From IMG/VR virus record IMGVR_UViG_3300020039_000031: a DNA stretch of 64,000 nucleotides. The stretch is one strand, 5' to 3'. Shown here one piece after another: positions 1-64,000 of this stretch (positions are counted from its first letter, which is position 1; each line of letters starts with the position of its first letter). A model generated the notes under the pieces. The model had not been told where the DNA came from. It worked only from the letters and a program-made list of their open reading frames with translations, and made no database searches. A program made the position numbers and the translations under genes. The DNA is from a virus.

Positions 1-348
1 TGTACCTTTTTCTCGACGTTTATCTGCCATATTCTCACCTCGTGTAGTAAATATGTAGAAGTTCGAGAGCTCTGTACACTATAATGTACACTACTAACTG
101 GTACATTAGTTTACAGGATGTTCAAAAAGAAGTAAAGAGACATCATCAAAAAGCTAATAATTTGTACAAAGATAACAAAAATCCACCGCATTTCTTACGA
201 AATTTGGTGGAAATTTGGCAGGGGAAGAAGGTTTCGAACCCTCGGCCTACGGTTTTGGAGACCGTCGTGAAACGCTTATAATCAACTGCGTTGCAGTATA
301 GTATTGGCTCTATACTGACAAAATGTACACTATCTGTACACTATGTCA

Positions 349-540
349 TTATAAAACGTACTTCCTTCCTTCGTATGCTAGCATCCACTCACGGAGCCTT
401 GTCTCTCTTACATACATTCTATTATTAATATGTATAGTTGGGAAGCAATCTGATTTGAGCAACTCATATACCCTTCCTCTTCCCATATTAAGTATATGTT
501 GCAGGTCTTTACATGTCAATAGCTTATCGTTTCTGTCCAT
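349..540 (-). CDS. small helix-turn-helix DNA-binding protein (excisionase/AlpA-like)
   Basis: 63-aa ORF; LTCKDLQHILNMGRGRVYELLKS...IHINNRMYVRETRLREW looks like a Xis/MerR-type winged HTH. Confidence 0.45.
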   Translation of the reverse strand: MDRNDKLLTCKDLQHILNMGRGRVYELLKSDCFPTIHINNRMYVRETRLREWMLAYEGRKYVL

Positions 541-543
541 AGT

Positions 544-858
544 TTACACACAGTGTATCGGCATACGGTATATATCGGTCAGAATATTATCCGCCTCTTG
601 TTGTGACTTCACTTCGAGCACATCCCTTATAATACTGATCCATGGGTAGTTGTCTTTGAAGTATGCTATCGCTTCGATGTGGTTTTTGGCAAGTGTGTAG
701 TATGTGCTATCGTTGAGTTGTTTTGCGTATGTTGCTCTGATCTCATATAGTCTCATTCCTTCGTGCGGAACTAGCCTTGAAGCACAAAGCACTCCGCTTG
801 CGTCTCGTCGATAAAGGCAATCTGCGCGTCGTCCGCGCGCAATTTTTTCGTATTGCAT
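544..858 (-). CDS. hypothetical protein
   Basis: ORF track 544..924; the ATG at 858 (MQYEK) lies just past the upstream terminator hairpin, so the shorter start is preferred. Confidence 0.35.
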   Translation of the reverse strand: MQYEKIARGRRADCLYRRDASGVLCASRLVPHEGMRLYEIRATYAKQLNDSTYYTLAKNHIEAIAYFKDNYPWISIIRDVLEVKSQQEADNILTDIYRMPIHCV

Positions 859-860
859 AA

Positions 861-888
861 TAAAAAAAAGGGGCGGAATCCCGCCCCA
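861..888 (-). terminator. rho-independent terminator after the dUTPase gene
   Basis: minus-strand hairpin GGGGCGGGATTCCGCCCC followed by TTTTTTTT, directly after the stop at 905. Confidence 0.6.
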
Positions 889-904
889 CTCCTCCAGATG
901 TGTA

Positions 905-1429
905 TTATTTGCCCGTGCTTCCAAAACCGCCGTTTCTTATACCGTCAGCCTCATCATCAATAGTGATGCCGTATACAGTAAAGACGCCTTGCATATAACC
1001 ATCGCCACGCATCACTTCCATCTTCTTCCCTTCCCGGCCATCATTTGTAAGCTTTGCGATGATGTGCCCCTCGTTCTTTTCCGAGCCGTAATAATCACTA
1101 TCGATATTGCCGACAGTGTTGTCTAACTGGACTCTGTACTTGAATCCTTGGCCGCTCTTTGGCATACACATAAGCCACCATTCGTCGTTTATCCAGCATC
1201 GTATGCCAGTAGGAATAACGATGCTCTCACCTGCTTCGAGAGAAAACGGGAATGGCGCCCTAAAATCGTAACCAGATGACCCCCTTGTGGCGCGGGTTGG
1301 TAGCTGAATGATGTCGTATAGGTATTTAAGTTGAGACTTGTCACTGCAACAATCGGGCTGATGTGTTTTCATATCAGTAACCCACTGATCAAAACTTACC
1401 TTTTCAAATTGAGCTATTCGTCTATTCAT
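905..1429 (-). CDS. dut: dUTP diphosphatase (dUTPase)
   Basis: motifs SSGYDFRAP and PKSGQGFKYRVQLDNTVGNIDSDYYGSE match dUTPase motifs II-V. Confidence 0.8.
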   Translation of the reverse strand: MNRRIAQFEKVSFDQWVTDMKTHQPDCCSDKSQLKYLYDIIQLPTRATRGSSGYDFRAPFPFSLEAGESIVIPTGIRCWINDEWWLMCMPKSGQGFKYRVQLDNTVGNIDSDYYGSEKNEGHIIAKLTNDGREGKKMEVMRGDGYMQGVFTVYGITIDDEADGIRNGGFGSTGK

Positions 1430-1540
1430 TCATAATCCCCTTGTGTAAAGATGATTTAATTTCGTGGTGTCATATTGTTGTTGAACACAAACGCAATCGA
1501 GACAAGGTACATGACAAACATGAATACTAGGAAGTATGTA

Positions 1541-1723
1541 TCACCTATTTTTTATGTAGAGCCCACAGCGGCACATGCCGCTGTCCTGCTCTCTGAACTC
1601 TTTGCAGATACATTTTGTGTCTGCATTCCGTTCAAGGCGGCTTGGGCAGTAGCCGCTGTTTTGTTTCAGTTGCTTCTGAACCTCCCTAACATAATCTCTG
1701 TCAGGTTTTTTCTGTATTCCCAT
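1541..1723 (-). CDS. ferredoxin:thioredoxin/disulfide reductase catalytic-subunit-like small protein, paralog 2
   Basis: 60 aa; SGYCPSRLERNADTKCICKEFREQDSGMCRCGLYIK resembles the CPC...CHC spacing of the FTR catalytic chain. Confidence 0.5.
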   Translation of the reverse strand: MGIQKKPDRDYVREVQKQLKQNSGYCPSRLERNADTKCICKEFREQDSGMCRCGLYIKNR

Positions 1724-1864
1724 TGATCTTCTCCGCGAGATATTTCATGTACCTGTCGCATGTACTGAAAAAATTTGTGACGAACATATCATCGATGTTG
1801 CCTCCGTAGTTCTTATAGCTACGCTCACAATCATCGAACGGACAACTGTCGTTCTTACAGCACG

Positions 1865-2053
1865 TCAATCTGAAACCTCCTTGATATAAAGGCCGCAATG
1901 GCAAGTCCCTGACTTCATATCTTTGAAGTCTTTACACATACACTTCGTCTCTGGCACTTTTTCAAGAGCGCAGGGGCAATATCCGTCATTTTTGCGAAGA
2001 GCGTCGAGAATTTTCTCCCGATGCTCATGATTCTCTGTCATTTTGATTTTCAT
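1865..2053 (-). CDS. ferredoxin:thioredoxin/disulfide reductase catalytic-subunit-like small protein, paralog 1
   Basis: 62 aa; DGYCPCALEKVPETKCMCKDFKDMKSGTCHCGLYIK (CPC-x9-CMC-x10-CHC); tandem duplicate of 1541..1723. Confidence 0.5.
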   Translation of the reverse strand: MKIKMTENHEHREKILDALRKNDGYCPCALEKVPETKCMCKDFKDMKSGTCHCGLYIKEVSD

Positions 2054-2538
2054 CAGCTAATCTTCCTTGCGAATTGATTTTCGGATGCGAGTTGGACGCC
2101 AAGCACATCGTCAAATATTGGCTTTATATTGGGAATGTAGCGCCCAAACTTAATAATGATGTTTCCGAATTCCTGTAAGGCGGTCATAAAAGACTCGGTA
2201 ATTTCCTCCGGATAGTATCCTGTGTAAATAACGAAATCACACATCTCTCCGTGCTTACGAAAGGTTCGTACCAGTTCCAAAACTTCATCCGCCTGCAATA
2301 AGGGTTCAAGGCCGCCGATAACGACGGCCTTTGTAATATCATTTGACCTATACATATTTAATATAGTGTCGTCGGAAACATCACGAGGCTTAGATAGAGC
2401 AAGATCTGCGTTCTGACATATACTGATATCCAAGCCCTGCTCTCTACAGCACTTCCAGTCGCATTTTGAGCTGATGATAAACATGGATGGCAATCTGTAG
2501 TTGACGAAATCCTCAATTACAATGTCTTTGACGATCAC
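2053..2538 (-). CDS. nrdG: anaerobic ribonucleotide reductase activating protein (radical SAM)
   Basis: 161 aa, N-terminal Cys cluster KCDWKCCREQG; directly downstream of nrdD and overlapping it. Confidence 0.65.
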   Translation of the reverse strand: MIVKDIVIEDFVNYRLPSMFIISSKCDWKCCREQGLDISICQNADLALSKPRDVSDDTILNMYRSNDITKAVVIGGLEPLLQADEVLELVRTFRKHGEMCDFVIYTGYYPEEITESFMTALQEFGNIIIKFGRYIPNIKPIFDDVLGVQLASENQFARKIS

Positions 2539-4460
2539 TTCATGACTCCGTCGTTCGCCAAAACGTCTATCCAGCGTCGTTTATCGAACTCATTCTTACG
2601 AATTCGCTGATAACTGCTGACTGGCGTGTAAAACCCGACGACTCTTGCATATGTATCAGACACCGGTTTACCGCATTTTGGGCATGTGTTCATACCGATG
2701 AATGCGTGCTTGTCTTCGCAAACGCTGATCTTCGTGGTGAAAGCGAAATAAATAACCCCGTGGGACGCTACATAGTTCAGCATATCCCACGCGGTTTCTT
2801 CATTCTGAAATCTGTTCTCGATGTTGATATGGGCGATACAACCTCCGCCGCACTTCTTATCGAACAGAGAACCAAGCCTACACTTCTCTTGGATTGTGCA
2901 TTTCTCCATCAGCGGAATCCACTGATTCGAATATATAAAGTACTTGTTCTGCTCGAACAGGAGATTGTCCGCTTGGCAGATCACGCCAGCGCAGTTTTCC
3001 GCCGGTATCATTTCGATATTGAAAGAAAAGTCACAATCGAAATTATCTTTCACTTCGTTCATCACATCAAGAATCTCGGTTGCGAATTCAACAGCGGCTT
3101 CAGAATAAAACTTATTGCCAAGAACGTCTGTATCGATCAGGCCAAACAGATCCATGACCTCATACATACCGATACCGCCGATTGTACAGAACTGCTTGTC
3201 AAGCTCGACAGCTCCGTCCTGGTAGTTAGGCAAAAGCCCCTTCTCAATGTTTCGCTTGATGATGTGCCGCATGGAAAACAGTGCTTTACAGTCAAGGGTC
3301 ACGCGATCACGAAGGATGTTCAGATACTTCTTGCGGTTAAATCCGCTCTCATAGGCAATTCGCACGAGATTGATAGTGCTGACGCGGCAGGAACCGACAG
3401 ACAGCGCTGTACCGCCGATGGAGTTGATAAACGCATCGAGCTTTTTCGTATCTGATAACAGGCGGCAGCAGTTTGATAAGACGCCAACATTGTCGCTGAC
3501 GAAGAAGTTGCTGTCAGACCATCTAATGTTATGGTTGGAGCACCATCTGGCGAACTCTTCGTCTACGAATTTCCCGTTCTGATAGAGCAGTGAGTATGTT
3601 AAAACCGGATATGTGAACATATTGGTCTCACGAATCTCGCTGACTACATCCATAAATATCTTCTGCGCTTCGATCAGATCGTTGATGTGGTCAATGGCGA
3701 AAGTGCCGTCCGGGAACTCCACGCCTCCGAACAGCGATTCGAGATATGGATGATCGAAGATCGAAATATTAGTAAAGGCTGATTGATCTATCCTTAGGAA
3801 TGGTTGGTTAAGACGATAGATCAGCTTCTGATACTGCTGGCGAAGGTAGTAATCCGGATCTTTCATGAAGTATCCGTTCTCAACATCCTTCTTCCAGAAG
3901 TACCATGCCCAAATCAGTACATTGGGCATCCCAACTGCTCCGCTCTGGCGGTTTGACAGGAAGGAAACGAACTCGATCACATCATCGAAATATGTTGTAA
4001 GGTGCTTTGGAGCCTCGTTGTTGTAATTACCGAGGAAGAAAAGCCCTTCCTTGGCGAGCCTTGTGAAATCATTTGCCCAACAGTACGGGAAATAACTTGC
4101 TGTTGTACTATCGTTAAGGTAAAACCCCTTGCTGAATTCCTGCTCAAGCCATTGTTTCGCTGTGCGAAGTCCCCACTGCTTCTTGATTGTCATAAAGATC
4201 TTATTTAATCCAAAGAGCTTGTCCTCGCTCTTTGCTTTCTCCGTCATAAAGCTGCGGATATCCTTATGACTCACATTCGCATTTGGATCGATGCTCGCGT
4301 CGGCCACAGTTTCGTGATCAACGAAGTTCTCAATGAACTCCGAGAAATCGAGCTGGCTTGGATGAAGACCGTTGATATACTCAAAGTCCTCACCATATTT
4401 CTTTTTCAGTTCTTCAAGACACCGTTCAAAGTCCTTTGACAGTTTCAGTTCAATGTTCAT
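2535..4460 (-). CDS. nrdD: anaerobic ribonucleoside-triphosphate reductase, class III
   Basis: 641 aa; C-terminal Zn ribbon CPKCG followed by glycyl-radical-like motif ARVVGFYTP; ATP-cone-like N-terminus. Confidence 0.85.
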   Translation of the reverse strand: MNIELKLSKDFERCLEELKKKYGEDFEYINGLHPSQLDFSEFIENFVDHETVADASIDPNANVSHKDIRSFMTEKAKSEDKLFGLNKIFMTIKKQWGLRTAKQWLEQEFSKGFYLNDSTTASYFPYCWANDFTRLAKEGLFFLGNYNNEAPKHLTTYFDDVIEFVSFLSNRQSGAVGMPNVLIWAWYFWKKDVENGYFMKDPDYYLRQQYQKLIYRLNQPFLRIDQSAFTNISIFDHPYLESLFGGVEFPDGTFAIDHINDLIEAQKIFMDVVSEIRETNMFTYPVLTYSLLYQNGKFVDEEFARWCSNHNIRWSDSNFFVSDNVGVLSNCCRLLSDTKKLDAFINSIGGTALSVGSCRVSTINLVRIAYESGFNRKKYLNILRDRVTLDCKALFSMRHIIKRNIEKGLLPNYQDGAVELDKQFCTIGGIGMYEVMDLFGLIDTDVLGNKFYSEAAVEFATEILDVMNEVKDNFDCDFSFNIEMIPAENCAGVICQADNLLFEQNKYFIYSNQWIPLMEKCTIQEKCRLGSLFDKKCGGGCIAHINIENRFQNEETAWDMLNYVASHGVIYFAFTTKISVCEDKHAFIGMNTCPKCGKPVSDTYARVVGFYTPVSSYQRIRKNEFDKRRWIDVLANDGVMK

Positions 4461-4683
4461 TCTGGTCTGCCTCCTCCGCGTCTACCCATCTGCACGCGGC
4501 GGCAAAATCCATCAACGTATCATTGACCTGAAGAACCGGGACATATGTAATACCCATGTCTTGCATGGTCTTTATATCGTTGTTCTCTTTGAACGCCAAT
4601 CCTCTGGCGTTCATCTTTTTCTTCAACACGACGCACTGAGGGCAATCTGTGCTGTAAAGCGTAATATCATACATAGCATTCAA
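4450..4683 (-). CDS. nrdH: NrdH/glutaredoxin-like redoxin
   Basis: 77 aa with CPQC active-site motif; thioredoxin-fold spacing. Confidence 0.7.
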   Translation of the reverse strand: MNAMYDITLYSTDCPQCVVLKKKMNARGLAFKENNDIKTMQDMGITYVPVLQVNDTLMDFAAACRWVDAEEADQNEH

Positions 4684-5231
4684 TTCCTTTGATCTATGTG
4701 CTGAATCACCCGGTAGATGTCATCCCAGTTAAAAACCCGGTGCATACCGTGTATAGCCGCGTCATACCCGCGGTTGTGCGGCGCGTCCATCAGGATTTTG
4801 TGATAATCGCCGCCCTCTAAATTGTGGATTCCGTCGTCGATCAAAACATCGCCACGGATCATTTGTTTCTTTGTCGCCAGGATTACCTTGTCCCATGAAA
4901 GGAATGGATAGTATTTGAACAGCACGGTATCCATCTTCACTTCCACGGTCTTATAGTTGGAGTTCGTGACGATAAAAATATCGTGGCCGTCTGCCATTAG
5001 CTTCTGGAGCACTTCACTTGCTCCAGGAACCGGTTTGACATTCGCCCACAATTCCCCGTCTTTTAAGACGCCATATATTTGTTTGTGCGTAAGACCGGGA
5101 TAAAAATCTGTGATCCACCAACCAGTAACGTCTTCTGGATCAACATTCCGATCGTACTTTTTGTTGAGATATGGTATCCATGCCTGTAATAGCTGATCTA
5201 ATACCTCATCCATGTCTACAAGTATTGTCAA
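4680..5231 (-). CDS. 5'(3')-deoxyribonucleotidase, HAD family
   Basis: N-terminal DMDEVL (DxDxV/T HAD motif I) and VTNS; NT5C-like. Confidence 0.65.
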   Translation of the reverse strand: MTILVDMDEVLDQLLQAWIPYLNKKYDRNVDPEDVTGWWITDFYPGLTHKQIYGVLKDGELWANVKPVPGASEVLQKLMADGHDIFIVTNSNYKTVEVKMDTVLFKYYPFLSWDKVILATKKQMIRGDVLIDDGIHNLEGGDYHKILMDAPHNRGYDAAIHGMHRVFNWDDIYRVIQHIDQRN

Positions 5232-5794
5232 TCTGTCACCTCGTATCCATCTATAAGCGGCATTGGCTCGATCATACTATCGATCAGGTTATGTACATCC
5301 ACAATCAGATCGGACATTGGCCCGTTGTTATGGATCGTATAGTCTGCTTTCACACCGTCAAGCGAAGTCTCGGATGGATGATTCTTTTGCTTTTCGGTGA
5401 GACCGTTATCAAACCCATCACGAATTACACGAAGGAGCGACACATCAAACCCATATCCATTCATAGCACTGATCTCGTTCGGGAACCTTGTATCAGGAAT
5501 CAGAACAAAATCCCATTCGTCAGGGAAAAGATTGAGAACGCTTCCAATGAATCGAACCCAGAAGTTTTGATCCTGCGCACGAATAACGTCTGTGCCAACA
5601 TATTGCAGAAGCTGACGGCCATCCTCATCCTTCTTGCCGTCCCAACCAAAAAACATCTTACAGATGTATTTCAGCAGGTCGGCATAATGCGCAACCAGCA
5701 CACGAAAACCTCTTTCACGCAGCGTACTAGCCATGATCGACGCCGTAGTATCTTTTCCATGCTGCGCTTTCCCAGATATGCAGATTACCTTCAC
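5228..5794 (-). CDS. deoxynucleoside monophosphate kinase (T4 gp1-like)
   Basis: P-loop ISGKAQHGKDT; a start near 5794 avoids the overlap with the upstream gene. Confidence 0.6.
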   Translation of the reverse strand: MKVICISGKAQHGKDTTASIMASTLRERGFRVLVAHYADLLKYICKMFFGWDGKKDEDGRQLLQYVGTDVIRAQDQNFWVRFIGSVLNLFPDEWDFVLIPDTRFPNEISAMNGYGFDVSLLRVIRDGFDNGLTEKQKNHPSETSLDGVKADYTIHNNGPMSDLIVDVHNLIDSMIEPMPLIDGYEVTD

Positions 5795-6432
5795 GCCACC
5801 TCTTCCTCCTTCTCTTCTCTTGGAAGGATGAGCTCGGTTGCCATCGGGAGCGTTTCGACCCATCTGCAAAACTCTCTCCACTCGGGAAGCCGATGGTTTT
5901 TACGCTGCGCATAGACCGTTTTGAGAGCACGGTAGTTTGTCACGATGCCTGCGCGGAGCTTCATGCCGCATGGATTGCTGTACAGAAGCCGGAGGTAATC
6001 CTCTGGATCTCTTGTAGCATTATATCGATCTGCAAGTTCTTTCACGATCTCGATGCAACGTGGATCTGTGTATTTGATATATGATTCGTCGTAGTCGAAT
6101 CTAGCTATGCGGTGCATTGTCGATTGACTGCTGACGAAGTTCATAAACGTGTACCGTTCTTCCTCCGTCCATGCTTTAATCGTAAACTCAAGGTCAAACT
6201 CGACGGTAACGCCCGTCAGCCACTGGTCATGTCCCTCCCCCTTCTCACTCTGCGCAAGACCTCGGATTCCATCCGTCAGCTCTGCATTCAGGCATGACGT
6301 GTCGGTTGACATTGGATATTTTGCAAACCGGATGCTCTCATCGAGGCCGTATACATGCGTGTTTCGGCAACACCCGTAGTCTGTAACTATGTACTCACTC
6401 ATTTTCACAGTCCTCTTCTTCGTCATATTCAT
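5791..6432 (-). CDS. hypothetical protein in the nucleotide-metabolism cluster
   Basis: 213-aa ORF, no motif assigned with confidence. Confidence 0.4.
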   Translation of the reverse strand: MNMTKKRTVKMSEYIVTDYGCCRNTHVYGLDESIRFAKYPMSTDTSCLNAELTDGIRGLAQSEKGEGHDQWLTGVTVEFDLEFTIKAWTEEERYTFMNFVSSQSTMHRIARFDYDESYIKYTDPRCIEIVKELADRYNATRDPEDYLRLLYSNPCGMKLRAGIVTNYRALKTVYAQRKNHRLPEWREFCRWVETLPMATELILPREEKEEEVA

Positions 6433-6631
6433 CCCAGAAGCCGCATTCCGTGATTGGCGAGATCAGACATTCATCGATTATCTTATCCATGCACTCACAG
6501 CAGAGATCGATATCAAGATAATCCTCATCGTACCTTGATCCATACCCAAGACGTGTATGGAATGAGAACTTCTCCTGAATATCATAAACGTCCATGGTTT
6601 TTCCGCACTTATTGCAAATACAAATCCTCAA
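6395..6631 (-). CDS. small Cys-rich zinc-ribbon protein
   Basis: CICNKCGK ... CCEC pairs. Confidence 0.35.
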   Translation of the reverse strand: MRICICNKCGKTMDVYDIQEKFSFHTRLGYGSRYDEDYLDIDLCCECMDKIIDECLISPITECGFWDEYDEEEDCENE

Positions 6632-6652
6632 AGGCGTGTCTCCTGTTATGTA

Positions 6653-7387
6653 TTATTCCTCAAGCTCATCAGCGTGCTGACTAACCCACCCACGGTGATT
6701 GGTATGAAGCTCACAGATAGCAGCACGTTCCTTGCCGGAGAAATGGTTGATGTATCTGACAAATCCACTTGCGTTCGGATCGTCCAGATCGCATTGCTTA
6801 TCATGACCGATCACGATCACTTTGGATCGCGATCCAACTCTTGTAAGCGTTTTCTTGAGTTGCGCCGTCGTGTAGTTCTGCGCTTCGTCAAGAATAATTA
6901 CAGCTCTATCAAGGTTCGTTCCTCTCAGGAACGTATCTGTGATACAGGTGATATACCCAGTTCCGTTTTTCTGGTTCACCATGCTCTCATCGTTGATAGA
7001 TGTTGTCGGATTGACGTTGCAGTTGATGAGCGCCTGATAAAAAGCCTCGAAGTAGACAGCACTCTTTTCCGTGAAGCTACCAGGAAGATACCCTTGCTTT
7101 CGTTCGCCGTATGGCGACATGATGTACACGATCCCGTCGAACATACCGTAATGCACGAGGAGGTTTGCCACACCGGTCGCTATGGTTGTCTTTCCAGTAC
7201 CGGCTGTACTGTTGACAAACACGATATCAATGTCTGGATTCCAGATCGTATTCGCCAGCTCCAGTTGTTCCTTGTCCAGCTTTATACCGTAGAAGCACTC
7301 GTTCGTGATCTTCTCCGGCGGGTCTGGATGTGTCTCAATGTATGGTTTCTTTTTACTTGCCATAAACACCTCCTCTATGAAAACCAA
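6653..7387 (-). CDS. phoH: PhoH-like ATPase
   Basis: Walker A GTGKTT, DEAQN Walker B, and a PhoH-typical C-terminal region. Confidence 0.8.
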   Translation of the reverse strand: MVFIEEVFMASKKKPYIETHPDPPEKITNECFYGIKLDKEQLELANTIWNPDIDIVFVNSTAGTGKTTIATGVANLLVHYGMFDGIVYIMSPYGERKQGYLPGSFTEKSAVYFEAFYQALINCNVNPTTSINDESMVNQKNGTGYITCITDTFLRGTNLDRAVIILDEAQNYTTAQLKKTLTRVGSRSKVIVIGHDKQCDLDDPNASGFVRYINHFSGKERAAICELHTNHRGWVSQHADELEE

Positions 7388-7402
7388 GTTTTATAAGCAA
7401 AA

Positions 7403-8161
7403 TCATGCCAATTTTTCTCCGTTTTCGAGCTTTTTCATAAACGAATCGAACGCTTTCTCATCAATTACGTCCGATTCATCTTTGATTTTGAGCTTTTTCA
7501 GAGCATTTTTGAGCGCATCACTTCGACGCCATGTTTTCCCACGCATGGATTCGTCATACGCATACTGAAATGTTGTACCGGATGAGCACCACGGACCACT
7601 AATCGTGCTTGTTGGTATGGTGGTTGACCTTTCCATGTATGTTGGTGATGTCGTTGTGTGCGCATAAGTTGTAGCAGATGATGTTGTAGGCATACTCCAT
7701 GGTTCATTACTAACAATATAGCGGTAATCAGGAGTCGCATCGACACACATAGATAATGATGGCAACCAATCGCGGAGATCGTATGTATCCTGCATCTTCT
7801 CTAACGATAGAAACGCCATACGATCTATTTCCGGCACAGAAATGTCAAATAGGATTCGATCAAAGTGATGACCAGCTTGGTAAATTGCAGCTCCAGTATT
7901 AGCAGTGGATGAGCTCATCATATAAATGGAGCTGCCATTACTAAACCGAATCCAATCATATCGTGCCATCAGCTCGACATTCACGTCAGACTCGATGCGT
8001 TCAGCACCATCTATCCTACCGGCTCTAATTCCGTCCTCGAAGAGCTTTTTAACACGCTCCACTTCATCTGCGTACCTAAACAATAAACCTCCGACGAACC
8101 CTGGGTTTTCATAGCAATCAGTGAGAAGCTCAGTCAGGCTTTCCGAATCAAATTCCCGCAT
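7403..8161 (-). CDS. hypothetical protein (Thr/Ser-rich C-terminal half)
   Basis: 252-aa ORF. Confidence 0.4.
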   Translation of the reverse strand: MREFDSESLTELLTDCYENPGFVGGLLFRYADEVERVKKLFEDGIRAGRIDGAERIESDVNVELMARYDWIRFSNGSSIYMMSSSTANTGAAIYQAGHHFDRILFDISVPEIDRMAFLSLEKMQDTYDLRDWLPSLSMCVDATPDYRYIVSNEPWSMPTTSSATTYAHTTTSPTYMERSTTIPTSTISGPWCSSGTTFQYAYDESMRGKTWRRSDALKNALKKLKIKDESDVIDEKAFDSFMKKLENGEKLA

Positions 8162-8173
8162 TTGGTCACCGCC

Positions 8174-9163
8174 TTAGTAGACTTTGTCATAAAAAGTGAG
8201 TGTAAAGTATTGTCTATTCCGTTCATATCCTTTGCAGTAGATCACGTCGCCCTTATGTATCGGTTCCTTATCGAATACCCGATTAAAAACCGTGAAGCGG
8301 CTTTCAACGCCGCTTCCGATCGATTTTGTGATGACGGAATACCCAAACTTCTTTCCGTCACTTTTTCTTGCGAGAGGGAAAACATCGAGAACATAGAGCT
8401 TTCTTCTGTCCTCTTCCTTGCCGGATGTGTATCCGACATAGCCCATAGCGTCGTGGAAGTTTTGTATCTTCACAATGTCTGGCAAATCTTCCAGACGAGC
8501 CGCCATGATTGCATCTTCAACTCCGCGCATGATCGCGTGGATATCCTGAATGACGTAGCTTTTGGACTCAGCGCCATTCTTCGTTTTCCCGTTTGAGTAT
8601 TGTGCGATAATCTCACCGAACGGTGTTCCATCGACAGATTCCTTCTTGATCTGTTTGACCTCTCCGTCCTTTAACAACTGACTGAACACATCAATGATGC
8701 GAAGCAATTCTCTTTGATTGCCGAAGTCGGAAAAGAAATCCAGCTTAACGAGGATCTCAAGTTGGCGCGAGTTTATGCTTGTCTTTGACTTAAGATCGGC
8801 GACCAAATCAATGAATCGTTCATAATGATTCTTCGAGAGGATGAACATTTCATCTGCGAGCTGTTCGCTCATGTACTTGATCGATGTGACACCCTTTGCG
8901 ATGATGTTTTTGTCCCGGTCGAAGTAGTACTCACCTTTGGATACGCCCCATTTTGGCATCGTCACTTTGATCCCGACCTTTGTTGCGTATGCAGTACCGT
9001 TTCTGATATCCTCATCGTTTGCCGCATTGTTCAAAAACGACGTGACAAATTCCAAAGGATGATAGTAGCGATAATATCCACACAGATACCCTAGAAGGCA
9101 ATATGCGATTGAATGATTATCACGCATTCCACCATTACTGGTGGCGTAGACTATATCTTCCAC
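8174..9163 (-). CDS. dnaE: DNA polymerase III alpha subunit (DnaE-type), C-terminal part / exon 2
   Basis: NHSIAYCLLGYLCGYYRYYHPLEF matches the DnaE NKSHSAAYAL...AHYPAEF finger motif; the true 5' boundary is near 9130. Confidence 0.7.
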   Translation of the reverse strand: MEDIVYATSNGGMRDNHSIAYCLLGYLCGYYRYYHPLEFVTSFLNNAANDEDIRNGTAYATKVGIKVTMPKWGVSKGEYYFDRDKNIIAKGVTSIKYMSEQLADEMFILSKNHYERFIDLVADLKSKTSINSRQLEILVKLDFFSDFGNQRELLRIIDVFSQLLKDGEVKQIKKESVDGTPFGEIIAQYSNGKTKNGAESKSYVIQDIHAIMRGVEDAIMAARLEDLPDIVKIQNFHDAMGYVGYTSGKEEDRRKLYVLDVFPLARKSDGKKFGYSVITKSIGSGVESRFTVFNRVFDKEPIHKGDVIYCKGYERNRQYFTLTFYDKVY

Positions 9164-9934
9164 TTATTGTGGTCTTTGCGCTTCCGCAGGTAACTCATCT
9201 TCCTGCGTACTCCCTTGCGGGATAGTCGTTGCACTTTCAGATAGTTTTTTCCATACAAAGCCGCCTGCTGAACCACATCTGCCATTCAAGCAGTGTGAAA
9301 TCATTCCGCGCGATACACCTGTTTGCCTCGCGGCTTCGCATGTAGACTGAAATGTGGAAATATAGGAACCGTCCAAAGAATACTGGGCAATACGATTACC
9401 TCTAGGTTGTCTTAACTGGTGCTTTAGCGCATGTACATTATTGTCTGCGTATGAAGCCCACTCCAGATTTGAAACATGATTATTATACTTGTCTCCGTCT
9501 ATGTGGTTCACAGTCGGAAGATTATCGCTGTTTGGTATAAATACTTCAGCAACCAACCTATGAACCGGGCACACGTTCGAAGTATGCTCACGTCTTAGGT
9601 TTACTACATAATAACCGTCTCCGGACCGGTCTTTACCGATCGATTCTGTAACCTTCATTTCACCGCCGTGAAGTGTTCGTATTACCCCGCGTGAGTCTAA
9701 GATTGTGCGAGTGAGGCTCCTCACCCTACCATCGTCGCTCACCTCGTAGTATCCTTCATAGCCACTAATTGATTTCCACATCTTCACTCCTATCTGCTTA
9801 GCACAGGATTGCCCTCAATACAGTAGGGTTCCCCCGTTAGCATATCTTTTAGCCGCCATTTCCTGCGGTTACTCAGCTTCGTAAGATACACACCCCTGAG
9901 TAATAGGGTTCACAAAGAATGGGCTAATCATTAA
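9131..9934 (-). other. ~0.8 kb intervening sequence splitting dnaE (candidate group I intron carrying an HNH homing-endonuclease ORF); boundaries approximate
   Basis: the dnaE frame breaks exactly inside the conserved (A)GYGF|NKSHSAAY motif: exon 1 ends ...SANYQF(G) and exon 2 resumes (G)MRDNHSIAY. Confidence 0.4.
9164..9787 (-). CDS. HNH homing endonuclease (NUMOD4 + HNH_3 + C-terminal HTH)
   Basis: WKSISGYEGYYEVSDDGRVRS (NUMOD4), VNHIDGDKYNNHVSNLEW (HNH), C-terminal ARQTGVSRGMISHCLNG. Confidence 0.8.
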   Translation of the reverse strand: MKMWKSISGYEGYYEVSDDGRVRSLTRTILDSRGVIRTLHGGEMKVTESIGKDRSGDGYYVVNLRREHTSNVCPVHRLVAEVFIPNSDNLPTVNHIDGDKYNNHVSNLEWASYADNNVHALKHQLRQPRGNRIAQYSLDGSYISTFQSTCEAARQTGVSRGMISHCLNGRCGSAGGFVWKKLSESATTIPQGSTQEDELPAEAQRPQ

Positions 9935-12181
9935 CCCAAATTGGTAATTCGCACTGTCTTCTATAATCTGCAAGAACTCTTTCGCTTCGCTCTCCGCCTC
10001 GTCACGAGGTTTTGGAGATTTCCCGCAATAACCTTCAAGGATCGACGGAAGCGCCGCTGCCAGTCTGTCATGCTGTTTTCGTCCTATCGCACGACGCACG
10101 TTATCCGCCTCGCTGCCAGTCAAACCGCAAATCTGCTGCAGGAATTTGATCGTGTCCTCCTGATACACCAGATAACCAAGGTTATCCTTTAGGAGTTCGT
10201 CGATCATTTCGGACGGATTCTTATGCGGTTTTCGTGCAAGAAGCTGATCTCTGTATGACGCACCGGACGGACGTATGCAAGCCGTGACGAGCGACATATC
10301 GAAGATACTCGACGTTTTGAACTTCTTAAAACAGTCTGCGGCAAATGCTCCCTCAAACTGGAAGATCGCAGTCAGGTTTTTCTGCATATCCGCCCACACA
10401 TTTTGATCGTTCCAATCGATTTCGTATGTATGCGGATAGTTCACTCCGAGATATTCGCAAGCATCCCGTATAACCTGCACTGTCTTCAAAACAAGGAAGT
10501 CGTATTTCGCCGCTCCGACCTCATGAGCCTCTTCCATATCCATCATTAGACAGTTCTCTCCGTCCTTATCAAACATCCCATAGTTATCTATAAGCGTGAT
10601 AGGACTGATGACCATGCCGGCCGGATGAACGGACTGGGAAACCTTTGTGTTGAACAAACCATCGAAGTAGTAGAAAACCTGTGGGTACTTTTTCGCAAGC
10701 ACATCGTATTCAGGATAGCTTGTGATCGGCTTCTTTTCTTTCTTGGATAAGTTGTCGATTGGAGTCAATTCTGCCTTAATTTTGTTAACGATATCGTACC
10801 CATACGGATTATCATCAACCTTTTCGCCTTCCTTGTATCCGTGTTCCTTATTCCAGTCGTTCATCTTTGCACGGCAAACCTCGTCGATGACACCCTTGGT
10901 CTGTATCGTGCCGAACGAAGCGACGCGGCCTGTCTTGTCCGCGCCAAATCTTGATATAATATGGCGGAATATCTCCGGACGGTCTTCTTCAATGCAGTCG
11001 ATATCAATATCGCCTATTTCTGTTCTGTCTTCGTTGCAGAAACGCGAGAAAACCGTCTGCCATGTTTCCGGGTTAAGGTCAATGATGTCTGTGACATACG
11101 CCACTCTGGAACCGCCGACGGAGCCGCGGGCAGTACCGATCGCCATGCCATGGTTCTTGCACCAGCATATAAGCTCGGACATAGACAGCATAAAGCCATC
11201 CATTTTGAGCTTTTGGAAAACCCGCATTTCTTCATCGATCGCGGCACGGAACGCATCCTTTTGCTCCGGTGGAATAACGCCGCTCTCAAGTTTTTCAGCA
11301 AACATACGTTCTACTGTTTCTGTAAACTTCGCAGAGTCGGCTTCTCGTGATCCGTACAGGATCGGGTATTTAATGCTTTTATCAAGTTCAAAATTTTCAA
11401 CGAGTTCGTCAAGCATGTTCGTGTTGGTAATAGCCTCCAGATACACATCCTCTGGAAGCGCGTTCTGACGCCGGAACATTTCGACCAGCTCGTCGTATGT
11501 TTTATATGTAAGGTCGAACGCATCTTCATCGCCAAATGATTTGTGCTTTGCTTTCAGAAGGATCGACCTGCACTCCGCTTTATACGGAGAAGAATTGTGT
11601 GTATCTGTTCCTGCGATCAATGGAGTGCCAAGATCCAAAGATAGCTGAAACAACCTTTTATTAAACGCGATCTGATCTGGATGGTTATGGGCTTGCACCT
11701 CCAGGAAGTCGTACTTCTGTGCCAATGCCATATAGTACGGATGACTTTCGGACAACCTGTTCAACGGTGACGCCAGACACGCGCTCGTTGACAAGATATT
11801 ATCGGATATACCGAGAAACTCATCAAAACTAATTCGGTTTGTATAGTAGAAGTGTCGTTTATCGCACGACATTGATACCAGCCTGTTCAGCTCGCGTACA
11901 CCATCCAGATTCCTCGCAAGCAGAACTGTGTGGTAGTTATCTCTGACTTTTTCGTCGAGGTTTTCTGTCAGGTAAATCTCAACGCCGTGGATAAACTTGA
12001 TACCCTGCTTGTCACAGTACAACTTTTTGGAAACCCAACCCATTGGTTTCCCATGCTCTGTAGACGCAATCGCCTTAACGCCGTCACGAACTGCAAGATC
12101 AACGTAATCTTCAAACTTCGTGCAACTATCGAGAAGGCTGTAATCGCTGTGAACGTGATATGGTATGTAGTTTCCTGCCAA
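9869..12181 (-). CDS. dnaE: DNA polymerase III alpha subunit (DnaE-type), N-terminal part / exon 1
   Basis: PHP domain YIPYHVHSDYSLLDS; palm GTARGSVGGSRVAY...DIDIDC. Confidence 0.85.
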   Translation of the reverse strand: MAGNYIPYHVHSDYSLLDSCTKFEDYVDLAVRDGVKAIASTEHGKPMGWVSKKLYCDKQGIKFIHGVEIYLTENLDEKVRDNYHTVLLARNLDGVRELNRLVSMSCDKRHFYYTNRISFDEFLGISDNILSTSACLASPLNRLSESHPYYMALAQKYDFLEVQAHNHPDQIAFNKRLFQLSLDLGTPLIAGTDTHNSSPYKAECRSILLKAKHKSFGDEDAFDLTYKTYDELVEMFRRQNALPEDVYLEAITNTNMLDELVENFELDKSIKYPILYGSREADSAKFTETVERMFAEKLESGVIPPEQKDAFRAAIDEEMRVFQKLKMDGFMLSMSELICWCKNHGMAIGTARGSVGGSRVAYVTDIIDLNPETWQTVFSRFCNEDRTEIGDIDIDCIEEDRPEIFRHIISRFGADKTGRVASFGTIQTKGVIDEVCRAKMNDWNKEHGYKEGEKVDDNPYGYDIVNKIKAELTPIDNLSKKEKKPITSYPEYDVLAKKYPQVFYYFDGLFNTKVSQSVHPAGMVISPITLIDNYGMFDKDGENCLMMDMEEAHEVGAAKYDFLVLKTVQVIRDACEYLGVNYPHTYEIDWNDQNVWADMQKNLTAIFQFEGAFAADCFKKFKTSSIFDMSLVTACIRPSGASYRDQLLARKPHKNPSEMIDELLKDNLGYLVYQEDTIKFLQQICGLTGSEADNVRRAIGRKQHDRLAAALPSILEGYCGKSPKPRDEAESEAKEFLQIIEDSANYQFGLMISPFFVNPITQGCVSYEAE

Positions 12182-12223
12182 CCAACCACCACCTTTCTGT
12201 TCTGATTAAACTAGCGATGTCAT

Positions 12224-12926
12224 TTACTCCACCTTTACACCAATGAAGTCCATGACCTCTCTCATTCCGAGACCTCCCTGATCCCATGGGCGCATACAGT
12301 AGTCCCACAACTGTGGATGTGTTTGTTTTAACCTCTGAAATCTGTTCGGTTCTTTATCTCTGTGACATGCAAAACCGCAAAACACGCATCCTGTTCGATC
12401 ACAGCCGGTTGTCCTGAATTTCCCCTTACTGTTTTTCACGATCGATCCATATACAGATGCGTATGGAATGTTGTATGTATCGAGATATTCCAGCACATCC
12501 TGCTCTGTCCAGAACGACATCGGATTAGAGATTGGCCGCTCACCATCAAAAATGTTGCATCCGTTTTGCGTCCAGGAATTACGGCGCAGACTACTTTCAC
12601 AAGCCATCATTGCTGTGATCGGATGTAGCCCAGATTCTTTCTCAAACTTCTTTGCGGGGCGCTTTTTCATGACCTTGCAGCAATAATTGCTGATGGGAAT
12701 GTCGCTGTCCTTGAGCCATTTCCATTTCGCAACAGAAAAATGCCCGTTGTACTTTAGATCATGCTCGTTATCAGGCTCAAAACGCTGAGCTATCTTTCCG
12801 TCAGGACTATTCCGCGCCGTGTAGATCATAAACGCGACCTCTTTGCTTATCAGAGGATAACCCCATCGCTCTATGACTTTGCGAAAGTTCATTTCAGGTC
12901 TGACTACGATGACGTTTTCCGTAGAA
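12224..12926 (-). pseudogene. PP-loop ATP-pyrophosphatase / PAPS-reductase-family gene, C-terminal fragment (IS-disrupted)
   Basis: the frame stays open up to the IS left end; C-terminal Cys cluster GCDRTGCVFCGFACH. Confidence 0.7.
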
Positions 12927-13033
12927 TGTTTATGGTAATCTAAAAATAGGTCAGCTGGCTCATTGAAAAGTAGGTCACATCCAAGAAGTATGCTATCCTT
13001 GCTGTATCAAGCAGTAAGGAGGCGGAAAGGGAT

Positions 13034-14605
13034 GTGATCACATTGACCAGAAAGCAGCAAATCATCATGAGCCACCTGGCCGGGGTGAGCAACCGGCAGA
13101 TTGCATCGAAGATGCACATCAGCAAGGACACCGTGAACAAGTATGTGAAGGAGTACGATGCACAGCGGGCAGAATTGCTGACTCGGGATCCGGATGCAGA
13201 TCCAGAAGAGATTCTCCAGACCTTCGTAGAAGAACCGAAATACGACGCCAGTAACCGCACCCCGGTCATCGTAACGCCGGAGATGGAAGCCGCCGTGGAG
13301 CAGTGCCTACAGCTCAACGCTGTGAAGCGAGTGTCCGGGATGCGGAAACAGGCGATGAGGAAGAAGGACATCCACGAATACCTGGTTCGGGAAGGCTTTT
13401 CTGTAAGCTATTCCACGGTAAAACGGCTGGTGAACAGACTGGAAGCCCGTCATGAAGAGGCGTATATCCGGCAGGAATATCAGCCCGGTGAAACCTGTGA
13501 GTTCGACTGGGGCGAGGTCAAGCTGGATATAGCGAACAGCGGCTTCAAGAGATACCAGATGGCCGTATTCACAGCAGCATATAGCGGGGAGCGATTTGCC
13601 GTTCTCTACTGTTCACAGGATACGGCAGCATTCCAGGAATCCCATACGACCTTCTTTTCCTTCTGTCATGGAGCATTTCACACCATGGTCTATGACAACA
13701 TGAAGGTCGCCGTGCGGAAATTTGTTGGCCCGACAGAAAAGGAACCCACGAACGCGCTGCTGGAGTTGTCTCTGTATTATGGCTTCCAGTTTCGGTTCTG
13801 CAATGTACGCCGCGGGAACGAGAAGGGGCATGTGGAGCGCAGTGTGGATGTGGTTCGCCACAAAGCTTTCAGTGCACCCGGCTGTGACATTTTTGAATCT
13901 CTGGAGTCTGCCAACCGGTATCTGTTTGGCGTATGTGTCAGGCTGAACCGGGAAACGGCATCCAACGGCCAGGTTCCGGCAGAACTCTTTGAAGAAGAAC
14001 AGCGCTGTCTACTGCCGGCCATGCCGAGGTTCGAGTGCTGTATCCGGACGGAAAACAGCGTGGACAAGTACTCTACAGTCATGGTTGCCGGTAATCATTA
14101 CTCTGTGCCGGACACGCTTGTGGGAAAGCGTGTGCAGGTACGTCTTTACACGAGCAAGCTCGTTGTTTACTACGAAAACCGGATCGTGGCGACTCACAGC
14201 CGGAGTTTCCGCCCTCATGACTGGACGATTGACATCTATCACTATCTCCGAACCCTGAAACGCAAGCCCGGCGCTCTGCCCGGCAGCACGGCACTGCTGC
14301 AGTCCGACTCTGTTGTAAAGCAGATTTACGACACTTATTACACACAGGATGCTCGTACCTTCCTCGAAGTTCTGGAGGTCATATACGAGCTAGGCGCGGA
14401 TACTGTACAGCAGGCGCTTAAACGTATGGAGCGTCTGTCGCCGAAGGATATGAGCGCCCAAAAGATCCGCGTCGTATGCGAGAACACACTGCGTAAGGTG
14501 CCTCAGCAGCCGGGTTCTGACCATCTCAGTGAAAAAGCAAAAAGCACGCTCTCTCAATATGATCTGCTCAGACAACTGCAGATGGAAGGGAGTGTCGCTG
14601 TATGA
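13034..14605 (+). CDS. istA: IS21-family transposase IstA
   Basis: 523 aa, N-terminal HTH (QIASKMHISKDTVNKY); DDE region; overlaps istB by 4 nt. Confidence 0.8.
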   Translation: MITLTRKQQIIMSHLAGVSNRQIASKMHISKDTVNKYVKEYDAQRAELLTRDPDADPEEILQTFVEEPKYDASNRTPVIVTPEMEAAVEQCLQLNAVKRVSGMRKQAMRKKDIHEYLVREGFSVSYSTVKRLVNRLEARHEEAYIRQEYQPGETCEFDWGEVKLDIANSGFKRYQMAVFTAAYSGERFAVLYCSQDTAAFQESHTTFFSFCHGAFHTMVYDNMKVAVRKFVGPTEKEPTNALLELSLYYGFQFRFCNVRRGNEKGHVERSVDVVRHKAFSAPGCDIFESLESANRYLFGVCVRLNRETASNGQVPAELFEEEQRCLLPAMPRFECCIRTENSVDKYSTVMVAGNHYSVPDTLVGKRVQVRLYTSKLVVYYENRIVATHSRSFRPHDWTIDIYHYLRTLKRKPGALPGSTALLQSDSVVKQIYDTYYTQDARTFLEVLEVIYELGADTVQQALKRMERLSPKDMSAQKIRVVCENTLRKVPQQPGSDHLSEKAKSTLSQYDLLRQLQMEGSVAV

Positions 14606-15390
14606 CGAGCGCCAAGACGAACGCCGACATAAAGGAACTGTGCAAGATCCTGCGGCTGAACGGTATCGCGAAGAGCTTTGAGACCATGGAGCAGGAAGCT
14701 GCGGACTACGAGGATTTTCTGTACCGAATATTATCTCAGGAACTGCAGGAAGCCGAGGAACGGATGAAACAGTCCCGAATCCGACGTGCCCACTTTCCGT
14801 ACAAAAAATATCTGGAAGACCTTGAATTGGAATGCTTGCCAAGGGATATGCGCAAGCGGCTGCCGGAGCTCGCTGGATTGGACTTCATCCGCAACGGCCA
14901 AAATCTCATTCTCACCGGCAATCCCGGCACTGGAAAAACACATGTGGCCATTGGCCTCGGTATTCGAGCTTGCGAGCAAGGCTTCCGCGTTCTGTTCACC
15001 ACTGTTCCATATTTGGTAACAGAACTGAAGGAAAATGTGAATGCAAAAACGCTCAAGGCGTTTGAGAAACGGTTTGAAAAGTATGATTTGGTCATAGCCG
15101 ATGAGATGGGCTATGTCTCCTTTGACCGAGAGGGCGCAGACCTCCTGTTTACAAACCTCTCTCTGCGCGCCACCCAGAAATCCACGATTATTACATCCAA
15201 CCTGACCTTTGAGCGCTGGGACGAGATATTTGGCGACGCTGCCATTACCAGCGCCATTGTGGACAGACTCACCTACAAAGCCATCCTGGTAGATATGGAG
15301 GGCGACTCATATCGTTTCCGCGAGACCCTCCGTGCCAATGGAGCTTCTTTTGAACGACTGATGGAGGGTAAGAACGATGCCAAAGCTTGA
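14602..15390 (+). CDS. istB: IS21-family helper ATPase IstB
   Basis: Walker A GNPGTGKTH, Walker B VIADEMGY. Confidence 0.85.
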   Translation: MTSAKTNADIKELCKILRLNGIAKSFETMEQEAADYEDFLYRILSQELQEAEERMKQSRIRRAHFPYKKYLEDLELECLPRDMRKRLPELAGLDFIRNGQNLILTGNPGTGKTHVAIGLGIRACEQGFRVLFTTVPYLVTELKENVNAKTLKAFEKRFEKYDLVIADEMGYVSFDREGADLLFTNLSLRATQKSTIITSNLTFERWDEIFGDAAITSAIVDRLTYKAILVDMEGDSYRFRETLRANGASFERLMEGKNDAKA

Positions 15391-15724
15391 TTCTGAGCTG
15401 CGCCGCGAAGTGCAGAAATATCTTACGGAAATGAACGCCGCCAAATCTGAACGCGCCGACGTATGGTACTGGGTCCACCACGGAGTAGATATCTACGATA
15501 ATCCTTGGTTCTACTACAATGAAGCCGGCTGGCCGGCAGATCTCGTTACCGCTATCCGGATGGACAACGACCGCTTGGAGGAATACGAAGCTATGACCGA
15601 GGAAGAACGCCTTGAACTGAGCCGAGATCACTCTGAGGAGGCGCATGCCTTTGAGCAAAGCCTATGGGAACTGGAAGCCCTACCGAGACCGGCTGACCTA
15701 GTTTTGGATGGACATCTGACCTAA
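15377..15724 (+). CDS. third ORF inside the IS (possible passenger gene)
   Basis: 115-aa acidic ORF overlapping the istB stop and running into the right-end repeat region. Confidence 0.3.
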   Translation: MPKLDSELRREVQKYLTEMNAAKSERADVWYWVHHGVDIYDNPWFYYNEAGWPADLVTAIRMDNDRLEEYEAMTEEERLELSRDHSEEAHAFEQSLWELEALPRPADLVLDGHLT

Positions 15725-15860
15725 TTTTCGATGGCCGCGGAAACGCAGTCCTCACCAGGAGTACGCGCTCGCACCTATATTGCGGGCGCTTCTCCCGCCC
15801 TTGAGTGACCTAGTTTTCGATGAGCGCTTGACCTAATTTTCGATTGACATATACATAGAA

Positions 15861-16117
15861 CGCGCAAATTCCCTGACTTCCGGATACTCAAGACCTGTAT
15901 CTATGAATACAGCGGGGCAATCCGGATACACTTTCCTGACAATATCAAGCAGGACTGTGCTATCTTTGCCACCGCTGAAGGAAACATAGATTTTATCATC
16001 AAATTTGTTTGCAAACTCAATGATTCTGCTCGTTGTGACCTGAATTTTTCGCCATAAAGGCCAGCTCTGCATCTCATAGAGGTCTTCGCTGGTGAATTTT
16101 GGCTGTGATTTAGCCAT
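15861..16117 (-). pseudogene. PP-loop ATP-pyrophosphatase / PAPS-reductase-family gene, N-terminal fragment (IS-disrupted)
   Basis: PP-loop motif SFSGGKDSTVLL; the frame continues into 12926 once the IS and one TSD copy are removed. Confidence 0.7.
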
Positions 16118-16161
16118 GATTTTGGCTTTATCCTCACTTTCTTGTGAATAAAATCTATGTG

Positions 16162-16775
16162 TTACTGATTTGCTCTGAAAAATGCTTGCGCGAAGCCAGG
16201 AGGCGTCATCGCCCTCAGCTCCGCGTCTGTTGCTGGTTTATGGAATGATAACTGCGGGATGTTTTCCCTCGCAGATTTATGTAAAAATGCGAAGTTTGGC
16301 TTCTCTCTACCCTTTCGGGTGTACAACGGGAGTTTTGGAACGTCTTCCCAGTTCTCGTATACCCGCTCCGGTATGTTGAAATTTCCCCAAATATCCGTCG
16401 CTTTTGTCCACGGATCGCCATACCACCATGGCTGGAACGTCAATTTCGGAGCGCCCATATATTTGCGTAGATAGCCTCTTGGGTTCTCCATTGCCCACCA
16501 TACTGGATTACATTCACGGATGATCCGCAGGCAGGCATTAACGATCTCCATTCCTGCTTCTTCGTCACGCTCTCTCGGAGCTGCTACACAATTTAGAACA
16601 GAGAACTCGGTGCATGGCGGAGCCGCTAAAATACCATAAACCTCGCGGGGGGGGCGTAAGTACGCACATCATATTCTGGAAGTGTTATAATCCTGACATC
16701 ATAACCAGCTTCCGCATACGGCCTGCTCCAACTGCCAGTACCTCCGCATAAGTCTAAAATGATTCTGCTTATACT
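16162..16775 (-). pseudogene. DNA (cytosine-5)-methyltransferase, frameshifted at a homopolymer tract
   Basis: motif I DLCGGTGSWS in one frame; motif IV AAPPCTEFS and motif VI ENPRG in the -1 frame after a C8 run; no canonical ATG before motif I. Confidence 0.55.
16647..16654. repeat. G8 (C8 on the coding strand) homopolymer tract inside the methyltransferase gene
   Basis: cctcgc-GGGGGGGG-cgtaag; one extra base would join motif I to motifs IV-VI in frame. Confidence 0.9.
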
Positions 16776-16809
16776 TCGTCCCTCTTCGGAATCTGTTCAT
16801 TTTCCGTAT

Positions 16810-17799
16810 TCATTTGTAAACACACCTTTTTTCGTATAGATCCATGAACACTTCCTTACCTTGATCGACTGGGCTATCCTTCTCATTGAGCAAATTTCTC
16901 TGATCAAACAAAAACGAGACGTTCACATAACGTCTCAGCTTCTCTATATTATGATCGTCAAAGATTCGCACGTCTTTATCCAAGGCAAAAACCACGTCGC
17001 ACCCGAGTTTGGCAAGCAGCTTCATCTGAAACGGATTGACATGGCTTGTGAGTATCGCGCCACAGTTTTCTATTCCCCACGATGAAGCCTTTAACACGCT
17101 TTTACACCCCTCGAAAAGGATGATCTCGTGCTTTTCTTTGATGCTCTTTAGATTCTCTGCATACCCGTAGATTGTCTGCATCGTTCCCCATGGGAAAAAG
17201 TAGCAGTACTTACGCTGCCCCTTCTCCTTCCACTCCGGATCAAGAGCACGACCGCCCACATTGACGATTTTCCCTTCCGGATTGCGTATTGGATACACGA
17301 TCCGATCAGAGAAGCTATCGTATCTGACCTGAAAACGCTCCATGACATCCAGTGAAATGCCCTCGTCTTCCCAGACCTTGAGCTTCTCTGGCTTATTCTC
17401 GTACCGCTCCATATAGTTGTCTGGCAACACAGCCGCTTTTGACTGTCTTTCCCGCGAAATGGGCGGTGAAAACTTCTTGCAGGTCATCGTTGCCGACATT
17501 TTTTCTGATGGACGCATGATTTTCCCATCAAACCCGGCATAAGACTTGATCTTTTCCAGCGCATCACGGCGTGAGCACTTATCGTAAAAGCGTATAAAGG
17601 TGTATAGGTTACCGCCTATGCCTGATGAGAAATCGTAAAACGTACCTTCAGACTGTCTTACAGAAAACGATGGTGTTTTTTCCGGCGGGTAGGTGAATGG
17701 CGAGATTCCCCACCATTCATCCCCTCGCTGTTCGAGTTCCACATACTGTGATATGTATTCGATAATATCGATTTTCGATAAAAGCTCTGATAGATCCAT
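16810..17799 (-). CDS. DnaG-like DNA primase (Toprim)
   Basis: Toprim ILFEGCKSVL...ALDKDV; N-terminal EKTPSFSV...GIGGNLYTF resembles the primase zinc-finger region but lacks the cysteines. Confidence 0.65.
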   Translation of the reverse strand: MDLSELLSKIDIIEYISQYVELEQRGDEWWGISPFTYPPEKTPSFSVRQSEGTFYDFSSGIGGNLYTFIRFYDKCSRRDALEKIKSYAGFDGKIMRPSEKMSATMTCKKFSPPISRERQSKAAVLPDNYMERYENKPEKLKVWEDEGISLDVMERFQVRYDSFSDRIVYPIRNPEGKIVNVGGRALDPEWKEKGQRKYCYFFPWGTMQTIYGYAENLKSIKEKHEIILFEGCKSVLKASSWGIENCGAILTSHVNPFQMKLLAKLGCDVVFALDKDVRIFDDHNIEKLRRYVNVSFLFDQRNLLNEKDSPVDQGKEVFMDLYEKRCVYK

Positions 17800-17805
17800 A
17801 CTGTT

Positions 17806-19134
17806 TTAATATGGGCTGACAGGGATATGCTGTTTTGCCTCTTTGTATAAGATGTGATTCCCGTCGAACAACATATCTATATACTCAGACGACGTATGCT
17901 GCATCCCGTTTCGATTGAATACAACACGGAGCTTTTTGTTGCCACATTCCGGTCCGTCCGCTTCGATTTCCTCTTCTGTCTTGTCCGTTATCATGCAAAT
18001 TGTACTTGCATTCCTGACAATCTTGACGGAATCGGCCAATTTACCGGTTGATGTCGCTTGCGCAGCACCAATTCCAGCAATTTTCATGTCGCCACAGATT
18101 TTGTTCTTAATACAGTCTGTAAATGCTCCTAGTTCTGCATAGCTTGCGAACGCATCGGTTGTACCCTGCCCCTTGAAATAGTCAACGATCAGAACGTCGA
18201 TCCCTTGCGTATGCGCAACCTTTTTGACGGTTGTGTAGATCGTCTGCTGGTCGAACATCGGAATATACAAATGCGTAAATTTCCGTGTTTTCAGCCACTC
18301 ACGCGCCGTGTCGATCTTTGCCGCCTCATTTACGTCATACGCTCCGATTTCCAAACGCTTATACTCCACGCCTGACAGATGCGCCAAAATCCTTTTTGTG
18401 AAAAGCATATCGCTCAATTCGCTGTCTAAATACAAAACTGCTTTGTCCTGTTTTAGAAGATCGACCGCACAATTCAGGAGGAGCATTGACTTTCCCTGCT
18501 TCGCTTCCGCCGCGAATATCACAAGTTCTCCGTCTTCGATCGTTACATACTCATTCAGCGTTGGGAATTTGAAAGGGATACCGGCAAACCCTGTCCCCTG
18601 TCTTGACTGGATTTCTTTCCAGCACTGATCCACAACATCTGAATATGGAAGAATGTCATCGACGGTCGAATAACTTGTGAGGATCTCGTCGATCGTCGCG
18701 TACACCTGTTCCTGGATGTTTTCTGCGTTCCGATCACAACACAAACGCTGGCAATCGGACAGTTTTTGGTACATTTCCCTGCGAAATGCCGCATCAATCA
18801 CGTTTGAAACCAGGATTTTATACTCTTCCGGAGTCCTTCTGGCGAGCACATCGCTCATACTTATGAGCTCCTGCAGCATATCAATGGATAGTTCGCTTGC
18901 AAATTGCCGTGTGGATTCCTCGGTGTTCAAAACCTCGATGATGTTGTAAGGATCTACCGTTGATATTCCGCGCTTCGCAAGATTGCAGATCGCAGTATAA
19001 ACATACCTGTTGTCTTTGCGCGTAAAGTGTTCAGGCAGGAGCTGCTCAGAGTAGAACGACAGCTCCGGGTTATGTATGAGAGACGCAATGATACCGCTCT
19101 CGCTGTCTATGCTGTTGATATCATCAATTCTCAT
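17806..19134 (-). CDS. DnaB-like replicative helicase
   Basis: 442 aa, RecA-like core with AAEAKQGKS Walker A and LIVDYFK Walker B. Confidence 0.65.
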   Translation of the reverse strand: MRIDDINSIDSESGIIASLIHNPELSFYSEQLLPEHFTRKDNRYVYTAICNLAKRGISTVDPYNIIEVLNTEESTRQFASELSIDMLQELISMSDVLARRTPEEYKILVSNVIDAAFRREMYQKLSDCQRLCCDRNAENIQEQVYATIDEILTSYSTVDDILPYSDVVDQCWKEIQSRQGTGFAGIPFKFPTLNEYVTIEDGELVIFAAEAKQGKSMLLLNCAVDLLKQDKAVLYLDSELSDMLFTKRILAHLSGVEYKRLEIGAYDVNEAAKIDTAREWLKTRKFTHLYIPMFDQQTIYTTVKKVAHTQGIDVLIVDYFKGQGTTDAFASYAELGAFTDCIKNKICGDMKIAGIGAAQATSTGKLADSVKIVRNASTICMITDKTEEEIEADGPECGNKKLRVVFNRNGMQHTSSEYIDMLFDGNHILYKEAKQHIPVSPY

Positions 19135-19952
19135 AGTCCACGGACATTCCTCCTCTCATTCATACTTTCAATGTCATATTTGCAATGACGATTGACGCCG
19201 CATATCCAAAAGCATGAGAATAGATCCTGCTTCGGAGGGAACTCCGCTGTGTTCTCGATCTTTTTTACCGTGTCAATTACCCATTGTTTCGCCTCCTCGT
19301 ATGCTTCCTGCTTGAATGGCTCAACGATAAGCTCATTTGACCGGAAGCAGTTGAAGCATAAGTAATTCGGCAATTTCCCGTAATTCTGTTCAACGGCGAT
19401 CGAATAGACATAGAGCTGCCTGAGCATCTTATCTAGTTCTTTGTCCTTCAGTGTCGGCTTTGCCCGATTGCTCCTCGGACTCAATTTCCTGGATTTATGA
19501 TCGACGATATACAATTCGTCGTCCTTCTCTCCAAGATAATCAATAATACCGATCATCTGTATATCCGGTTCCCCATCTCTTTGGATGGAAAACCGGACCC
19601 TTTTCTCAATATCGATCACATTGAACGGAAGCGGGTCAAATGCCTGTAGGTAATTGACTCCGTTCTGAATGTATTTGGACAGGATTTTTTCTGACGGTCT
19701 TTTCCCAACGACCTTCTCCTGAAAATCCGCGATAAACTCCATGACAAGCTCAGACCGATCTTTTTTGCCGGTATAAAACTGTTCGAGCAAATGGTGCATG
19801 AACGAACCGAAGCTCGCGTAGAACTTATCCTCGTCTTGGAAGTTCAGAAGATAATGCAGAAACCATCTATATGGGCAATCCTCAAACGCTTCCAGCCTTG
19901 AGTAGCTCCATACCATGTCCTGAATGAGCGGCTTATAATCGATAGCCGTCAT
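19131..19952 (-). CDS. PD-(D/E)XK nuclease, Cas4/RecB-like with C-terminal Cys cluster
   Basis: IIDYLGE...IVDHKSRK (D..D/E.K) and C-terminal CFNCF...CFWIC...HC cysteines. Confidence 0.55.
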   Translation of the reverse strand: MTAIDYKPLIQDMVWSYSRLEAFEDCPYRWFLHYLLNFQDEDKFYASFGSFMHHLLEQFYTGKKDRSELVMEFIADFQEKVVGKRPSEKILSKYIQNGVNYLQAFDPLPFNVIDIEKRVRFSIQRDGEPDIQMIGIIDYLGEKDDELYIVDHKSRKLSPRSNRAKPTLKDKELDKMLRQLYVYSIAVEQNYGKLPNYLCFNCFRSNELIVEPFKQEAYEEAKQWVIDTVKKIENTAEFPPKQDLFSCFWICGVNRHCKYDIESMNERRNVRGL

Positions 19953-19963
19953 TTAACGACGCC

Positions 19964-20347
19964 TCAGAACGGCAGACGGCTATCAGAGCCAGACGCTTCC
20001 GGCTCTCCATCATCTACGCCACCGGCAGATCCGTTGTTTGAGCCTTTCGCATCCCGATCACTGACATCAAACGAAAAAACCTTGAAGTCAGTATAGGTGA
20101 CCTTCTTCTCCTTGTCGTATGTAGTGGAAACATCCACATCACCGAGCTTGATCGTATCTCCGACGCTCAAACGCGACGCCTTATCGGCGGCCGCCGTTCC
20201 GATGCACGCTACATATCCGCTGAAATCCTGGACGTATTCGTCCTCGCCGCGTTTCTTACGGCTGATGGAAATACGGATTTTCGTCATCGAGTTGGAGATC
20301 GGCTTGATTTCCCAGATTTTGCAGTAGGCTCCAGTACGAAAACCCAT
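19964..20347 (-). CDS. ssb: single-stranded DNA-binding protein
   Basis: OB-fold size, Gly/Asp-rich tail ending DSRLPF (SSB-type D-D-I-P-F tail). Confidence 0.6.
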   Translation of the reverse strand: MGFRTGAYCKIWEIKPISNSMTKIRISISRKKRGEDEYVQDFSGYVACIGTAAADKASRLSVGDTIKLGDVDVSTTYDKEKKVTYTDFKVFSFDVSDRDAKGSNNGSAGGVDDGEPEASGSDSRLPF

Positions 20348-20350
20348 CTC

Positions 20351-21028
20351 TCACGCCTCCTTCTTAAAAGTATTCTTGAAATCTTCAAGCATCTTTGCCG
20401 CTACCGCAGACTCTTTGATGTTGAAGTAATTTCCGCCCTTCACATACTTACTTGCAAAGTCGCGGATCTCTTCGGTGGAACCACCGTTCGAGATATAATC
20501 CTTGAATTCTTTATCGATGATATTGACGATCTGCTCTGCAAGCGCACGATCTTCCGCGGCTTCCGCCTCGCGCTGCTTGTTTCGCCAGTTGTCAGGATCA
20601 TCGTTCGGAGTGGCGACCCCGAAGTATTTCAGAAGGAAGTAGCGATAGGCATACGTCAGACCGGAACCAAAGCTCTGCGACGCATCGCTCTGCTGACCGG
20701 TAAGCGCCCACGGCACACGAATCACCTCATTCGGCGCGTCGTTATTGATCCAGACAAATTCCATGTCTGCGTTGACGAGGATCTCATTGACGATCTCTTC
20801 TTCGCCCTTTTTGATCTTCGTATATGTATAAGGCTCTACTGTGAATGTGTTCGGCACGATACTTGGGATAAGCGAGAGCCCATGCTTATCCATAACGCCC
20901 GTGATGCGAGCAAGTAACTCGTCATCTGTGACGTATTTGTACCCATAACCGCTGGCATTCTTCTGCACGACCTCGACGGCCTTGCGGACCTTTGCCAATT
21001 TCTGATAGATGTTCAGCGTTTCTGCCAT
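20351..21028 (-). CDS. ERF-family single-strand annealing protein
   Basis: N-terminus IYQKLAKVRKAV...YGYKYVTDDELL matches the ERF signature. Confidence 0.5.
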   Translation of the reverse strand: MAETLNIYQKLAKVRKAVEVVQKNASGYGYKYVTDDELLARITGVMDKHGLSLIPSIVPNTFTVEPYTYTKIKKGEEEIVNEILVNADMEFVWINNDAPNEVIRVPWALTGQQSDASQSFGSGLTYAYRYFLLKYFGVATPNDDPDNWRNKQREAEAAEDRALAEQIVNIIDKEFKDYISNGGSTEEIRDFASKYVKGGNYFNIKESAVAAKMLEDFKNTFKKEA

Positions 21029-21196
21029 TCAATTCCTCCAATACAAGAAATTTGTTATCTGATCGCCATGCTAACCAGCTACATTCTTCATGGAGCACCT
21101 TCCTTTCCGTTCTGCGTTTTTGATGCAGATAATTTTATTGTTTTGATATATGTAAAGAAAAGCACCCGCCGAAGCGGGTGTTTCGTTCACTCGTTA

Positions 21197-22183
21197 TTAA
21201 AGGATCACCCATGCTACTTTCCAGCGTTCATAATCCCGCATGTAGTCTCGTTCGATCTGACGTTGTTTTGCCTCAATCGTGTTTCTTCCGCTGTCCAGTT
21301 TATACGACTCGCCTTTTCGCCGCTCGACGCTGTGTTCCATAAATCTCGCGGCGTCTTCCGAGAAGTCTACCGGTAATCCTCGAACTTCCCGTTCATACAT
21401 ACGGTAGAAAATCCCGGATATTTGTACGCGATGATGGCTGAGCTTCATTTTTGTCCGCCCACTGTCTATCGCGTCCTTGGTGCGATGCGAAAGCTCGCCT
21501 CTTATACCTTTGCTTGTCGGTTTTGATGTAAAACCGCGAATCAACGTATCGCCTTGAGCTCTGATGCGCGTGATAATCTTCTTATCTGCCGTGTAATTAC
21601 TGTTCTTATAAACGAATGTCGGCAGTGTTGCCGCATTTCTAAAAGCAAGGAGTCCCTCTTCGTAGATGCGATATGTCTCGCCGCCAAATGTGACGGTTAA
21701 GTGATCCAGATCAACATCGGAGCATTTCACGCTCAGTATATCCTGTTCTCTGAGTCCGGCATACGCAAGCCAGTAGAAGCAGCGATGGATATTGCTTACC
21801 ATCTGCTCTGTTTCCGGCTCAAAAATTTCGTTCAGACATTGTTGCAGATGTACCGGGTTCTTTACGGTCATATTCCTGATATTGCCGAGGCCGAGCGTAT
21901 CAATAGACAAGATACCCCTCTGAACTGTGTTGTCCCCTTGACCGATCAGCCACTTGATATAGTTCCTGATAATGATCATGTAATTCATCCGAACTCGCTC
22001 GCGAAGTCCTGCGATCTGCTCGAATATGGGACGCAATTCTTCCGGTGACCTTGTTGAAAAATCGGCTCCCCATTCTTCCTCATATGGAGCCAGCGCCTCA
22101 AAAACCTGTTCGCATGTGCGCGCACGTTTTGAGTTCTCTATCTGTTCCGAGATATAGCGGCGCTTTTGTTCTTCATTGTACAT
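21197..22183 (-). CDS. MYNEE-paralog 1, divergent tyrosine-recombinase-like protein
   Basis: AGLREQDILSVKCSDVDLDHL resembles integrase box I; the C-terminal LSHHRV...IFYRMY is only loosely box II-like; paralog of 60346..61287. Confidence 0.3.
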   Translation of the reverse strand: MYNEEQKRRYISEQIENSKRARTCEQVFEALAPYEEEWGADFSTRSPEELRPIFEQIAGLRERVRMNYMIIIRNYIKWLIGQGDNTVQRGILSIDTLGLGNIRNMTVKNPVHLQQCLNEIFEPETEQMVSNIHRCFYWLAYAGLREQDILSVKCSDVDLDHLTVTFGGETYRIYEEGLLAFRNAATLPTFVYKNSNYTADKKIITRIRAQGDTLIRGFTSKPTSKGIRGELSHRTKDAIDSGRTKMKLSHHRVQISGIFYRMYEREVRGLPVDFSEDAARFMEHSVERRKGESYKLDSGRNTIEAKQRQIERDYMRDYERWKVAWVIL

Positions 22184-22211
22184 AGCAACACCTCCAGTCT
22201 ATGTAGGGGCG

Positions 22212-22637
22212 TTATGCCGGAAGAACTGCGTTCATCCTTGCCGCCCTTTCCCACAGAGCCTTCAGTATCTCTGGGTTTATATAGCATATGGCCGATGATG
22301 CCAGAAGATTTGCCTCCGCAACCTTCGCCATATACTCTTGTGGTAGTGTCGTCATGTACTTTTGGAGCTTTTGCTTCGATATACATACCGGATTTTCACA
22401 GAGAACCATACTGTCCATCTTCAATCCGGTTCCCTTCGCCGGTACCAGCACATGCGTTGGCTGATTTGTCTTCTTGTATTTACTTGTGAGTGGAAGAACT
22501 ATGACATTCGGACTGTGCATATTCCCGATATTGTTCTGGAATATCACTGCTGGTCGCACTCCGGTCTGTTCGCTGCCAGATCCTTCAAATCGGACCATAT
22601 ACACCTCGCCTATGCGGGGAGTCTTGCTTGTATTCAT
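22212..22637 (-). CDS. MazF/PemK-family mRNA interferase toxin (with a C-terminal extension)
   Basis: IGEVYMVRFEGSGSEQTGVRPAVIFQNNIGNMHSPNVIVLPLTSK is a classic PemK core; M at 22637 is preferred over the TTG at 22700. Confidence 0.55.
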   Translation of the reverse strand: MNTSKTPRIGEVYMVRFEGSGSEQTGVRPAVIFQNNIGNMHSPNVIVLPLTSKYKKTNQPTHVLVPAKGTGLKMDSMVLCENPVCISKQKLQKYMTTLPQEYMAKVAEANLLASSAICYINPEILKALWERAARMNAVLPA

Positions 22638-22765
22638 TTGTGGGCGTGTACTCCTTTGCTTTATGTACGGAGTATAGCACGACCCGTGGTCGAATGTCAA
22701 GTCAATTTTTTCGTTTACATGCCACCCATATCTGTTTTACCTTGCGAGAGTAAGAAAAATAGTTC

Positions 22766-22978
22766 CTACCCGCTTATAACATCCATCACGTTGAATTTGG
22801 ATTCCAGTTCCATTGGCGATCTTGTTTTGCCGAGCTTCTTCAGCTCGGCATCGACCACTTCGTATAAGAAATAATAATCGCGCAACGGCTTACTTGTAAC
22901 AATGAACTTGAGCTCGTGGTTTTTGTTGTAGTAACCCGTCCAAACGATCTCACCGCGTGGGTATCTCATTAAGTACAC
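22766..22978 (-). CDS. hypothetical 70-aa protein upstream of the MazF-like gene
   Basis: sits where an antitoxin would be, but has no recognisable MazE/AbrB fold. Confidence 0.3.
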   Translation of the reverse strand: MYLMRYPRGEIVWTGYYNKNHELKFIVTSKPLRDYYFLYEVVDAELKKLGKTRSPMELESKFNVMDVISG

Positions 22979-23043
22979 CCCATCAAGCAGGGTCTAATCC
23001 TCTGCGGCGCAGAGGATTAGACCCGGTAATTATTTCTAACAAC

Positions 23044-24207
23044 TCAAATTTTTCTCAAAACGGATACGCAAGACGCCATGATCTGGCCGGCGCTGTCCGC
23101 GTCGTCCAGTGTCGTATTCTTAGAGAAAGACACACGGATCGTGTTCCTGGCATCGCTTTCGCTCAGACCTGCGGCCATCAAAACACGACTCGGCTCGGAG
23201 CTGTGTCCGTGACACGCGGAACCAGCGGAGGCGCACACTCCCTTTGAGTCCAACATCAAAAGCAATGCCTCGCTATCCACCCTGTCGAACCGCAAGCTCA
23301 CGATTTTCCCTTTATGGATAACAGGGTCTCCGTTTACATGTACTACACTATCGAGATCGAGCTGATGCAAAGATTCCATCAGCGAAGTGTAAAACTGTTG
23401 CTTTACGGCCTCAATTCGTACCTCTGTATCATGAAACTCCGTCTGTGCAATTTCGCACGCCTTACCAAAGCCTACGATACCGGCCACATTCTCTGTACCG
23501 CCTCTCAGACCGTACTCCTGCTCTGACCCGCCATAGATCATCGGCATAATAATGTGTTTGTTTTTCGCAAAAACCGCACCGACACCTTTCGGTCCGTGGA
23601 TCTTATGAGCCGATATGGTTAAGAAATCACATCCCAGCTCATTGGCATCGAGTTCATATGTCCCGGCCGCCTGAACACAGTCTGTATGGAGCAGTACTCC
23701 ATACCTGTTGCACAGATCCGCGATGCTCGAAATTTCATTGACTGTTCCGAGCTCGTTATTGACATACATGATGCTGCAAAGCCCGCTTTCAAGCAGTTTT
23801 TCCTTGGAAAAGTCACGCAAATTGACCTTTCCGCCCATAAAAATGGGTAAAAACTCTGTATGAAAGACAGGTTTCATAGCCAGTGCTTTTACTGCGCGAA
23901 TGACGCTGTCGTGCTCGCCCATCGATGTGATGATCCCGGTTCTTCCGATCTTCTCCAAATAGGGAGCGACGCCCTGGATCACCAGATTGTTCCCTTCACT
24001 CCCGCCGGATGTAAATATCACCTGATCCGGTTCGCAGTTCAGGAATTTCGCTACCTGCTCCCTCGCATGGTCGATCGCCTGACTCGCCTTTCGTCCAAGG
24101 CTATGCAAAGAACCGGCGTTGCCGTATTCGTTTGTGAGATATGGAAGCATAGCTTCAAGTACCTGCGGATCGATCTTCGTCGTGGCGGCGCTGTCCAAGT
24201 AGATCAT
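23044..24207 (-). CDS. cysteine desulfurase (NifS/IscS, class V aminotransferase)
   Basis: SGGSEGNN, PLP-lysine SAHKIHGPKG, C-terminal SAGSACHG persulfide cysteine. Confidence 0.85.
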   Translation of the reverse strand: MIYLDSAATTKIDPQVLEAMLPYLTNEYGNAGSLHSLGRKASQAIDHAREQVAKFLNCEPDQVIFTSGGSEGNNLVIQGVAPYLEKIGRTGIITSMGEHDSVIRAVKALAMKPVFHTEFLPIFMGGKVNLRDFSKEKLLESGLCSIMYVNNELGTVNEISSIADLCNRYGVLLHTDCVQAAGTYELDANELGCDFLTISAHKIHGPKGVGAVFAKNKHIIMPMIYGGSEQEYGLRGGTENVAGIVGFGKACEIAQTEFHDTEVRIEAVKQQFYTSLMESLHQLDLDSVVHVNGDPVIHKGKIVSLRFDRVDSEALLLMLDSKGVCASAGSACHGHSSEPSRVLMAAGLSESDARNTIRVSFSKNTTLDDADSAGQIMASCVSVLRKI

Positions 24208-24788
24208 TACAGACCAGTCCTTTCCAGAATTTCCTCAAGAGTCCTCGGCGTGTAGTCCATCCACGGCATCATGCACCCAACATTGATAATTCGTCCGCGG
24301 TTGTCGCCACCGCCCTCGTAGTTTGCACGTATCATATCGCGGAAAGCCTCCAGATATAGGTTCTCCCTCGTTACATGAACGTGGCCGCACAGCATGATCG
24401 TGTTAGGATTGTAGCTGTGTGGATAGAAGAGGATCGGGTAATGGCACATGACAACTTCGTAATCGCCATCATGGATTGTTTTGAGCTCCTTGATATCTTG
24501 GAAGCACTTGCGCACTTTCCCAGAATAGTGTTTCAGATCATGGTTGCCAATAATAAGAACTTTGTTGCCCTTTAACTCTTTCAGGAGTTCAGGCCAGCGA
24601 GCCTCATTCTTCCATATCATATCCCCGAGAACGTAGACTGTATCCCCAGGTAAGACGACAGAGTTCCACCGGCGCATCAGTTCCAAATCCATCTCCTCCA
24701 CCGAATTGAATGGGCGGTTGTCAAACTTAATGACGTTTGCATGTCCGAAGTGTAGGTCAGATATGTAGTAGTTCGCTATGTAGCTCAC
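24207..24788 (-). CDS. calcineurin-like metallophosphoesterase
   Basis: DLHFGH, GDMIW, GNHD, CGHVH motifs. Confidence 0.7.
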   Translation of the reverse strand: MSYIANYYISDLHFGHANVIKFDNRPFNSVEEMDLELMRRWNSVVLPGDTVYVLGDMIWKNEARWPELLKELKGNKVLIIGNHDLKHYSGKVRKCFQDIKELKTIHDGDYEVVMCHYPILFYPHSYNPNTIMLCGHVHVTRENLYLEAFRDMIRANYEGGGDNRGRIINVGCMMPWMDYTPRTLEEILERTGL

Positions 24789-25390
24789 CTGCCTTTCATC
24801 ATTTCCAGTTGGTTCATCATTTCATCAAGAGCCTGCTCGCGTTCTCTGCCCGCAAGCTCCTGTATGCGATCGATATCTTTTTGTACGACTTGCGCAAAGC
24901 TCTCCATCTCAGCGTTTTGTCTATCTATTTCTCTGCGCAGTTTAAGTTCCCTCTCGACCTTTCGTCTGAAGCGATTGTATTTCAAGGCCTGAAAATAGTT
25001 TTTGAAGTATATACGCTGTTTACCTTTGTAGATCGGTTGTGACGTAGGAGAATACGTCAGTGTTATGTATTTTTCTCCATTGGGGATGGTTTTCTCACAA
25101 AAAACCCTTCTCGTTTCGTACTCTTCGTCACAGTAGGCAACCGCGTACCAGTCGTTGTCAATCTCGTATCGGTTAGGATTGATAGCGAAAAAAGAGGCGA
25201 ACTGATCAAATGTCAATTTAACAGAAGAATCGTACTCTCCGTCCGTTTTTGATTTTCTGTAACTCATTGGACTGTTTGAACAAAACAGATCTAGCAAGAA
25301 AATAGGCAACCCAAGCACCATCGTGAATGCCCAAAATAATACAAAAAGCCTCAACTTACATACCCTCGGTCGTGATGAATTCCCGCCCAT
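24785..25390 (-). CDS. membrane-anchored coiled-coil protein
   Basis: N-terminal TM helix, C-terminal heptad-rich region. Confidence 0.35.
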   Translation of the reverse strand: MGGNSSRPRVCKLRLFVLFWAFTMVLGLPIFLLDLFCSNSPMSYRKSKTDGEYDSSVKLTFDQFASFFAINPNRYEIDNDWYAVAYCDEEYETRRVFCEKTIPNGEKYITLTYSPTSQPIYKGKQRIYFKNYFQALKYNRFRRKVERELKLRREIDRQNAEMESFAQVVQKDIDRIQELAGREREQALDEMMNQLEMMKGR

Positions 25391-27584
25391 CGTCCGATGC
25401 GTAAAACATCTTGCGGAGCGTGCAGATATCCTTCGGGATCGTGTCTACATCATCACGGTCATGGAGTGTGCGTACCCAACCGTAAAAACGATTGGCAAGC
25501 GCTGTCGTCAGAGCTGATGTACGTTTACCGTCAATATGACCTTTGCGGATAGCCTCGTGCGCAACGCCGCGCATAAATTTCCAGAAGTTGTAGTAAGCCA
25601 GCTTGAGCTTAATCATATACCCTGTTGAATCTTCGATTACAAAGCCTTCGATATGGCGTCCTTGGTACATGTATTCCGGGTCTGTTACTTCGTAATACCA
25701 GTCAAAGAATTCGGGCCACTCATGAAGCACGAACGCTTTTTCCTTGCAGCGCAGGCTAAAAGCGGCGGCGACCTCTTTCAGTTGCTCATACGGCATCTTC
25801 GTGCATTTCAGGTCGTTTTTGATAATGTCCAGCAGGTAGAGACAGTTACCTGAATACTCAATGATGTGTGGATCATGAACCATGTCCACACACTCGAAGA
25901 CCATCGTGACATCATTCTCTTTCAGATATTGCTTGATGCGCTCGCGAACACCGGGAGCGACCGTCTCAAAAATCCCGCGCAGCCAAACAGCGTAGTCTCC
26001 GTCCGGAGAGGATTTGGTTGTGATAAATAGATTATCCTTGTCATGGTCATAGCTGATCAGGCTGAGGAACCCGTTTTCTTTCACATACGCAGTTACCGGG
26101 AAGACCAGCTTGGATTCCAGCATATCGAATTTCGTCTCGGGGCGCTCATTGATATTGAAGAACTTATCGTAAGCTCTTGCCACGATCTTTGCCTTTGGGA
26201 CATTAATGTAAAGCCCGCGTGCCTTCATCGTCTGCTCGTCCCACACCTTATCGTAGAATGCGCTCTTGGTGAAATTAAAGGATGAGATGTCTCCGTAACG
26301 TTTCTCTTGAATGTACTTGTTCTCCCGCATTTCGAGGATCACATCAGCAACATTCGTTGTCTTTTTGGGCTCATATACAACGACCTCTTCCGGCTCACGA
26401 AAAACCGTGTTCTTGATTTCCACCGTCTTGAAACCATCCGCTGACAACTGGACTACACGGAGCTCACCGCCAAACTCGACCCGTCCTTCCAGATTGAACA
26501 CTCTCTCATTCACCTGAACCGGCAGATGCTTTGTGTTCCGATGCCCGTGAATTTGATATGTATTCTCTGGTGTATTCGCAACAAAAGCGTTGGCGACCTT
26601 CTCGAAATCGTTATAGTTCCCCACGCCCTTGATCATCTGCTGAGTAGCTACGAGCGTCATGTTCTCTGGAATACAGCTCAGGCCGGCATGAGTTACGAGA
26701 ACCGTCTTATCACCGTATGAGTACCAAGCGCACTGTCCCATACGCCGGTAAAGTTGTCTCATTGCCTTTCGGTCAATCTTCGCGTCCTGAAGTTCTGCCT
26801 TCGTGTGCAGTTCAAAATCCTTGGATTTCGCCACTCCATCACATCCATACGTCCAGAGCCAACGCTCATGATTGCCCTCAAGGAGAAGTACGTTATCACG
26901 CCCGACAATATCCATGAGGAAGTTGATCACCTGTACATTCTCGATCCCTCGGTCAATGTAGTCTCCGCAGAAGATGTAGAACTCATCATCTTTTAGCGTC
27001 CCCTCATTATTGAAGTACTGTTGAAGTACTGTCCAGCATCCGTGAATGTCACCGATATGATGAATCTTCTTATAGTTGGAAAGATCGATCTTCCGCATCC
27101 ATATCTTATCCAGCTCATCCGGCTGGATGACCGTGATACCGGACGGGATCTTCTGCGTGGCAAACCTCGCGTACATACGGTCGATCGCCTCGTCAGGAAC
27201 CTGTTTGATCTCGGGACGCATCTTGTTCTGTGCCTTGCACCATTCGATAGGCAATCCGGTGAAGTCAACGCAGTAGATACGGTACCGGTATGTATCGCAC
27301 ATGTCTTTATAACGCTTCATCTCGATCGTTTTGGAGTTCGTGGCGTCGATCACCGTGAACGCGCCGTTCTGCATACGAGTTTCCAGCAGGCGAAACAGCG
27401 TATTCCAAACCACCTGATCGCTCGTGACATTGATCGCCCGCCCTCCGTCAACCGTCATGACCGGTCCGGCGCACATCAGACGAATATCATCAGCGGACAG
27501 CGCGTATGGCGTCAGCCCGTGTTCTTTGATCCATGTCGTCTTGCCGCAGCCAGGAGCTCCGCGCAGCAAAAGCAATACTCTCAT
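25356..27584 (-). CDS. polynucleotide kinase-phosphatase with ligase-like C-terminal domain (Pnkp-like RNA repair enzyme)
   Basis: P-loop GAPGCGKTT; calcineurin motifs GDIHGC/GDYIDRG/GNHE; ligase motif I KENG, EGFVIED, KLKL. Confidence 0.65.
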   Translation of the reverse strand: MRVLLLLRGAPGCGKTTWIKEHGLTPYALSADDIRLMCAGPVMTVDGGRAINVTSDQVVWNTLFRLLETRMQNGAFTVIDATNSKTIEMKRYKDMCDTYRYRIYCVDFTGLPIEWCKAQNKMRPEIKQVPDEAIDRMYARFATQKIPSGITVIQPDELDKIWMRKIDLSNYKKIHHIGDIHGCWTVLQQYFNNEGTLKDDEFYIFCGDYIDRGIENVQVINFLMDIVGRDNVLLLEGNHERWLWTYGCDGVAKSKDFELHTKAELQDAKIDRKAMRQLYRRMGQCAWYSYGDKTVLVTHAGLSCIPENMTLVATQQMIKGVGNYNDFEKVANAFVANTPENTYQIHGHRNTKHLPVQVNERVFNLEGRVEFGGELRVVQLSADGFKTVEIKNTVFREPEEVVVYEPKKTTNVADVILEMRENKYIQEKRYGDISSFNFTKSAFYDKVWDEQTMKARGLYINVPKAKIVARAYDKFFNINERPETKFDMLESKLVFPVTAYVKENGFLSLISYDHDKDNLFITTKSSPDGDYAVWLRGIFETVAPGVRERIKQYLKENDVTMVFECVDMVHDPHIIEYSGNCLYLLDIIKNDLKCTKMPYEQLKEVAAAFSLRCKEKAFVLHEWPEFFDWYYEVTDPEYMYQGRHIEGFVIEDSTGYMIKLKLAYYNFWKFMRGVAHEAIRKGHIDGKRTSALTTALANRFYGWVRTLHDRDDVDTIPKDICTLRKMFYASDDGREFITTEGM

Positions 27585-27596
27585 TGCATACCTCCT

Positions 27597-28202
27597 TTAA
27601 TGTTCGTGGAAAACCACCTGCTCGCCAAGTCCTAAGACCCAACATCCACAGTCTGTTATGGCACAGTCCGTACAATTTCCCGGACATTCCATCGCGTCGT
27701 CTCTCGCCGTAGTCGTCCCATCCTTGTATCGGACATGCGCTTCCGGCAAGAAAAATGGATTGACCATCTCAAGGCCAACCCAACCGCTGAAAACGATATG
27801 TAAATTGTCTGGCAAATACCCGTTTGTTTGACCGAGCCATCTGTTTACGATCTCGTACTTCTTTGTGAAGCACAGGATCTGACAGTGTTCATTCCTTTTG
27901 GCGATCTCTACCATGTGCTTGAAGTACTCTTCATCCGGTATGTCGCCGGATACATGGAAACGAAAGAAGCGGCTCATCATGATCGCCGCTTCGATTTCTC
28001 TCCAATATGTTTTTGGATCTTCCCGCAAAATCCTCAGATTGTTTTGATATGCGTTCAGAACAGAGGGGCGAAGCCGCTCCAGTTTATGCGCATAGCATTT
28101 CTTCTGACACGCACACTCCCTGCATGTTACGATGGATGGGAGTGACACACTCGGGATAGAACCCATTTTTGAATTTCCGTTACTGATCGATACTTGTCCC
28201 AT
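27597..28202 (-). CDS. phage Gp37/Gp68-family protein
   Basis: N-terminal CRECACQKKCYA resembles the GC..GC.NCYA signature. Confidence 0.4.
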   Translation of the reverse strand: MGQVSISNGNSKMGSIPSVSLPSIVTCRECACQKKCYAHKLERLRPSVLNAYQNNLRILREDPKTYWREIEAAIMMSRFFRFHVSGDIPDEEYFKHMVEIAKRNEHCQILCFTKKYEIVNRWLGQTNGYLPDNLHIVFSGWVGLEMVNPFFLPEAHVRYKDGTTTARDDAMECPGNCTDCAITDCGCWVLGLGEQVVFHEH

Positions 28203-28584
28203 TCTCGTCCTTCTGTTCTAAACTCACACTCGCATATTTTACAACGCGAACAGGGATTCCTTTCCCTTTTGCGATTTCTATCATATGTTTGGTACCTGCG
28301 GAGCGCTCGTCCCAAAACGCGACGAGCGCATCCGCGTGTTCCAGCATTGCTCGATTGCGGAGCATACCGGCAGATTTACCGTATTTACTCCATTCAGCCG
28401 GGAACGAGCCGACTTCGATGCCGCGCTCTTCCGCATATCTGCGTCCAAGGGCGTCTGCTCCCCTTGCCTCTCCGCAGAGGATCATCGTCGGCGTTTTTCT
28501 TGCGAAGAACTTATCACATTTTATACAAAGAAGATCATAATCATTGAAGCCGCGTGATCCGGCGATGATGACGTTAAATCTCAT
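28180..28584 (-). CDS. SLOG-family (DUF2493/YpsA-like) protein
   Basis: IIAGSRGFNDYDLL ... CGEARGADALG ... GMLRNRAML Rossmann-like LOG/SLOG pattern. Confidence 0.5.
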   Translation of the reverse strand: MRFNVIIAGSRGFNDYDLLCIKCDKFFARKTPTMILCGEARGADALGRRYAEERGIEVGSFPAEWSKYGKSAGMLRNRAMLEHADALVAFWDERSAGTKHMIEIAKGKGIPVRVVKYASVSLEQKDENGTSIDQ

Positions 28585-28689
28585 TTTACTCTCCTATTTT
28601 CAGTCGTTTCCGGGGAAAAGCTCCATCGTCTCATAGATCAGGAAAAGGATGCACATGATGAGCGAAAACAGAATGACTTCGGTGTACCG

Positions 28690-29391
28690 TTATATCTCCA
28701 CGATGTCCTGATAGAGGCATCTGTATTTCCCATCATCGAATATCGCATCCTGATGATGGTGCCCGAAAAACCACGACTTGAACGTAAGATTATGATCCTT
28801 CTCCAGCTCCCAGAAGAAATTTGTGAGCGCATCTGGCTGCGAGTGGTGCGTATACATTCGATGGAGGAGCTGTGTCCCGCAGCAATGTGTAATGACGTAA
28901 TCAACATTGAAACCGGCTCTCTCCAGATTCTCCATCGCCTCTGTGTACTCGGCGATGTTTGGCATTTCTTCCGGCCACCAGCTTACGCCAGGTTTACGCC
29001 ACAGTTTATCAACGGAGTCTGCGCCTCCCATTGTAAAGATGGTGCGTCCGTCGATATTGAAAACCTGACCGCGCATCAGATGGAAGATGGAATCGGACAC
29101 CCTATGTATTTTGCCGCCGTTCCATTCCTCGACCGGGAGTGTGGCGTAGTAATCATGACGGTCATGGTTTCCATCGACAAACAGCGTCGTGAAATTCCTG
29201 CTGTTGTAGACCTCAATACAGTATGCGCTTTCGCCTTCATCGACAGGCATACTCCAGATACCTCCCCAGTCGCCAGCAATGATCAGGTAATCGTCCTTCG
29301 TGAGTTTCTTCTGTTCAGGCCATCTAGCCGTATTGATTTTTCCCCAGTCGTAATCTCCATGCGTATCACCGGTCACAAAGATTCTGGACAT
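28690..29391 (-). CDS. calcineurin-like metallophosphoesterase
   Basis: GDTHGD, GDWGG, GNHD, ITHC motifs. Confidence 0.7.
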   Translation of the reverse strand: MSRIFVTGDTHGDYDWGKINTARWPEQKKLTKDDYLIIAGDWGGIWSMPVDEGESAYCIEVYNSRNFTTLFVDGNHDRHDYYATLPVEEWNGGKIHRVSDSIFHLMRGQVFNIDGRTIFTMGGADSVDKLWRKPGVSWWPEEMPNIAEYTEAMENLERAGFNVDYVITHCCGTQLLHRMYTHHSQPDALTNFFWELEKDHNLTFKSWFFGHHHQDAIFDDGKYRCLYQDIVEI

Positions 29392-29425
29392 AGCGTCCTC
29401 CCTATAGATATATTGGTCGACACCA

Positions 29426-29797
29426 TTACTGACATCGGCACCTCCGTTTGTAATCGACCATCTTCATTGGATCATATGGCGGAATCTCCGCCGCACAATG
29501 CTGTGTTTTACCGTTCTGCCAGTGTTCTTCCCATAGGTCGTCTGCACTTTCTCCATCACCCCACAGGTGGAACACCACATCGGGGAACTGTACGGAGAGA
29601 TCGTACATATCTTCACTGTAGTCGTACCACTTGGCTTCTGAGATATAAATGCTGTCATCGCTATCAACATCAAAGCCGCCGGCTGACCAGTACGGAAGAT
29701 CGGCAAAGGCATTGATGATTCTTTCGGAAATCTCTGCCTGTGTCGTGTCCGTTCCCTTGTATTCCCAAGTAAGCGCATATGTAGAATAATATCCCAT
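29426..29797 (-). CDS. hypothetical acidic protein
   Basis: 123-aa ORF. Confidence 0.35.
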   Translation of the reverse strand: MGYYSTYALTWEYKGTDTTQAEISERIINAFADLPYWSAGGFDVDSDDSIYISEAKWYDYSEDMYDLSVQFPDVVFHLWGDGESADDLWEEHWQNGKTQHCAAEIPPYDPMKMVDYKRRCRCQ

Positions 29798-30053
29798 TGT
29801 TTTACCTCATCACAAAAAAAACACGGCGTCGGCCGTGGTTCCATCATATTGTTTTCAGATGATATTTCTACTGCCCGGCTGTCACGGTGCGCCCAGATGG
29901 TGGACACGCTCAGAATTTCACTGGAATCACAGAATTTAAGGTCTCCGTGCCGACCTGCTTCCAACTGGTGGGAGCGTGGTGGTGAGCTAAGGGGCTTTTT
30001 GTTTATTTGTCCTCTCACCTTCCTGGGCGACTATTCTCCCCGCCGCCATGGGA

Positions 30054-30138
30054 TGGTGCCGGCAGAGAGACTCGAACTCTCAAGCCATGCGGCATCGGTA
30101 CTTGAGGCCGACGTGTTTGCCAATTTCACCATGCCGGC
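30054..30138 (-). tRNA. class II tRNA (long variable arm), anticodon probably CAA (Leu)
   Basis: 85 nt GCCGGCA...TGCCGGCACCA, encoded CCA, T-arm GAGTTCGAGTCTC, anticodon loop cTCAAgt; next to a tyrosine integrase. Confidence 0.55.
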
Positions 30139-30150
30139 GTCTTACTTGCG

Positions 30151-30705
30151 TTATCTGGACAGCTCATCTAGTCGTTTCATAATGCTGTCCACATCTTCTG
30201 TGTACCAATAAAGCTCCGGAACTCCACGCTCTTCCAATAACTTTACGATAAGTTCCTGTACAGGCTTTTCCTGCTGCTGGAACAGATTCCCCGATGGGAC
30301 TCTCCTTACAGGATGCAAATCTCCGAACCTCGTAATATTCGCCGCCTGCCCCAGGCAAGCATAGTAGATCATCGTCATAGGATATCCGTGGTTTCTATAG
30401 CGAGGCATCCTCGGGTTTTTCAGCATATCTTCGATATACTCATTATCCGGCGTGACCACGCTGCGCACATAATCGATCCATGAATCATCGTAGTAAGCAA
30501 GTTTGCAGGCGTCGAGAACCTTCTTGCTTGTGTCATTCACAGACGACCCGTATTTCGCCCACCACGTATCCAATGGAGCATAATACCGGTTTGTTACCGT
30601 CTGTGCGTGCTTAGCGCGAGCGTGATCAACACCATGCTTTGTGAGCATACCAACTCCGACCGCTTGCCAAGCAAGCGCTTTGAGAATTACACCGACATGA
30701 ATCAT
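30151..30705 (-). CDS. hypothetical protein
   Basis: 184-aa ORF between the tRNA and the integrase. Confidence 0.35.
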   Translation of the reverse strand: MIHVGVILKALAWQAVGVGMLTKHGVDHARAKHAQTVTNRYYAPLDTWWAKYGSSVNDTSKKVLDACKLAYYDDSWIDYVRSVVTPDNEYIEDMLKNPRMPRYRNHGYPMTMIYYACLGQAANITRFGDLHPVRRVPSGNLFQQQEKPVQELIVKLLEERGVPELYWYTEDVDSIMKRLDELSR

Positions 30706-30808
30706 TGAAATATCACCACCATATATGATTTATACTATTTATAATACCTTAAAAACTATTATCCTGACAAGTCGGATAAAAACAAAACCCTATATGACCG
30801 TCAAAACT

Positions 30809-31624
30809 TTATACGGCACACATTTCTTCTTCTTTGATATTGGAGTTTAAATAGTTGTATGTCTCACTTCCGAGATTGAGATTCCTGTACGCCTCCTCGA
30901 TCTCTTCGCCTGTGATCCCGATGTAATCCAAAGTAATTGCTACCGATGAATGGCCGAATATCTTGGACAGAAGCAGGAGCTTTCTCGGATCGTTGTTTGA
31001 CATCACCATCTGGTGATACGCGAATGTCTTGCGAAGCGTATGCGTTGACATATGGATGTTCAGGTTAAGATCTCTTGCGATCCCCTTCAATATGTCGTCG
31101 ATTGCGCTCCTGTGGAGCGGGACGTTCTTGTTGCCGCTATTCCTTGACTGACTGCGGAACATATAGTCACTCAGACATATGCCCGGTGTATGCTCAAGAT
31201 AAAGAGTGACCGCCTCGATTACCGCTGTATTGATCGTTATGTAGCGGTTCTTTTTCCTTGTTCTTGTATTTCTCGTCTTCTGTTCAAAAACCGGGAAGCT
31301 GTCCTTGAACGTCAGATTGTCGTTGATAAGATTTGTGAACCGCAAGAGCCGCAGATCGCTGACACGCAGCCCGAAGTTAATACCGACGATAAACAGCATG
31401 TTATCCCTGTACCGTCCCTTGGATATCAGATACTTCGATATTCGCATGATATCATCCATGCTTTTAATCGGTTCCGCCGCGTGCTCCGGTGCAATATCAG
31501 GAGTCACGACCTCTTTCGCTGGTTCGATCATACCGGCTTGCAGTTTTCTGTTGTTCTTCTGTAATGCGGAGACATCGATCGTTTGACGAGCTTTGAACTC
31601 CGACAGGTTGATTACGTCCGCCAT
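30809..31624 (-). CDS. int: tyrosine recombinase / phage integrase
   Basis: box I GLRVSDL, box II HTLRKTFA, LGHSSVAITLDY with catalytic Tyr. Confidence 0.8.
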   Translation of the reverse strand: MADVINLSEFKARQTIDVSALQKNNRKLQAGMIEPAKEVVTPDIAPEHAAEPIKSMDDIMRISKYLISKGRYRDNMLFIVGINFGLRVSDLRLLRFTNLINDNLTFKDSFPVFEQKTRNTRTRKKNRYITINTAVIEAVTLYLEHTPGICLSDYMFRSQSRNSGNKNVPLHRSAIDDILKGIARDLNLNIHMSTHTLRKTFAYHQMVMSNNDPRKLLLLSKIFGHSSVAITLDYIGITGEEIEEAYRNLNLGSETYNYLNSNIKEEEMCAV

Positions 31625-32399
31625 ACGTTAGCCTCCTATAGATGTCCATTGCATCTAGCATCAACTTCTGGCATGGAAATAGTTTTAGTCCAAGAACCTC
31701 TTCTACAAACCTTGGCTTTGTCGATTGCTTTACTCAGTGGAACAATCTTCATAAAATTTCACTTTCATTACAGTTTCCAAGACGATTCAATGAACCGCTC
31801 CGTAAAGATGCTTTCTGGCGGATCGAGAGGATTTGCTTTGAAGGCTGCTAGCGCCCTGCTCAATCTCACCATATACAAATCGTCATCCATCATACGCGCT
31901 CCTGTATAACACGTTTCGAGATAATCCACTATCTTTTGTTCCTGCTCTGTCAGTCTTGATGACCCGAAAATAATGTGTGGCTCGTACTCTGGACATCCAT
32001 GTATAACATTGCGCCAGTCTTTGCACCCGGACTGCTTTAGGCAATTTCTACAATACTCGTGTTCATCCATCATAAAAATCCCTTTTCATATATCACCAAC
32101 CAGACCATGCACTATCGTCTGTTGGATCGATATAATGATTTGAACTCATTTTTACACTATTACAGCACTTGCATTTAACTACATATCCACAACCATCATG
32201 ATCTTTCTCGACATAACAATGTTTAAGATCAAGCGGCTGTCTACACCAATAACCAGCTTGTGTCTTTGAATGACCGCACGGGTCTTTTGGCTTTGCGCCA
32301 ACCGTCTTATATAACGCCCATTGGATTTTAGCAAGCGCGTAATCGTTAACTCGGATTTCCCATATCAAGAATTTCATATGTTGTTATCAAAATCCACTT

Positions 32400-32849
32400 T
32401 CATTTTCGTTCTTTTAAAATGACATGAACGTCAAACTCGTGAATATCTCTCCCGTAAAGATATAAATGCATTCCTGTCGAACCATCATTGAAGATATACT
32501 TACCGATCCAGGATCGACGAGATAAATGACCTGCCTTACGGAATTCATTCACATTGCGTTTGGCAAGCGCATCTACCTCGCGCTGTGTCTCGCACCAGCA
32601 GCCATCATCGAAATAATCTTGCCATACACATGTTGATATTCGCTTGTCCCATGTTACCGGTGCAAATTCACTCCATGAAGAATCCATATCATAGAAGTCG
32701 AATACCAGACAGTCTGTATAGTAATGTCTGAATAGCCAGGAAATAAATCGCTTCGTCAGTTTGACCTCGTGAACATCTATGTCTCTTTTAGTTTGCCCGT
32801 CTATGAATTCTTGGCGTATATCAACGCGGGTATTCTTGTTCATATACAT
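32400..32849 (-). CDS. hypothetical protein
   Basis: 149-aa ORF in a run of small co-directional genes. Confidence 0.35.
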   Translation of the reverse strand: MYMNKNTRVDIRQEFIDGQTKRDIDVHEVKLTKRFISWLFRHYYTDCLVFDFYDMDSSWSEFAPVTWDKRISTCVWQDYFDDGCWCETQREVDALAKRNVNEFRKAGHLSRRSWIGKYIFNDGSTGMHLYLYGRDIHEFDVHVILKERK

Positions 32850-32861
32850 AAAAATCTTCTT

Positions 32862-33362
32862 TCATTTAACGTATTCGGCCTTCAATGGGAGCAACACCGT
32901 CGTTCGTTGTTGCATCCACGGTTTGTCTTCCGGCGCGATTTCTTTCCCGTATTCATTCAAAGAAACGAAATTCCCAACCGTAAATCTGACATGATCGCCA
33001 GTCTTCGGAGCGTCCAGCAGGTTGTACCATGTTTTAAGGCAGCAAACCTTCGCAACGCACCTTGTGTACAGCTCATCTACGAATAGAAGAGTACCATCAT
33101 GTTTGCAAGATTCAGAGGTAAAGAATTGGAAGTCTGCCGATGGATCAAATACTAAGTCGAGACGAGCCGAAAACCGCTCCCCTCTGTCGTCCGTCCCCGT
33201 CACGGTTAGCTCGCGCTCGCCTTCAAGTTGCAGATCAAAAATTGGTTCCGCTTCATACTCTGTTGCTTTACTCCAATCCCTGTCGGCGTAAGATGAACGA
33301 GTTTTGTCGGAAGCAACGACGCAACAATATTCTAATGACTTGCTCATCAAAACCTCTTTCAT
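32862..33362 (-). CDS. hypothetical protein
   Basis: 166-aa ORF. Confidence 0.35.
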   Translation of the reverse strand: MKEVLMSKSLEYCCVVASDKTRSSYADRDWSKATEYEAEPIFDLQLEGERELTVTGTDDRGERFSARLDLVFDPSADFQFFTSESCKHDGTLLFVDELYTRCVAKVCCLKTWYNLLDAPKTGDHVRFTVGNFVSLNEYGKEIAPEDKPWMQQRTTVLLPLKAEYVK

Positions 33363-35038
33363 TCGTACAAATATTTCCCACGTTCTCGAACAGGAGCCAT
33401 GTTTCGGTTTTTAATATCTTCAAACACCTTTGAGTTGTATGGCATCGAATACGCAAAGCCCGATGAAAAATATACGTAGCATGTCGTATGCTCGTCGAAT
33501 GTAATGATGACGTATGTGTTTGCCCTTGTTATAGCTTGACCACCTAACCCGCCAAACCCAAGCGCGGTACTTGACCAAACCTGCTCAAAGGTATGAACTT
33601 CAATATCATCCAGTAAAGCCCCTCGTTCTGTGAGGTCTTTTTCGATAGCGTGAAGCTCGTTAACTATTTGCTCAAACCGATTGTTCATAAAAAGCCTCTT
33701 TCATTTCATTTCAATAGGTTCGACTTCCATATAGTAGTCACCATAGAACCAGCTTGTCCACGGACTCTCATGTTTAGCTCTTGCCGAGGCAATCTCGCCA
33801 TTAAACTCCCCAACTGCATCTCCTAAAAACATATTGTTTTCAAGCTGGTACACAAGGGCTTCCCTTTTAGCCTGGAGATTTGAAAGATTTGCATCGTGAT
33901 TGATCCGCTCATCAACGATACAGATGCCAGACACAAAGATGGCAATAATGGCAAGCACACAAAGAGTTACTGCAATTAAACTTGTGGTATCCCAACCATG
34001 TTCCGACGCTGACTTAGCAATAAGTCCGCTACCAACAGCCACGCTAATGAATATCAATGTTAGAATCATTTAATACCTCTCTCCCGCCAGTTGTTACAGC
34101 CGTTCTGCTCGTTCTTGAATCTCCCATACGGCGGTTCGATGGGGCACTTGCATTCTCCTAGCCCGCAGGACAACCAAGGACGCTGATATCTTGCACCATC
34201 AGAAGTAACACCGCCATTCGGCACGAAATATTTACAGTGCCCACATAGCTTAATAGCCATAAAAATATCCTTTCATTCCTCTCTGCGCTGACCGAAAGCA
34301 CAGTAAAACCCATCGCCAGTGTGCCGTTCGAGTTCGATGCAATACGTCTTACCCTTTGGTCTAAACCAGCACTCGTCGCACCGCACGACATGGACGGCAT
34401 CGATGGTGGGAGCGTTAAGCAGCTGCCTAATAACAATGTTCATCCCATTTGTTCTTTCCCATATTCTGATACCATCTTCTGTATCACATTTTTCCTCGGA
34501 AGTGGGGAGCGCATCCGCATCAATTAGCCTCATAAAAATCGCCTTTCATCATAATCCAGATCAGAAGTCGCCACGGATTGCTTTACGGACTTCATCCTGC
34601 CAGTATCTGATGGTCCTCACAACAGCCGCACACTCCTTAGCTTCGTCGTCTCGGCCTTCTTTTTCTAGCCATTCTGAACGACTGGCCAGCAACTCAATCT
34701 GCACCTCCATGCACTGATCGATCATATGTAACCCGCGAGATTGCTTTTCAAGTAACTTACGTCTTTTGAATAAGGTCATAAAAGCCGCCTTTCATCCGCA
34801 CGCATCCATTACCCAAGCAATAAATACGAAGAACCTGACAACCGGTAGATTACTGATAATAACCGTGAGGATAAGCGCCCACCCCTTTTCTCGGTTATCA
34901 TCAGACGTGATTTTCTCTGGAAGATCGCTCCAAAAATCATCTTTATGCACATTTGCAAATGCGACCAATACAAGATACCAGAAAGAGATACCAATGTGTG
35001 AATGACATACCAATGGTTGGTCAATATTTCTTCTTTTA

Positions 35039-35737
35039 TCATTTTCCCTTTCCCCGGAAAGAAACCTTGGCGTCAAAACCGTGGTTTTCGATCTTTTCTT
35101 TATCCGTAAGCCCAACTGAGGCAATGCGCTCTTGTGACTGCCTCTCCAATGAGAAATACTCCTCGAACGAGAGATAGATATCCAATGGATCAATGCAATT
35201 CCCGATCCCGCACGCCTTCAATAGCGGCAGATGCTTCTCCGTTCTCACATTGGTGCCGTGGAATATCGTATGATGATCGATACTTTTGATGACCTTGAAG
35301 TCGTTTTGGTCGATTGCACGAGTAAGAACATCAACCTTTTTCAGAATGGTTGCCCTGTCGTATCGCCAGAAGGATGTGCTGATTTGCCCGCTCACCGCGA
35401 AACCGAAAGAAATTACATCCAGTTTGTTCAGACGACGCTGTTTAGAGTAGTTCTTCCATGTCGTCAGCAACTCAACCTTATAGTTCGTCGGTATACCGTA
35501 ATCATTCTTATCTGTAATCTCGAACAGGAACAGCCAGAAGGTGTTGCATACTTGCAACAAGACAAACCTATATCGATCACGATCGTCCGAACGCCAACGT
35601 GTTAGTACGCTGAAATACTCGCACATCAAATCCTTCGTAAGAACGAAAGAGTCGGTGCGATCAAACGTCGTTGAGTTGTCACGGTATATATTTTGCAAAT
35701 AATCATAGAAGTCCGTGTTCTTATCAATGATCCTCAT
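35039..35737 (-). CDS. hypothetical protein
   Basis: 232-aa ORF. Confidence 0.4.
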   Translation of the reverse strand: MRIIDKNTDFYDYLQNIYRDNSTTFDRTDSFVLTKDLMCEYFSVLTRWRSDDRDRYRFVLLQVCNTFWLFLFEITDKNDYGIPTNYKVELLTTWKNYSKQRRLNKLDVISFGFAVSGQISTSFWRYDRATILKKVDVLTRAIDQNDFKVIKSIDHHTIFHGTNVRTEKHLPLLKACGIGNCIDPLDIYLSFEEYFSLERQSQERIASVGLTDKEKIENHGFDAKVSFRGKGK

Positions 35738-35754
35738 CTGATGGTCCTCATCTC

Positions 35755-35961
35755 TTAGATACTCCTGTTCTCGAACAGAATTTTCTCCGCTTTTTTGAGC
35801 TCACACGTTGGGCAGACCCAGCGTCCCTCCGGGACGGGTTCACCACAGCATACACAGAAAGAGTCATTGTGATAACTCACCTTCTCGCCGATTGACAGAC
35901 CAGAATCCCGCCATTTGATGGATTTGGCGTCGTCGGCCTTACTTCCCTTTGGAGCTCTCAT
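35755..35961 (-). CDS. small zinc-ribbon protein
   Basis: CVCCGEPVPEGRWVCPTCE, same module as the N-terminus of 36179..36835. Confidence 0.4.
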   Translation of the reverse strand: MRAPKGSKADDAKSIKWRDSGLSIGEKVSYHNDSFCVCCGEPVPEGRWVCPTCELKKAEKILFENRSI

Positions 35962-36178
35962 GCGAAATATGTATCAAGAGTTTTCTTGAGATTACGGAGC
36001 GCGTCTACTTCGTCATGCCCTATGGCAATGTGGCGACTCGTACCAACACGCGCTTCAATACCGATCGCGTGCTCGCCGGTGATCTTATGCATCAGATCGC
36101 GTTTCCCAACGAAATCCACGCCGCGTTCGTGGAGATACCGGCGCATCTCCTTTGCCTTTTTCATGCGATGTTTCCGCA

Positions 36179-36835
36179 TCATATCACCTCAATCTGACAG
36201 GATTTCATTACGAGCAGCGCTGCGTTGTGCGCCTCCTCCGATGTTCCCGCACAACACTTTGAGTCAACCACAATATCGTTTTCCTTGAAAGCGGAACGAA
36301 GATATAGTGCGTTGGAAACCACGCAGATGTCGGTGCAAAACCCGACCACTTCGATCACAGCATCATGGAAAAGATCGTAGTACAGCTTCCAGTGTATGTA
36401 TGCGAAGGCAGGTTTTCTGATATGCGGCTCATCAGATATAAGCGCCTCAATTCTATCATCTATTTCCCACCCGCGTGTTCCGTGCATACAGTGTTCAATA
36501 GGGAACAACTTACCCTCGTGCGTATCTGAGTAGTTTTCCCAATGCGTGTCCTGCGTGGCAACGATAGGCCAGCCATTCCTTTTATACTCCTTTATCTTTC
36601 GGACGATATTGGGAACGGCAGCTCGCGCATTTTCTGATCCGAGACGACCTGTGATAAAATCGTTCTGCGCATCGACAACTACCAGCACACGGTATGGCTT
36701 CTTCTGCGCTTTCTCTTTGCGTTCTGCGCTGAAAAACTCATTCGGATCATATCTTGCTGTTTTCTCTTCACAGGATCGGCACACCTGCCGCCCCTCCGGT
36801 ACATATGTACCGCAGCATACACATACGTCCTGCAT
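36179..36835 (-). CDS. isochorismatase-family hydrolase, nicotinamidase (PncA)-like, with N-terminal zinc ribbon
   Basis: VLVVVDAQNDF (Asp), ATQDTH, GFCTDICVVSNA (catalytic Cys); N-terminal CVCCGTYVPEGRQVCRSCE. Confidence 0.6.
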   Translation of the reverse strand: MQDVCVCCGTYVPEGRQVCRSCEEKTARYDPNEFFSAERKEKAQKKPYRVLVVVDAQNDFITGRLGSENARAAVPNIVRKIKEYKRNGWPIVATQDTHWENYSDTHEGKLFPIEHCMHGTRGWEIDDRIEALISDEPHIRKPAFAYIHWKLYYDLFHDAVIEVVGFCTDICVVSNALYLRSAFKENDIVVDSKCCAGTSEEAHNAALLVMKSCQIEVI

Positions 36836-36836
36836 A

Positions 36837-37232
36837 TCAGTCGATCAGCGCAACGGTGTCATACGGAATCCACATCTTCGGATTGAAGTACAGCGTGTAA
36901 TGATACTTCCCGACGAAATTCGATGACACATCTTCTACGACATATGTAACATTGTCGCTCAGACCGACAAAATGCTTCTGATATGACCCGTCGTCGTTCT
37001 CGACAATGATCTCAAGCTGGTTATCCGCTGTATCCGCCTTGATCGACATTTTCCCTGTCATCTGGAAGAGCGTGTCTCCCTGGATGCAGTTGATAACCGT
37101 GAGCTGGCGCACAACATTGAAGTTATCCGCCTGCTGAGACAGATTGTAAGAAACCTTATTCGCTTCTGTCTCGCATCCGCAGAGCGCGAACGCGATCACA
37201 GCGCACAACAGAATTGAGATAATCTTTTTCAT
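36837..37232 (-). CDS. lipoprotein
   Basis: signal peptide MKKIISILLCAVIAFALCGC with lipobox. Confidence 0.5.
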   Translation of the reverse strand: MKKIISILLCAVIAFALCGCETEANKVSYNLSQQADNFNVVRQLTVINCIQGDTLFQMTGKMSIKADTADNQLEIIVENDDGSYQKHFVGLSDNVTYVVEDVSSNFVGKYHYTLYFNPKMWIPYDTVALID

Positions 37233-38060
37233 CTAAGTATTTCCCTTCTTTAACGATGTATTCGGGCCGGGATTTCCACCCGACATACCAGCCGCTTAAA
37301 TGGCCGCTCTGTTACATAGCGTCTACTGACAGGGTCAACTTCGTGTAACGTCGCCCTCCCTGCCGCCTCCGGTTTATCATGCTTACGCATATTCGCTCCG
37401 GTCAGCTCTATTCCGCCACCGAATACTATATTAAGCAGTCAGCCGCTTGTTCTCACGGCGGACCTTGCGTTTCGCGGCTTTCTTGTCAGCACGGAGCTGG
37501 TTGAGCCGCGCATGATCACACCAATAGTGCCTCGCAAACCTGTCGATGTGATAGCTTTTCTTATATGCGTTATTTTTCATCAAGATATTCTGTCATTGAA
37601 GCTCTTTGGCATCAATATATTGTGTTATTTTGACGATGAAACACTCGTTTTATACACTTCCGATGATTTGAAACAGCTCGTCCGTAAAACTATCGTCGAT
37701 CTGGTTCTCTTCATCGCATCCGAAGAAATCATCGAATTCTACACGTTCAAAACGCTCATGCGGATTCGCCATTCCGACAACACTTTTGTGTGGTATATCA
37801 TAATGCACAAACGGGTAGCTCATATTAGTTTGGTCGGGAAACTCTAATGTCGTCTGAGCAGAACGACTAAGATCAAGGCCGCATTCTCGTGCCCACAAAA
37901 AAAACGAAACTTTTTCGTTTTCGCTATTACAGTGAACAACAAGTCTGCCTTTAATAAATTCTCTATACTGTTCCTCGGAAGCTATCATTACTTTCCTCCG
38001 TATGGGCGGTCTAAAGCCGCCCGATCGATTCTTTTCTTTTCGTAGCGACTCGTTTCAAAA

Positions 38061-38717
38061 CTAGAACAAAATTTCATTTTCTTCGATAGAGAAGCCGAGG
38101 CACACGCCATAGTTGGAGCTCGCGCCGGTGTAGTAGTAGAGGTTGCCGCCGTTGTTGACAAACATGAAGTAGGTGGTGTAGCCAAGGGCGGGAGAGCGAA
38201 GCCAATACCAGCACGGATCGCCGCCACGCGCCTTGACACGATCCAAATTACAATGAAAGATGTCGAGCTGCGTATCTTCCGGCTCTGCATCAGAGTAGTC
38301 TCCGATGCCAAACATTTGTGTACGAGAAGGAATGAACAGCTTATCAAGCGTTTCGATGCGCTCGCCGTTCAAAACCTGAACGATGCGTGTCGGCTGTATC
38401 ACAGACCGAAGCTCATCAGACAGCAATGGGTAGATCTCGTCCTGAAGATAACTGCGCATCTCGCTGTCACGCCATCCTCCGGCGTTCGTATCGCGCTCGT
38501 TCATCCGATGCCTGAATGTGATGTTGTTGGACAGGAAGAATACCTTGCCTCTTTCATCACGACATACTTTGAACTCAATGACACGTCCATCGGTTAAGCG
38601 GGCGTCCACGATGCTCCCGCTATTGAGCGCATAGTTCTCTGTACCGGTCCGCAGATCGTCTGCCATCTCACGCCACGACGTTTCGTATCCGATATTGATT
38701 TTAGCGATCATACCCAA
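38061..38717 (-). CDS. C-type-lectin-fold (DUF1566/Lcl-like) protein with GC-rich Asn/Tyr-rich C-terminus
   Basis: GGWRDSEMRSYL ... CWYWLRSPALGYTTYFMFVNNGGNLYYYTGASSNYGVCLGFSI; the 3' end is conspicuously GC-rich with AAC/TAC codons. Confidence 0.4.
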   Translation of the reverse strand: MGMIAKINIGYETSWREMADDLRTGTENYALNSGSIVDARLTDGRVIEFKVCRDERGKVFFLSNNITFRHRMNERDTNAGGWRDSEMRSYLQDEIYPLLSDELRSVIQPTRIVQVLNGERIETLDKLFIPSRTQMFGIGDYSDAEPEDTQLDIFHCNLDRVKARGGDPCWYWLRSPALGYTTYFMFVNNGGNLYYYTGASSNYGVCLGFSIEENEILF

Positions 38718-39040
38718 ATATCCTTTCTCGCAAATTCCAGAATCGACATGATCTCATCATCGTCTATCTCGTAATCGCCGTCGTCGATATTATCTATATC
38801 CTCAGCCCGAAGCACGACATAATCGATCGCGTCTGCGAACCAATGCCACCCATCACAGCCCATGCGGTCGTCTTTATCTTCCTCCATGTACGCATATTTG
38901 CCTTCGTACAATTTGCGCACCGTCATTGTCTTTCCGAGCCAATGATCCATCAGACCATATGGATTTTCGCAACAGCCACGTCCCCACTGGTCAACGATCT
39001 TTACTACGTCGCCGGGAGAAAGCGTAGAAATATCTACCAT
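38708..39040 (-). CDS. hypothetical acidic protein
   Basis: 110-aa ORF. Confidence 0.35.
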   Translation of the reverse strand: MVDISTLSPGDVVKIVDQWGRGCCENPYGLMDHWLGKTMTVRKLYEGKYAYMEEDKDDRMGCDGWHWFADAIDYVVLRAEDIDNIDDGDYEIDDDEIMSILEFARKDIWV

Positions 39041-39046
39041 ATCGCA

Positions 39047-39307
39047 TCACCTACTAAATGCCACGGCAATATACGGAGACTCACCATCTTCAAGGTCGTC
39101 ACCTTCAACACCGCGTGCCTTAATCTTTGGATAGTTGATCCATGCCTCCTCGTCCAAAACCGAAACTCTTATATCGCCGTACTTTGCGTACAGCCCCTCA
39201 AGCGCAACGATCAGTTCAACTACGCTCATCTGTTTACCTCCTTGTCTAAATCGCTTCATCTTACCAAGCTCTTCCTTGGTGCAAATAAGCATCGGTCCTC
39301 CAAACAT
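39047..39307 (-). CDS. hypothetical protein
   Basis: 86-aa ORF. Confidence 0.35.
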   Translation of the reverse strand: MFGGPMLICTKEELGKMKRFRQGGKQMSVVELIVALEGLYAKYGDIRVSVLDEEAWINYPKIKARGVEGDDLEDGESPYIAVAFSR

Positions 39308-39329
39308 ATTTACCTCCCAGTATGTATCG

Positions 39330-39406
39330 TGGTGCGCCAGAGAGGACTCGAACCTCCGACAGGCAGATTAAAAATCAGCTACTCTAACCATCTGAGTTAC
39401 TGGCGC
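39330..39406 (-). tRNA. tRNA-Lys (anticodon TTT)
   Basis: GCGCCAG...CTGGCGCACCA; D-arm ACTCAGATGGTTAGAGT; anticodon loop tTTTTaa; T-arm GGAGGTTCGAGTCCTCT. Confidence 0.65.
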
Positions 39407-39673
39407 ATATGAGAGAGCCTAACCACCAAAACCCTCGTGTCGCACCTCCCTTTCCATCTCTCTTCCCATTGGCTCCGCAGATGATTCGGATGCCAGAGGC
39501 CGCCTATGTGCGATTCCGTTCAATAACATCAGCCTCCAAACTATAACTGCGGCGAAACACATTGTACTTCTGTGCTTCGGAGTCCGCAGGTATTACAACG
39601 CTTGGCTGACGGGCGGCCGGAAGGATCGCGTATCTTTCCGGAGCGTTTCCTGCAAATGATTGGTTTCTACCGG

Positions 39674-39762
39674 TGGCGCCAGCGGAGGGGCTCGAACCCA
39701 CATAGACTTTCATCTACTCTCGGTTTTCAGGACCGGGCTGTTACCAGTTACAGTACGCCAGC
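39674..39762 (-). tRNA. class II tRNA, probably Ser (anticodon TGA)
   Basis: 89 nt, 3-bp D stem, long variable arm, loop ccTGAaa, encoded CCA. Confidence 0.5.
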
Positions 39763-39767
39763 ATAAT

Positions 39768-39844
39768 TGGAGCGATCTGCGGGATTTGAACCCGTACTCC
39801 CGGTTTGGAAGACCGGTGTGCTGACCGTTAAACACCAAGACCGC
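39768..39844 (-). tRNA. tRNA-Gly (anticodon TCC)
   Basis: anticodon arm CCGGT-cTTCCaa-ACCGG, T-arm GGGTTCAAATCCC, encoded CCA. Confidence 0.7.
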
Positions 39845-39848
39845 ATGA

Positions 39849-39924
39849 TGGTGGCACGCCAGAGACTCGAACTCTGAACTTGCCGGTTATGAGCCGGTGG
39901 TTCTACCCATTGAACTAACGCACC
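39849..39924 (-). tRNA. tRNA-Met (anticodon CAT; could be an Ile-lysidine type)
   Basis: loop cTCATaa, T-arm CAGAGTTCGAGTCTCTG, encoded CCA, several G-U pairs in the acceptor. Confidence 0.6.
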
Positions 39925-39998
39925 ATAATATCTTGGCTTTTTCTGCCCGAGACAGAGGAAAACCAAGGAACCTTGGGAAGTGTATTATAAAAGGAGGC

Positions 39999-40074
39999 TG
40001 GTCTGAGTGGAGGGTCTCGAACCCCCGGCCTCGTGGTCCCAGGCCACGCGCTCTGCCAACTGAGCTACACCCAG
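39999..40074 (-). tRNA. tRNA-Pro (anticodon TGG)
   Basis: CTGGGTGTAGCTCAGTTGGCAGAGC...CGTGG-ccTGGga-CCACG...GGTTCGAGACCC...CACTCAGACCA. Confidence 0.6.
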
Positions 40075-40108
40075 ATATGTGGGGCGGAAAACCGCCCCTA
40101 AATCGGGT

Positions 40109-41092
40109 TTACTCACCCGAGGCTGAGGAACGCGGAGTCGAACTATCGGTCAAATCGATCATAAACGAGGAATCCGATCCGAGAACGGTTGACGGGAGCA
40201 TACCGTCCCACTGTTTGATCCAGTAGTAGCTGATCAGTTCTCTCGTCAGGGCCCCAGCAATCCGCTGGTTCATTTCCGCCTCACGCTCACCGGCATACAG
40301 CGCCGCCTCCGCCTGGATCTTAACGACCTCCAGATCCGCATTTGCGGCAATGATAGCCTTCTCTGCTTCGGCGTTCGCGGCGATCACAGAACGATCTGCG
40401 GCGGCCTGTTCCTCCATCGTCATACGAGCCTGCTCAGTTTCCGCAGTCAGCTTGTTCTGCGCAGCTACCTGCTTCGCTTCGACCGCGTTAGTAAACGCAT
40501 CGGTGAAGTCAATATCCTCGATAGCGATAGAGACGATTGTGATGCCGTAGGATGCCATATCCGTCGTAGTGCTCTCTGCGATCAGATCGGACAGCGTATC
40601 ACGGCTGGCAATCAGATTCTCCGCCGTGTACTGCGAAAAGATCGCCTTTGTGTTCTCGATCACACGGGGATACATGACGTTCTCGTAATAGTTCAGACCA
40701 ACTGTGCGGTACAGTTCCTGCGCCGTTGCCTGATCGATGCAATAGTTCACAGAAAGCTGAAGATCCACCTGCTGGATATCGCTGGAGAATGCCGAGGTTT
40801 CAATCTGCACCTTTTGCGTTCGATTATCCATCTTCACAACCTTCTGCCAGGGGGCGATGAAGTTCGCACCAGCATTGACGGTTCTGTTCTCAACCCTGCC
40901 GAACGTCGTCAGGATTCCCGTATACCCGGTAGGTACGACTGCCATACATGAACCGAGAAGCATCAAGACGGCTACCACGATAGCAACAGAGCGGATTGTC
41001 TTACCGATCTTTGCCTCATTGGCGTTCTTGAAGCACGCACCGGCCACAATTCCGGCCACCATGACAATGATTGCGAGAATGAAAAGAAACAT
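40109..41092 (-). CDS. SPFH/band-7 (prohibitin/HflK-like) membrane protein
   Basis: N-terminal TM helix, then an SPFH domain and a C-terminal Ala/Glu-rich coiled coil. Confidence 0.7.
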   Translation of the reverse strand: MFLFILAIIVMVAGIVAGACFKNANEAKIGKTIRSVAIVVAVLMLLGSCMAVVPTGYTGILTTFGRVENRTVNAGANFIAPWQKVVKMDNRTQKVQIETSAFSSDIQQVDLQLSVNYCIDQATAQELYRTVGLNYYENVMYPRVIENTKAIFSQYTAENLIASRDTLSDLIAESTTTDMASYGITIVSIAIEDIDFTDAFTNAVEAKQVAAQNKLTAETEQARMTMEEQAAADRSVIAANAEAEKAIIAANADLEVVKIQAEAALYAGEREAEMNQRIAGALTRELISYYWIKQWDGMLPSTVLGSDSSFMIDLTDSSTPRSSASGE

Positions 41093-41115
41093 GTACTTAC
41101 TCCTTATGATAGTTA

Positions 41116-41631
41116 TTACAAATAGGCGTACTGTCCACGCCCAATTTGATCAACAAGCTCAAAACCGCTATTGTTTTTATTGCGATAATGAGAAAACGTA
41201 TGATAACGATCGTCCTCATCAAAAGACGGCGGTTCAAATACGCGAATCATGCGATCCATTTCCTGCTCTGGGATGACACGACGACGCGACCTGTTGTTCT
41301 CTCGGCACAGCTCTTTGTCTGTCTCAATGTAAATAAGATGTGTTTCAAAACCCGGAAACCAGTCAAGGAGCTGGATTCTACCAACATACGTTGGATTATT
41401 CGTATCGAAGATCGTATCGATTCCCTGTTGCTCTGCCATATGGAGCGCACGGAACAATGCCATCCAGATCTCAAACTCATTGATGTGTTTACGATCATCG
41501 CCGTTGAATAGGCGATAGAAATCATCAGGGCAGAGATAATGCAAATGATCTTCCTCAGCGTAGCTCTTAGCGAAGGTGGTCTTGCCGCTTCCGCTAAGAC
41601 CGCACATCATGTAGAGCTTCGGCTTACTCAT
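41116..41631 (-). CDS. P-loop kinase, ribosylnicotinamide-kinase (NadR C-domain)-like
   Basis: MMCGLSGSGKTT Walker A; sits directly downstream of PnuC and the NMNAT. Confidence 0.45.
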   Translation of the reverse strand: MSKPKLYMMCGLSGSGKTTFAKSYAEEDHLHYLCPDDFYRLFNGDDRKHINEFEIWMALFRALHMAEQQGIDTIFDTNNPTYVGRIQLLDWFPGFETHLIYIETDKELCRENNRSRRRVIPEQEMDRMIRVFEPPSFDEDDRYHTFSHYRNKNNSGFELVDQIGRGQYAYL

Positions 41632-42379
41632 TGGTCGCGTTCCTCGATTTGTTGAGCTTATACCAGTTGATAAGACCGATTACAGCCATAATCAGGTAGA
41701 TGGATTTCTTGGTCAGATACACGGTATCGAAGTGTACGATGTACATAGCCACCGCGACGATATCCGTAACGATCCAGAGAACATACTGCTCACGATACCG
41801 GAACAGCTCAAGGAACGTGGCAATGATGCCGATCGCGACCGTTGCCGCGTCAAGCCACGCAACCGTACCGCCGACGCGAACAAGGATCGCGTGATAGATC
41901 ACCGTAGAGATACCGACGACGCCGACCACAATGGCGTCCTGCCACCATGTCATTTTCCTCGCCTTTGTCAGCTCCTGCTGCGTCTCATCACGATGCCTCG
42001 ACCATGCGATCCACGAAATGATATTTAGAGGGAGATAAAGGAGGAGTTCGAGACACATCGTGCCGTAGATCTTCCAGTACGCCAGATACACTATGTACAC
42101 GACCGTATTGACGAGGCCGAACCCGAAGTTTGAGATACTCGCTCTGGCACAGAAGAAAATGCAGACGACGCCACAGACCGCGCTGACAAAGTTGACGATC
42201 GTGAGCCACGCAGGATTCTCGCTTGACGCAGGATCAACGAACGCCGTTACCATCGCGTATGCGGCGATCACGACCATGATGCCGGCCATGACCCATTCGT
42301 ACCATTTCAGGCTCTTGAAAGAACGGATCAGATTGCGCTCACTCTTTTTGATGCTCATATTGCCTCCTAAATAATCCAT
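41624..42379 (-). CDS. pnuC: PnuC-family nicotinamide riboside transporter
   Basis: 7-TM profile with Trp-rich helices typical of PnuC. Confidence 0.55.
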   Translation of the reverse strand: MDYLGGNMSIKKSERNLIRSFKSLKWYEWVMAGIMVVIAAYAMVTAFVDPASSENPAWLTIVNFVSAVCGVVCIFFCARASISNFGFGLVNTVVYIVYLAYWKIYGTMCLELLLYLPLNIISWIAWSRHRDETQQELTKARKMTWWQDAIVVGVVGISTVIYHAILVRVGGTVAWLDAATVAIGIIATFLELFRYREQYVLWIVTDIVAVAMYIVHFDTVYLTKKSIYLIMAVIGLINWYKLNKSRNATNE

Positions 42380-42882
42380 TGTTTTGCTTCTTCGATTCCC
42401 ATTTCGCGAACCGCTGTCGCGCTGATGGGAACTTCTTTTCTCTCTGGATCAACTAGTTCGTAGGTCGCCCACGGATAGGCTCTTTTGAAATACGGCGCGT
42501 ATTCCGGCTCGCTGCCAAATACAGCGTCGAACCGACCGCACGCCTCAAGAACGATCGGCGTTTCCATATCCCAGCTTTCCTCACCGTTCTCATCCCGACA
42601 TGACGAAACGTCAATGACAACCGGGATCACGTTATCAAACATGGCGGCAACCTTTTCGATCTGTTGCTTACGCGGCTCAGGATCGGTAAGAACTCTATGG
42701 TAAATCCCCATAAAACTCTTACGCCTGATCTCTTCTTCCTGTTTCCCGCCAAGCACCAGCAAAAGATAAACCACGTCGCAGAGCGACGCGGCGTATTCGA
42801 GGCAATGTAAATGCCCCTTATGGAACGGCATAAACTTGCCGCCATACATACCTGATTTGTATTTCTTCATAGCACAGCACAC
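42367..42882 (-). CDS. nicotinamide-nucleotide adenylyltransferase (cytidylyltransferase fold)
   Basis: GGKFMPFHKGHL = (H/T)xGH nucleotidyltransferase motif. Confidence 0.65.
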   Translation of the reverse strand: MCCAMKKYKSGMYGGKFMPFHKGHLHCLEYAASLCDVVYLLLVLGGKQEEEIRRKSFMGIYHRVLTDPEPRKQQIEKVAAMFDNVIPVVIDVSSCRDENGEESWDMETPIVLEACGRFDAVFGSEPEYAPYFKRAYPWATYELVDPERKEVPISATAVREMGIEEAKQWII

Positions 42883-43226
42883 ATAAAAGTATTCAGCATA
42901 TCGCAGAAGTCTTCATCCGGCTGGTCGTCGTCCTCTACTCCTGTGAGAGCACTTACGGCATCTTCATATGAAAGCGTGGTTTCAGAAGGGATGTATCTGC
43001 CGCTCCAAAGCACAAAGCAGATTCCCTCCTCATCATCATTATCCATACCGATGTGCATGTATGTCGTGTCCGTCGGGTTGTTCTCCACATACTCAACGGA
43101 TAGCGGGTGATGCTTGAAGCCGTATTCGACCAGCAGATCGACCATCATATTGCGTTCCTCAACGGTCTCGCATCGGATGAAGTAATGATCTTGTATAAAG
43201 CATTTGTCAAATTCTTCTCGTGTCAC
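42867..43226 (-). CDS. hypothetical protein, tandem paralog A
   Basis: shares T(R/H)(E/D)EF...CETVEER...L(L/V)E.G with 43223..43600. Confidence 0.4.
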   Translation of the reverse strand: MTREEFDKCFIQDHYFIRCETVEERNMMVDLLVEYGFKHHPLSVEYVENNPTDTTYMHIGMDNDDEEGICFVLWSGRYIPSETTLSYEDAVSALTGVEDDDQPDEDFCDMLNTFMCAVL

Positions 43227-43600
43227 CTGTACGCCACTCCCATCAGCGAGGCGAGCTCGTCATCGAAACCTTCCAACAACACGCCATCTTCATCGTCTGG
43301 GCTTGAAAGCACCTCGACAGCTTCTTTGTAAGAAATCACAGACGAAAAACTGGACGCATGTGCCCATAAGCAGAATGTTTTGCCATTACTGTCGATTCCG
43401 GGATACATGTACATTTTACTCGCCGGATTTCTGATATAGTTTTCTTTTGACTCCGGATTTCTTGGTATTCCGTTTTCCTCAAGAAGCTCACAGATATGCT
43501 CTCGTTCTTCGACCGTCTCGCATTTTACGCTGATCTTATGTTCTGTATCAATGAACGCTCTTAAGAATTCGTCGTGTGTCATTCTCAGATCGCCTTTCAT
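43223..43600 (-). CDS. hypothetical protein, tandem paralog B
   Basis: see paralog A; overlapping stop/start. Confidence 0.4.
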   Translation of the reverse strand: MKGDLRMTHDEFLRAFIDTEHKISVKCETVEEREHICELLEENGIPRNPESKENYIRNPASKMYMYPGIDSNGKTFCLWAHASSFSSVISYKEAVEVLSSPDDEDGVLLEGFDDELASLMGVAYR

Positions 43601-43705
43601 TCAGAATAATGGGGCTGGGAGACCAGCCCCACGATGTACCCCATCCGTGTGCTGACACACGTGTTAGTCAAGTCAGCACATGCACTGAGCCGCCGTCGGA
43701 GACAT

Positions 43706-43744
43706 TTTAATTTTCAATTTCGCTGAAATTGAAAATTAAAATAA
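43706..43744. repeat. perfect 18-bp-arm palindrome ATTTTAATTTTCAATTTC-gc-TGAAATTGAAAATTAAAAT
   Basis: read directly from the sequence. Confidence 0.9.
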
Positions 43745-43883
43745 GGCACCGACGCAGCTACCATTCCGAAACTTCTGCGGAGCGCAGAAGCAACTGCCGA
43801 AGCGGATATGTATCGACAATTCATCTGCATGGGGTACAAAAGCCGCGCCTGCGGTTTCGCCTCCCGCCTGACGCGGCCTATTA

Positions 43884-44432
43884 TCAAACCGGTGATAGGA
43901 TAAGGTCGGCCGCTTCATCTACGAGAGCGGCGTCCTCTTCATCCGCCTTTACAGCATCCTCCATAAGCATCTGGAGATGACCCTGGCCGGAAGAAATCAC
44001 GAACGCGAAGTCGATTTCCACGACGGGCTCATCGTCATCTTCCGGTTCTTCGTCACATTCTCCGCCGACGAATTCATCGTACCAGTCGTACTCGTCTTCT
44101 TCATCCTCTTCCTCTTCATCCCATTCGCCGTAATGGTCCATCCAGTCAAGGACATCCTGCTTATAGGCGCGGAAATCTCCGTATTCGTCAAGACCTTCAT
44201 AGTCGAGCCAGCCATTGCGGTGGTAATACGAGTAATCGCCCTCCGGAAGATCGTTCAGGCAATCCCGAAGAGTGCTCCAGCCGCAGTCGCGGTCGCAGAT
44301 ATCGTCTTCCACATTGCTTTCATAGTCTTCTTCGTCAATGACATCATCACACACTTCAATGCCGTAGTCCTGGCAGAACTCCATGAGCTCATACCATTCA
44401 GTCACGCCATCGACAAATTCCTGCCTTGTCAT
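43884..44432 (-). CDS. highly acidic protein
   Basis: start moved to MTRQEF, which has a GGGAGG RBS; the longer ORF start would overlap tRNA-Thr. Confidence 0.45.
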   Translation of the reverse strand: MTRQEFVDGVTEWYELMEFCQDYGIEVCDDVIDEEDYESNVEDDICDRDCGWSTLRDCLNDLPEGDYSYYHRNGWLDYEGLDEYGDFRAYKQDVLDWMDHYGEWDEEEEDEEDEYDWYDEFVGGECDEEPEDDDEPVVEIDFAFVISSGQGHLQMLMEDAVKADEEDAALVDEAADLILSPV

Positions 44433-44458
44433 AATAATACCTCCCATAGTATTTTGAA

Positions 44459-44534
44459 TGGAGCTGGTAGGGGGACTCGAACCCCCGACCTGCTGATTAC
44501 AAATCAGCTGCTCTACCAACTGAGCTATACCAGC
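44459..44534 (-). tRNA. tRNA-Thr (anticodon TGT)
   Basis: GCTGGTATAGCTCAGTTGGTAGAGC...GCTGA-tTTGTaa-TCAGC...GGGGGTTCGAGTCCCCC...CCAGCTCCA. Confidence 0.75.
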
Positions 44535-44535
44535 A

Positions 44536-44611
44536 TGGCGGCGGCGGTCGGAATCGAACCGACATCGTTGGAGTCAAAGTCCAATGCACTAACCGATTGT
44601 GCTACGCCGCT
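44536..44611 (-). tRNA. tRNA-Gln (anticodon TTG)
   Basis: anticodon arm TTGGA-cTTTGac-TCCAA, T-arm GTCGGTTCGATTCCGAC, encoded CCA; position 1-72 looks like an A-C mismatch. Confidence 0.6.
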
Positions 44612-45234
44612 GTTCACTATCTGCAATCGATATAGTTGTTCCTGTTTCGTACTGAAGTATCCAAGCGGGAGAGTCTCCTCTGGTTTCCGGCTATGCAGTG
44701 CAGCCGATTCCGGTTTGCTTTGTTTTATGTTAGCCTTGGATCTTAGGATCCGAGAGCTTCGTCCAACTCGGTACTGGGCCCGGCTCGCTTGTTTCATCGC
44801 CTTGGTGTCTTCTTCGTCGCCAGATCTAGGCGGCACTTCTGCGGAGCGCAGAAGCATACATCTCTCGATGTATCATTGCATTGCAGATAGTTGTTATTTC
44901 CTATGATCTACATAGAGATAGCCTTGCAAGTTACCAGGTGCTGCGGCAGCCAACTGCGCACATACAGATGATCTTCCATCTTCAGAAAAAGGTTTCTTGG
45001 TGTCGTCGAGACTCGCATGTCCATTGCAGTGCAGGCGTCTTCAGGGATGCTCGCTATTACTCCTTTTCCTGTCTTCAGGTTAGATGATCCGTCGCTCGTG
45101 GGGCGGCGCAAGGCTACGGCCGCGGCCGTAACCTGCCTGACATCGTCACCGTAACTTTTCGTAACTTCTGCGGAGCGCAGAAGCACCGCCAAAAAAAACA
45201 TGGCGGTTATTTCATCATAGGAATTATCCTTTGA

Positions 45235-46374
45235 TTATCGCTTTAAGTCCTTTCGGATCATCGCAACGATATCCGCGTTGTATTTTTCTCCGATGTGCTT
45301 CACCATATCGTCGATCGCCTCGCGTTCCACATTGCGATAGTAGTTGCGAAGACCCTCCATAACTTGGATATCATGGAGATCCCACTCGATCCCGTGTTGC
45401 TTATCTGACACATACGCCGTGATCATTCCACGGAACTGCCTTCGCGCCTGAAGCCCGATGGTGATCTCGTTGTCTCTTGTAAGCATCAGACCGAGATTCC
45501 AGTTTGAGCCGGACGATGAGCCGTACCGCGTCTTTTTCTCATTCAAAACGTGTGGAGAGTTGAATTGCTTATGTACGTCCTTGATGAGTCGTTCAACAGC
45601 GTGGATATCAAAGTCATACTTCGACGATACGATCGTATCGTCAGAATACCTTGTGTAAACGAACTGCTGCTTCTGAAAATCCCGGAACGCATTGGCGAGC
45701 GTATAGTCGATGGGGATCATCAGGATGTTCGTGAGCGTCGGAGAGAGCGGAGTCCCCTGCGGGAGACCTCCATTCAAGAAACCGAGCTCCACAGCTTTTT
45801 CGAGCTGTTCCTTTCCCTGGTCGATCTTCATGACCTCCGAAAACGGGAAAATCATTGACAGCATCTGCATCGACCATTCCAGCGTCGTGTTGCCGAAGAA
45901 ATTTGATAGATCCAGCTTGCCAAACCACTTGCTTTCGTTGGCCTGATGGCGCTTAACGGCGTCGATCGTACAGCGCTTTTTGACATACGCAAACGCTGAC
46001 GTGTGATACAGCGCCCTGAAATCAGACTCGAACATCCGTTTCAGATCACGAAGTGCCGTCATCAAATCCTCACACGGCGCGTCGATCCTGCGAAGTCCAC
46101 CGGATTTCTTGGGGATATAGAATTCATAATAGAGTTCTTTGCGCGGCTGCTGACGGAGAAACTCCGTCCGTTCATTGAACTTTATGAGCTGTGAGATCAG
46201 ATATGGAACGCTGATCGTGCGCAGAAAATTGTTGCTGACATGCTCAACAGCGTATGTTCGTGTATTTGCCGTGCTGTCGTTTATCATCAGATTTCCGCGC
46301 CGCTTCTCAAATAAGAATTCCTCCAATGTAAGCTGATGATACATCGGAGACTGCATAACCGTTATATACGTCAC
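45235..46374 (-). CDS. reverse transcriptase (non-DGR, class unassigned)
   Basis: IPKKSGGLRRI (motifs 1/2), LDLSNFF (A), GLPQGTPLSPTLTNI (B'), YTRYSDDTIV (YxDD); GTG start with AAGGAGG RBS 7 nt upstream. Confidence 0.85.
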   Translation of the reverse strand: MTYITVMQSPMYHQLTLEEFLFEKRRGNLMINDSTANTRTYAVEHVSNNFLRTISVPYLISQLIKFNERTEFLRQQPRKELYYEFYIPKKSGGLRRIDAPCEDLMTALRDLKRMFESDFRALYHTSAFAYVKKRCTIDAVKRHQANESKWFGKLDLSNFFGNTTLEWSMQMLSMIFPFSEVMKIDQGKEQLEKAVELGFLNGGLPQGTPLSPTLTNILMIPIDYTLANAFRDFQKQQFVYTRYSDDTIVSSKYDFDIHAVERLIKDVHKQFNSPHVLNEKKTRYGSSSGSNWNLGLMLTRDNEITIGLQARRQFRGMITAYVSDKQHGIEWDLHDIQVMEGLRNYYRNVEREAIDDMVKHIGEKYNADIVAMIRKDLKR

Positions 46375-46682
46375 TCGATCACCTCCTTATTCAGTAGTGT
46401 GATTGTAACCTTTGTTGAGTATTGCTGACCGCTTGCCAGGTCGGCGCCAATTGCACGCTCGAGCTGGATGTCTGAGACCAGATCCATTCTGAGGATGAGG
46501 ATCGGTTCCAGAAAGCTGCAGTGCAATTGCTTCCCGTGCGTGTCTGCTGATGAGATCGCGATGACTGCAGTTGTACAACTCGGAGGTGGGTCGTCATCTG
46601 GCGGACTGATTTCGATCGAGTCTGACCATCGTCCCCTTGTCGCCTTACCTTTTCGATACTCCTGCGGAGCGCAAGAGTTCAC
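46371..46682 (-). CDS. possible small ORF in the RT leader (overlaps the RT start as GTGA)
   Basis: 103-aa ORF with weak coding character; the region may instead be non-coding RNA. Confidence 0.2.
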   Translation of the reverse strand: MNSCAPQEYRKGKATRGRWSDSIEISPPDDDPPPSCTTAVIAISSADTHGKQLHCSFLEPILILRMDLVSDIQLERAIGADLASGQQYSTKVTITLLNKEVIE

Positions 46683-46726
46683 TCTAACGAATGAAATACG
46701 TTACAATCTTGTTGGCGGTTTAAGGA

Positions 46727-47488
46727 TCACCGCAAACCGAGGAAACTGAAAAGATCGTCGTCGCTGTATACTTCCTCTGTATCATCGACCTCGAAAGCTC
46801 TTAACGTGTAGACGCCATCCGCTGTGATATCCACGATCAGATCTCCGCTGATCCGGCATTTTGGACGAAGACCAGCGCGATGAGCCGGTTCAGCAGACGA
46901 TCCGTAACCGTCTCTGCCTACCACATGAACCCTCGTTGACGCCTCCTTCGGCGTAGAAGTCCAATATGATACATAGGACGATGCCTCATAGCCCTCACGC
47001 CAGAATCGATTGCGGAAATCTTGTGACGGATGCGGACGAATGCCCTTCCGCTTGAACAGAGCAAAATTGCTTCCATACACATTAAAGATGTCATTGAATT
47101 CCGGCAGTTGAACGCCGCCGGATATTGCCGCGATCTCATAAGGCTCGAAGGCGTAAAGAAATCCGCGACGGTTCGCATAGTCGCCGTGAAGCACGTCGTA
47201 CTCGTGCATATTATGGAACCAGACCGCGTCCTCGCTGTTGAGGAACTGATAGATATTGGACAGTTCGTATGTATTGTTGCCGTACCATTTGTGATCGTTG
47301 ATCGGCGAACCGCGTTCGCGGGCGTCAAAAACCAACGAATCGAGCGCGTATTCCGATATAAAATCGCAATTTGGACTGGCTTTCAACCAAATGATCGGCA
47401 CGCCGGCTGCGTTCGGCGAGGGATCGCATGTGTAGCGTCCGAACTGAAGCCTTGTGCCGACCTTCAGGTCTTTGATTTTCCTATCCAT
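46727..47488 (-). CDS. C-type-lectin-fold (DUF1566/Lcl-like) protein
   Basis: FWREGYEASSYVSYWTSTPKEASTRVHVVGRDGYGSSAEPAHRAGLRPKCRI resembles the YWSST...AW.V.F..G...G.RPV.R signature. Confidence 0.4.
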   Translation of the reverse strand: MDRKIKDLKVGTRLQFGRYTCDPSPNAAGVPIIWLKASPNCDFISEYALDSLVFDARERGSPINDHKWYGNNTYELSNIYQFLNSEDAVWFHNMHEYDVLHGDYANRRGFLYAFEPYEIAAISGGVQLPEFNDIFNVYGSNFALFKRKGIRPHPSQDFRNRFWREGYEASSYVSYWTSTPKEASTRVHVVGRDGYGSSAEPAHRAGLRPKCRISGDLIVDITADGVYTLRAFEVDDTEEVYSDDDLFSFLGLR

Positions 47489-47510
47489 GGGGTACCTCGC
47501 CTTCTGCGCC

Positions 47511-48182
47511 TCAGAATGCGTCGCACATCATGCCGAACGCATCGTCGAGCACCAACTTCTTCAGAGGCTTGCCATTGATGAAGTTCATGAAGTTCGCCAC
47601 GCCTCTCGCACAGATGATGCGAACCGTCGGGCACACGCCCAGCGTGACATTGCAGGCGGACACCGGCGTCTCTTCCTTCGCCTCATCGTGAGAGAACTGC
47701 ATGGAGTTGAGCAGATCCTTCTTCATCTTCTCGTCGTTCCAGTCGGCGGCGTAGTGCTGCGCGTCCTCCAGACGAGTGCGGAAGTCGAAGATCGCCTTGA
47801 CGAACGTAGAGTCCATGTGCTTTTCCACGATCTCCCGGCGCAGATCGATATTGTCCACACACAGGAAGATATACCCGGACAGGAGCTTGCCCTTCCAACC
47901 ATCCGGCTGGAGAACCAGATCGTCCACGATGTCCGGGTTGATATCCATGAGGATATCCTTCAGCGCTTCGACCTTCGGCATCCCGATGTGGCGGGCGAAG
48001 AACATCTGATTGACGATGTTGTGCGCCTCCACCGTGTCAAAATCCCAGAGCGTCATCTTTGTGACGCCGCTTCTCGCGAGGTTCTCCGCGACGGTCGAGC
48101 CTACGGAACCACATCCGATGATGTGTACCCTCGCGTCATCCTGATCGGGATTGAAATACTCGTAGCTTTTCGATAAGTCCAT
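47511..48182 (-). CDS. minimal E1-like enzyme (ThiF/MoeB family)
   Basis: VHIIGCGSVGSTVAENLARSGVTKMTLWDFDTVEAHNIVNQMF = Rossmann GxGxxG plus the DxDxVE.SNLNRQ-like ThiF signature. Confidence 0.7.
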   Translation of the reverse strand: MDLSKSYEYFNPDQDDARVHIIGCGSVGSTVAENLARSGVTKMTLWDFDTVEAHNIVNQMFFARHIGMPKVEALKDILMDINPDIVDDLVLQPDGWKGKLLSGYIFLCVDNIDLRREIVEKHMDSTFVKAIFDFRTRLEDAQHYAADWNDEKMKKDLLNSMQFSHDEAKEETPVSACNVTLGVCPTVRIICARGVANFMNFINGKPLKKLVLDDAFGMMCDAF

Positions 48183-49126
48183 TACTTATCCTCCCTGAAG
48201 AATACGTCGGAATAACCGAACGGGCCATACGGATCTTCATCCTCGTCAGAAAACCCGGCGAGCGTTGTCTGACCGCTCGCGTTCGCGCCAGCCCACCCGG
48301 CTCCGTACTTGGTCCGCTTCTTGTCCTTCTTGTTCTTTTTGGAGTTGGCCGGTTTCTCAGGGGGCGTGCTCGGAGCCTTGAGCTGCGTCACGTTGTTGAC
48401 AACGGACGTTGCCGGCGTCGGAGCGGGGACGGACGACGAGGGAGGCGGTCCCTTATATGTCGGCGCAGTGTATACGCGATCCTTGACCATTTCCTTCGCC
48501 TCGCGGATGAACTTGGCAATCCCGTCTTCGCTTTCGACCACATGCACGACCACATCGCCTGTCTCAAACAGCGTGTTCTTCTGGAGATCGAAGATCTTGA
48601 TCGTCTTTTCGCCGCGCTTGTTCCAGATCAGGAAGATGTAGAACATGTCGTCGTCGAGCTGCTCCAGGATCTTCTCCTGATGCGTGACATCGACACCCGA
48701 AGGAGCCGGATTCATATACACATGGCTGTGACCCTGCATACGAATGTTGTTGAACACATCGTCGTCGAACTGGTAGAGCCAGTCCTGATAGCGCTCCTGA
48801 TCCGTGTTGACTGTCGCGCCAGTCACTTCCTGGGGGTAGACGAGAATGTCCTCGATGTAGTAGTCGTCGCCTTCACCCTCTCCGCGATGCGCGACGCCGT
48901 GCCACGCGACCTCCTTGTCGAACTCACGAAGAAGCGCCCACATCTTCTCCCACGCTTTCTCCGAGAAGTACAGATTTGCCTTCCGATCAATCGCGTCGAA
49001 GGTTCTTGTGAAGCTCATCTTTCCATCCGTGCAACGGACGGAGAGGATCGCCTCCGCAAATTCACGCTTGAGCTGTTCCCGGTACTCGTCCGTCATTTTG
49101 ATGATCTTACTCATCTGCCGCCTCAC
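48182..49126 (-). CDS. JAB/MPN (JAMM) metalloprotease-domain protein with Pro/Lys-rich tail
   Basis: GHSHVYMNPAPSGVD = HxHx7Sx2D JAMM motif; overlaps the E1 gene start. Confidence 0.7.
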   Translation of the reverse strand: MRRQMSKIIKMTDEYREQLKREFAEAILSVRCTDGKMSFTRTFDAIDRKANLYFSEKAWEKMWALLREFDKEVAWHGVAHRGEGEGDDYYIEDILVYPQEVTGATVNTDQERYQDWLYQFDDDVFNNIRMQGHSHVYMNPAPSGVDVTHQEKILEQLDDDMFYIFLIWNKRGEKTIKIFDLQKNTLFETGDVVVHVVESEDGIAKFIREAKEMVKDRVYTAPTYKGPPPSSSVPAPTPATSVVNNVTQLKAPSTPPEKPANSKKNKKDKKRTKYGAGWAGANASGQTTLAGFSDEDEDPYGPFGYSDVFFREDK

Positions 49127-50594
49127 TTTCTGTATTTTCCGTTGTGGTACTCGCCTTTTCCTGTTCCTCCAGCCACTTGATCGCCTCGATCGGCGTCACT
49201 ACGCGGCCGTCAGGAAGCTCGAATGCCTTGTTGTTGTAGTTTTCTCTGCCGCATACCGTCTTCAGGAACGTGCCCATCACCGTACCGTCTGTCCAGTTCA
49301 AGCTCTTGGCAGACGCGACACACTGTTCCAGCGCCGCGATGTAGTTGTTTTCCTTGAGCAGGTTGTTTACCTTCGACAGGTAATTCCCCATACAATGCCA
49401 GCGATTGATATGCGGATTCGGCATATAATGCCGAAACTCCTGTCCGAAATCGTGGTTTGTCTGCGGATCGACGTTCCCGTTCAAAGAGAAGCAATACGCA
49501 GCGCAGAACCGGAGACGGATCGACTGATCGATGAATACCGCACGCAGGAGCTTTTCCATCTGATCCAGCGTGAAGCCTCTCGGCTCGTTTTGATAAACGA
49601 AACTGCCGTGATTGTTGAGATACTTGTTGACGACATCCTCGTCGAAGTACTCCATATAGGTCTTCACTGAGAAGTAGATCGTATCGTTAACCACATCCTC
49701 GATAACGAGCTGGCGGTTGCACAGAAAATACTCCATCAGCTCGGAGTCCTCGTCGGAATAGCCGGCGATCTTTGCCTGCAATCCAAGGAGGCGAATATTT
49801 TTCTCGTTGATCATGCGCATTTTTGTTCCGATATCTGTATTCAATATGGCGATGTTTTCATACAGATTGGCGATTTCGCGCTCGACCTTCTGCACTTCAT
49901 TGCGCTCATACCTCGTCTCAAAACCACGGAGCAGCGTCTTGATGCGGATCGTCTCGAAATCGTACTGCGATGCGATCTTATTGATGCACTCGATGTACTT
50001 ATCCGGCGTGGTTTCTTTGAAAGACTGCATCAGCTCCTTATCGAGATCAGACCACCCCTTGTCCGGGCTGAAATACCACGGCAGGATGCCGAGCGTTATG
50101 CTCTGCAGGAAGTGCATTCGCTTCATGTTGAGCGATTCCACGAACAGAATCGTACTCTTCTGCTCGGCGTTGATATAGCAGAGCACGTTGAAGTTCTTTC
50201 GGAACAGATTGGTGATCTCTTCGATCTGCCGCCATCCGTGATATGTGGCGGCGAAGTATGAATGCAGGCAGTGATAGCACGCCAAGTTGTTCGCGGAGAT
50301 CGGGCTGCCAAGATTGTGGATCTGGAGATAGCCATGGCTCGTCACATCCCACGAGCCGCAGATTGCGCGAATGATAGCATCGGCGCTATTGTTTTTGACA
50401 TGATCTTCTGTTATGTTCGAGGTAGAAAACCTCAGCTCGATCGACTCGTTCTCCGGGATACGCTGTCCCATAAACGCACGCAGGGTGGCGAGGAACGAAT
50501 AGTCTCCCTGATACGCCTGACCGCGAATGTTCTGGAAGTATCCGTTTGCCGCATCCGTTGTGAACGGCGTCGATGTGATCGGCGTCTTGAACAC
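49107..50594 (-). CDS. hypothetical 495-aa protein, first gene of the JAB-E1 cassette (possible E2-like)
   Basis: C-terminal region PNPHINRWHCMGNYL faintly resembles a UBC HPN...C segment; overlaps the JAB start. Confidence 0.4.
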   Translation of the reverse strand: MFKTPITSTPFTTDAANGYFQNIRGQAYQGDYSFLATLRAFMGQRIPENESIELRFSTSNITEDHVKNNSADAIIRAICGSWDVTSHGYLQIHNLGSPISANNLACYHCLHSYFAATYHGWRQIEEITNLFRKNFNVLCYINAEQKSTILFVESLNMKRMHFLQSITLGILPWYFSPDKGWSDLDKELMQSFKETTPDKYIECINKIASQYDFETIRIKTLLRGFETRYERNEVQKVEREIANLYENIAILNTDIGTKMRMINEKNIRLLGLQAKIAGYSDEDSELMEYFLCNRQLVIEDVVNDTIYFSVKTYMEYFDEDVVNKYLNNHGSFVYQNEPRGFTLDQMEKLLRAVFIDQSIRLRFCAAYCFSLNGNVDPQTNHDFGQEFRHYMPNPHINRWHCMGNYLSKVNNLLKENNYIAALEQCVASAKSLNWTDGTVMGTFLKTVCGRENYNNKAFELPDGRVVTPIEAIKWLEEQEKASTTTENTESEAADE

Positions 50595-50630
50595 TTACTT
50601 ACACCTCACTTTTATAAAACTCGATGGTAC

Positions 50631-50706
50631 CGACGGAGGGATTTGAACCCTCAACTTACCGGGTTTAAACCGGATGTGTCTTCCGATTGCACCACGTCGG
50701 CATATA
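50631..50706 (-). tRNA. tRNA-like gene, anticodon loop tTTAAac (reads as UAA, Leu) but with a short variable arm
   Basis: GCCGACG...T-arm GAGGGTTCAAATCCCTC...CGTCGGTACCA; structure atypical for tRNA-Leu. Confidence 0.5.
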
Positions 50707-50766
50707 GCACGGCGGGGCTTTACGGCCCCGCCTATCGCTTAGCTCTTTCTTGAGTTGCTTCTGCTA

Positions 50767-50997
50767 TCAGGCCGCGTTGTCAGCCTTGACGACGTTCAGG
50801 AGGAAGCACTTCTCGGTGATGCCGAAGGACTCGAAGGTCTTGTCCAGATCGCCGGGGTTCAGGGAGGAACCGTCGAGGTGCATGACGCCGCGGGTGTAGT
50901 CGATGCCGTTGTTCTCCAGAACGGAACGCAGGGTGGTGTTGGGGCTGACGATGACGGACTCGCGCTTGACGTTGTTGCCGACAGTGACTTTGATCAT
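50767..50997 (-). CDS. ThiS/MoaD-like beta-grasp (ubiquitin-like) protein ending in Ala-Ala rather than Gly-Gly
   Basis: 76 aa MIKVTVG...TTLRSVLE...MHLDGSSLNPGDLDKTF...CFLLNVVKADNAA follows the ThiS/MoaD pattern; GC-rich gene. Confidence 0.4.
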   Translation of the reverse strand: MIKVTVGNNVKRESVIVSPNTTLRSVLENNGIDYTRGVMHLDGSSLNPGDLDKTFESFGITEKCFLLNVVKADNAA

Positions 50998-51081
50998 TTT
51001 TGATGTCTCCTTTATGTAGGTTTTATTGTTGATTGGTTGATGAATTAGGACTGGAGGGGCGGTAAACCCGCCCCGATCCGA

Positions 51082-51480
51082 TCACTCCGCGACGGAGATG
51101 TTGGAGAGGACGGTCGCCTTCTCCGCCTCGATCTCGGCCAGAACCGCGGGCAGGGTGGCCTCAAGCTGGTTCAGCTTGATGAGAGCGCCGCCGAGCTTGT
51201 CAGCGATGGCCTCCTTCACGTCGCCGGACACGCCGGAGGTGACCAGGGTGATCATGGCGACCTTGGACTCGTCGTGGGACTCACGACCGAAGCTCGCGCC
51301 GTAGGCGTTGATCTCACCGGTGCCGGTGGTCACGTCGATGGCGAAGATAGGCTCCTTGCCATTCTCGCCGCCCTTCAGGACGAGAGCCTGGGGACGATAG
51401 CGCTTGATGGTCTTGAGCTGCTCCAGGGTGAGTTCGGACTTGACGACGGCCGCGTCGCCAGCGATGATGACTTTGGACAT
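51082..51480 (-). CDS. hypothetical protein (GC-rich gene)
   Basis: 132-aa ORF. Confidence 0.4.
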   Translation of the reverse strand: MSKVIIAGDAAVVKSELTLEQLKTIKRYRPQALVLKGGENGKEPIFAIDVTTGTGEINAYGASFGRESHDESKVAMITLVTSGVSGDVKEAIADKLGGALIKLNQLEATLPAVLAEIEAEKATVLSNISVAE

Positions 51481-51544
51481 AATGTTTCTCCTTTTTGGAT
51501 GTATATTTCCATGCGGTATGTCAGCCGCTATGGTTCAGAATGAT

Positions 51545-52150
51545 TCAGGTTCCGGCCTGTGCCGGACCTCCGCTCAGGTCGTAATCCTCATACGGATACT
51601 CGGTGTATACCTCGTTGCCTGTCTCTTCCTCGACGATAAACATCGGGCGATAAACGGGAATGTCATGCTCTGTTGCGAGCTTCAGCAGGATCTCCTCGAA
51701 GACATCGTCCAGATCGGATGAATACCCGGCGTCATACGCCGAACTCATATCGCAGTCGCAGACGGCGGACAGAAAATCGATAAACGCATAGTGAAGATAG
51801 TCTTCTCTGTCCTCGATTTCCGCTTCCTTATCGAGACGATCCATGTCTTCGTCATCGTCGTCTTCCTTCGGAAGATACTTGTCGAACAGCTTCTGCGCTG
51901 TGCGCTGGCAGTCACCGGTGGATACGACCGCCTCGTTGTACACTCTCTTATCGCCGTCGTACACATACAGCGTGACGAGATTGGACTCGACTGAAACGCA
52001 AATTTCGTATCCGGTCAGACCGCTTTCCGCGATAGATACGATCTCCGATTTCAGCCTCTTCTTCACATCCGGGCGCTGTGTCCACTCCCAGATATCTTTA
52101 GGCCAGAGTGACACCTGCACTCCCGGTCCCATGATGGCTTCGTCAGCCAT
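51545..52150 (-). CDS. hypothetical acidic protein
   Basis: start set at MADEA, which has an AAAGGAGG RBS. Confidence 0.45.
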   Translation of the reverse strand: MADEAIMGPGVQVSLWPKDIWEWTQRPDVKKRLKSEIVSIAESGLTGYEICVSVESNLVTLYVYDGDKRVYNEAVVSTGDCQRTAQKLFDKYLPKEDDDDEDMDRLDKEAEIEDREDYLHYAFIDFLSAVCDCDMSSAYDAGYSSDLDDVFEEILLKLATEHDIPVYRPMFIVEEETGNEVYTEYPYEDYDLSGGPAQAGT

Positions 52151-52216
52151 ACATTCACCTCCTTTATTCAGCAAAGCAGAGCAGAGGCCGCTGTCCGCAG
52201 CCTCTGCGTGCTCAGT

Positions 52217-52360
52217 TGTGACACCATTCCGCGACTTTACGACCGTACTTCCAGTACTCGATCGTGTCGCCGTTTGCTTCGTACCAAAACGCGGCCTCGC
52301 CGCGTGACTCCGTGATCTCGCCGGTTTCCACGCTTTTGTAGAACACACGCTCGTTCATAT
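52217..52360 (-). CDS. small 47-aa protein
   Basis: ATG with GGAGG RBS 7 nt upstream; MNERVFYKSVETGEITESRGEAAFWYEANGDTIEYWKYGRKVAEWCHN. Confidence 0.3.
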
Positions 52361-52793
52361 CGAACCTCCGATCAACAGGGTAGGCAGTTTACCACGCCGG
52401 CTCTAGCGGCTCTCCACTGCCAGGATGCACTTCTTCATTTTCCCCTGCGCCAAGCAGCATTTCTTGACTTGCCCTCGTCACGCCGGGCCATGCGCTACTC
52501 CGGCCAGCATTGCCCCTGATCCTTGGGGAGCTCTTACCGTTTCGATTCATATGTTTGAGGAGGAGCGGACTCGAACCGCATCCGACGCACCTGACTCCTC
52601 ATAAAGGCGAGGCGCGATCTCATGGTCGCGCCTCTTTAGATAACAACTCAACGCCGTGATGTAGGTTATGCGCTGCTGCCGCCCGCAACAACAAAAGGCG
52701 GCGACTCTAATGGCGTCTGCCTCGGAAACAGATTGTTGGAGAACTTAGAAAGGAGGTGTCAGAAAGGAGGATGGCATTGAGTTGTGTGGTTGG

Positions 52794-53066
52794 TTATGTC
52801 AGTCTGTCCTTAAAACACTGACTCGGCGTAAACCACGGAAGATCCCGAGCGGGAATATCCACGGCCTCGCCCGTCGCCGGCACCCTGCCGGTCCTCGGAT
52901 TCCTGTGCTTCCGCTCAAAGGTTCCGAAGTTATTGAGCGTTACCCTTTCGCCGTCCTCGACCGCGGCCATGATCGTATCAATAACCGCTTCGACAGCGGC
53001 CTCCGCCACGCGCTTGGTGACGCCAGCCTGCGCCGCCACTTCGGAGACAAGTTCTTCTTTGACCAT
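52794..53066 (-). CDS. hup: HU/IHF-family DNA-binding protein
   Basis: MVKEELVSEVAAQAGVTKRVAEAAVEAVIDTI...RNPRTGRVPATGEAVDIPARDLPWF; AGGAGG RBS; the longer ORF start is rejected. Confidence 0.8.
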   Translation of the reverse strand: MVKEELVSEVAAQAGVTKRVAEAAVEAVIDTIMAAVEDGERVTLNNFGTFERKHRNPRTGRVPATGEAVDIPARDLPWFTPSQCFKDRLT

Positions 53067-53170
53067 TATGGATACCTCCTGTGATCTGTGTTGATTACAG
53101 CGAACATGATCGGGAATACGATCAACCCGAAAAGAATGCTGTCCATTTTTATCACTCCAATTTATGTATT

Positions 53171-53262
53171 TGGTGCCGGGAGCAGGATTCGAACCTGCAA
53201 CAAGGGAGCGACCCTCACCGCAATAAAAGAGCGGCGCGTCTAACCGGTTCCGCCATCCCGAC
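53171..53262 (-). tRNA. class II tRNA (long variable arm), anticodon not confidently assigned
   Basis: 92 nt GTCGGGA...3-bp D stem...variable stem AGGGTCGCTCCCT...GCAGGTTCGAATCCTGC...TCCCGGCACCA. Confidence 0.5.
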
Positions 53263-53551
53263 ATAAACGGGGCCGGGAAAAATCCCGGCCGTTTATATAT
53301 AATCAAACTCGCTGTCATGCAGCCATGCGGTACTCCCTGCGGCAGCATATACATCCGACAAACCGAAAACCATGGGTTTTGTAAAGTGTTACACCTAGTA
53401 AACTTTACCGCCCAACCATATGGCGGTGTGCTTTGAGATTTCTTCAAACAAAAACTTTAAGCGTTCAATCTTAACGACTGAGCTTTTACGATTGAGTTTT
53501 ACAGCATGGAGCGGGACTAAAGACTCCCGCAGTCTTCAATAATTTGTTTCG

Positions 53552-53624
53552 ATCCAAAACTGGGACTCGAACCCAGATTTCCGAATTTTACATTCAGCGC
53601 CTTAACCTATTTGGCTATTCTGGA
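53552..53624 (-). tRNA. tRNA-like gene without encoded CCA, atypical anticodon loop
   Basis: TCCAGAA..GCC-AAATAGGTTAA-GGC..T-arm CTGGGTTCGAGTCCCAG..TTTTGGA. Confidence 0.4.
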
Positions 53625-53761
53625 AACAAATTTGCAAAACCCATATTCGCAAATCTTGTTAGAAGGAGATGCTTTTTTATTCATTTTCTCTTCGATGGAA
53701 GCATCAAAAACACAGAAGGTATATGGTTTCGGGTTTTCGCATGACAGCGAGTATTGATGGC

Positions 53762-54406
53762 TTAGTACTCGATTTCGATGCTCGTCAGAGCGTTGGACAC
53801 GGACAGAGCGGAGTCAATGTTGACGATGAACCCGTTGATCCGATCCTCCAGCTCCTTCATCCTCGCCGTGATATCCAGAGGATCGACGATCTCGACCGTC
53901 TGCTGCCGGATGAACTCCTCGCGGGTCTTCCGGATTTCCTCGCTCATGTTCTTGAGGTCGGTCTTATCGCCGTACAGGGATTTGATGTACCCGTCGGCAC
54001 GAGCCTCCAGAGCATCGCCGTTGGAACGGTCGGCCTCACGCCGCGCATACTCAAGCTGCATCTGCATCTTCTTGAGAATCCGCTGGAGAATGGGGATCTG
54101 ATGGTTCTTGAGCTCAATCGCCTCGGCCACGGTATACTGCTGGCCGTCGATCGTCACCATCGTAGCCGCGTTCGACAGCACGACAGTACGCTTGATGGCG
54201 TCGCGGCGGCGGATCAGATCGTTCGCCTGATCGTACTTGGCCTTGATCTCGTCGCAGATCTTGCCGATCTCCACACCGCCAACCTTGGTATTGGCGTGCT
54301 TGTTGGCGAACACATAGCTGTTTGCCTCGATCGCACTGAGAATACGGGAGTCGAGAGTCTTGAGCTCGCACAGAGCCTGATGAATCGTCATTGTCTCCTT
54401 AGTCAT
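53762..54406 (-). CDS. hypothetical coiled-coil protein
   Basis: 214-aa ORF. Confidence 0.45.
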   Translation of the reverse strand: MTKETMTIHQALCELKTLDSRILSAIEANSYVFANKHANTKVGGVEIGKICDEIKAKYDQANDLIRRRDAIKRTVVLSNAATMVTIDGQQYTVAEAIELKNHQIPILQRILKKMQMQLEYARREADRSNGDALEARADGYIKSLYGDKTDLKNMSEEIRKTREEFIRQQTVEIVDPLDITARMKELEDRINGFIVNIDSALSVSNALTSIEIEY

Positions 54407-54669
54407 GTTGCTTCTCCTTTTTGATGATTGATTTTTAATAAATGGGCGGATTAACGTACCGCCCGATGCTCAAAGCACGCCCGCCAAGATGACGAGTTAC
54501 CGTCTCACCAGCGGCGGGTCGGAGTTGAACCGACGTTCCGGTATACAAACCGGAAAACCATCACCGCATGTTTTTGTTCTTTATTTCAGCCAGCATATCG
54601 CCGATCGCCCACAGCTCCAGGGCGATAAACACCAGCACGAAGAAGATCGCATACTGCATGTCTTTCCTC

Positions 54670-55368
54670 CTAGTGAAGCTCGACATAAGCGCCGCACTCA
54701 ACCATAGCCTTGTAGTGCTTGGCAACCATATCTCCATACGCCTCTGTCTTCGACAGCGTATCGAAAGCCGCCATTCGCTCCTCACTGTGCGCGATGTCAT
54801 GGACTTCCTTGAGCGTCGCGCCGCTCGCTATGGAGCGCCCTGTCATCTTGTCGATGGCGAACCATTTCTCGCTTCCCTTGTGCCAGTAGTACTGGAAGTT
54901 GAAGGGCTTGTCCTCTTCGAGGCCGCGAACGCGGTCGATCTTGCTCTTCTTTGTCACCGGATCACCGCGATATGTATACACCGTCGTTTCGCGGTAACCC
55001 TTGGGGATGCCGGGTTTTGACACGCTCGTTGCCTCCTTTGCGTGATCTCTTTTGAGCTTCTCCAGGCTCTCAATGAACCATGGATCGGGTTGATAGTGAT
55101 CCAGATGCTCCGACGCCAGACATGTCAGACACGTTTCCGTGTTGAGATTGAGGTGATACCGCTCACATGTGATACACCCCTTGTAGCTCCCGGACGGATC
55201 AAATGCCGCGCCCTTGACGCATTGATGCTGCGTACATCGCGGAGGGATTTCCACCTCCAGCCGCTTCGTCAGCCAATCGGTCATATCGTCGCGGGAGGAT
55301 CGTCGTTCTCCCACCATCCGACGCTCACCTCGCCCGTGACAGAGTTCCTGAGAACCTGCACGGTACAA
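54670..55368 (-). CDS. hypothetical protein with Cys pairs
   Basis: 232-aa ORF; the true start may be internal. Confidence 0.35.
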   Translation of the reverse strand: MYRAGSQELCHGRGERRMVGERRSSRDDMTDWLTKRLEVEIPPRCTQHQCVKGAAFDPSGSYKGCITCERYHLNLNTETCLTCLASEHLDHYQPDPWFIESLEKLKRDHAKEATSVSKPGIPKGYRETTVYTYRGDPVTKKSKIDRVRGLEEDKPFNFQYYWHKGSEKWFAIDKMTGRSIASGATLKEVHDIAHSEERMAAFDTLSKTEAYGDMVAKHYKAMVECGAYVELH

Positions 55369-55450
55369 TTCTCATGGATCTCCTCGATGTCGAACATGTT
55401 GGTCTGCACGACCTCATAGGACTTCGAGCGGCGTCTGCCAAAAAGCCATT

Positions 55451-55579
55451 TCATTTGCGGCACCTCTTGTCTTTCTTTTCCTCGTGCTTGATAAGGCAAA
55501 CGAAGATCACAGCGCAAATCACGAGGAGCGAGATAACGATCGCACCAACGATGTCTTTCACGGTCAAGACAATTACCAT
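55451..55579 (-). CDS. small hydrophobic membrane peptide (42 aa)
   Basis: AAGAAGGAGG RBS then ATG; MVIVLTVKDIVGAIVISLLVICAVIFVCLIKHEEKKDKRCRK. Confidence 0.35.
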   Translation of the reverse strand: MVIVLTVKDIVGAIVISLLVICAVIFVCLIKHEEKKDKRCRK

Positions 55580-55951
55580 TGCAAATCCTCCTTCTTTTTA
55601 GCGGGGCGCGGTTCACCTGTATTCTCCACCGCAAGGATGCACATTTATTGATACTCCCGCCGCCAGGACAGCATTTCCCTGACTTGCTCGTTTGTGAGCC
55701 ACACACCCGCTGGAAAGATAGCTACTCTGCCCCGGAACGCGGGATTTCCTCCGGATTGCAACCGGCACCGGCTGGAGGGCTCGAACCTCCACTCCATTCG
55801 TACTGCCGCCGTGATCTTCGGCGACCCAATGGCTGCTACACCCTGACCGGCATATATGGTGGGAGGGGATGGATTTGAACCACCGTACCATTTTGGACTC
55901 ATTTTACACACGTTTACCGTGCGGCGCGCCTGAGTGGGTTTGACCGCTTCC

Positions 55952-56227
55952 CTACCCTCCCATAGTATGTCGAAGATACTCGGCAACCAGATTGTTGTAC
56001 CGAGCACCCTCATCGTACAGTCGCTCAGCTTTGGCTAATTTCCAGCCAAACCAGTGATAAGCCGCGATGTATGTCTCGCGGTCATACAGAACGATATTAC
56101 CGTGTTTTACTCTGTCTCGAACCTCCGCTTGCTTGGCTTTGTTGAACCTGTCCAGCGTTCCGAGATACCCCGTGACCCGGCGAACACGCTCGAAGTTTAC
56201 GCCATTTCCTATGTCCATAGGAGCCAC
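55952..56227 (-). CDS. stand-alone glycyl-radical-motif protein resembling the NrdD C-terminus, copy 1
   Basis: FERVRRVTGYLGTLDRFNKAKQAEVRDRVKH matches the RVCGYLG...FN.GK..E...RVKH tail of enterobacterial NrdD. Confidence 0.55.
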   Translation of the reverse strand: MAPMDIGNGVNFERVRRVTGYLGTLDRFNKAKQAEVRDRVKHGNIVLYDRETYIAAYHWFGWKLAKAERLYDEGARYNNLVAEYLRHTMGG

Positions 56228-56230
56228 ACT

Positions 56231-56638
56231 TCAGTTATGATGCTCTTCCCGCGGAGCAAATAAGCGCTCCCCGATTTCTTTCGGAAGCGGATAAACCAGC
56301 TCATCAACTCCGGTGAAGAGCAGCGGACAGCCTGCACTGTCGTAGGCCGGAATGAGTTTCTCATTTCCTTTGCCAGGACGCATATATGTGTTCATAGACG
56401 TTGGCGGAAGTTCCGCACTGAAAAACTCACCAACCTGAATATCTTTAAGTTTCTTCGGCGTGATAAGGCCAAGGTTGTATTTCTTGTACATATCAACGAT
56501 GTAGTCCACCTCTTTTTCGCTCCTATCGTTGTACCGCTTCATGCGCTTTGTCAGGCGGCCGGAGCACGGCTCCGTGCGAGTTGTAACACCGCACGCATCG
56601 AAGTAGACACACCTAACGCAAGGATGTTTTACCGTCAT
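56231..56638 (-). CDS. zinc-ribbon protein paired with glycyl-radical copy 1
   Basis: N-terminal CVRCVYFDACGVTTRTEPCSG. Confidence 0.4.
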   Translation of the reverse strand: MTVKHPCVRCVYFDACGVTTRTEPCSGRLTKRMKRYNDRSEKEVDYIVDMYKKYNLGLITPKKLKDIQVGEFFSAELPPTSMNTYMRPGKGNEKLIPAYDSAGCPLLFTGVDELVYPLPKEIGERLFAPREEHHN

Positions 56639-56834
56639 AGAAACCTCATTTCATGTGCTCGTGGCACCACGCCAACGACTCGTTGATCCCGGCCAGAACC
56701 CACGCGCCGTCGTCGTCGGGGCCGAGTTCCTCCCTCATGCCCTCCGGAAGTGTATTAATAAACGGCTGACCAGTGCTGTCGTGCTGGATGGGAAGCTCAT
56801 TCCAGTAGAAATCTCGCATTATAGAACACCTCTT

Positions 56835-57293
56835 TTACAGATATTCCATAGGACATAGCCCGAGAATACAGAACCCGGACATCAACCCGTACTCGCTTGC
56901 ATTCCGCAAGATGTATGTGATGCGATGAACCGTATAAGCGCCGGTATAATCTGTGCCGTCCCACTCGCGCAGGACTAAGATATCTCCGGTTTCAAAACCG
57001 CGGTCATCACGACGGATTTCAAAGTTCTTGTCTCTTGCGTGAAAATACCGAGGAAGCGTTTTTAGTTCATGGAATCGTGTTCCAAGTTCCTCAACAATCC
57101 CGTCCTTAGCAGGCTCGAACCCGATGGCGTGGCATCCGTAAAACCCGGTGCGAGAAATGCCAGGGATACATGATTTGCACGGCTCCTCATCGTATCGAAC
57201 ATTGTAGTTGGCGCACATATTGCATGTGCAACGCCTGTCACCAACCTCGAAGCTCAACGGATTTTGGGCTGGATATAACCACGGAAATTGCAT
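56835..57293 (-). CDS. ASCH/PUA-like domain protein with N-terminal Cys cluster
   Basis: CTCNMCANY..CKSC; GDILVLREWDG...YTGAYTVHRI. Confidence 0.3.
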   Translation of the reverse strand: MQFPWLYPAQNPLSFEVGDRRCTCNMCANYNVRYDEEPCKSCIPGISRTGFYGCHAIGFEPAKDGIVEELGTRFHELKTLPRYFHARDKNFEIRRDDRGFETGDILVLREWDGTDYTGAYTVHRITYILRNASEYGLMSGFCILGLCPMEYL

Positions 57294-57347
57294 TGAATCA
57301 TCCTCCGTAGCAAGTATAGTTTTGTTATTGAACTTTACGTATCTACT

Positions 57348-57755
57348 TCATTCTTCAATATCCAAACATGAGATGCCGGTGGATGCAGTGAATATTCGCT
57401 CGCACTCTTCCACAGCGCCATCCCATCCTTTGGAATACTCGTCCGTCGCACCTGCGCCGCCAGCTTCGTGTATATCTCGGAAGAGGTTTGCGAGAAAGGT
57501 GCTATCTGTCACTTCAACCGTTGTTCCAAAACCATTCGATTCTCCGAGCACAATGCTTAGTTTATTTGCGTCCTGAAGATCATCAGATATGATGATTTCA
57601 TTTTCTACAAAGGGGCGGCTTCCCACAAGCGCATCGCAAATCGAATTCCGTAGTGTCTCATAGTTATTACCGTCCGTATGAATTATTAATTCGACCATAA
57701 AAAGAATCCTTTCATCAGACATCGAAAAACCACTCGTCCAAACATCCAACCACAT
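57348..57755 (-). CDS. hypothetical protein
   Basis: 135-aa ORF. Confidence 0.35.
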   Translation of the reverse strand: MWLDVWTSGFSMSDERILFMVELIIHTDGNNYETLRNSICDALVGSRPFVENEIIISDDLQDANKLSIVLGESNGFGTTVEVTDSTFLANLFRDIHEAGGAGATDEYSKGWDGAVEECERIFTASTGISCLDIEE

Positions 57756-58171
57756 CAGAAGAAGACGCGGCGAAGCCCAGCCGCAACCGTTCGTTCCACA
57801 GTGATGCTGCCAAACTCGGGACAGATCGGATCGTCGTGGTTATACACATAAGCAAACACGATCCCGTCAGTGATATCCTCGTTGTCGTAATCCCACTCTT
57901 CCTCGCAGTCGCTTACCCACAGGTAGGCGTCCATCTTCCCATCGGTCGTATAACTGCGGACGACCAGATATACGAGACCGTTGTTTTCCTCTTCGATGGC
58001 GCGGATACGCTCAAGATCCTCGCCCTCAGCCCAGTAGAACGCTCCGAAAGGCGGCTCACTGATGCTGATATACCCGTCCTTCTCAAACTGTTTGATCGTC
58101 TGAGGGAAAATGCCGAGCTTCTTCATGCGGGCAACGGCCTCTGCTTTCTTTGCCTCGATAGGCACTCTCAC
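57755..58171 (-). CDS. hypothetical protein
   Basis: 138-aa ORF. Confidence 0.35.
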   Translation of the reverse strand: MRVPIEAKKAEAVARMKKLGIFPQTIKQFEKDGYISISEPPFGAFYWAEGEDLERIRAIEEENNGLVYLVVRSYTTDGKMDAYLWVSDCEEEWDYDNEDITDGIVFAYVYNHDDPICPEFGSITVERTVAAGLRRVFF

Positions 58172-58605
58172 GCCGGGATCACCTCGTTTCCTTCACGGTG
58201 CGGCTGGCATTTTCCGTACCGCTCATAGTTTTCCCTGATCTTGTCATAGAGCTTCATCGGATCGAAAGACATGAGAGCCGCTGCGCGTTTCGACCGGAAG
58301 AAGTCATCCACATCGGCAAGATTGGCAAGAGCTGTGAACCGATACATCCTTTCGCCGTGCACCGACACAAATTCCCTGCCCGTTTCTTCGATTCGCTTGA
58401 GTGCGTCTTTTGCGTCCTCATAATCCTGAACCGCTCTATCAATGACAGCGGCGGCGAGCAGTACATACCCGTCGTCGCCGGTCATCGTGTGCTTTACGCG
58501 ATCTTTTTCCTCGGCCTTCTTCGCATCATTGAACCTATCGAGAGTGCCGAGATACCCGGTCACACGCCGGACTCTCTCGAAGGCGACGCTCTGCCCCGCG
58601 CTCAT
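58168..58605 (-). CDS. stand-alone glycyl-radical-motif protein resembling the NrdD C-terminus, copy 2
   Basis: AFERVRRVTGYLGTLDRFNDAKKAEEKDRVKH; ATGA overlap with the upstream Zn-ribbon gene. Confidence 0.55.
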   Translation of the reverse strand: MSAGQSVAFERVRRVTGYLGTLDRFNDAKKAEEKDRVKHTMTGDDGYVLLAAAVIDRAVQDYEDAKDALKRIEETGREFVSVHGERMYRFTALANLADVDDFFRSKRAAALMSFDPMKLYDKIRENYERYGKCQPHREGNEVIPA

Positions 58606-58784
58606 GCGTTGCAGAACTGTTTCTTGCCCTTCCTCCCGGTATCAGGGCAGATTCCGCCGTTGTGCTTATAGCACCGCTCACAGAAATACTTGTGAGCATC
58701 GGGACGGTAGTTCGTCGGAGAGCCGTCCACATGCAGGACGGGCGCTGTCGTGATCTTTTCCAGCGCATTGGTATACGTTGCCAT
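58602..58784 (-). CDS. zinc-ribbon protein paired with glycyl-radical copy 2
   Basis: 60 aa, CERC...C...C. Confidence 0.4.
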   Translation of the reverse strand: MATYTNALEKITTAPVLHVDGSPTNYRPDAHKYFCERCYKHNGGICPDTGRKGKKQFCNA

Positions 58785-59479
58785 TGTTGTTCCTCCTTAT
58801 CGTTTTGTATTTCTGACAACTCCACTCTGCATTACTCGCGGGCTTGTGACCGCCGTTGGCTGCATTAAAGCCGCGCCTCCATTTAGAGGCGCGGGAATGT
58901 CAAAAGCCGCGCCCCGGGAAGTCGAAAGGGTGCGGGAAATGTGTATTTTATTCAATCTGGTTTTAAGCATATGTGCGTTGCTAGGGAACCGAGCGAGTCT
59001 TCACAGAAAACCCGCGATACCTTCGTGTGGGAGGCGCACCTATTCGCATACGGCGAGGGATGCCGCTGCCCGGTGGAATGTCAGGCTTGTCGAAGTAGGA
59101 GGAGAGCGAATCATCGTTCCAGTCCAACCATTGCCGGTAATCCACATAGTCATAACAGGTGCAATCCGTATACACAATCACCACCTCCTTCCGTTTGATG
59201 CTTTTTGTAAGGCGCGGCTCAACCATGTCAAATCCGCTCCGCTGGGCAGAGGTCGGACCGTTAGCGGCGGCGTTTCAGGGCGATGGAAAACACCAAAAAC
59301 CATCGCACTGGGTGTTTTTTTGCCGCTATTTCTAGGCCCTCTCTGCGTTTACACGGACTTGAGACCGCTCAACCATCGGCGTTCATGGCTGAGTCGCATT
59401 AGACATAGGAAATTGGGGCGGACCGTGTTGATCCGCCCCTGGGGAGAAAGGAGGTAAACCATGAAAAACAAACCCTGGC

Positions 59480-59704
59480 TTATATCATTGCCGGCGCGGT
59501 ATGCCCGGAACCCCACCGGAATAATACCTTATACTGGTCGTTCTCGTCCGGCTTTGTTCCGCGTGTGCCGATGATTTTCGTGCCGTCGGAGACTCTGGCT
59601 GTGAACTTGCCGTTCTCCGCGGAGAACTCAGCATATAGCCGACCGTCAATCTTGTGCAGGAGACGCTCGACCCGCTGCTTGAATTCCAGACCGTTGAGAC
59701 CCAT
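59480..59704 (-). CDS. hypothetical protein
   Basis: 74-aa ORF. Confidence 0.35.
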   Translation of the reverse strand: MGLNGLEFKQRVERLLHKIDGRLYAEFSAENGKFTARVSDGTKIIGTRGTKPDENDQYKVLFRWGSGHTAPAMI

Positions 59705-59963
59705 TATGTATCACCGCCTTCCACTTAAATATGGTTAAAGCCTCGTAGGTGTTGTTACACTTACGAGGCTCATTCCTATATATTTTTGCTATACTGGTAT
59801 TATTTTTATGTCGAACTATTTTCAAGTATAGTTTGCGCTATTACCAATATAATGCACAATCTCGTGGTAAATCACGCCTTGTCAAGTGGTTATTTCCATT
59901 GAAAATCCGTAATGATTGTTATACAATTACCACAAAACTGCCGGTGAAACTAGAAAAACCGTT

Positions 59964-59992
59964 GACTTTTGAAATATACACGAGTATAGTTT
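59964..59992 (+). promoter_or_regulatory. sigma70-like promoter (TTGACT-17-TATAGT) for the plus-strand gene
   Basis: ttgactTTTGAAATATACACGAGtatagt; followed by inverted repeat TTGCAAT-n6-ATTGCAA at 60038-60057. Confidence 0.45.
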
Positions 59993-60082
59993 TGTGCTAG
60001 TTACTGCTCTTTTCGTGGGTGGCATATCAATTCACGATTTGCAATTCATAAATTGCAACCAATTACAATGGGAGGTATTGCT

Positions 60083-60310
60083 ATGACTTTGAAACTTGGC
60101 AAATTGGGTGAGATTGAAGTCGAGGAACTCCGCATTATGGACAACCATGCTCTGCAGAAAATTGCAAACCTCACTGGATTGGACGTAACAAGCGCATACA
60201 TAACCGAATATGATGCGGAACTGTGCTGCGTTGTTTATCCTCGCATCCCGGATGAACTTAATAACCTTGTTGAGGACGCTGTGACTTACTGCGTCGTGTT
60301 ATCCCTATAA
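60083..60310 (+). CDS. small plus-strand protein
   Basis: MTLKLGKLGEIEVEEL... with a GGGAGG RBS; one of the few plus-strand genes. Confidence 0.45.
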   Translation: MTLKLGKLGEIEVEELRIMDNHALQKIANLTGLDVTSAYITEYDAELCCVVYPRIPDELNNLVEDAVTYCVVLSL

Positions 60311-60345
60311 AGAAAAGCCGTCGGAGAAATCCGGCGGCTTATTGT

Positions 60346-61287
60346 TTACAGATTGAATGCCCGTTTATAGGCTTTGTAAAACCAGATGATACTGGCATAA
60401 TTGGCAGAATTTCGGAAGATTTCCAGAACTTTTCCCTGATTTTCAGACTTAAATGCGTCTAACCCTGACACTTGCTCCCATTCCCATAGAGCATGATATC
60501 GTCCGGATTTCCAGACGTTTGAGAACGTGAGACGAGATGGAAAACCCTGCTCTCTATACTTGAGATTGTACCTATTCAGTGCGGAATACACCTGACTTGT
60601 GGTATATTCCCCGCCGAATTTCTCGGAGTTCCTCGGCAGAAACCTTTTGAGATAGGCGTCCGTCGAACGGTCCTTGATAACCTCGTAGACCGTCGTATGG
60701 TTTTCCCTCTGGCCTACGGTCGTTTCCTCAAATTCCTGCAAAATATCCGCAATTCGATCGGAAAAGCCGTCCACGATTATATTCCCGGCTGCATCATAAA
60801 CCCGTCTTACATTTAGATCGACATGAGCTTCCCGCAAATCTATGATTTCTTTTTGCTGCAAACCAAGCCAAGCAAAAGCCATGATTACAGGCTGCGGATA
60901 CCCTTCATTGAACGCACAAACCTTGCGCATGGAGTATATCAGATCGTTTTCATCGCGGAATAAAACCCTTGAAATCGACGGAGAAATATCCAAATCCGGG
61001 TTACAAACCTGCAAAAACCCGTCGTTTGTCTCCATAATTCCGTTGGTTTTACACCATTCGATATATGCTTTGATTACTATGCGAAGATTATAAATCATCT
61101 GTATGCCCGTCATATCCATAGAATCAATAGCAAGCATAGCCTGATTAACCGTCATCACCGCAACATCTGCTCCGACTGCAATTTCCCCAGGCTCTGTCCT
61201 ACTGAAAAGCCCGTGTGTTGTGCGGTAGTCCTTGTGCTGTGGACAGTATTCATTCAAAAACCGCTCTTTGATTTCCTCATTATACAT
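60346..61287 (-). CDS. MYNEE-paralog 2, divergent recombinase-like protein
   Basis: shares the N-terminus MYNEE.K.R(Y/F) and overall layout with 21197..22183; the box-I Arg position reads GLQQKE. Confidence 0.3.
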   Translation of the reverse strand: MYNEEIKERFLNEYCPQHKDYRTTHGLFSRTEPGEIAVGADVAVMTVNQAMLAIDSMDMTGIQMIYNLRIVIKAYIEWCKTNGIMETNDGFLQVCNPDLDISPSISRVLFRDENDLIYSMRKVCAFNEGYPQPVIMAFAWLGLQQKEIIDLREAHVDLNVRRVYDAAGNIIVDGFSDRIADILQEFEETTVGQRENHTTVYEVIKDRSTDAYLKRFLPRNSEKFGGEYTTSQVYSALNRYNLKYREQGFPSRLTFSNVWKSGRYHALWEWEQVSGLDAFKSENQGKVLEIFRNSANYASIIWFYKAYKRAFNL

Positions 61288-61653
61288 AAGCTATCACCGA
61301 TGTGATGATAGCACAAACCCGAGTCAAAGTCAAAGACGATTGTTTATAATACCCTGTTGTGTAGATCACTTCCCTTGCCGTGGACGTATAGCAAACGACA
61401 GTATTCCCGTCGTGTGTATGTAAATCCGCGGTTTGTTGAACGATACCGCAAAACGCTTGACTATACGCTATGTATAGAAATCCTGCGGGTTCTAAGGGAT
61501 TGCCCGCTTCGCCGCATACTCATTCATCCCTGATATGCCGGTGCCGTTCCTGCTACTCTCACAGTAGAACGAGCCAATCACCGTGACGAAAACCTTATAC
61601 AGGTATGGAATACCGCTTGTTTAGGGGACAAACGGTCGAGAAACCCCGCCGGA

Positions 61654-61908
61654 TCACCTGACAAACCCGTTATAACGGATTGATACGATCGCGTCGTCGA
61701 AAACCTCCGGCGTGCCATTGTCGTACATAATCATGGCACACCCATCCCCGACGCACCAGTCCTCGATTTCTTCGATTTCCCACAGAAAACCGGAGGCGTC
61801 CTCAATGATGACCGTATCGTTTTCCCGGTCAAGCTCGCAGACATACCCGGCCCGCGGGTAAAGCCCCAGTGCTGCTATCAGGGTCATGACCAGAGTGATT
61901 ATCTGCAT
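61654..61908 (-). CDS. small membrane/lipoprotein-like protein
   Basis: 84 aa with hydrophobic N-terminus. Confidence 0.35.
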   Translation of the reverse strand: MQIITLVMTLIAALGLYPRAGYVCELDRENDTVIIEDASGFLWEIEEIEDWCVGDGCAMIMYDNGTPEVFDDAIVSIRYNGFVR

Positions 61909-61917
61909 CAGAAATCC

Positions 61918-62073
61918 CCCTTGTCCGACAGGCCGTCAATCCACGCATCAAGGCGCGGAAATGCCCTGCAAAGCCCGTCCATGATCGCGTCGCTGGCTGC
62001 AAGGATCAGGCAGAATACGCCCGTAAACCCGCACAGCATGAACAGTTTCCAGAATATCTCCATAGTTCTCCCT
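61918..62073 (-). CDS. small membrane peptide (51 aa)
   Basis: MEIFWKLFMLCGFTGVFCLILAAS...; TGATG overlap with the downstream gene. Confidence 0.3.
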
Positions 62074-62187
62074 TTCCGCACAATCGGTTGGTTATCCAGC
62101 TCCGCCGCGTGGAGGCTTGTGCATGGAGCCTGAGCGGGGATTATATTCCCCGCCCTATGATGAAGGAGGACTCCGATGAAATTCCGA

Positions 62188-63168
62188 TTAGGCCGCGGTC
62201 GCTTCCTTCTTCGTCGCGGTCTTGCGCGTGGTTTTCCGCGCAGGCTTCTTTTCCTCAGCCGCGGGGATCTCCACCTTTTCCGCCGTCACCTTGTCCGCCT
62301 TGGGCGTCTTGGGCTCGACTTCGGCCATGTCCTTGTTGGCCTTTTCGCTTTCCGGCGTCTTTTCCCCGCGGGTCTGGCTCTGGAAGTCATACGGGAGCTT
62401 GTTGAACCGGGTATAAGCCGCCCGATACAGGTAGTTGACGATAGTTTCCTCGTTCCGCATGGTATACGCGCCGGCCTTGTCCGCGATTGCCTTGCCCTGA
62501 ATGATGGACGTTTCCAGGAACGTCACGTCGGCGTTAATCATGGTAATGTCGAGCCCAGGGCACACCCATCCCACGATCTGCGTGAGCTGTGCCGCGAGCG
62601 CAGACTTGCTGCACTTCGCCGCGTTGATTTCCCAGCCCATGCGCTTACGCAGGGCGATATACTGCTCAGAAAGCCCCTTACGATTGACGGCAGACTTCTC
62701 GTCGTTCTTGAAGTGCCACTTCGCCACGTTGTCCGCGAAGATGCAGCAGGCGTCCGTGATAGTCGCCTTTTCCACGGGGAATAGAGACTTCACCATGTCA
62801 TACGGGGACACGGCGACGGCAGTATCCTCCGTGATTTCCCATGCCTTGTCCTTGTTGCGGCCGACGGTGAACCCCTTGACGCACTGGGTCCGCATGAAGT
62901 CACGGACGGCGTCAGCCTGCGGCATGGCCTCAAGCTGCTCCAGACGCTCCCGGCGCGCCTCATCGTTGAACAGGGAGATTGCGTCATTCACGGGCTTGAG
63001 CGCGAGGGTGATTTCCTCGTCGGTATGCCCCTCCTCCACGAAAGCGCGGAAGATACCGAAAACGCGCTGGATGTTGGCTGCGAACACGGCAGGGCAATCC
63101 CCCGTGAAGCCGTACTTGTTGCGGAGCTCACCCGCAGTCTTGTTGAGAGCAGACCTATCCTGTGCCAT
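62188..63168 (-). CDS. hypothetical protein with Lys/Ala/Glu-rich C-terminal tail
   Basis: 326-aa ORF, GC-rich; tail KTPKADKVTAEKVEIPAAEEKKPARKTTRKTATKKEATAA. Confidence 0.45.
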   Translation of the reverse strand: MAQDRSALNKTAGELRNKYGFTGDCPAVFAANIQRVFGIFRAFVEEGHTDEEITLALKPVNDAISLFNDEARRERLEQLEAMPQADAVRDFMRTQCVKGFTVGRNKDKAWEITEDTAVAVSPYDMVKSLFPVEKATITDACCIFADNVAKWHFKNDEKSAVNRKGLSEQYIALRKRMGWEINAAKCSKSALAAQLTQIVGWVCPGLDITMINADVTFLETSIIQGKAIADKAGAYTMRNEETIVNYLYRAAYTRFNKLPYDFQSQTRGEKTPESEKANKDMAEVEPKTPKADKVTAEKVEIPAAEEKKPARKTTRKTATKKEATAA

Positions 63169-63479
63169 TTTTCTTTACCTCCATAAAATTTGATTGTTAA
63201 AAATGCACACGTTGACACACTTCGGCAGTATGCCGGCGTATAAATTTTCGTCGCTTTGCTGTTTGCTTTCAGAAGTAAAGACGGACGGCGGCAGGGTATG
63301 GTGATCCCGTCGCCGTCCGATATGTTCACGCCCTATTCATAGGGCTATTGTTTACACTTGTACCTTGTCTTTTTACGCTACGGCTTTTAAGACACTGCGC
63401 CCCTTGCTAACTATACTGGACAAGTCAACAGTATAGCGGCGTCAACCTTAAAGCTACTCACACAGCTAACCGCGCCCAC

Positions 63480-63760
63480 TTCACAACGTATCGAATTTAC
63501 CCACAGCGCCATTGACGGGTTTTCACCGCCAGAGTGGTACGGGACTACTTAACTTGCTATCGTTTTTCGTCCGGCAGGGTAGACTACTCCCCTTATAATC
63601 GCCACGTTGGTACGGACCTTATCAATGTACAGGGCTACTCCATTCGCCTTTTCGCACAGTTTGAAGTTTATAACGGCCACAGACCTACCCACAGGGTAAA
63701 CTTCTCCCCTTGCTAGTCCCATTCTTTCACCGCTATTGTAGGGCATTTACTCCCATAGCT
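63480..63760. repeat. array of degenerate ~20-nt direct repeats (iteron-like)
   Basis: CAGGGTAGACTACTCCCCTT, CAGGGTAAACTTCTCCCCTT, CAGGGCTACTCCATTCGCC, TAGGGCATTTACTCCCATAG, ACGGGACTACTTAACTTGC. Confidence 0.6.
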
Positions 63761-63795
63761 ATTTACGGCTGCTTTCAAGGTACACTTCTGGATAT

Positions 63796-64000
63796 AGCGC
63801 GGGCTCTGCTTTTCGTCGCTTCGCTTGTTGCGCTTTACCGCTTCGCCCTGTCCCCCGTTCGCTGTCGCTGTCCGCCGTTCGTCGGGCTTCAAGGCTCTTT
63901 CAGTATAGCACATTTTGCGCTGCTTGTCAAGCTCTGCTTTTCGTCGCTTCGCTTGTTGCGCTTTACCGCTTCGCCCTGTCCCCCGTTCGCTGTCGCTGTC
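63796..64000. repeat. long direct repeat of ~136-bp period (two copies; the second is truncated by the window end)
   Basis: CTCTGCTTTTCGTCGCTTCGCTTGTTGCGCTTTACCGCTTCGCCCTGTCCCCCGTTCGCTGTCGCTGTC occurs at 63796 and 63932. Confidence 0.85.

What the first reader, a model, noticed from the sequence alone, without database searches (positions are those of the whole stretch)
1541..4683. Class III RNR operon carrying its own thioredoxin-type reductant chain (duplicated FTR-like proteins plus NrdH)
nrdD-nrdG are followed by two tandem paralogs with the CPC...C.C...CHC cysteine pattern of ferredoxin:thioredoxin-reductase catalytic subunits. An NrdH-like CPQC redoxin overlaps the nrdD start. This resembles the formate-independent NrdD subtype described in Methanosarcina, which takes electrons from ferredoxin via a ferredoxin:disulfide reductase and a thioredoxin. 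The phage's NrdD also carries an atypical radical motif (ARVVGFYTP). A phage carrying the whole electron-delivery chain, with the FDR duplicated, is unusual.
Basis: partly seen in the sequence, partly recalled or inferred. Interest (0 to 1): 0.55.

Follow-up and report, generated by a model that had tools for sequence, protein, structure and literature searches.

The report
Phage anaerobic RNR with mini ferredoxin-disulfide reductases
A gut-Clostridia phage carries an oxygen-sensitive DNA-precursor enzyme of the thiol-dependent type together with a small redoxin and two 60-residue iron-sulfur 'mini-FTR' proteins that probably let it run on host ferredoxin; the module is common in such phages but has not been studied experimentally, as far as I could find.

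Summary
The genes are real and sit at the stated coordinates.

- **NrdD:** it is a close homolog of Thermotoga maritima NrdD (E 1e-161). It has the NrdD2/NrdDh signature (C127, C331-C332, E483, G609). It is not the Methanosarcina NrdD3 type, and its glycyl motif is normal for this clade.
- **Copy B (1541-1723):** it has CPS...CIC...CRC, so it lacks the interchange Cys and the His. It is nevertheless under purifying selection.
- **Extra gene:** a conserved 55-aa Cys-rich gene lies between A and B.
- **Redoxin:** glutaredoxin-like, not a bona fide NrdH.
- **Distribution:** the grx-NrdD-NrdG-miniFTR module is widespread. 76 of 80 sampled viral mini-FTR loci have it, but mini-FTR is optional (47 of 80 NrdD-anchored loci). 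The tandem A+B pair is rare (4 distinct phage lineages, 5 loci counting the window's own contig).
- **Context elsewhere:** cellular mini-FTRs sit next to thioredoxin. B-type copies also occur alone after class II RNR genes.

Best reading: host ferredoxin → mini-FTR → redoxin → NrdD. This is a new variant of a known kind. No biochemistry is available.

The parts
4450..4674 (-). Glutaredoxin-like small redoxin (74 aa from the ATG at 4674; an alternative TTG start at 4683 gives 77 aa). Active site C11-P-Q-C14, conserved cis-Pro (VP). Overlaps the nrdD start by 11 nt.
   Evidence: ORF; a 74-aa gene is called in L002. Pfam Glutaredoxin E 0.012. NCBIfam YruB E 2e-5 and NrdH E 6e-5, both far below their cutoffs. 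A profile of 29 operon-linked homologs gives PDB MTH895 7e-8, Grx 1.4e-7 and NrdH 1e-5. Present in 77 of 80 NrdD-anchored viral loci.
2535..4460 (-). NrdD, class III (glycyl-radical) ribonucleoside-triphosphate reductase of the NrdD2 / NrdDh type, 641 aa. Key residues: C127, C331-C332 (NCCR), E483, Zn site C581/H585/C593/C596, glycyl radical G609.
   Evidence: PF13597 E 2e-82; NF006127 562.9 bits above the cutoff of 545. T. maritima NrdD 4coi/4u3e E 1e-161, with aligned motifs. Residue conservation in 76 homologs. Subclass definitions from PMC4493059.
2053..2538 (-). NrdG-like radical-SAM activase, 161 aa. Cysteine spacing is non-canonical: C26-x3-C30-x10-C41. Overlaps the nrdD stop by 4 nt and the mini-FTR A start by 1 nt.
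   Evidence: Fer4_12 E 1e-6; weak NrdG/NrdG3 hits. phrog_626 'anaerobic RNR small subunit'. Invariant Cys in 78 homologs.
1865..2053 (-). Mini-FTR A, 62 aa. A minimal ferredoxin:thioredoxin/disulfide-reductase catalytic core with C26-P-C28 ... C38-M-C40 ... C51-H52-C53. It has all six Cys and the His of FTR.
1701..1868 (-). ORF55, a small Cys-rich protein (MTCCKNDSCPFDDCERSYKNY...STCDRYMKYLAEKING). TTG start overlaps the stop of A and is preceded by AAGGAGG. Four conserved Cys (C4, C9, C14, C37). Function unknown.
   Evidence: Sequence. Conserved ORF in L011 and L172, absent from L009. Only 2 database relatives. pN 0.17 against pS 0.61-0.99. No Pfam or PHROG hit. AF2 pLDDT 63.5, unusable.
1541..1723 (-). 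Mini-FTR B, 60 aa. A monothiol paralog with C26-P-S28 ... C38-I-C40 ... C51-R52-C53. It keeps the four putative cluster ligands and the cluster-proximal Cys, but lacks the interchange Cys and the His.
   Evidence: PF02943 E 0.014; phrog_38239 E 9e-16. B-type relatives P0122-P0125, P0132, P0135 and P0169. Purifying selection: pN 0.04 against pS 0.77 versus L172. The same type occurs alone after class II RNR in L255-L259.
905..1429 (-). dUTPase, the last gene of the nucleotide-metabolism operon.
   Evidence: PF00692 E 1e-7. Conserved position after mini-FTR in most related loci.
870..887 (-). Intrinsic-terminator-like hairpin (GGGGCGGGATTCCGCCCC followed by T8) that closes the operon.
4680..5231 (-). 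Deoxyribonucleotidase (NT5C family) directly upstream of the redoxin. Part of the conserved NT5C-grx-NrdD-NrdG-miniFTR-dUTPase order.
   Evidence: PF06941 E 3e-34. Order '5xDGFU' in 38 of 80 viral loci.

Best explanation
This is a phage-borne, formate-independent class III ribonucleotide reductase module. It carries its own thiol-reducing accessories.

Shown by sequence and structure comparison:
- NrdD is of the NrdD2/NrdDh type. It has a bottom-face Cys, a Cys-Cys finger-loop motif and an active-site Glu.
- It is co-transcribed with NrdG, a glutaredoxin-like CxxC redoxin, and a 62-aa protein (A) that is the minimal catalytic core of the [4Fe-4S] ferredoxin:thioredoxin / ferredoxin:disulfide reductase family.

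Inferred:
- Host reduced ferredoxin gives two successive electrons to the [4Fe-4S]/disulfide centre of A.
- A reduces the disulfide of the phage redoxin.
- The redoxin re-reduces the disulfide formed in NrdD at each turnover.
- dNTP synthesis during infection of a fermenting, ferredoxin-rich Clostridia host therefore needs neither formate nor NADPH-thioredoxin reductase.
- Mini-FTR is an optional booster. Many sister phages keep only the redoxin and presumably use a host reductase, and many Clostridia have their own mini-FTR next to thioredoxin.

Copy B:
- It is not a second FDR of the same kind. It is a conserved monothiol variant with the cluster ligands plus the cluster-proximal Cys only.
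- The same variant occurs as the sole copy behind class II RNR genes that have a Cys-rich C-terminal domain.
- I therefore infer that B is active on its own and acts on a different disulfide, possibly directly on a Cys-rich/Zn domain of the RNR.
For: NrdD subtype:
- T. maritima NrdD E 1e-161, with C125/SCCR/NIE(E495)/RIVGY aligned.
- C127, C331-C332, E483 and G609 are 99-100% conserved in 76 homologs.
- NrdD2 is defined by the third Cys plus the Glu. NrdDh is defined by the SCCR motif. A protein, not formate, is needed for TmNrdD activity, and N. bacilliformis NrdD uses thioredoxin (PMC4493059).

Mini-FTR identity:
-.
- A phage homolog is already named 'Ferredoxin thioredoxin reductase' in UniProt.

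Linkage to RNR:
- 76 of 80 viral mini-FTR loci have NrdD, 78 of 80 have NrdG and 67 of 80 have grx, in the fixed order grx-NrdD-NrdG-miniFTR.
- Clostridium phage c-st has the same order.
- Genes overlap, which suggests translational coupling.
- An in-frame NrdG-miniFTR fusion occurs in two independent assemblies.

Disulfide-reductase role rather than simple electron carrier:
- All six Cys are kept in 119 of 120 relatives.
- In bacterial genomes without NrdD, thioredoxin lies within 1.1 kb downstream in 27 of 50 loci. In 14 of those it is 0-37 nt away, 13 on the same strand.
- Mini-FTR also follows class II RNR, which has no activase but does need a disulfide reductant.

Copy B is functional:
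- Purifying selection.
- It recurs in 4 tandem lineages and alone with NrdJ.
Against: - There is no biochemical evidence for any step.
- A and B score below Pfam's gathering cutoff on their own.
- Mini-FTR is missing from 33 of 80 close NrdD relatives, including the closest at 89% identity. It is therefore not required for the RNR.
- No ferredoxin gene is in the window.
- The NrdG fusion and the NrdG-adjacent position fit a role in activation equally well.
- E. coli thioredoxin did not support T. maritima NrdD (PMC4493059). The true reductant of this NrdD clade is therefore not settled.
- My mapping of the NrdD2 Glu onto Tm E495 rests on memory of Wei et al. 2014, which the library does not hold.
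- The role of B and of ORF55 is conjecture.
Confidence: 0.6

Rival explanations
1. Activation role. The mini-FTR proteins serve glycyl-radical installation rather than turnover. They would either keep the C-terminal Zn-site cysteines of NrdD reduced, as thioredoxin does for E. coli NrdD, or pass electrons to the radical-SAM cluster of NrdG.
For: - Mini-FTR always lies directly after NrdG with overlapping stop and start codons.
- An NrdG-miniFTR fusion exists in two assemblies.
- The NrdD Zn site C581/H585/C593/C596 is conserved.
- Thioredoxin is reported to have an activating role for E. coli class III RNR (PMC4390871).
- This NrdG family has an unusual CX3CX10C motif.
Against: - From general knowledge of FTR, its clusters cycle 2+/3+ coupled to a disulfide and are poor low-potential one-electron donors.
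- Mini-FTR (B-type) also sits alone next to class II RNR, which has no activase.
- Cellular homologs pair with thioredoxin.
- The NrdD has the full thiol-turnover residue set and so needs a disulfide reductant anyway.
Confidence: 0.15
2. General redox auxiliary gene. The phage mini-FTRs reduce host thioredoxin and other host disulfides (oxidative-stress or redox takeover). They would only happen to be carried in the nucleotide-metabolism module.
For: - Cellular mini-FTRs lie in operons with a flavodiiron protein and thioredoxin in Ruminococcus and Oscillospiraceae.
- Mini-FTR is dispensable in 33 of 80 NrdD relatives.
Against: - Fixed position next to RNR genes in 76 of 80 viral loci, and next to a different RNR class in others.
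- Fusion to NrdG.
- Co-occurrence with a phage-encoded redoxin.
Confidence: 0.12
3. Copy B is a catalytically dead partner. It would form a heterodimer with A, playing the part of the FTR variable subunit, or it would act as a one-electron [4Fe-4S] relay. It would have no disulfide-reducing activity of its own.
For: - B lacks the Cys57-equivalent interchange thiol and the His86-equivalent.
- In the NrdD context it always occurs in tandem with an intact A.
- Purifying selection shows it is kept.
Against: - B-type proteins 62-70% identical to B are the only mini-FTR seen directly after class II RNR genes in L255-L259. Those contigs are short, so an A copy elsewhere is not excluded.
- Single-copy CPC...CRC proteins show that the His-to-Arg change alone is tolerated.
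Confidence: 0.25
4. The small proteins are unrelated Zn-binding Cys-rich peptides and the NrdD uses formate like T4/E. coli NrdD.
For: A and B are below Pfam's gathering score.
Against: - 64 of 70 relatives hit PF02943.
- NrdD lacks any significant match to T4 NrdD and has the Cys-Cys/Glu set.
Confidence: 0.03

Closest known systems
Methanosarcina barkeri class III RNR system: ferredoxin -> FDR ([4Fe-4S] ferredoxin:disulfide reductase) -> NrdH-like redoxin -> NrdD3. Source: Wei et al. 2015, Biochemistry 54:7019. I know it from its citations in PMC9176816 and PMC5704485 and from memory of the abstract. The paper itself is not held.
   Same: - The predicted logic is the same: an FTR-family Fe-S disulfide reductase plus a small CxxC redoxin encoded with the RNR feeds a formate-independent NrdD from ferredoxin.
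   Different: - The NrdD here is NrdD2/NrdDh (Glu present), not NrdD3.
- The reductase is a 60-aa core without the rubredoxin domain of FDR (4tpu is 169-173 residues), and it lies inside the RNR operon.
- The system is phage-encoded.
- A second, monothiol paralog and a 55-aa Cys-rich gene are added.
- The redoxin is glutaredoxin/MTH895-like.
NrdD2 / RNRdb subclass NrdDh: Thermotoga maritima NrdD (PDB 4coi, 4u3e) and Neisseria bacilliformis NrdD (thioredoxin-dependent).
   Same: - E 1e-161 to TmNrdD.
- Conserved C125 equivalent, (S/N)CCR motif, E495 equivalent, C-H-C-C Zn site and RxVG[FY] glycyl motif.
- Phage members of NrdDh are already on record: Clostridium phages in NrdDh1 and 'unclassified phage sequences' (PMC4493059).
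   Different: - The N. bacilliformis enzyme was run with NADPH/TrxR/Trx. Here the operon supplies a ferredoxin-type reductase instead.
- The window's NrdD lacks the ~13-residue NrdDh1 insert after the CC motif and has Ile rather than Tm Met356.
Ferredoxin:thioredoxin reductase catalytic subunit (FTRc, PF02943; Synechocystis 1dj7) and the glutaredoxin/FDR fusion protein (7pwe).
   Same: - CPC-Xn-C(x)C-Xn-C(H)C motif with all six Cys and the His in copy A.
- 7pwe shows that a Grx-FDR partnership exists in nature as a fusion.
   Different: - About 60 aa against about 110 aa, covering profile positions ~27-88 of 106.
- Shorter inter-motif loops (x9 and x10 here; the PDB alignment needs about 7 inserted residues).
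- No variable subunit gene.
- Copy B lacks Cys57 and His86 equivalents.
Clostridium botulinum phage c-st (AP008983), genes CST074-CST078.
   Same: Identical order: glutaredoxin - NrdG-like - NrdD - 63-aa FTR-like protein - dUTPase. The depositors' note on CST077 already says 'weakly similar to Ferredoxin-thioredoxin reductase, catalytic chain'.
   Different: - Single mini-FTR copy (46% identical to A).
- NrdD with inserts (978 aa), in the NrdDh1 group.
- No B-type paralog and no ORF55.

Membership tests
Class III RNR, NrdD2 subtype (Wei et al.) / RNRdb NrdDh | Curated family model for the T. maritima-like NrdD is passed, with a close match to a solved member. | tested here: met
   NF006127 562.9 bits against a cutoff of 545. 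4coi/4u3e E 1e-161 over residues 2-634.
Class III RNR, NrdD2 subtype (Wei et al.) / RNRdb NrdDh | Third active-site Cys: the (S/M)CCR motif, said to be unique to NrdDh. | tested here: met
   S329-N330-C331-C332-R333 aligns with Tm S328-C329-C330-R331. The CC pair is conserved in 75 of 76 homologs, and Asn replaces Ser in 65 of 76. Definition from PMC4493059.
Class III RNR, NrdD2 subtype (Wei et al.) / RNRdb NrdDh | Active-site Glu. Its presence separates NrdD2 from NrdD3. | tested here: met
   E483 (NIE) aligns with Tm E495 and is conserved in 76 of 76 homologs. That E495 is the Glu meant by Wei et al. is from memory, because the paper is not held.
Class III RNR, NrdD2 subtype (Wei et al.) / RNRdb NrdDh | Glycyl-radical loop and conserved bottom-face Cys. 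| tested here: met
   R606-V-V-G609-F aligns with Tm R-I-V-G621-Y. C127 aligns with Tm C125. Both are 100% conserved.
Class III RNR, NrdD2 subtype (Wei et al.) / RNRdb NrdDh | Turnover driven by a thioredoxin-type protein and not by formate. | not testable with these tools
   Needs an anaerobic enzyme assay.
Class III RNR, NrdD3 subtype (methanogens) | Third Cys present but Glu absent. | tested here: not met
   The Glu is present and invariant. Definition from PMC4493059.
FTR catalytic subunit / FDR family (PF02943) | Six Cys in CPC...CxC...C(H)C: four cluster ligands plus the redox-active pair. | tested here: met
   Met for copy A: C26, C28, C38, C40, C51, C53 with H52. The motifs align to 4tpu and 7pwe. 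Not met for copy B, which has S28 and R52.
FTR catalytic subunit / FDR family (PF02943) | Pfam gathering score. | tested here: inconclusive
   A scores 17.0 bits and B 15.9 bits against 22. Relatives pass: c-st CST077 23.0 and R. flavefaciens 26.2. 64 of 70 relatives reach E<=0.01, the best at 1e-8.
FTR catalytic subunit / FDR family (PF02943) | Fold of the catalytic domain. | tested here: met
FTR catalytic subunit / FDR family (PF02943) | [4Fe-4S] cluster and ferredoxin-dependent disulfide reduction. | not testable with these tools
   Needs reconstitution, spectroscopy and an activity assay.
Classical heterodimeric FTR (catalytic + variable subunit) | A variable-subunit partner and a ~110-aa catalytic chain. 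| tested here: not met
   The proteins are 60-62 aa and cover profile positions ~27-88 of 106. No variable-subunit gene is in the operon.
NrdH-redoxin | NrdH family model and signature. The CVQC and WSGFRP motifs are from general knowledge. | tested here: not met
   TIGR02194 scores 23.3 bits against a cutoff of 85.75, and PRK10329 18 against 131. The motif is CPQC and there is no WSGFRP. The family profile matches MTH895, Grx and NrdH structures about equally well.
Glutaredoxin/thioredoxin-fold small redoxin | N-terminal CxxC and a cis-Pro in a ~70-aa thioredoxin-fold protein. | tested here: met
   C11, C14 and P46 are invariant in 29 homologs. PDB profile hits: 1ilo 7e-8, 7c10 1.4e-7, 1r7h 1e-5. 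Relatives pass Pfam Glutaredoxin.
NrdG radical-SAM activase | Canonical CX3CX2C cluster motif. | tested here: not met
   The invariant Cys are C26, C30 and C41 (CX3CX10C) in 78 homologs. Only weak hits to NrdG models, with TIGR02826 at E 1e-4. Assignment rests on position and on phrog_626.

The most novel reading that the evidence does not exclude
The B-type protein (CP[S/N]...CxC...CRC) would be a new mechanistic subclass of Fe-S disulfide reductase, a 'monothiol mini-FTR'. Its cluster-proximal Cys would attack the target disulfide itself, and the mixed disulfide would be cleaved at the [4Fe-4S] cluster. It would act directly, without a redoxin, on Cys-rich/Zn domains of ribonucleotide reductases. 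Those domains would be the C-terminal Cys-rich domain of class II NrdJ, whose physiological reductant is still unknown, and the C-terminal Zn site of NrdD. In this phage, A plus the redoxin would serve turnover. B would serve the Cys-rich domain, perhaps together with ORF55.
Probability: 0.15. Interest if true: 0.75.

Novelty: new variant of a known kind. Interest (0 to 1): 0.55.

Why it matters
- **Open question for NrdDh enzymes.** The physiological reductant of this NrdD clade is unsettled. T. maritima NrdD needs an unidentified protein, and E. coli thioredoxin fails (PMC4493059). A conserved operon partner that is a ferredoxin-type disulfide reductase gives a direct, testable candidate chain for ferredoxin-rich anaerobes.
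- **Open question for class II RNRs.** The reductant of class II RNRs with a Cys-rich C-terminal domain has not been found (PMC5704485). B-type mini-FTR genes sitting directly behind such NrdJ genes give a candidate there too.
- **Enzymology.** At about 60 residues these proteins would be the smallest members of the FTR/FDR family and a compact model for cluster-coupled disulfide chemistry.
- **Annotation.** They are listed as phrog_38239, 'unknown function', so hundreds of gut and rumen phage genes could be annotated.
- **Ecology.** The module would show temperate Clostridia phages wiring dNTP synthesis to the host's low-potential ferredoxin pool.

Tried and rejected
- **Megablast of the region against GenBank phages:** no match.
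- **Literature:** ten full-text searches found no paper linking FTR-like proteins to phage or NrdDh RNR operons (one further attempt was rejected for syntax and not counted). The two key papers, Wei 2014 PNAS and Wei 2015 Biochemistry, are not held. Their content is cited second-hand or from memory.
- **NrdG against PDB sequences:** only spurious repeat-protein hits.
- **ORF55:** no Pfam or PHROG hit, only 2 database relatives, and an AF2 model at pLDDT 63.5. It was not used for a fold search.
- **Domain fusions:** a search among long mini-FTR relatives gave one informative case, the NrdG fusion. It also gave a HAD-like fusion, a DUF1653 fusion and unassigned extensions.
- **Degenerate DNA pattern for B-type genes:** too loose.
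- **IMG/VR scan with a B-type profile:** the best 80 loci kept held only CPC-type genes.
- **afdb50 fold library:** unavailable.
- **Ferredoxin or thioredoxin motif search in all six frames of the window:** nothing relevant beyond the operon's redoxin.
- **Rejected idea:** that the 141-nt gap between A and B is non-coding. It holds a conserved ORF with a strong Shine-Dalgarno sequence.

Full report
**1. What is in the sequence**

On the minus strand, a tightly packed run of genes occupies 905-5231 (gene calls on the window's own contig). The order is:

| Gene | Window coordinates | Note |
|---|---|---|
| NT5C deoxyribonucleotidase | 4680-5231 | |
| CPQC redoxin | 4450-4674 | ATG start; an alternative TTG start is at 4683 |
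| NrdD | 2535-4460 | |
| NrdG-like activase | 2053-2538 | |
| Small Cys protein A | 1865-2053 | |
| 55-aa Cys-rich ORF | 1701-1868 | |
| Small Cys protein B | 1541-1723 | |
| dUTPase | 905-1429 | |

- Neighbouring genes overlap by 1-23 nt.
- A strong terminator-like hairpin with a T8 tail follows dUTPase at 887-870.
- An Xis-like ORF and, just beyond the window's left edge, an integrase follow. The module therefore sits at the end of a temperate phage.
- Megablast finds no close relative among GenBank phages.

**2. NrdD subtype**

The 641-aa protein passes the curated model NF006127 (562.9 bits against a cutoff of 545). It matches Thermotoga maritima NrdD (4coi/4u3e) at E 1e-161 over its whole length. 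The only other solved NrdD hit is at E 6e-6, and T4 NrdD is not hit at all.

The alignment puts these residues in register:

| Phage NrdD | T. maritima NrdD |
|---|---|
| C127 | C125 |
| S-N-C331-C332-R | S-C329-C330-R |
| N-I-E483 | N-I-E495 |
| R-V-V-G609-F | R-I-V-G621-Y |

- In 76 distinct homologs from fetched loci, C127, E483 and G609 are invariant, C331-C332 are kept in 75 of 76, and the glycyl motif is R[IV]VG[FY].
- The Zn site C581/H585/C593/C596 is also conserved.
- Aurelius et al. (PMC4493059) state that NrdD2 is defined by a third Cys plus a Glu, and NrdD3 by the Cys without the Glu. They also state that the SCCR motif is unique to RNRdb subclass NrdDh, which includes T. maritima, N. 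bacilliformis, two Clostridium phages and unclassified phage sequences.
- The same paper reports that TmNrdD needs a protein from the >10 kDa fraction of cell extract, and that the N. bacilliformis enzyme uses thioredoxin.

The phage enzyme is therefore NrdD2/NrdDh. It is not the methanogen NrdD3, and the 'atypical' glycyl motif is simply the clade's motif. One caveat applies. That Tm E495 is the Glu meant by Wei et al. is from my memory, because that paper is not held.

**3. The small Cys proteins are minimal FTR/FDR catalytic cores**

- PF02943 is the only meaningful Pfam hit for A and B, though both fall below the gathering score (17.0 and 15.9 bits against 22).
- The family is large. There are 308 word-index relatives of ~60 aa and 1424 50%-identity cluster representatives at E<=1e-3.
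- 119 of the 120 listed relatives have CxC-x9-CxC-x10/11-CHC (CPC as the first motif in the sequences inspected).
- 64 of 70 aligned members hit PF02943 at E<=0.01, the best at 1e-8. The c-st and Ruminococcus members pass the gathering score.
- A profile of the family finds only the M. acetivorans ferredoxin-dependent disulfide reductase (4tpu, E 0.008) and a Grx/FDR fusion (7pwe, E 0.05) in the PDB. The three Cys motifs are aligned and the loops are shorter.
- The AF2 model of A is confident (pLDDT 96.3).
- In the viral structure library the best match is a 69-aa protein already named 'Ferredoxin thioredoxin reductase'.
- PHROGs lists the family as phrog_38239, unknown function.

**4. Copy B is not a plain duplicate**

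- A has C26-P-C28, C38-M-C40 and C51-H-C53. B has C26-P-S28, C38-I-C40 and C51-R-C53.
- In FTR numbering (general knowledge of the Synechocystis enzyme), B keeps the four cluster ligands (C55, C74, C76, C85) and the cluster-proximal C87. It lacks the solvent-exposed interchange thiol C57 and His86.
- B-type sequences form a small set: P0122 and P0123 (CPN/CRC), P0125 and P0169 (CPSC/CRC), P0132 and P0135 (CPS/CRC), and P0124 (CPC/CRC).
- B is under purifying selection. Against L172 the values are pN 0.04 and pS 0.77. Against L011, dN/dS is about 0.08.
- The tandem A+B arrangement recurs in L172, L011 and L009/L010. It is absent from all 240 loci sampled from IMG/VR and from 80 sampled bacterial genome loci.
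- Single-copy CPC...CRC proteins exist in normal grx-NrdD-NrdG-x-dUTPase loci, so His→Arg alone is tolerated.

**5. A third small gene**

- Between A and B lies a 55-aa ORF, MTCCKNDSCPFDDCERSYKNY...STCDRYMKYLAEKING.
- Its TTG start overlaps the stop of A and is preceded by AAGGAGG at a 7-nt spacing.
- It is conserved in frame in L011 and L172, with pN 0.17 against pS 0.61-0.99. It is missing from L009.
- It has four conserved Cys and no database family. Its AF2 model is unusable.
- Its role is unknown. I list it as part of the operon.

**6. The redoxin**

- The 74-aa protein has C11-P-Q-C14 and a conserved cis-Pro.
- It is far below the NrdH model cutoffs.
- A profile of 29 operon-linked homologs (mostly CPKC) matches MTH895 (7e-8), a glutaredoxin (1.4e-7) and C. 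ammoniagenes NrdH (1e-5) about equally.
- It is a glutaredoxin-fold redoxin, not a bona fide NrdH.

**7. Genomic context across relatives**

| Sample | Result |
|---|---|
| 80 viral loci picked by mini-FTR | 76 have NrdD, 78 NrdG, 67 the redoxin, almost always in the order (NT5C)-grx-NrdD-NrdG-miniFTR-(dUTPase) |
| Clostridium phage c-st | Same order; its 2005 annotation already notes weak similarity of CST077 to FTR |
| 80 viral loci picked by NrdD (63-89% identity) | 77 keep the redoxin, only 47 have mini-FTR; the closest relative lacks it |
| 80 bacterial genome loci | 30 have the phage-like module; of the other 50, 27 have a thioredoxin gene downstream and 12 have a flavodiiron protein directly upstream |

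- The redoxin is therefore the near-constant partner of NrdD, and mini-FTR is a frequent option.
- Among the 27 thioredoxin-linked loci, the thioredoxin gene is 0-37 nt downstream in 14, 13 of them on the same strand.
- R. flavefaciens YL228 has the order FprA-miniFTR-GNAT-Trx.
- One representative, seen in two independent assemblies, is an in-frame NrdG-miniFTR fusion.
- B-type proteins 62-70% identical to B lie alone directly after class II RNR genes in L255-L259. Those genes have the PF02867 barrel, a TSCPD domain and a Cys-rich C-terminus.
- The window has no class II RNR and no ferredoxin-like ORF.

**8. Mechanism**

Shown:
- The identity and subtype of NrdD.
- The fold and family of A and B.
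- The redoxin fold.
- The operon structure.
- The conserved linkage.

Inferred:
- Reduced host ferredoxin donates electrons to A.
- The [4Fe-4S]/disulfide centre of A reduces the phage redoxin.
- The redoxin re-reduces the NrdD active-site disulfide.

The argument for a disulfide-reducing (turnover) role rests on four points:
- (i) All six Cys are retained throughout the family.
- (ii) Cellular members pair with thioredoxin.
- (iii) The family is linked to two RNR classes that share only the need for a protein disulfide reductant. Class II has no activase.
- (iv) The NrdD has the residue set for thiol-based turnover.

The NrdG fusion and adjacency keep an activation role alive as a rival. Thioredoxin is reported to activate E. 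coli NrdD (PMC4390871).

For B, its occurrence alone with NrdJ argues that it works on its own. A chemically consistent scheme has three steps:
- The cluster-proximal Cys attacks the target disulfide directly.
- The mixed disulfide is cleaved at the cluster by the first electron.
- The second electron releases the Cys.

This scheme is conjecture.

**9. Comparison with what is known, and novelty**

- The closest functional precedent is the M. barkeri Fd→FDR→NrdH→NrdD3 chain (cited).
- The closest enzyme is T. maritima/N. bacilliformis NrdD2.
- The closest operon is phage c-st.
- Four things look new relative to what I could find: an NrdD2/NrdDh enzyme coupled by operon to a ferredoxin-type reductase; the reductase reduced to a 60-aa core; how widespread the module is in Clostridia phages; and the monothiol B-type with ORF55.
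- Ten full-text searches found no paper describing this. Database names ('Ferredoxin thioredoxin reductase') already exist for some phage homologs.
- I rate it a new variant of a known kind, with interest 0.55.
- It bears on two stated open questions: the reductant of T. maritima-type NrdD (PMC4493059) and of class II RNRs with a Cys-rich C-terminal domain (PMC5704485).

**10. Limits**

- There is no biochemistry.
- Context statistics come from the best 80 loci per scan, not from all hits.
- The NrdJ-linked contigs are short (1-5 kb), so an A-type copy elsewhere cannot be excluded.
- A/B interaction could not be modelled.

Noticed in passing
window 1701-1868 (-): A conserved 55-aa Cys-rich gene (ORF55) lies between the two mini-FTR paralogs. 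It has a TTG start with an AAGGAGG Shine-Dalgarno sequence and four conserved Cys (Cx4Cx4Cx22C). It is under purifying selection. Only 2 relatives exist in 5.8 billion proteins. A weak look-alike sits directly after mini-FTR in L099 (6207-6365). Function unknown.
   Followed up: partly
L255-L259 (e.g. L257 3-2243 and 2267-2530): B-type (CPS...CRC) mini-FTR genes 62-70% identical to window B lie alone immediately downstream of a class II RNR. That NrdJ has the PF02867 barrel, a TSCPD domain and a Cys-rich C-terminus. Loderer et al. 2017 report that the reductant of such Cys-rich-domain NrdJ enzymes has not been found.
   Followed up: partly
window 2053-2538 (-); 78 homologs in fetched loci: The NrdG-like activase family has invariant Cys at C26, C30 and C41 (CX3CX10C, ending CQN). 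The canonical radical-SAM motif is CX3CX2C. Phage c-st CST075 has CX5CX2C. Only weak matches to curated NrdG models.
   Followed up: partly
L253 271-969 and L254 275-973 (protein P0232): An in-frame fusion of an NrdG-like activase (44% identical to the window's) with a mini-FTR domain, 232 aa, found in two independent metagenome assemblies. A BFVD entry of the same length named 'dihydrofolate reductase' (A0A8S5RYM0) also contains a mini-FTR-like domain. It may be the same kind of fusion, misnamed.
   Followed up: partly
L086 4822-6995 (Ruminococcus flavefaciens YL228) and 26 other genome loci: Cellular mini-FTR genes sit in an apparent oxidative-stress/redox operon: flavodiiron protein - mini-FTR - (GNAT) - thioredoxin. 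This suggests an undescribed minimal ferredoxin:thioredoxin reductase system in Oscillospiraceae and Ruminococcus.
   Followed up: partly
L172 4757-5356; L257 3633-4664: Mobile-element insertions occur in the nucleotide module of relatives. A 199-aa gene of uncharacterised function (no Pfam family on record) is inserted between nrdD and nrdG in L172. A LAGLIDADG domain lies inside the dUTPase gene of L257.
   Followed up: no
protein P0157 (174 aa), from the representative search: A mini-FTR domain is fused to a C-terminal extension with a HAD-like DFDGT motif. Another relative, P0211, is fused to DUF1653. No context was examined.
   Followed up: no
window 349-540 (-) and 870-887 (-): An Xis/HTH-like 63-aa ORF and a strong terminator hairpin lie just downstream of the operon. 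On the full contig (L002 8024-9226) the integrase lies just beyond the window's left end. The RNR module is therefore the last block before the attachment/integration genes.
   Followed up: no
window 34066-34260 (-): A 64-aa Cys-rich ORF with a CGHC motif (MAIKLCGHCKYF...). It is probably a zinc-ribbon protein rather than a redoxin, and it is not linked to the operon.
   Followed up: no

Follow-up and report, generated by a model that had tools for sequence, protein, structure and literature searches.

On the minus strand of a viral contig (IMG/VR record IMGVR_UViG_3300020039_000031; the 64,000-nt stretch analysed is referred to here as the window), three open reading frames lie in the same frame within positions 8174..12181 and are separated by stop codons. 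The outer two encode parts of DnaE, with PHP, DNA_pol3_alpha and DNA_pol3_finger domains assigned by Pfam to the N part and HHH_6 to the C part. The question raised by this locus is whether the polymerase gene is interrupted by an element that is removed before a single protein is made, or whether the polymerase is genuinely produced in two pieces. We conclude, from sequence comparisons, that this phage dnaE (Pol III alpha) is very probably split by an 813-nt group I intron with its own HNH homing-endonuclease gene. The intron is of an ordinary mobile-element kind and of modest interest as such; no published report of a group I intron in this host gene and site was found.

The insertion point in dnaE

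Exon 1 is collinear with uninterrupted DnaE homologs, which read SASYQFGYNHS(I/V)AY at the junction; QFGYNHS(I/V)A occurs in 80 related loci and in many database proteins. These homologs place the splice at ...UUUGGGU/intron...G/AUAAUCAU, so that exon 2 begins with the AU of a split Tyr codon. The peptide across the joined exons is then QFGYNHSIAY, as in the homologs, and excision of the insert yields ...SANYQFGYNHSIAY..., the same pattern as in the 80 uninterrupted relatives and the database proteins. The break falls inside a conserved motif of the fingers (phage SANYQFG/YNHSIAY, Taq FANYGFN/KSHAAAY, E. coli FAGYGFN/KSHSAAY), and alignment with Taq and E. coli DnaE makes the insertion point equivalent to that between N757 and K758.

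A preliminary description of this DNA, made from the letters alone, had recognized a dnaE interrupted inside this motif, and both the Pfam assignments of the two parts and the position of the break bear this out. Its junction was about 4 nt off, and its insert of 9131..9934 is replaced by 9121..9933. The residues GGMRD, which it had given to exon 2, come from in-frame reading of the intron, as judged from the uninterrupted homologs. The comparison with such homologs that it proposed did locate the insertion point, with QFGYNHS continuous and an insert of 813 nt. Intron boundaries were set by the uninterrupted homologs together with P1/P10 pairing (Table 1).

Table 1. Coordinates of the exons, the predicted intron with its helices, and the intron ORF in the window
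Feature	Positions	Strand	Details
dnaE exon 1	9934..12181	-	749 codons plus first base of the Tyr750 codon; ends ...CAA UUU GGG U
dnaE exon 2	8174..9120 (stop codon included)	-	starts AU AAU CAU (...Y N H S I A Y...)
Predicted group I intron, 813 nt	9121..9933	-	begins UAAUGAUUAGCCC, ends ...GGAAUGCGUG; terminal G at 9121
P1	9920..9938	-	exon UGGGU (9938..9934) with guide GCCCA (9924..9920); U.G at 5' splice site
P10 guide strand	9925..9932	-	AAUGAUUA; pairs with exon 2 UAAUCAUU (9119..9112)
P10 exon-2 strand	9112..9119	-	positions +2 to +9
P3 5' strand	9911..9918	-	UCUUUGUG; pairs with 9173..9180
Extra peripheral domain X-Y-Z	9840..9908	-	between P3 5' strand and P4; hairpin X CCCU/AGGG; 9-bp stem Y GUGUAUCUU/AAGAUAUGC; inner hairpin Z CCGC-AGGAAAUG-GCGG
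P4, P5 and J5/4	9803..9837	-	P4 ACGGG/CCUGU; P5 hairpin CCCU...AGGG; J5/4 CAAU; within R1 match
P6 and P6a 5' strand	9790..9802	-	P6 GC; P6a CAGAUAG, pairs with 9244..9238
Intron ORF, 205 aa	9164..9781	-	ATG 9781, TAA 9166..9164; I-HmuI-like HNH endonuclease; in P6a loop
P6a 3' strand, AAA, P6 3' strand	9233..9244	-	CUAUCUG, AAA, GU
P7 5' strand	9222..9227	-	GACUAU, preceded by J6/7 GCAAC; pairs with 9154..9149
P7.1 and P7.2	9185..9221	-	CCC-GCAA-GGG (9221..9212); CGCAGG...CCUGCG (9207..9185); within R2 match
P3 3' strand	9173..9180	-	CGCAAAGA
P8 hairpin	9160..9172	-	CCAC-AAUAA-GUGG; ORF stop codon in loop
J8/7 and P7 3' strand	9149..9159	-	AAGAU; AUAGUC
P9 hairpin	9129..9144	-	CCACC-AGUAAU-GGUGG, then AAUGCGUG and 3' splice site

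Detection of the intron

The Rfam model Intron_gpI (RF00028) scored 16.1 bits (E 0.3) on the window against a gathering score of 50, and the only part that it saw was the J8/7-P9 segment (model positions 220-251). The Rfam check suggested for the gap therefore recovered the J8/7-P7' segment and fell short of the gathering score (16 of 50 bits). We attribute the missed threshold to the 537-nt ORF loop in P6a, which splits the core. A copy at the same site in another lineage (L081) was likewise missed; the ORF-less relatives L206, L234, L238 and L247 pass the model, and ORF-less family members score 60-91 bits. The introns used to build two covariance models, R1 and R2, were all ORF-less and came from other genes, and four of them pass Rfam. 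Each model gave a single match in the window, R1 at 9797..9919 (77.5 bits, E 4.6e-14) and R2 at 9117..9237 (87.3 bits, E 4.1e-18), and the two matches flank the intron ORF on either side. The P7-P7.1 motif is present in >120 viral contigs, and the layout of P7.1 and P7.2 is shared by >120 family members. Judged by its sequence, the intron is of the phage IA2 type and a member of a large phage intron family.

Structure of the intron RNA

A complete group I core, such as the proposed P1-P9 folding check was to look for, could be drawn, with 83 pairs in 16 helices (P1, P10, P3, P4, P5, P6, P6a, P7, P7.1, P7.2, P8, P9.0, P9, X, Y and Z) and with covariation support from the five distinct copies at the same site. 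In these copies pairing holds in 97.1% of cells, and both sides have changed in 24 pairs, compared to 2-4 pairs with both-side changes in slid controls; none of 500 shuffles attained the observed values. The MFE centroid yields P3, P4, P5, P6a, P7.1, P7.2, P8 and P9 (z = -3.05).

All five copies retain three G-C pairs of P1 and its U.G pair at the 5' splice site. P1 is only 5 bp long, and between it and P10 the exon-2 base at +1 has no partner. The Gly codon at the exon end is GGG in 5/5 intron alleles versus 11/56 (20%) empty alleles, and it appears from this difference to be held at GGG to suit the guide. One of the 8 bp of P10 shows a compensatory change, L081 having G-C in place of A-U, and the terminal G precedes AUAAUCA in every copy. 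Cognate P3 strands form 7/7 pairs in 10 of the 11 members of the subfamily, compared to 1 of 110 non-cognate combinations, and the P3 pairing total was reached by none of 20000 permutations.

Within the five copies, pairing extends to 100% of cells in P4 and 90% in P5, P7 is invariant, and compensatory changes affect four pairs of P6a, two each of P7.2 and P8, and four of the five pairs of P9. The J8/7-P7' segment agrees with the Rfam consensus GAAGAUAUAGUC. The extra domain that separates the P3 5' strand from P4 is conserved across the subfamily and shows compensatory changes in two pairs of X, six of Y and two of Z. In the definition of subgroup IA attributed to Michel and Westhof (1990), P7 and the P3 3' strand are separated by the additional helices P7.1 and P7.2. 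This hallmark is present in the dnaE intron. P2 and P9.1/P9.2 are absent, with 1 nt between P1 and the P3 5' strand and 8 nt after P9. A P2 hairpin is present in some subfamily members, and we treat P2 and P9.1/P9.2 as variable rather than defining for subgroup IA.

The predicted intron-encoded endonuclease

The ORF is interwoven with the ribozyme: its Shine-Dalgarno sequence AGGAG (9791..9787) overlaps P6a, and its last 26 codons and stop traverse P6a', P6', J6/7, P7, P7.1, P7.2 and P3', finishing in the P8 loop. Pfam detects NUMOD4 (47.8 bits), HNH_3 (28.5) and I-HmuI_NUMOD-like (33.9), with NUMOD1 at 22.1 bits, just under its curated cutoff of 22.8. A match to I-HmuI (PDB 1U3E; E 2e-10, residues 2-175) conserves VHRLVA and (N/D)H.DG.K.NN...NL.W. 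The complete NUMOD4/HNH ORF noticed earlier in the gap is thus confirmed by Pfam domains and by full-length homology to I-HmuI. In all five lineages the ORF is intact and retains the HNH motif; no sigma-70-like promoter was found within the insert. The preliminary identification as a group I intron with an HNH endonuclease is supported by the restored frame, the covarying core, the covariance-model matches and this homology.

Proposed mechanism of splicing and homing

We hypothesize that one pre-mRNA covers the whole interrupted dnaE. The intron RNA would fold such that the internal guide pairs with the end of exon 1 (P1, UGGGU/GCCCA) and with exon 2 (P10), and a guanosine-initiated, two-step transesterification would remove the intron and join ...CAAUUUGGGU to AUAAUCAUUC; the ligated-exon junction in cDNA would read CAATTTGGGT/ATAATCATTC. 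Splicing, as predicted from the conserved core and boundaries, would restore the fingers motif ...ANYQFGYNHSIAY... and a DnaE of 1064 aa. In a study of the Bastillevirinae, splicing of some phage introns took place in vivo and not in vitro, so strict self-splicing of the dnaE intron is not guaranteed. The endonuclease would be translated from its own AGGAG-ATG and, in a mixed infection, would nick dnaE alleles that lack the intron, close to its point of insertion; repair would then add a copy of the intron (homing). Damage to competitors is another possible role of the enzyme, in place of homing or beside it. The activity, specificity and present-day mobility of the enzyme are predicted by analogy with I-HmuI and I-BasI.

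Distribution and divergence of the intron

None of the 80 closest relatives, which reach 78% identity over the 279-aa junction region, has an insert at the site. Five lineages do have one, their DnaE sharing 40-69% identity with that of the window phage. Among the five copies the core is 75-80% identical at the nucleotide level and the ORF 59-65% at the amino acid level, compared to 58-77% nucleotide identity for the exons. The copies have therefore diverged about as much as the host genes, which gives no sign of recent transfer, and no near-identical intron copies were found in divergent hosts. Related phages have introns at several other dnaE sites.

Alternative explanations

The locus could instead hold a decayed intron that no longer splices, leaving a two-piece DnaE in which an N polypeptide, running up to ...QFGLMISPFFVNPITQGCVSYEAE, and a C polypeptide with its own translation start assemble non-covalently. 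Both halves are indeed long open frames, Rfam calls no intron in the window, and an in-frame ATG (GGA AUG CGU) lies 7 nt upstream of exon 2 behind a purine-rich GGUGGA. That ATG is, however, in or beside the P9 stem with a spacing of only 1 nt, the insert has no promoter-like site, and the break lies within the conserved fingers motif. Moreover, the insert retains all core helices, the U.G pair, the terminal G and P10 unbroken, compensatory changes preserve them in five lineages, the exon Gly codon is kept at GGG to fit the guide, and the protein is in one piece in all 80 closest relatives. The covarying core and these one-piece relatives make a genuinely split DnaE, the alternative named in the preliminary description, very unlikely. 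Even harder to credit, and already at odds with the sequence, is a fractured gene, in which split-intein halves on the two dnaE parts would trans-splice the protein around a free-standing endonuclease gene. The same order of gene part, endonuclease ORF and gene part is known from metagenomes and was described by Dassa et al. (2009), including three DnaE loci, and 3 codons separate the site from that of the cyanobacterial DnaE split intein, which interrupts the same motif (C-extein CFN). The intein halves of Dassa et al. (2009), however, comprise 88-105 residues on the N side and a C half with catalytic residues ending Asn-Cys, whereas exon 1 here runs only ~21 codons past the junction before a stop and ~15 codons precede exon 2. 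Pfam finds a Hint domain in none of the three ORFs, the +1 residue is Tyr and not Cys, Ser or Thr, and the covarying ribozyme core accounts fully for the intervening non-coding sequence. An intein in general is not supported either, given the stop codons between the frames, the short tails, the absence of a Hint domain by Pfam and the +1 Tyr.

A further reading accepts a splicing intron and departs from ours at homing: the intron would be vertically inherited, with its HNH enzyme inactive or kept for another role, such as nicking the intron-less dnaE of co-infecting relatives. This is possible, though we lean against it. Five copies that diverged like their host genes, with no near-identical copies in divergent hosts, would fit it, as would the finding that I-HmuI cuts intron-plus and intron-less alleles alike; an interference role for an intron HNH enzyme has been reported for PhiPA3 against PhiKZ (PMC11620839). 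On the other hand, each of the five lineages keeps an intact ORF with a conserved HNH motif, and the site is occupied sporadically, in 0/80 nearest relatives yet at only 40-53% DnaE identity elsewhere, a pattern that could arise only by transfers or by many precise losses. Competition and homing can coexist.

Comparison with known systems

With I-HmuI-type systems, the homing intron proposed here shares a position in a conserved fingers-region motif of a phage replicative polymerase gene and an intron loop encoding an HNH endonuclease of NUMOD4 - HNH - NUMOD/HTH layout. The host gene of I-HmuI is of family A (Pol I-like), whereas dnaE is of family C (DnaE / Pol III alpha); these families are unrelated, and hence so are the target sites. 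Protein identity is low, and the dnaE intron is without P2 and P9.1 and has the extra P3-P4 domain. Twort/T4-type IA2 introns (RF00028) share J6/7-P7 AACGACUAU, P7.1 with its GNRA-type loop, P7.2, P3', P8 and J8/7-P7' GAAGAUAUAGUC; the dnaE intron differs from them in scoring below the Rfam threshold, in its ORF in P6a, in the lack of P2, in a 3' end with P9 only and in the presence of X-Y-Z. Its P4-P6 sequences, ACGGGGGAACC...CAAUCCUGUGCUAAG, are td-like, and the intron resembles the Twort and td sequences themselves.

Selfish elements of another kind use the same part of the gene. PolIII-alpha inteins cluster in a 75-aa stretch of the fingers, and the cyanobacterial DnaE split intein (Ssp/Npu, point 'a') lies in the same motif, its C-extein CFN being the G-F-N of GYGFNKSH (PDB 1ZDE), 3 codons upstream of the intron site. 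That intein acts on protein (in-frame Hint, trans-splicing, two distant genes), whereas the dnaE intron would be removed at the RNA level and has stops between the frames. It is tempting, if on balance doubtful, to regard X-Y-Z as a three-way junction in P3 that marks a structurally new phage IA subclass at several dnaE positions (aa ~390, ~611 and 749/750) in one phage clade, together with an independent double hit by intron and split intein, 3 codons apart, on one fingers motif. Fractured genes (Dassa et al. 2009) share the order of gene part, endonuclease ORF and gene part, with DnaE among the hosts; the present locus differs in having no intein halves, a spacer that is a predicted ribozyme, and an endonuclease that is HNH, not GIY-YIG or Vsr-like.

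Lastly, X-Y-Z places ~70 nt at an odd position, where canonical group I introns have ~3 nt.

Results

The 813-nt insert that interrupts dnaE (9121..9933, minus strand) is best explained as a predicted splicing-competent group I intron carrying an I-HmuI-type homing endonuclease. The preliminary description had proposed a group I intron with an HNH homing endonuclease, a reading supported by a precise junction, a covarying core, matches to two half covariance models and homology to I-HmuI.

The interrupted gene and its splice junction

Three successive minus-strand ORFs occupy one reading frame with stop codons between them, and, as had been recognized from the sequence, dnaE is broken by an endonuclease-bearing insert, with DnaE domains on both sides and an HNH ORF between. 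Annotation would show two DnaE fragments and an HNH gene, while the correct product would be a single 1064-aa polymerase. The peptide S-A-(S/N)-Y-Q-F-G-Y-N-H-S-(I/V)-A-Y runs continuously across the break in database homologs and 80 related viral loci, and removal of 9121..9933, and only that, yields it in the window. Comparison with uninterrupted homologs therefore fixed the insertion point. The junction originally suggested, F(G)...(G)MRDNHS, correctly placed the break within the motif but was off by a few bases, because the homolog peptide requires removal of exactly this segment; “GGMRD” is encoded by intron bases that are in frame by chance. Exon 1 ends ...CAA UUU GGG U and exon 2 begins AU AAU CAU, for a predicted ligated-exon junction of CAATTTGGGT joined to ATAATCATTC with 813 nt gone. 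A junction at ...CAAUUU/GGG...AAUG/CGU was rejected, since its peptide (QFRDNHS) occurs in no homolog and its P1 lacks a U.G pair. On solved structures, the insertion site lies between the equivalents of E. coli N757 and K758, in the fingers motif GYGFNKSH.

Features of the interrupted dnaE locus and predicted intron elements
Feature	Position	Strand	Content
dnaE N-part ORF, 770 aa	9869..12181	-	PHP, DNA_pol3_alpha, DNA_pol3_finger
Endonuclease ORF, 207 aa counted from GTG	9164..9787	-	NUMOD4, HNH_3, I-HmuI_NUMOD-like, NUMOD1
dnaE C-part ORF, 329 aa	8174..9163	-	HHH_6
P1	exon 9938..9934 with 9924..9920	-	UGGGU/GCCCA, splice-site U.G
P10	9932..9925 with exon 2 9119..9112	-	AAUGAUUA with UAAUCAUU
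P3	9918..9911 with 9180..9173	-	UCUUUGUG/CGCAAAGA
X-Y-Z, extra peripheral domain	9908..9840	-
P4	9837..9833 with 9807..9803	-	ACGGG/CCUGU
P5 hairpin	9828..9812	-
P6	9802..9801 with 9234..9233	-	GC/GU
P6a	9796..9790 with 9244..9238	-	CAGAUAG/CUAUCUG
P7	9227..9222 with 9154..9149	-	GACUAU/AUAGUC
P7.1	9221..9212	-	CCC-GCAA-GGG
P7.2	9207..9185	-	CGCAGG...CCUGCG
P8	9172..9160	-	CCAC-AAUAA-GUGG
P9	9144..9129	-	CCACC-AGUAAU-GGUGG
Terminal G, 3' splice site	9121	-

Secondary structure and covariation

P7.1 and P7.2 between P7 and the 3' strand of P3 are the mark of subgroup IA, and they place the predicted intron there; it lacks P2 and P9.1/P9.2. The same insert occurs at the same dnaE codon in loci L081, L226/L228/L249, L248/L250 and L251 (compared loci, mostly viral contigs), giving five distinct lineages with the window. 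These same-site copies were aligned with their ORFs deleted and the P6a loop shortened to 8 nt, under a structure of 83 pairs in 16 helices. Standard pairs fill 97.1% of the cells across the five sequences, and both sides change at 24 pairs, versus 2-4 in controls with the partners displaced by 1-3 columns; none of 500 shuffles equalled the real alignment in pairing, double-change counts or covariation score. Compensatory changes fall in P10 (1 pair), X (2), Y (6), Z (2), P6a (4), P7.2 (2), P8 (2), P9.0 (1) and P9 (4), with P1, P3, P4, P5, P6, P7 and P7.1 maintained but almost invariant among these copies.

Evidence for P3 comes from the subfamily, that is, introns with a P4-P6 like that of the window. 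In 10 of 11 members, all 7 nt located directly 5' of “AAC” find partners in the 7 nt following GAAG, while only 1 of 110 non-cognate strand combinations pairs in full and 0 of 20000 permutations matched the observation. An alternative P3, (A/G)UGCU/AGCG(C) just 5' of P4, was rejected in favor of the covarying strand 5' of GUGAAC, although it may form a 3-bp continuation of P3. Thermodynamic folding of the ORF-deleted sequence gave z = -3.05, with P3, P4, P5, P6a, P7.1, P7.2, P8 and P9 in the centroid. Single-sequence minimum free energy favored a CUCAG/CUGAG hairpin over X and Y; it was rejected because compensatory changes in the other copies preserve X and Y alone.

Canonical group I introns have just a short J3/4 between P3 and P4. 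Here, the 5' strand of P3 is separated from P4 by a conserved and covarying domain of ~70 nt, consisting of hairpin X, the 9-bp stem Y and an inner hairpin Z whose loop is AGGAAAUG. A domain of this type is also present in loci L234, L244, L238, L247, L023, L025 and L059, and we know of no precedent for it at this position. One idea is that GCU (9841..9839) might pair with AGC (9182..9180), extending P3 into a three-way junction; this candidate pairing overlaps stem Y at its base and P3 at its end.

The endonuclease ORF

Translation likely starts at ATG 9781, 5 nt 3' of AGGAG, and the initial M-W-K is kept in the three copies compared. The resulting 205-aa product aligns over its full length with I-HmuI (PDB 1U3E; E 2e-10), an HNH endonuclease that nicks DNA and belongs to the SPO1 polymerase intron, and shares with it the conserved segments VHRLVA and NH.DG.K.NN...NL.W. 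No sigma-70 promoter was found in a scan of the insert, such scans being weak evidence.

The ORF sits in the terminal loop of P6a. Its last 26 codons cross the 3' strands of P6a and P6, J6/7, P7, P7.1, P7.2 and the 3' strand of P3 (9164..9244, minus strand), and in each of three copies inspected its stop codon falls within the P8 loop. Free-standing phage homologs align to about residue 180-184 and no further, so the C-terminal tail represents the core read in frame, outside the conserved protein. As the ORF runs into the core and stops in the P8 loop, either the RNA is doubly constrained or the protein tail is merely tolerated.

Detection of the RNA and its family

Rfam called no intron in the window at its gathering score. 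Intron_gpI, the family against which the preliminary description had proposed checking the insert, was matched in a permissive scan only at its J8/7-P7'-P9 end (GAAGAUAUAGUC plus a hairpin; 16 bits, E 0.3). Two half covariance models (alignments A4 and A5) were built from ORF-less subfamily introns of other genes, excluding the window and all dnaE-site sequences. Each gave one full-length match in the 64-kb window, at 9797..9919 for the 5' half (P3 to P6; 77.5 bits, E 4.6e-14) and at 9117..9237 for the 3' half (J6/7 to P9; 87.3 bits, E 4.1e-18), and these matches bracket the ORF.

The 22-nt P7-P7.1 segment ACGACUAUCCCGNAAGGGAGUA is present in more than 120 viral contigs among the matches listed, followed in the family by the P7.2 hairpin, GAAG(C/U)G, the P8 hairpin and (A/U)GAUAUAGUCU. 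Eight tested ORF-less members passed Rfam Intron_gpI with 61-91 bits. The td-like P4-P6 sequence of the window is common to a subfamily of 22 contigs, whose ORF-less members L206, L234, L238 and L247 also passed; L234 has the architecture of the window intron without the ORF, and L206 is uninformative for P3, its P3 pairs being flagged non-canonical in Rfam's alignment. Together, the family, the independent models and the same-site covariation indicate that the predicted intron was missed through a failure of detection; Rfam-based pipelines overlook it, probably because the ORF splits the core.

In IMG/VR loci L106-L225, where the P7-P7.1 motif ACGACTATCCCGNAAGGGAGTA was found in more than 120 viral contigs among the matches listed, an ORF often ends directly 5' of it, and ORFs abutting or overlapping J6/7-P7 therefore seem common in this intron family. 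Among annotated phages, a distant blastn search with the ORF-deleted intron matched the 3' core and nothing else. A scan of genome contigs for the guide and P3 signature found none, and hence gave no clue to the host. Locus L227 was rejected as an intron copy, being a chance match to the exon and guide pattern without DnaE, HNH or core. In Staphylococcus phage SapYZU04 (L252, 55720..58788), the gap between “capsid protein” orf92 and orf93 is unannotated and gave three weak matches to the subfamily 5' model (E 0.03-0.8) and a blastn match to P5-P7 of the window intron; it may contain unannotated introns.

Comparison with inteins and known introns

An intein or a fractured gene could also divide DnaE at this place. 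The insertion site falls within a known intein hot spot in the fingers of PolIII-alpha. The C-extein of the cyanobacterial DnaE split intein begins CFN (PDB 1ZDE), and the window intron lies 3 codons downstream of that point. In published fractured DnaE genes, the split-intein halves comprise 88-105 N-side residues and a C half with catalytic residues ending Asn-Cys (Dassa et al. 2009). Both explanations were rejected for the window on the grounds that the frame stops, the tails are ~21 and ~15 codons, the +1 residue is Tyr and no Hint domain was found by Pfam in the three ORFs. With the group I intron preferred, the locus would be a clean case of the same conserved fingers motif being chosen by an RNA-level and a protein-level parasite.

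The predicted intron is the same kind of element as those that interrupt family A polymerase genes in SPO1, SP82, Bastille and Pf-WMP3, whose enzymes introduce a nick in one strand no more than a few nt away from the site of insertion, with repair leading to homing. For some Bastillevirinae introns, splicing seen in vivo but not in vitro points to the need for a host or phage factor. A role for an intron HNH enzyme of this kind in competition between co-infecting phages has also been reported. The host gene differs, the window encoding a family C DnaE unrelated to the SPO1-type family A polymerases, and therefore the target site differs as well. The literature searched, coverage of which was incomplete, contained no description of a phage dnaE with a group I intron. 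Phage group I introns that carry HNH endonucleases are well known in RNR, terminase and family A polymerase genes; the window intron would add the family C (DnaE) replicase to these hosts.

Distribution and mobility

The site is empty in all 80 of the nearest relatives, with identities up to 78% over the 279-aa junction region. Occupied alleles have DnaE identities to the window of 61-69% (L081), 56-67% (L248, L250 and L251) and 40-53% (L226 type), and their endonucleases are 63-67% identical to that of the window by tblastn. Such patchy occupancy is the pattern that would be expected of a mobile intron. The same-site copies show 75-80% nt identity in the core and 59-65% aa identity in the ORF, versus 58-77% nt in the exons; because the intron copies differ about as much as the exons do, no recent transfer is claimed, and by the partitioned identities the intron is not clearly more recent than the genes it interrupts. 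The guide-paired Gly codon is GGG in 5 of 5 intron alleles versus 20% of 56 distinct empty alleles (p ~3e-4, given independent lineages), a bias consistent with co-conversion or with selection acting on P1.

In related phages, inserts are present at further dnaE positions, at aa ~390 (L023, L025, L059 and L078), 572 (L065/66/69/70), ~611 (L059) and 669. The ORF-less inserts of L073 (4044..4360 and 5139..5415) passed Rfam Intron_gpI with 86 and 71 bits, and the subfamily 5' model, X-Y architecture included, matches the aa ~390 inserts of L023 and L025 and the aa ~611 insert of L059. As judged from these putative introns, dnaE is targeted at several sites in this clade of gut or rumen phages. 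Many database “DnaE” proteins (P0003-P0007, P0019-P0021 and others) are 436-440 aa long and start with MS(L/I)VTACIRPSG, corresponding to ~aa 626 of the full protein; such proteins would be expected if gene calls restarted past an intron at aa ~611, the position occupied in L059.

Genomic neighborhood

The genes around dnaE form a phage replication module encoding NrdD, PhoH, a PAPS-reductase-like protein, DnaG primase, DnaB helicase and a PD-(D/E)XK nuclease. Close polymerase relatives are all on viral contigs of ~60-140 kb. A megablast search of annotated phages with the whole locus gave no match; the closest annotated phages are Clostridioides phages LIBA2945 and LIBA6276 (55% aa identity), whose dnaE is unbroken at the window site. 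An IS21-family pair lies within the module (13034..15390, plus strand), flanked by the PAPS-reductase-like gene and the primase, and consists of a 523-aa istA (HTH, rve and Mu-transposase C domain) and an istB (IstB_IS21, 217 bits). Eleven tRNA genes are located at 30057..53624 on the minus strand, with several grouped at 39.3-40.1 kb and 44.5-44.6 kb.

Follow-up and report, generated by a model that had tools for sequence, protein, structure and literature searches.

The window analyzed here, a stretch of 64,000 nucleotides from a large phage, carries on its minus strand a gene for a small methyltransferase-like protein that is interrupted by a frameshift at a run of eight C's. With a probability of roughly 0.6, we read this gene as the OFF allele of a phage modification gene that can be switched by slippage, and we infer rather than observe its reversibility within the lineage of the window. 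In the intact gene, the Ala-Pro-Pro-Arg between motifs I and IV would be written GCC CCC CCC CGC, which contains nine consecutive C's. One of these would have been lost in the window genome, presumably by slipped-strand mispairing in replication. Translation in the N-terminal frame would then stop 8 codons after the run, leaving the catalytic Cys and Glu motifs out of frame and the gene OFF, and the regain of a single C would restore it. The benefit of such switching would likely be one of bet-hedging, as methylated progeny could escape modification-blocked restriction while unmethylated progeny could escape modification-dependent restriction. Related phages and prophages carry both in-frame and out-of-frame runs, from which it follows that the family appears to behave as a contingency (phase-variable) locus; comparison of many lineages supports this well. 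For the window tract itself the same behavior is plausible, and would entail reversion at a useful rate.

Reading Frames and the Poly-C Tract

The original prediction placed motif I in one frame and motifs IV and VI in the -1 frame, and frame mapping confirms this arrangement. The N-terminal reading frame (16626..16796, minus strand) is open from 16796 to 16629, passes through the tract and ends at a TAG (16628-16626), its product reading ...RIILDLCGGTGSWSRPYAEAGYDVRIITLPEYDVRTYAPP. Within it lies motif I, DLCGGTG (16754-16734), as part of a segment, IILDLCGGTGSWS (16763-16725), that is invariant in alignments of 17 and of 45 homologs. The C-terminal reading frame (16162..16668, minus strand), which is -1 with respect to the N-terminal part, is open from 16668 to a stop at 16164-16162, and its product reads ...PPREVYGILAAPPCTEFS...ENPRG...TPPGFAQAFFRANQ. 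This frame holds motif IV, AAPPCTEFS (16626-16600, with the catalytic Cys codon at 16614-16612), motif VI, ENPRG (16488-16474), and TPPGFA near its end; its first ATG, at 16551, opens an ORF of 129 aa. Overlap of the two frames is confined to 16629-16668, and the poly-C tract (16647..16654; C8 on the coding strand, G8 on the plus strand) lies inside this overlap. The N-terminal frame aligns to residues 1-50 of intact homologs. As the homolog alignment is matched up to Pro-Pro on one side and from Glu-Val-Tyr-Gly on the other, the missing base must fall within the run or the two bases that follow. Adding one C to the run, for an in-frame length of C9, yields an ORF of 200-211 aa.

The G8 at 16647-16654 is the sole G/C homopolymer of at least 6 in the 64-kb window. 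Runs of G or C with lengths of 1 to 5 occur 19025, 4640, 761, 134 and 13 times, lengths 6 and 7 are absent, and length 8 is found once. The tract is built from rare codons, with GCC making up 20% of Ala and CCC 12% of Pro codons in the long ORFs of the window. The other homopolymers of the window are four A8 runs, about which there is nothing notable. No gene is called at the locus in the public contig, the 129-aa C-terminal ORF has no exact protein on record, megablast of positions 15800-18000 against GenBank phages gave no match, and IMG/VR yielded no match to a gapped DNA pattern spanning the tract.

A Small Protein With a C5-Methyltransferase Fold

Once repaired, the ORF matches PHROG 757 ("DNA methyltransferase") over residues 10-211, across the junction of the two frames, with an E-value of 3e-37, and it aligns gap-free to the approximately 6,800 intact homologs of about 205 aa present in public data. 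Residues P60, C62, E104, N105 and P106 are invariant in both alignments, and P61 is invariant in the 17 sequences and at least 90% conserved in the 45. The SAM-binding motif I is present, as are the Pro-Cys of motif IV (PPC) and the ENP of motif VI in the -1 frame.

The assignment to the C5-cytosine methyltransferases, as first made from the sequence of the window, stands as far as fold and motifs are concerned and has to be qualified in two respects, the Pfam score and the recognition domain. The match to Pfam PF00145 reaches 18.7 bits, below the cut-off of 22, and spans profile positions 61-118 only, that is, the region of motifs IV to VI; precomputed PF00145 matches exist for a few close homologs. 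A scan of NCBIfam returned no relative, and a profile search of PDB sequences detected no solved one. An AlphaFold model of the homolog P0004 (84% identical) has a pLDDT of 89.3 and a pTM of 0.87. When this model was compared with the PDB by Foldseek, the best 50 of 52 matches (E <=0.001) were all C5 methyltransferases, including M.HaeIII, M.HhaI, DNMT3A/B, DNMT1 and DNMT2. The best E-value was 2e-6 and the TMq 0.62, with a TM-score of only 0.42-0.44 when normalized to the targets.

The window protein shares the catalytic-domain fold of M.HhaI and M.HaeIII (PF00145), together with motifs I (GxG), IV (Pro-Cys) and VI (Glu-Asn-x). It differs from them in being about 120 residues shorter (approximately 205 aa compared to 324-327 aa) and in having no separate large target-recognition domain between motifs VIII and IX. 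Motif IV reads PPCTEFS where the M.HhaI/M.HaeIII type has PCQxFS, and motif VI reads ENP instead of ENV. The model thus depicts the 205-aa protein as a catalytic core of C5-methyltransferase fold devoid of a large target-recognition domain, and at most a conserved segment of 50 residues (KPNFAxLHKSA) could serve in recognition. Methylation of DNA by the protein is a prediction. Members of the family are present in cultured phages of Tetrasphaera, Mycobacterium, Bacteroides, Vibrio and Salmonella (9NA), where they are annotated by similarity only, and we found no characterized member of this 205-aa methyltransferase-like family.

A Second Assembly Carries the Same Tract

Homopolymers are the classic place for indel errors, and a sequencing or assembly error had been raised from the start as the alternative to a real frameshift; the true tract would then be C9 and the gene intact. 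This was addressed through a second, separately deposited contig. ENA contig ERZ3810914 NODE_527, which carries SPAdes naming and a coverage of 17.6, is 100% identical to the window over 5,944 nt, C8 included. It covers window positions 15856-21799 and breaks off at the boundary of an insertion sequence, where a repeat would be expected to end an assembly of short reads. In Illumina-type short-read data, an 8-mer seldom gives rise to an indel error in the consensus. Apart from the window, NODE_527 is the only contig by which this phage is represented in the collections, and the two may share a sample. The primase of the phage is likewise recorded, in identical form, from both a JGI contig of 119,578 bp (119.6 kb) and the ENA contig. 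Moreover, out-of-frame tracts recur in many assemblies of related lineages. An identical contig with C8 makes an assembly error unlikely, and with all of this evidence taken together we regard it as highly improbable that the gene is in truth intact.

Closest Relatives and the Origin of the Frameshift

The closest relative of the window gene is a locus on Logan contig SRR30535877_94520 (L248), whose protein, P0367, belongs to a 90% cluster without being its representative and came to light through cluster look-up. P0367 and the repaired window protein are identical at 190/200 aa (95%), with 85% nucleotide identity between the genes and values of pN 0.03 and pS 0.56. The relative reads GTGCGTACTTAC GCC CCC CCC CGC GAG GTT TAT GGT ATT TTA GC, which is a C9 tract in frame (A-P-P-R-E-V-Y-G), and the bases on both sides of the tract are the same as in the window. 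That a single extra C would fuse the two segments into a methyltransferase-like ORF of about 200 aa had been proposed from the window alone, and here nature provides exactly this in-frame allele. With the same flanks around a C9 in frame, contraction of the tract is the simplest account of the window allele, which would most simply have arisen from C9 to C8 and, presumably, by slippage. The loss of a base from the codon after Pro-Pro (e.g., GAC or GCT) was also considered, as relatives have AAC, GAC or GCT there; a loss outside the run was set aside since L248 with its C9 followed by GC GAG on identical flanks favors contraction of the tract.

Other close relatives vary at the same site. A sister lineage known from three assemblies (L244, L245 and L246; primase 88% identical) has C7 followed by GCT GAG and is off, requiring C8 to read A-P-P-A-E-V; its C7 is an independent contraction at the same codons. 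L001, L234 and L247 have C8 followed by AAC and are in frame, and L231-L233 have no run at the tract site. Among more distant relatives, the C8 of L072 and of L073 is in frame, and L040 is off, its C9 being one base longer than the required C8. The four close lineages are approximately equidistant, with 20-26 differences per 200 aa and synonymous sites near saturation. Comparisons of the window with L245 and L001 gave a pN of 0.06 and a pS of 0.74-0.80, and across comparisons pN was 0.06-0.08 and pS 0.74-0.92. These ratios point to strong purifying selection on both halves of the gene. Neither half of the window gene contains a further stop or indel, and in all columns that are invariant in the homolog alignment, with the repaired window sequence included, the window holds the same residue.

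An alternative that leaves the gene functional as it stands is recoding, in which the frameshifted template would be expressed as a rule, either through a -1 shift of the ribosome on C CCC CCC or through slippage of RNA polymerase with insertion of a C into the transcript; transcriptional slippage would be a source of leaky expression. The zero-frame GCC CCC CCC is formally an X XXY YYZ heptamer on which a -1 slip would give A-P-P-R-E-V, the same product as that of C9, and the diverged window and L245 genes both require the same -1 correction while under strong purifying selection. However, the requirement is not a conserved one, as neither L248 nor L001 is out of frame, and L040 and the poly-G alleles described below would require shifts of other size and direction. 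The 87 nt after the tract fold worse than shuffled sequences (z = +1.7), which leaves no downstream stimulatory structure, and no internal Shine-Dalgarno sequence is found upstream of the tract. C-only heptamers are not known to be among the efficient frameshift sites. Programmed -1 frameshifting was rejected on account of the missing downstream structure and the lack of conservation of the frameshift in orthologs, and recoding of any kind is improbable. A frameshift that was ancestral to the window and L245 and has been maintained since was rejected as well, with L248 having C9 in frame and the four lineages being equidistant.

The codons of the tract were also considered as a sign of selection in their own right. 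Y-A-P-P is written with 4 identical codons common to three lineages, the longest such run in the gene, where about 0.6 per gene would be expected by chance. Conservation of the codons GCC-CCC-CCC is suggestive at most, is not significant by itself and was not retained as proof of selection on the tract.

Tract Behavior Across the Family

We surveyed 219 loci of the family from viral, genome and metagenome collections. In most of them, 129 nt separate motif I from motif IV. Frameshifts between the two motifs fell at a run of at least 8 in 10/10 cases among the first 148 loci, and the same was true for the 12 found in all 219 loci; the sole exception, found later, is the L244-L246 lineage, which is off with a C7. 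The segment between the motifs is occupied by G/C runs of 7-13 in related phages and prophages, with both in-frame and out-of-frame lengths. The gene had first been described as a candidate for phase variation or for inactivation, and the occurrence of on and off tract lengths in nature agrees with that description.

The most detailed case is a prophage homolog of Flavonifractor/Pseudoflavonifractor, in which V-A-G-G-Y is written GTA GCG GGG GGG (G...) TAC. In contigs from numerous samples, together with one isolate genome, the tract is either G10, which is in frame, or G8, G9 or G11, which are out of frame; the isolate, Pseudoflavonifractor sp. Marseille-P3106, has G11. The flanks of G10 and off alleles have 0/313 and at most 2/560 mismatches. 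A G7, also in frame, is found in a slightly different Flavonifractor sublineage. The protein collection contains in-frame products, namely P0222 (at least 24 contigs; listed in 36 blocks) and P0229 (6 contigs), alongside the off fragment P0232, a 145-aa C-terminal piece that gene callers make from off alleles and for which 753 contigs are on record. The same pattern, with longer Gly runs, is seen in a second lineage (P0218, P0220, P0221 and P0223).

Enrichment was counted with one representative per 95% lineage, giving 161 lineages. Runs of G or C of at least 8 numbered 14 in 113 kb of the gene and 6 in 706 kb of flanking phage DNA. With 0.96 runs expected in the gene, this is an approximately 15-fold enrichment (Poisson P = 3e-12). 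Conserved Pro-Pro and Ala-Pro-Pro-Cys motifs ease the formation of C runs, and part of the excess is therefore compositional; the poly-G tracts are not explained in this way. Two of the six runs in the flanks are a G10 in L030 and L032, where it lies out of frame between motifs I and IV of a second, different methyltransferase gene of the PPC type. Another, in L097, is a G9 that precedes the ATG of the family gene by 11 nt.

Plain decay is the serious rival to switching. The window gene would then be a pseudogene, made by a one-way loss from C9 to C8 under relaxed selection, and the tract a mutational weak spot. Several observations fit this. Only the off state has been seen for the window lineage, as for that of L245; off alleles dominate the Flavonifractor lineage; and the statistics lend little support to selection acting on the tract itself. 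The neighboring PAPS-reductase-like (PP-loop) gene has likewise been destroyed, its N-terminal 94 aa (15833..16117, minus strand, immediately downstream) being separated from its C-terminal part (12224-12892) by an IS21-family element with IstA (13034-14605), IstB (14602-15390) and multiple terminal repeats. The same gene is intact (279 aa) in L248, and its destruction in the window fits relaxed selection on this part of the genome. Further points speak against a switch: the sole other contig of the lineage is identical and so offers no length polymorphism, the C9 relative is 15% diverged in nucleotides, which means that the contraction could be old and fixed, and C8 or C9 is short by the standard of classical contingency tracts.

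Against decay, however, stand the absence of a second lesion from either half of the gene and the very low pN/pS. The tracts are 15-fold enriched and recur at three sites and in a second methyltransferase family, and in-frame and out-of-frame lengths coexist on identical backgrounds in the Flavonifractor homolog. In addition, in a large phage population a C8 would revert far more often than a point lesion. On balance, we consider one-way inactivation unlikely, though a possibility to be taken seriously, and favor the reading of the window gene as a switchable allele caught in its OFF state.

A more general proposal, which we put forward only tentatively, is that the small C5-fold methyltransferases of gut-Clostridia phages and prophages form a widespread class of contingency loci. 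Their G/C runs would have appeared on repeated occasions, independently of one another: in the loop that joins motif I to motif IV, at the APPC motif, within the ribosome-binding region, and in a second family of methyltransferases resident in the same genomes. Every phage population could then contain methylating as well as non-methylating genomes and hedge between modification-blocked and modification-dependent restriction, with the mostly-off state of lysogens as a resting state of the switch.

An Unusual Start Codon

The original prediction took the lack of an ATG before motif I, with a TGA 10 codons upstream, as a hint that the gene may be decaying. The distance to this in-frame TGA (16799-16797) is right when counted from RIILDL and amounts to 14 codons when counted from the Asp of motif I. 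An ATG is indeed absent, and the window has no GTG or TTG ahead of motif I either. A putative translation start (16770..16784, minus strand) consists of GAGGG (16784-16780), a 7-nt spacer and ATA (16772-16770). This ATA stands where other members of the family, e.g., P0009 and P0012, have the ATG of M-x-K-I-I-L-D. Orthologs, whose comparison had been suggested for finding the native start, have at this codon, the third before I-I-L-D, ATA (L001 and L245, as in the window) or ATC (L248), and in L231 the ATA is displaced upstream by one codon. The ATA or ATC is preceded, at a distance of 7-9 nt, by a GGAG-like box that resembles the ribosome-binding sites of neighboring genes. The whole closest clade is without ATG at this position, including the intact L248, L001 and L231, whose genes are started artificially by gene callers at a TTG inside motif I. 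Since the missing ATG is common to intact relatives, it is not evidence of decay, and a weak, non-canonical start is probably a feature of the clade.

Relation to Known Switching Systems

Switching of methyltransferases on and off by repeats is textbook knowledge for the Type III mod genes of bacteria (PMC5909438, PMC13076061, PMC12707154). In mod and other methyltransferase genes of Haemophilus, Neisseria, Helicobacter and Campylobacter (phasevarions), a simple sequence repeat inside the ORF varies in length through slipped-strand mispairing and so sets the ON or OFF state; the window gene likewise has its repeat inside the ORF. These bacterial genes are located on the chromosomes of Gram-negative pathogens and encode N6-adenine methyltransferases that belong to restriction-modification systems. 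Their repeats are often units of 4-5 nt or longer tracts, and the systems act as regulators of host genes. In contrast, the window gene is phage-borne and orphan, encodes 205 aa with a C5-type fold, belongs to phages of gut Clostridia and carries a C8/C9 tract.

The occurrence of such a switch in a phage had been called notable, and this has to be toned down, as phage gene switching has precedents. The closest mechanistic model is agt of phage T2, in which an A9 run was shown experimentally to be a reversible contingency locus that frameshifts and reverts approximately 1000-fold faster than point mutation, hedging between TgvAB, which attacks modified DNA, and McrA/BC, which attacks unmodified DNA (Gomez, Barrick and Waters, bioRxiv 10.1101/2025.10.21.683753). 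Both are homopolymers in a phage DNA-modification gene. In T2, a lytic coliphage, the enzyme is a glucosyltransferase, the homopolymer is a run of A's and the evidence is experimental, whereas the window gene is methyltransferase-like with a C run and is known from comparative sequence alone. A variable G run in the ORF of the BPP-1 methylase was proposed to control expression by frameshift (Liu et al., 2004, cited in PMC4791379, 10.1101/2025.10.21.683753). In the accounts that cite it, this enzyme of a phage with a Gram-negative host is described as an adenine (or "thymine") methylase, and it is probably of a different family from the window gene. Fletchervirus phages of Campylobacter have hypermutable G7-G11 tracts that give rise to on/off subpopulations (Sorensen et al., 2021, cited in PMC12823448); as described there, these tracts are in genes of receptor-binding proteins and alter host recognition, not DNA modification.

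Thus, the kind of mechanism is already known, as in T2 agt. New here are the family, which is a minimal protein of C5-type fold, the hosts, which are gut Clostridia, and the way in which tracts recur over many lineages. If the window tract does switch, the methylation state of the phage DNA would be heterogeneous and heritable within one population, and the range of hosts and of defense systems overcome would change with it. The concept of phage contingency loci, recently demonstrated in a laboratory coliphage, would then also cover methyltransferases and the abundant, uncultured phages of the gut. Genes with such switches are miscalled as fragments or skipped by gene callers, and the methyltransferase repertoires of metagenomic phages may in consequence be underestimated. 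The finding also draws attention to a large family of 205-aa proteins of C5-type fold that have no canonical recognition domain.

Genomic Setting

The methyltransferase gene sits between a gene for a DnaG-type primase (16810-17799) and the PAPS-reductase-like gene, and the window as a whole represents the replication and nucleotide-metabolism region of a large phage. Functional coupling of the methyltransferase to the PAPS-reductase-like gene was considered and rejected, as a PP-loop motif is found downstream in 1/190 family loci. The gene for DNA polymerase III alpha is split by an HNH endonuclease gene. The window also holds genes for NrdD, PhoH, dUTPase, DnaB, primase, Erf and a PD-(D/E)XK exonuclease, along with RNA ligase/kinase/phosphatase, reverse transcriptase and tyrosine recombinases. 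Primases related to that of the window are found on contigs of 112-122 kb.

Off Alleles in Related Phages and Prophages

Outside the window, the methyltransferase gene is also off in a sister phage lineage, known from three assemblies (L244, L245 and L246) and with a primase 88% identical. The frame is lost at the same codons as in the window, with a C7 tract (L245:4710) at a place where reading in frame would need C8 followed by GCT. This C7 is an independent contraction, and the sole gene call for the methyltransferase in the three assemblies is a 129-aa C-terminal ORF.

A wider range of tract lengths is found in the Flavonifractor/Pseudoflavonifractor prophage homolog, in which alleles of G7, G8, G9, G10 and G11 occur in near-identical backgrounds (loci L036-L039, L098, L099, L218-L222 and L235-L243). 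The tract lies about 44 nt past the Asp codon of motif I. Off alleles of this homolog appear far commoner than on alleles; a 145-aa fragment (WP_198016083.1) is present on 753 contigs, in contrast to full-length forms on tens.

In L030 and L032, the same phage regions hold another PPC-type methyltransferase gene (…GHPEWH…FPPCT…), which looks unrelated to the first. Between motifs I and IV it contains a G10 run (L030:2423 and L032:432), at which it is out of frame. Because this second gene is also frameshifted at G10, L032 carries two methyltransferase genes that are each off at poly-G (G10 and G13). An intact, run-free copy of the second family follows the methyltransferase gene in L244.

Other long G/C runs were seen near DNA-modification or regulatory genes in related loci. 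These include a G9 located 11 nt 5' of the ATG of a family gene (L097:2968), a C11 at the start of a gene downstream of an N6/N4-type methylase (L072/L073:5611), a G8 that lies in frame within an MT-A70 (DPPW) methyltransferase (L163:2023), and a G10 just 5' of an XRE-type regulator gene (L205:899).

Putative Start Codon of the Closest Clade

Throughout the closest clade, motif I lacks a preceding ATG, GTG or TTG (window 16770-16784 and the equivalent positions in L001, L245, L248 and L231). Instead, ATA or ATC is found at or beside the position of the ATG in other family members, with a GGAG-like box 7-9 nt 5' of it. The sequence suggests a weak, non-canonical start that is conserved in this clade. 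The start chosen by gene callers for these genes is a TTG inside motif I.

Neighboring Genes and the Variable Slot

The slot between the primase and DNA polymerase III alpha genes looks like a variable island. Its DNA-modification cargo differs among the window, L001, L244 and L248, being the methyltransferase alone, the methyltransferase with a PAPS-reductase-like gene, or the methyltransferase with a second methyltransferase and an integrase.

In the window, the gene that immediately follows the methyltransferase gene is PAPS-reductase-like and is interrupted (N part, 15833-16117; C part, 12224-12892) by an IS21-family element at about 12930-15855. In the relative L248 it is intact (279 aa). 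The element encodes IstA (13034-14605) and IstB (14602-15390), has repeats of TGACCTARTTTTSGAT at 15694-15732 and 15806-15844 with an inverted copy at 12938-12958, and carries an extra 115-aa ORF (15377-15724) for which a Pfam search gave no match. For this phage, the publicly deposited short-read contig stops precisely at the boundary of the element.

The polymerase III alpha gene of the window (8174-12181) is itself in two pieces (9869-12181 and 8174-9163) with an HNH/NUMOD homing-endonuclease gene between them (9164-9787), an arrangement shared with L248. Elsewhere in the window, a reverse-transcriptase gene (45235-46374) adjoins an ORF (46727-47488) that includes a Hoc-like Ig domain, and together (45235-47488) they may form a candidate diversity-generating retroelement.
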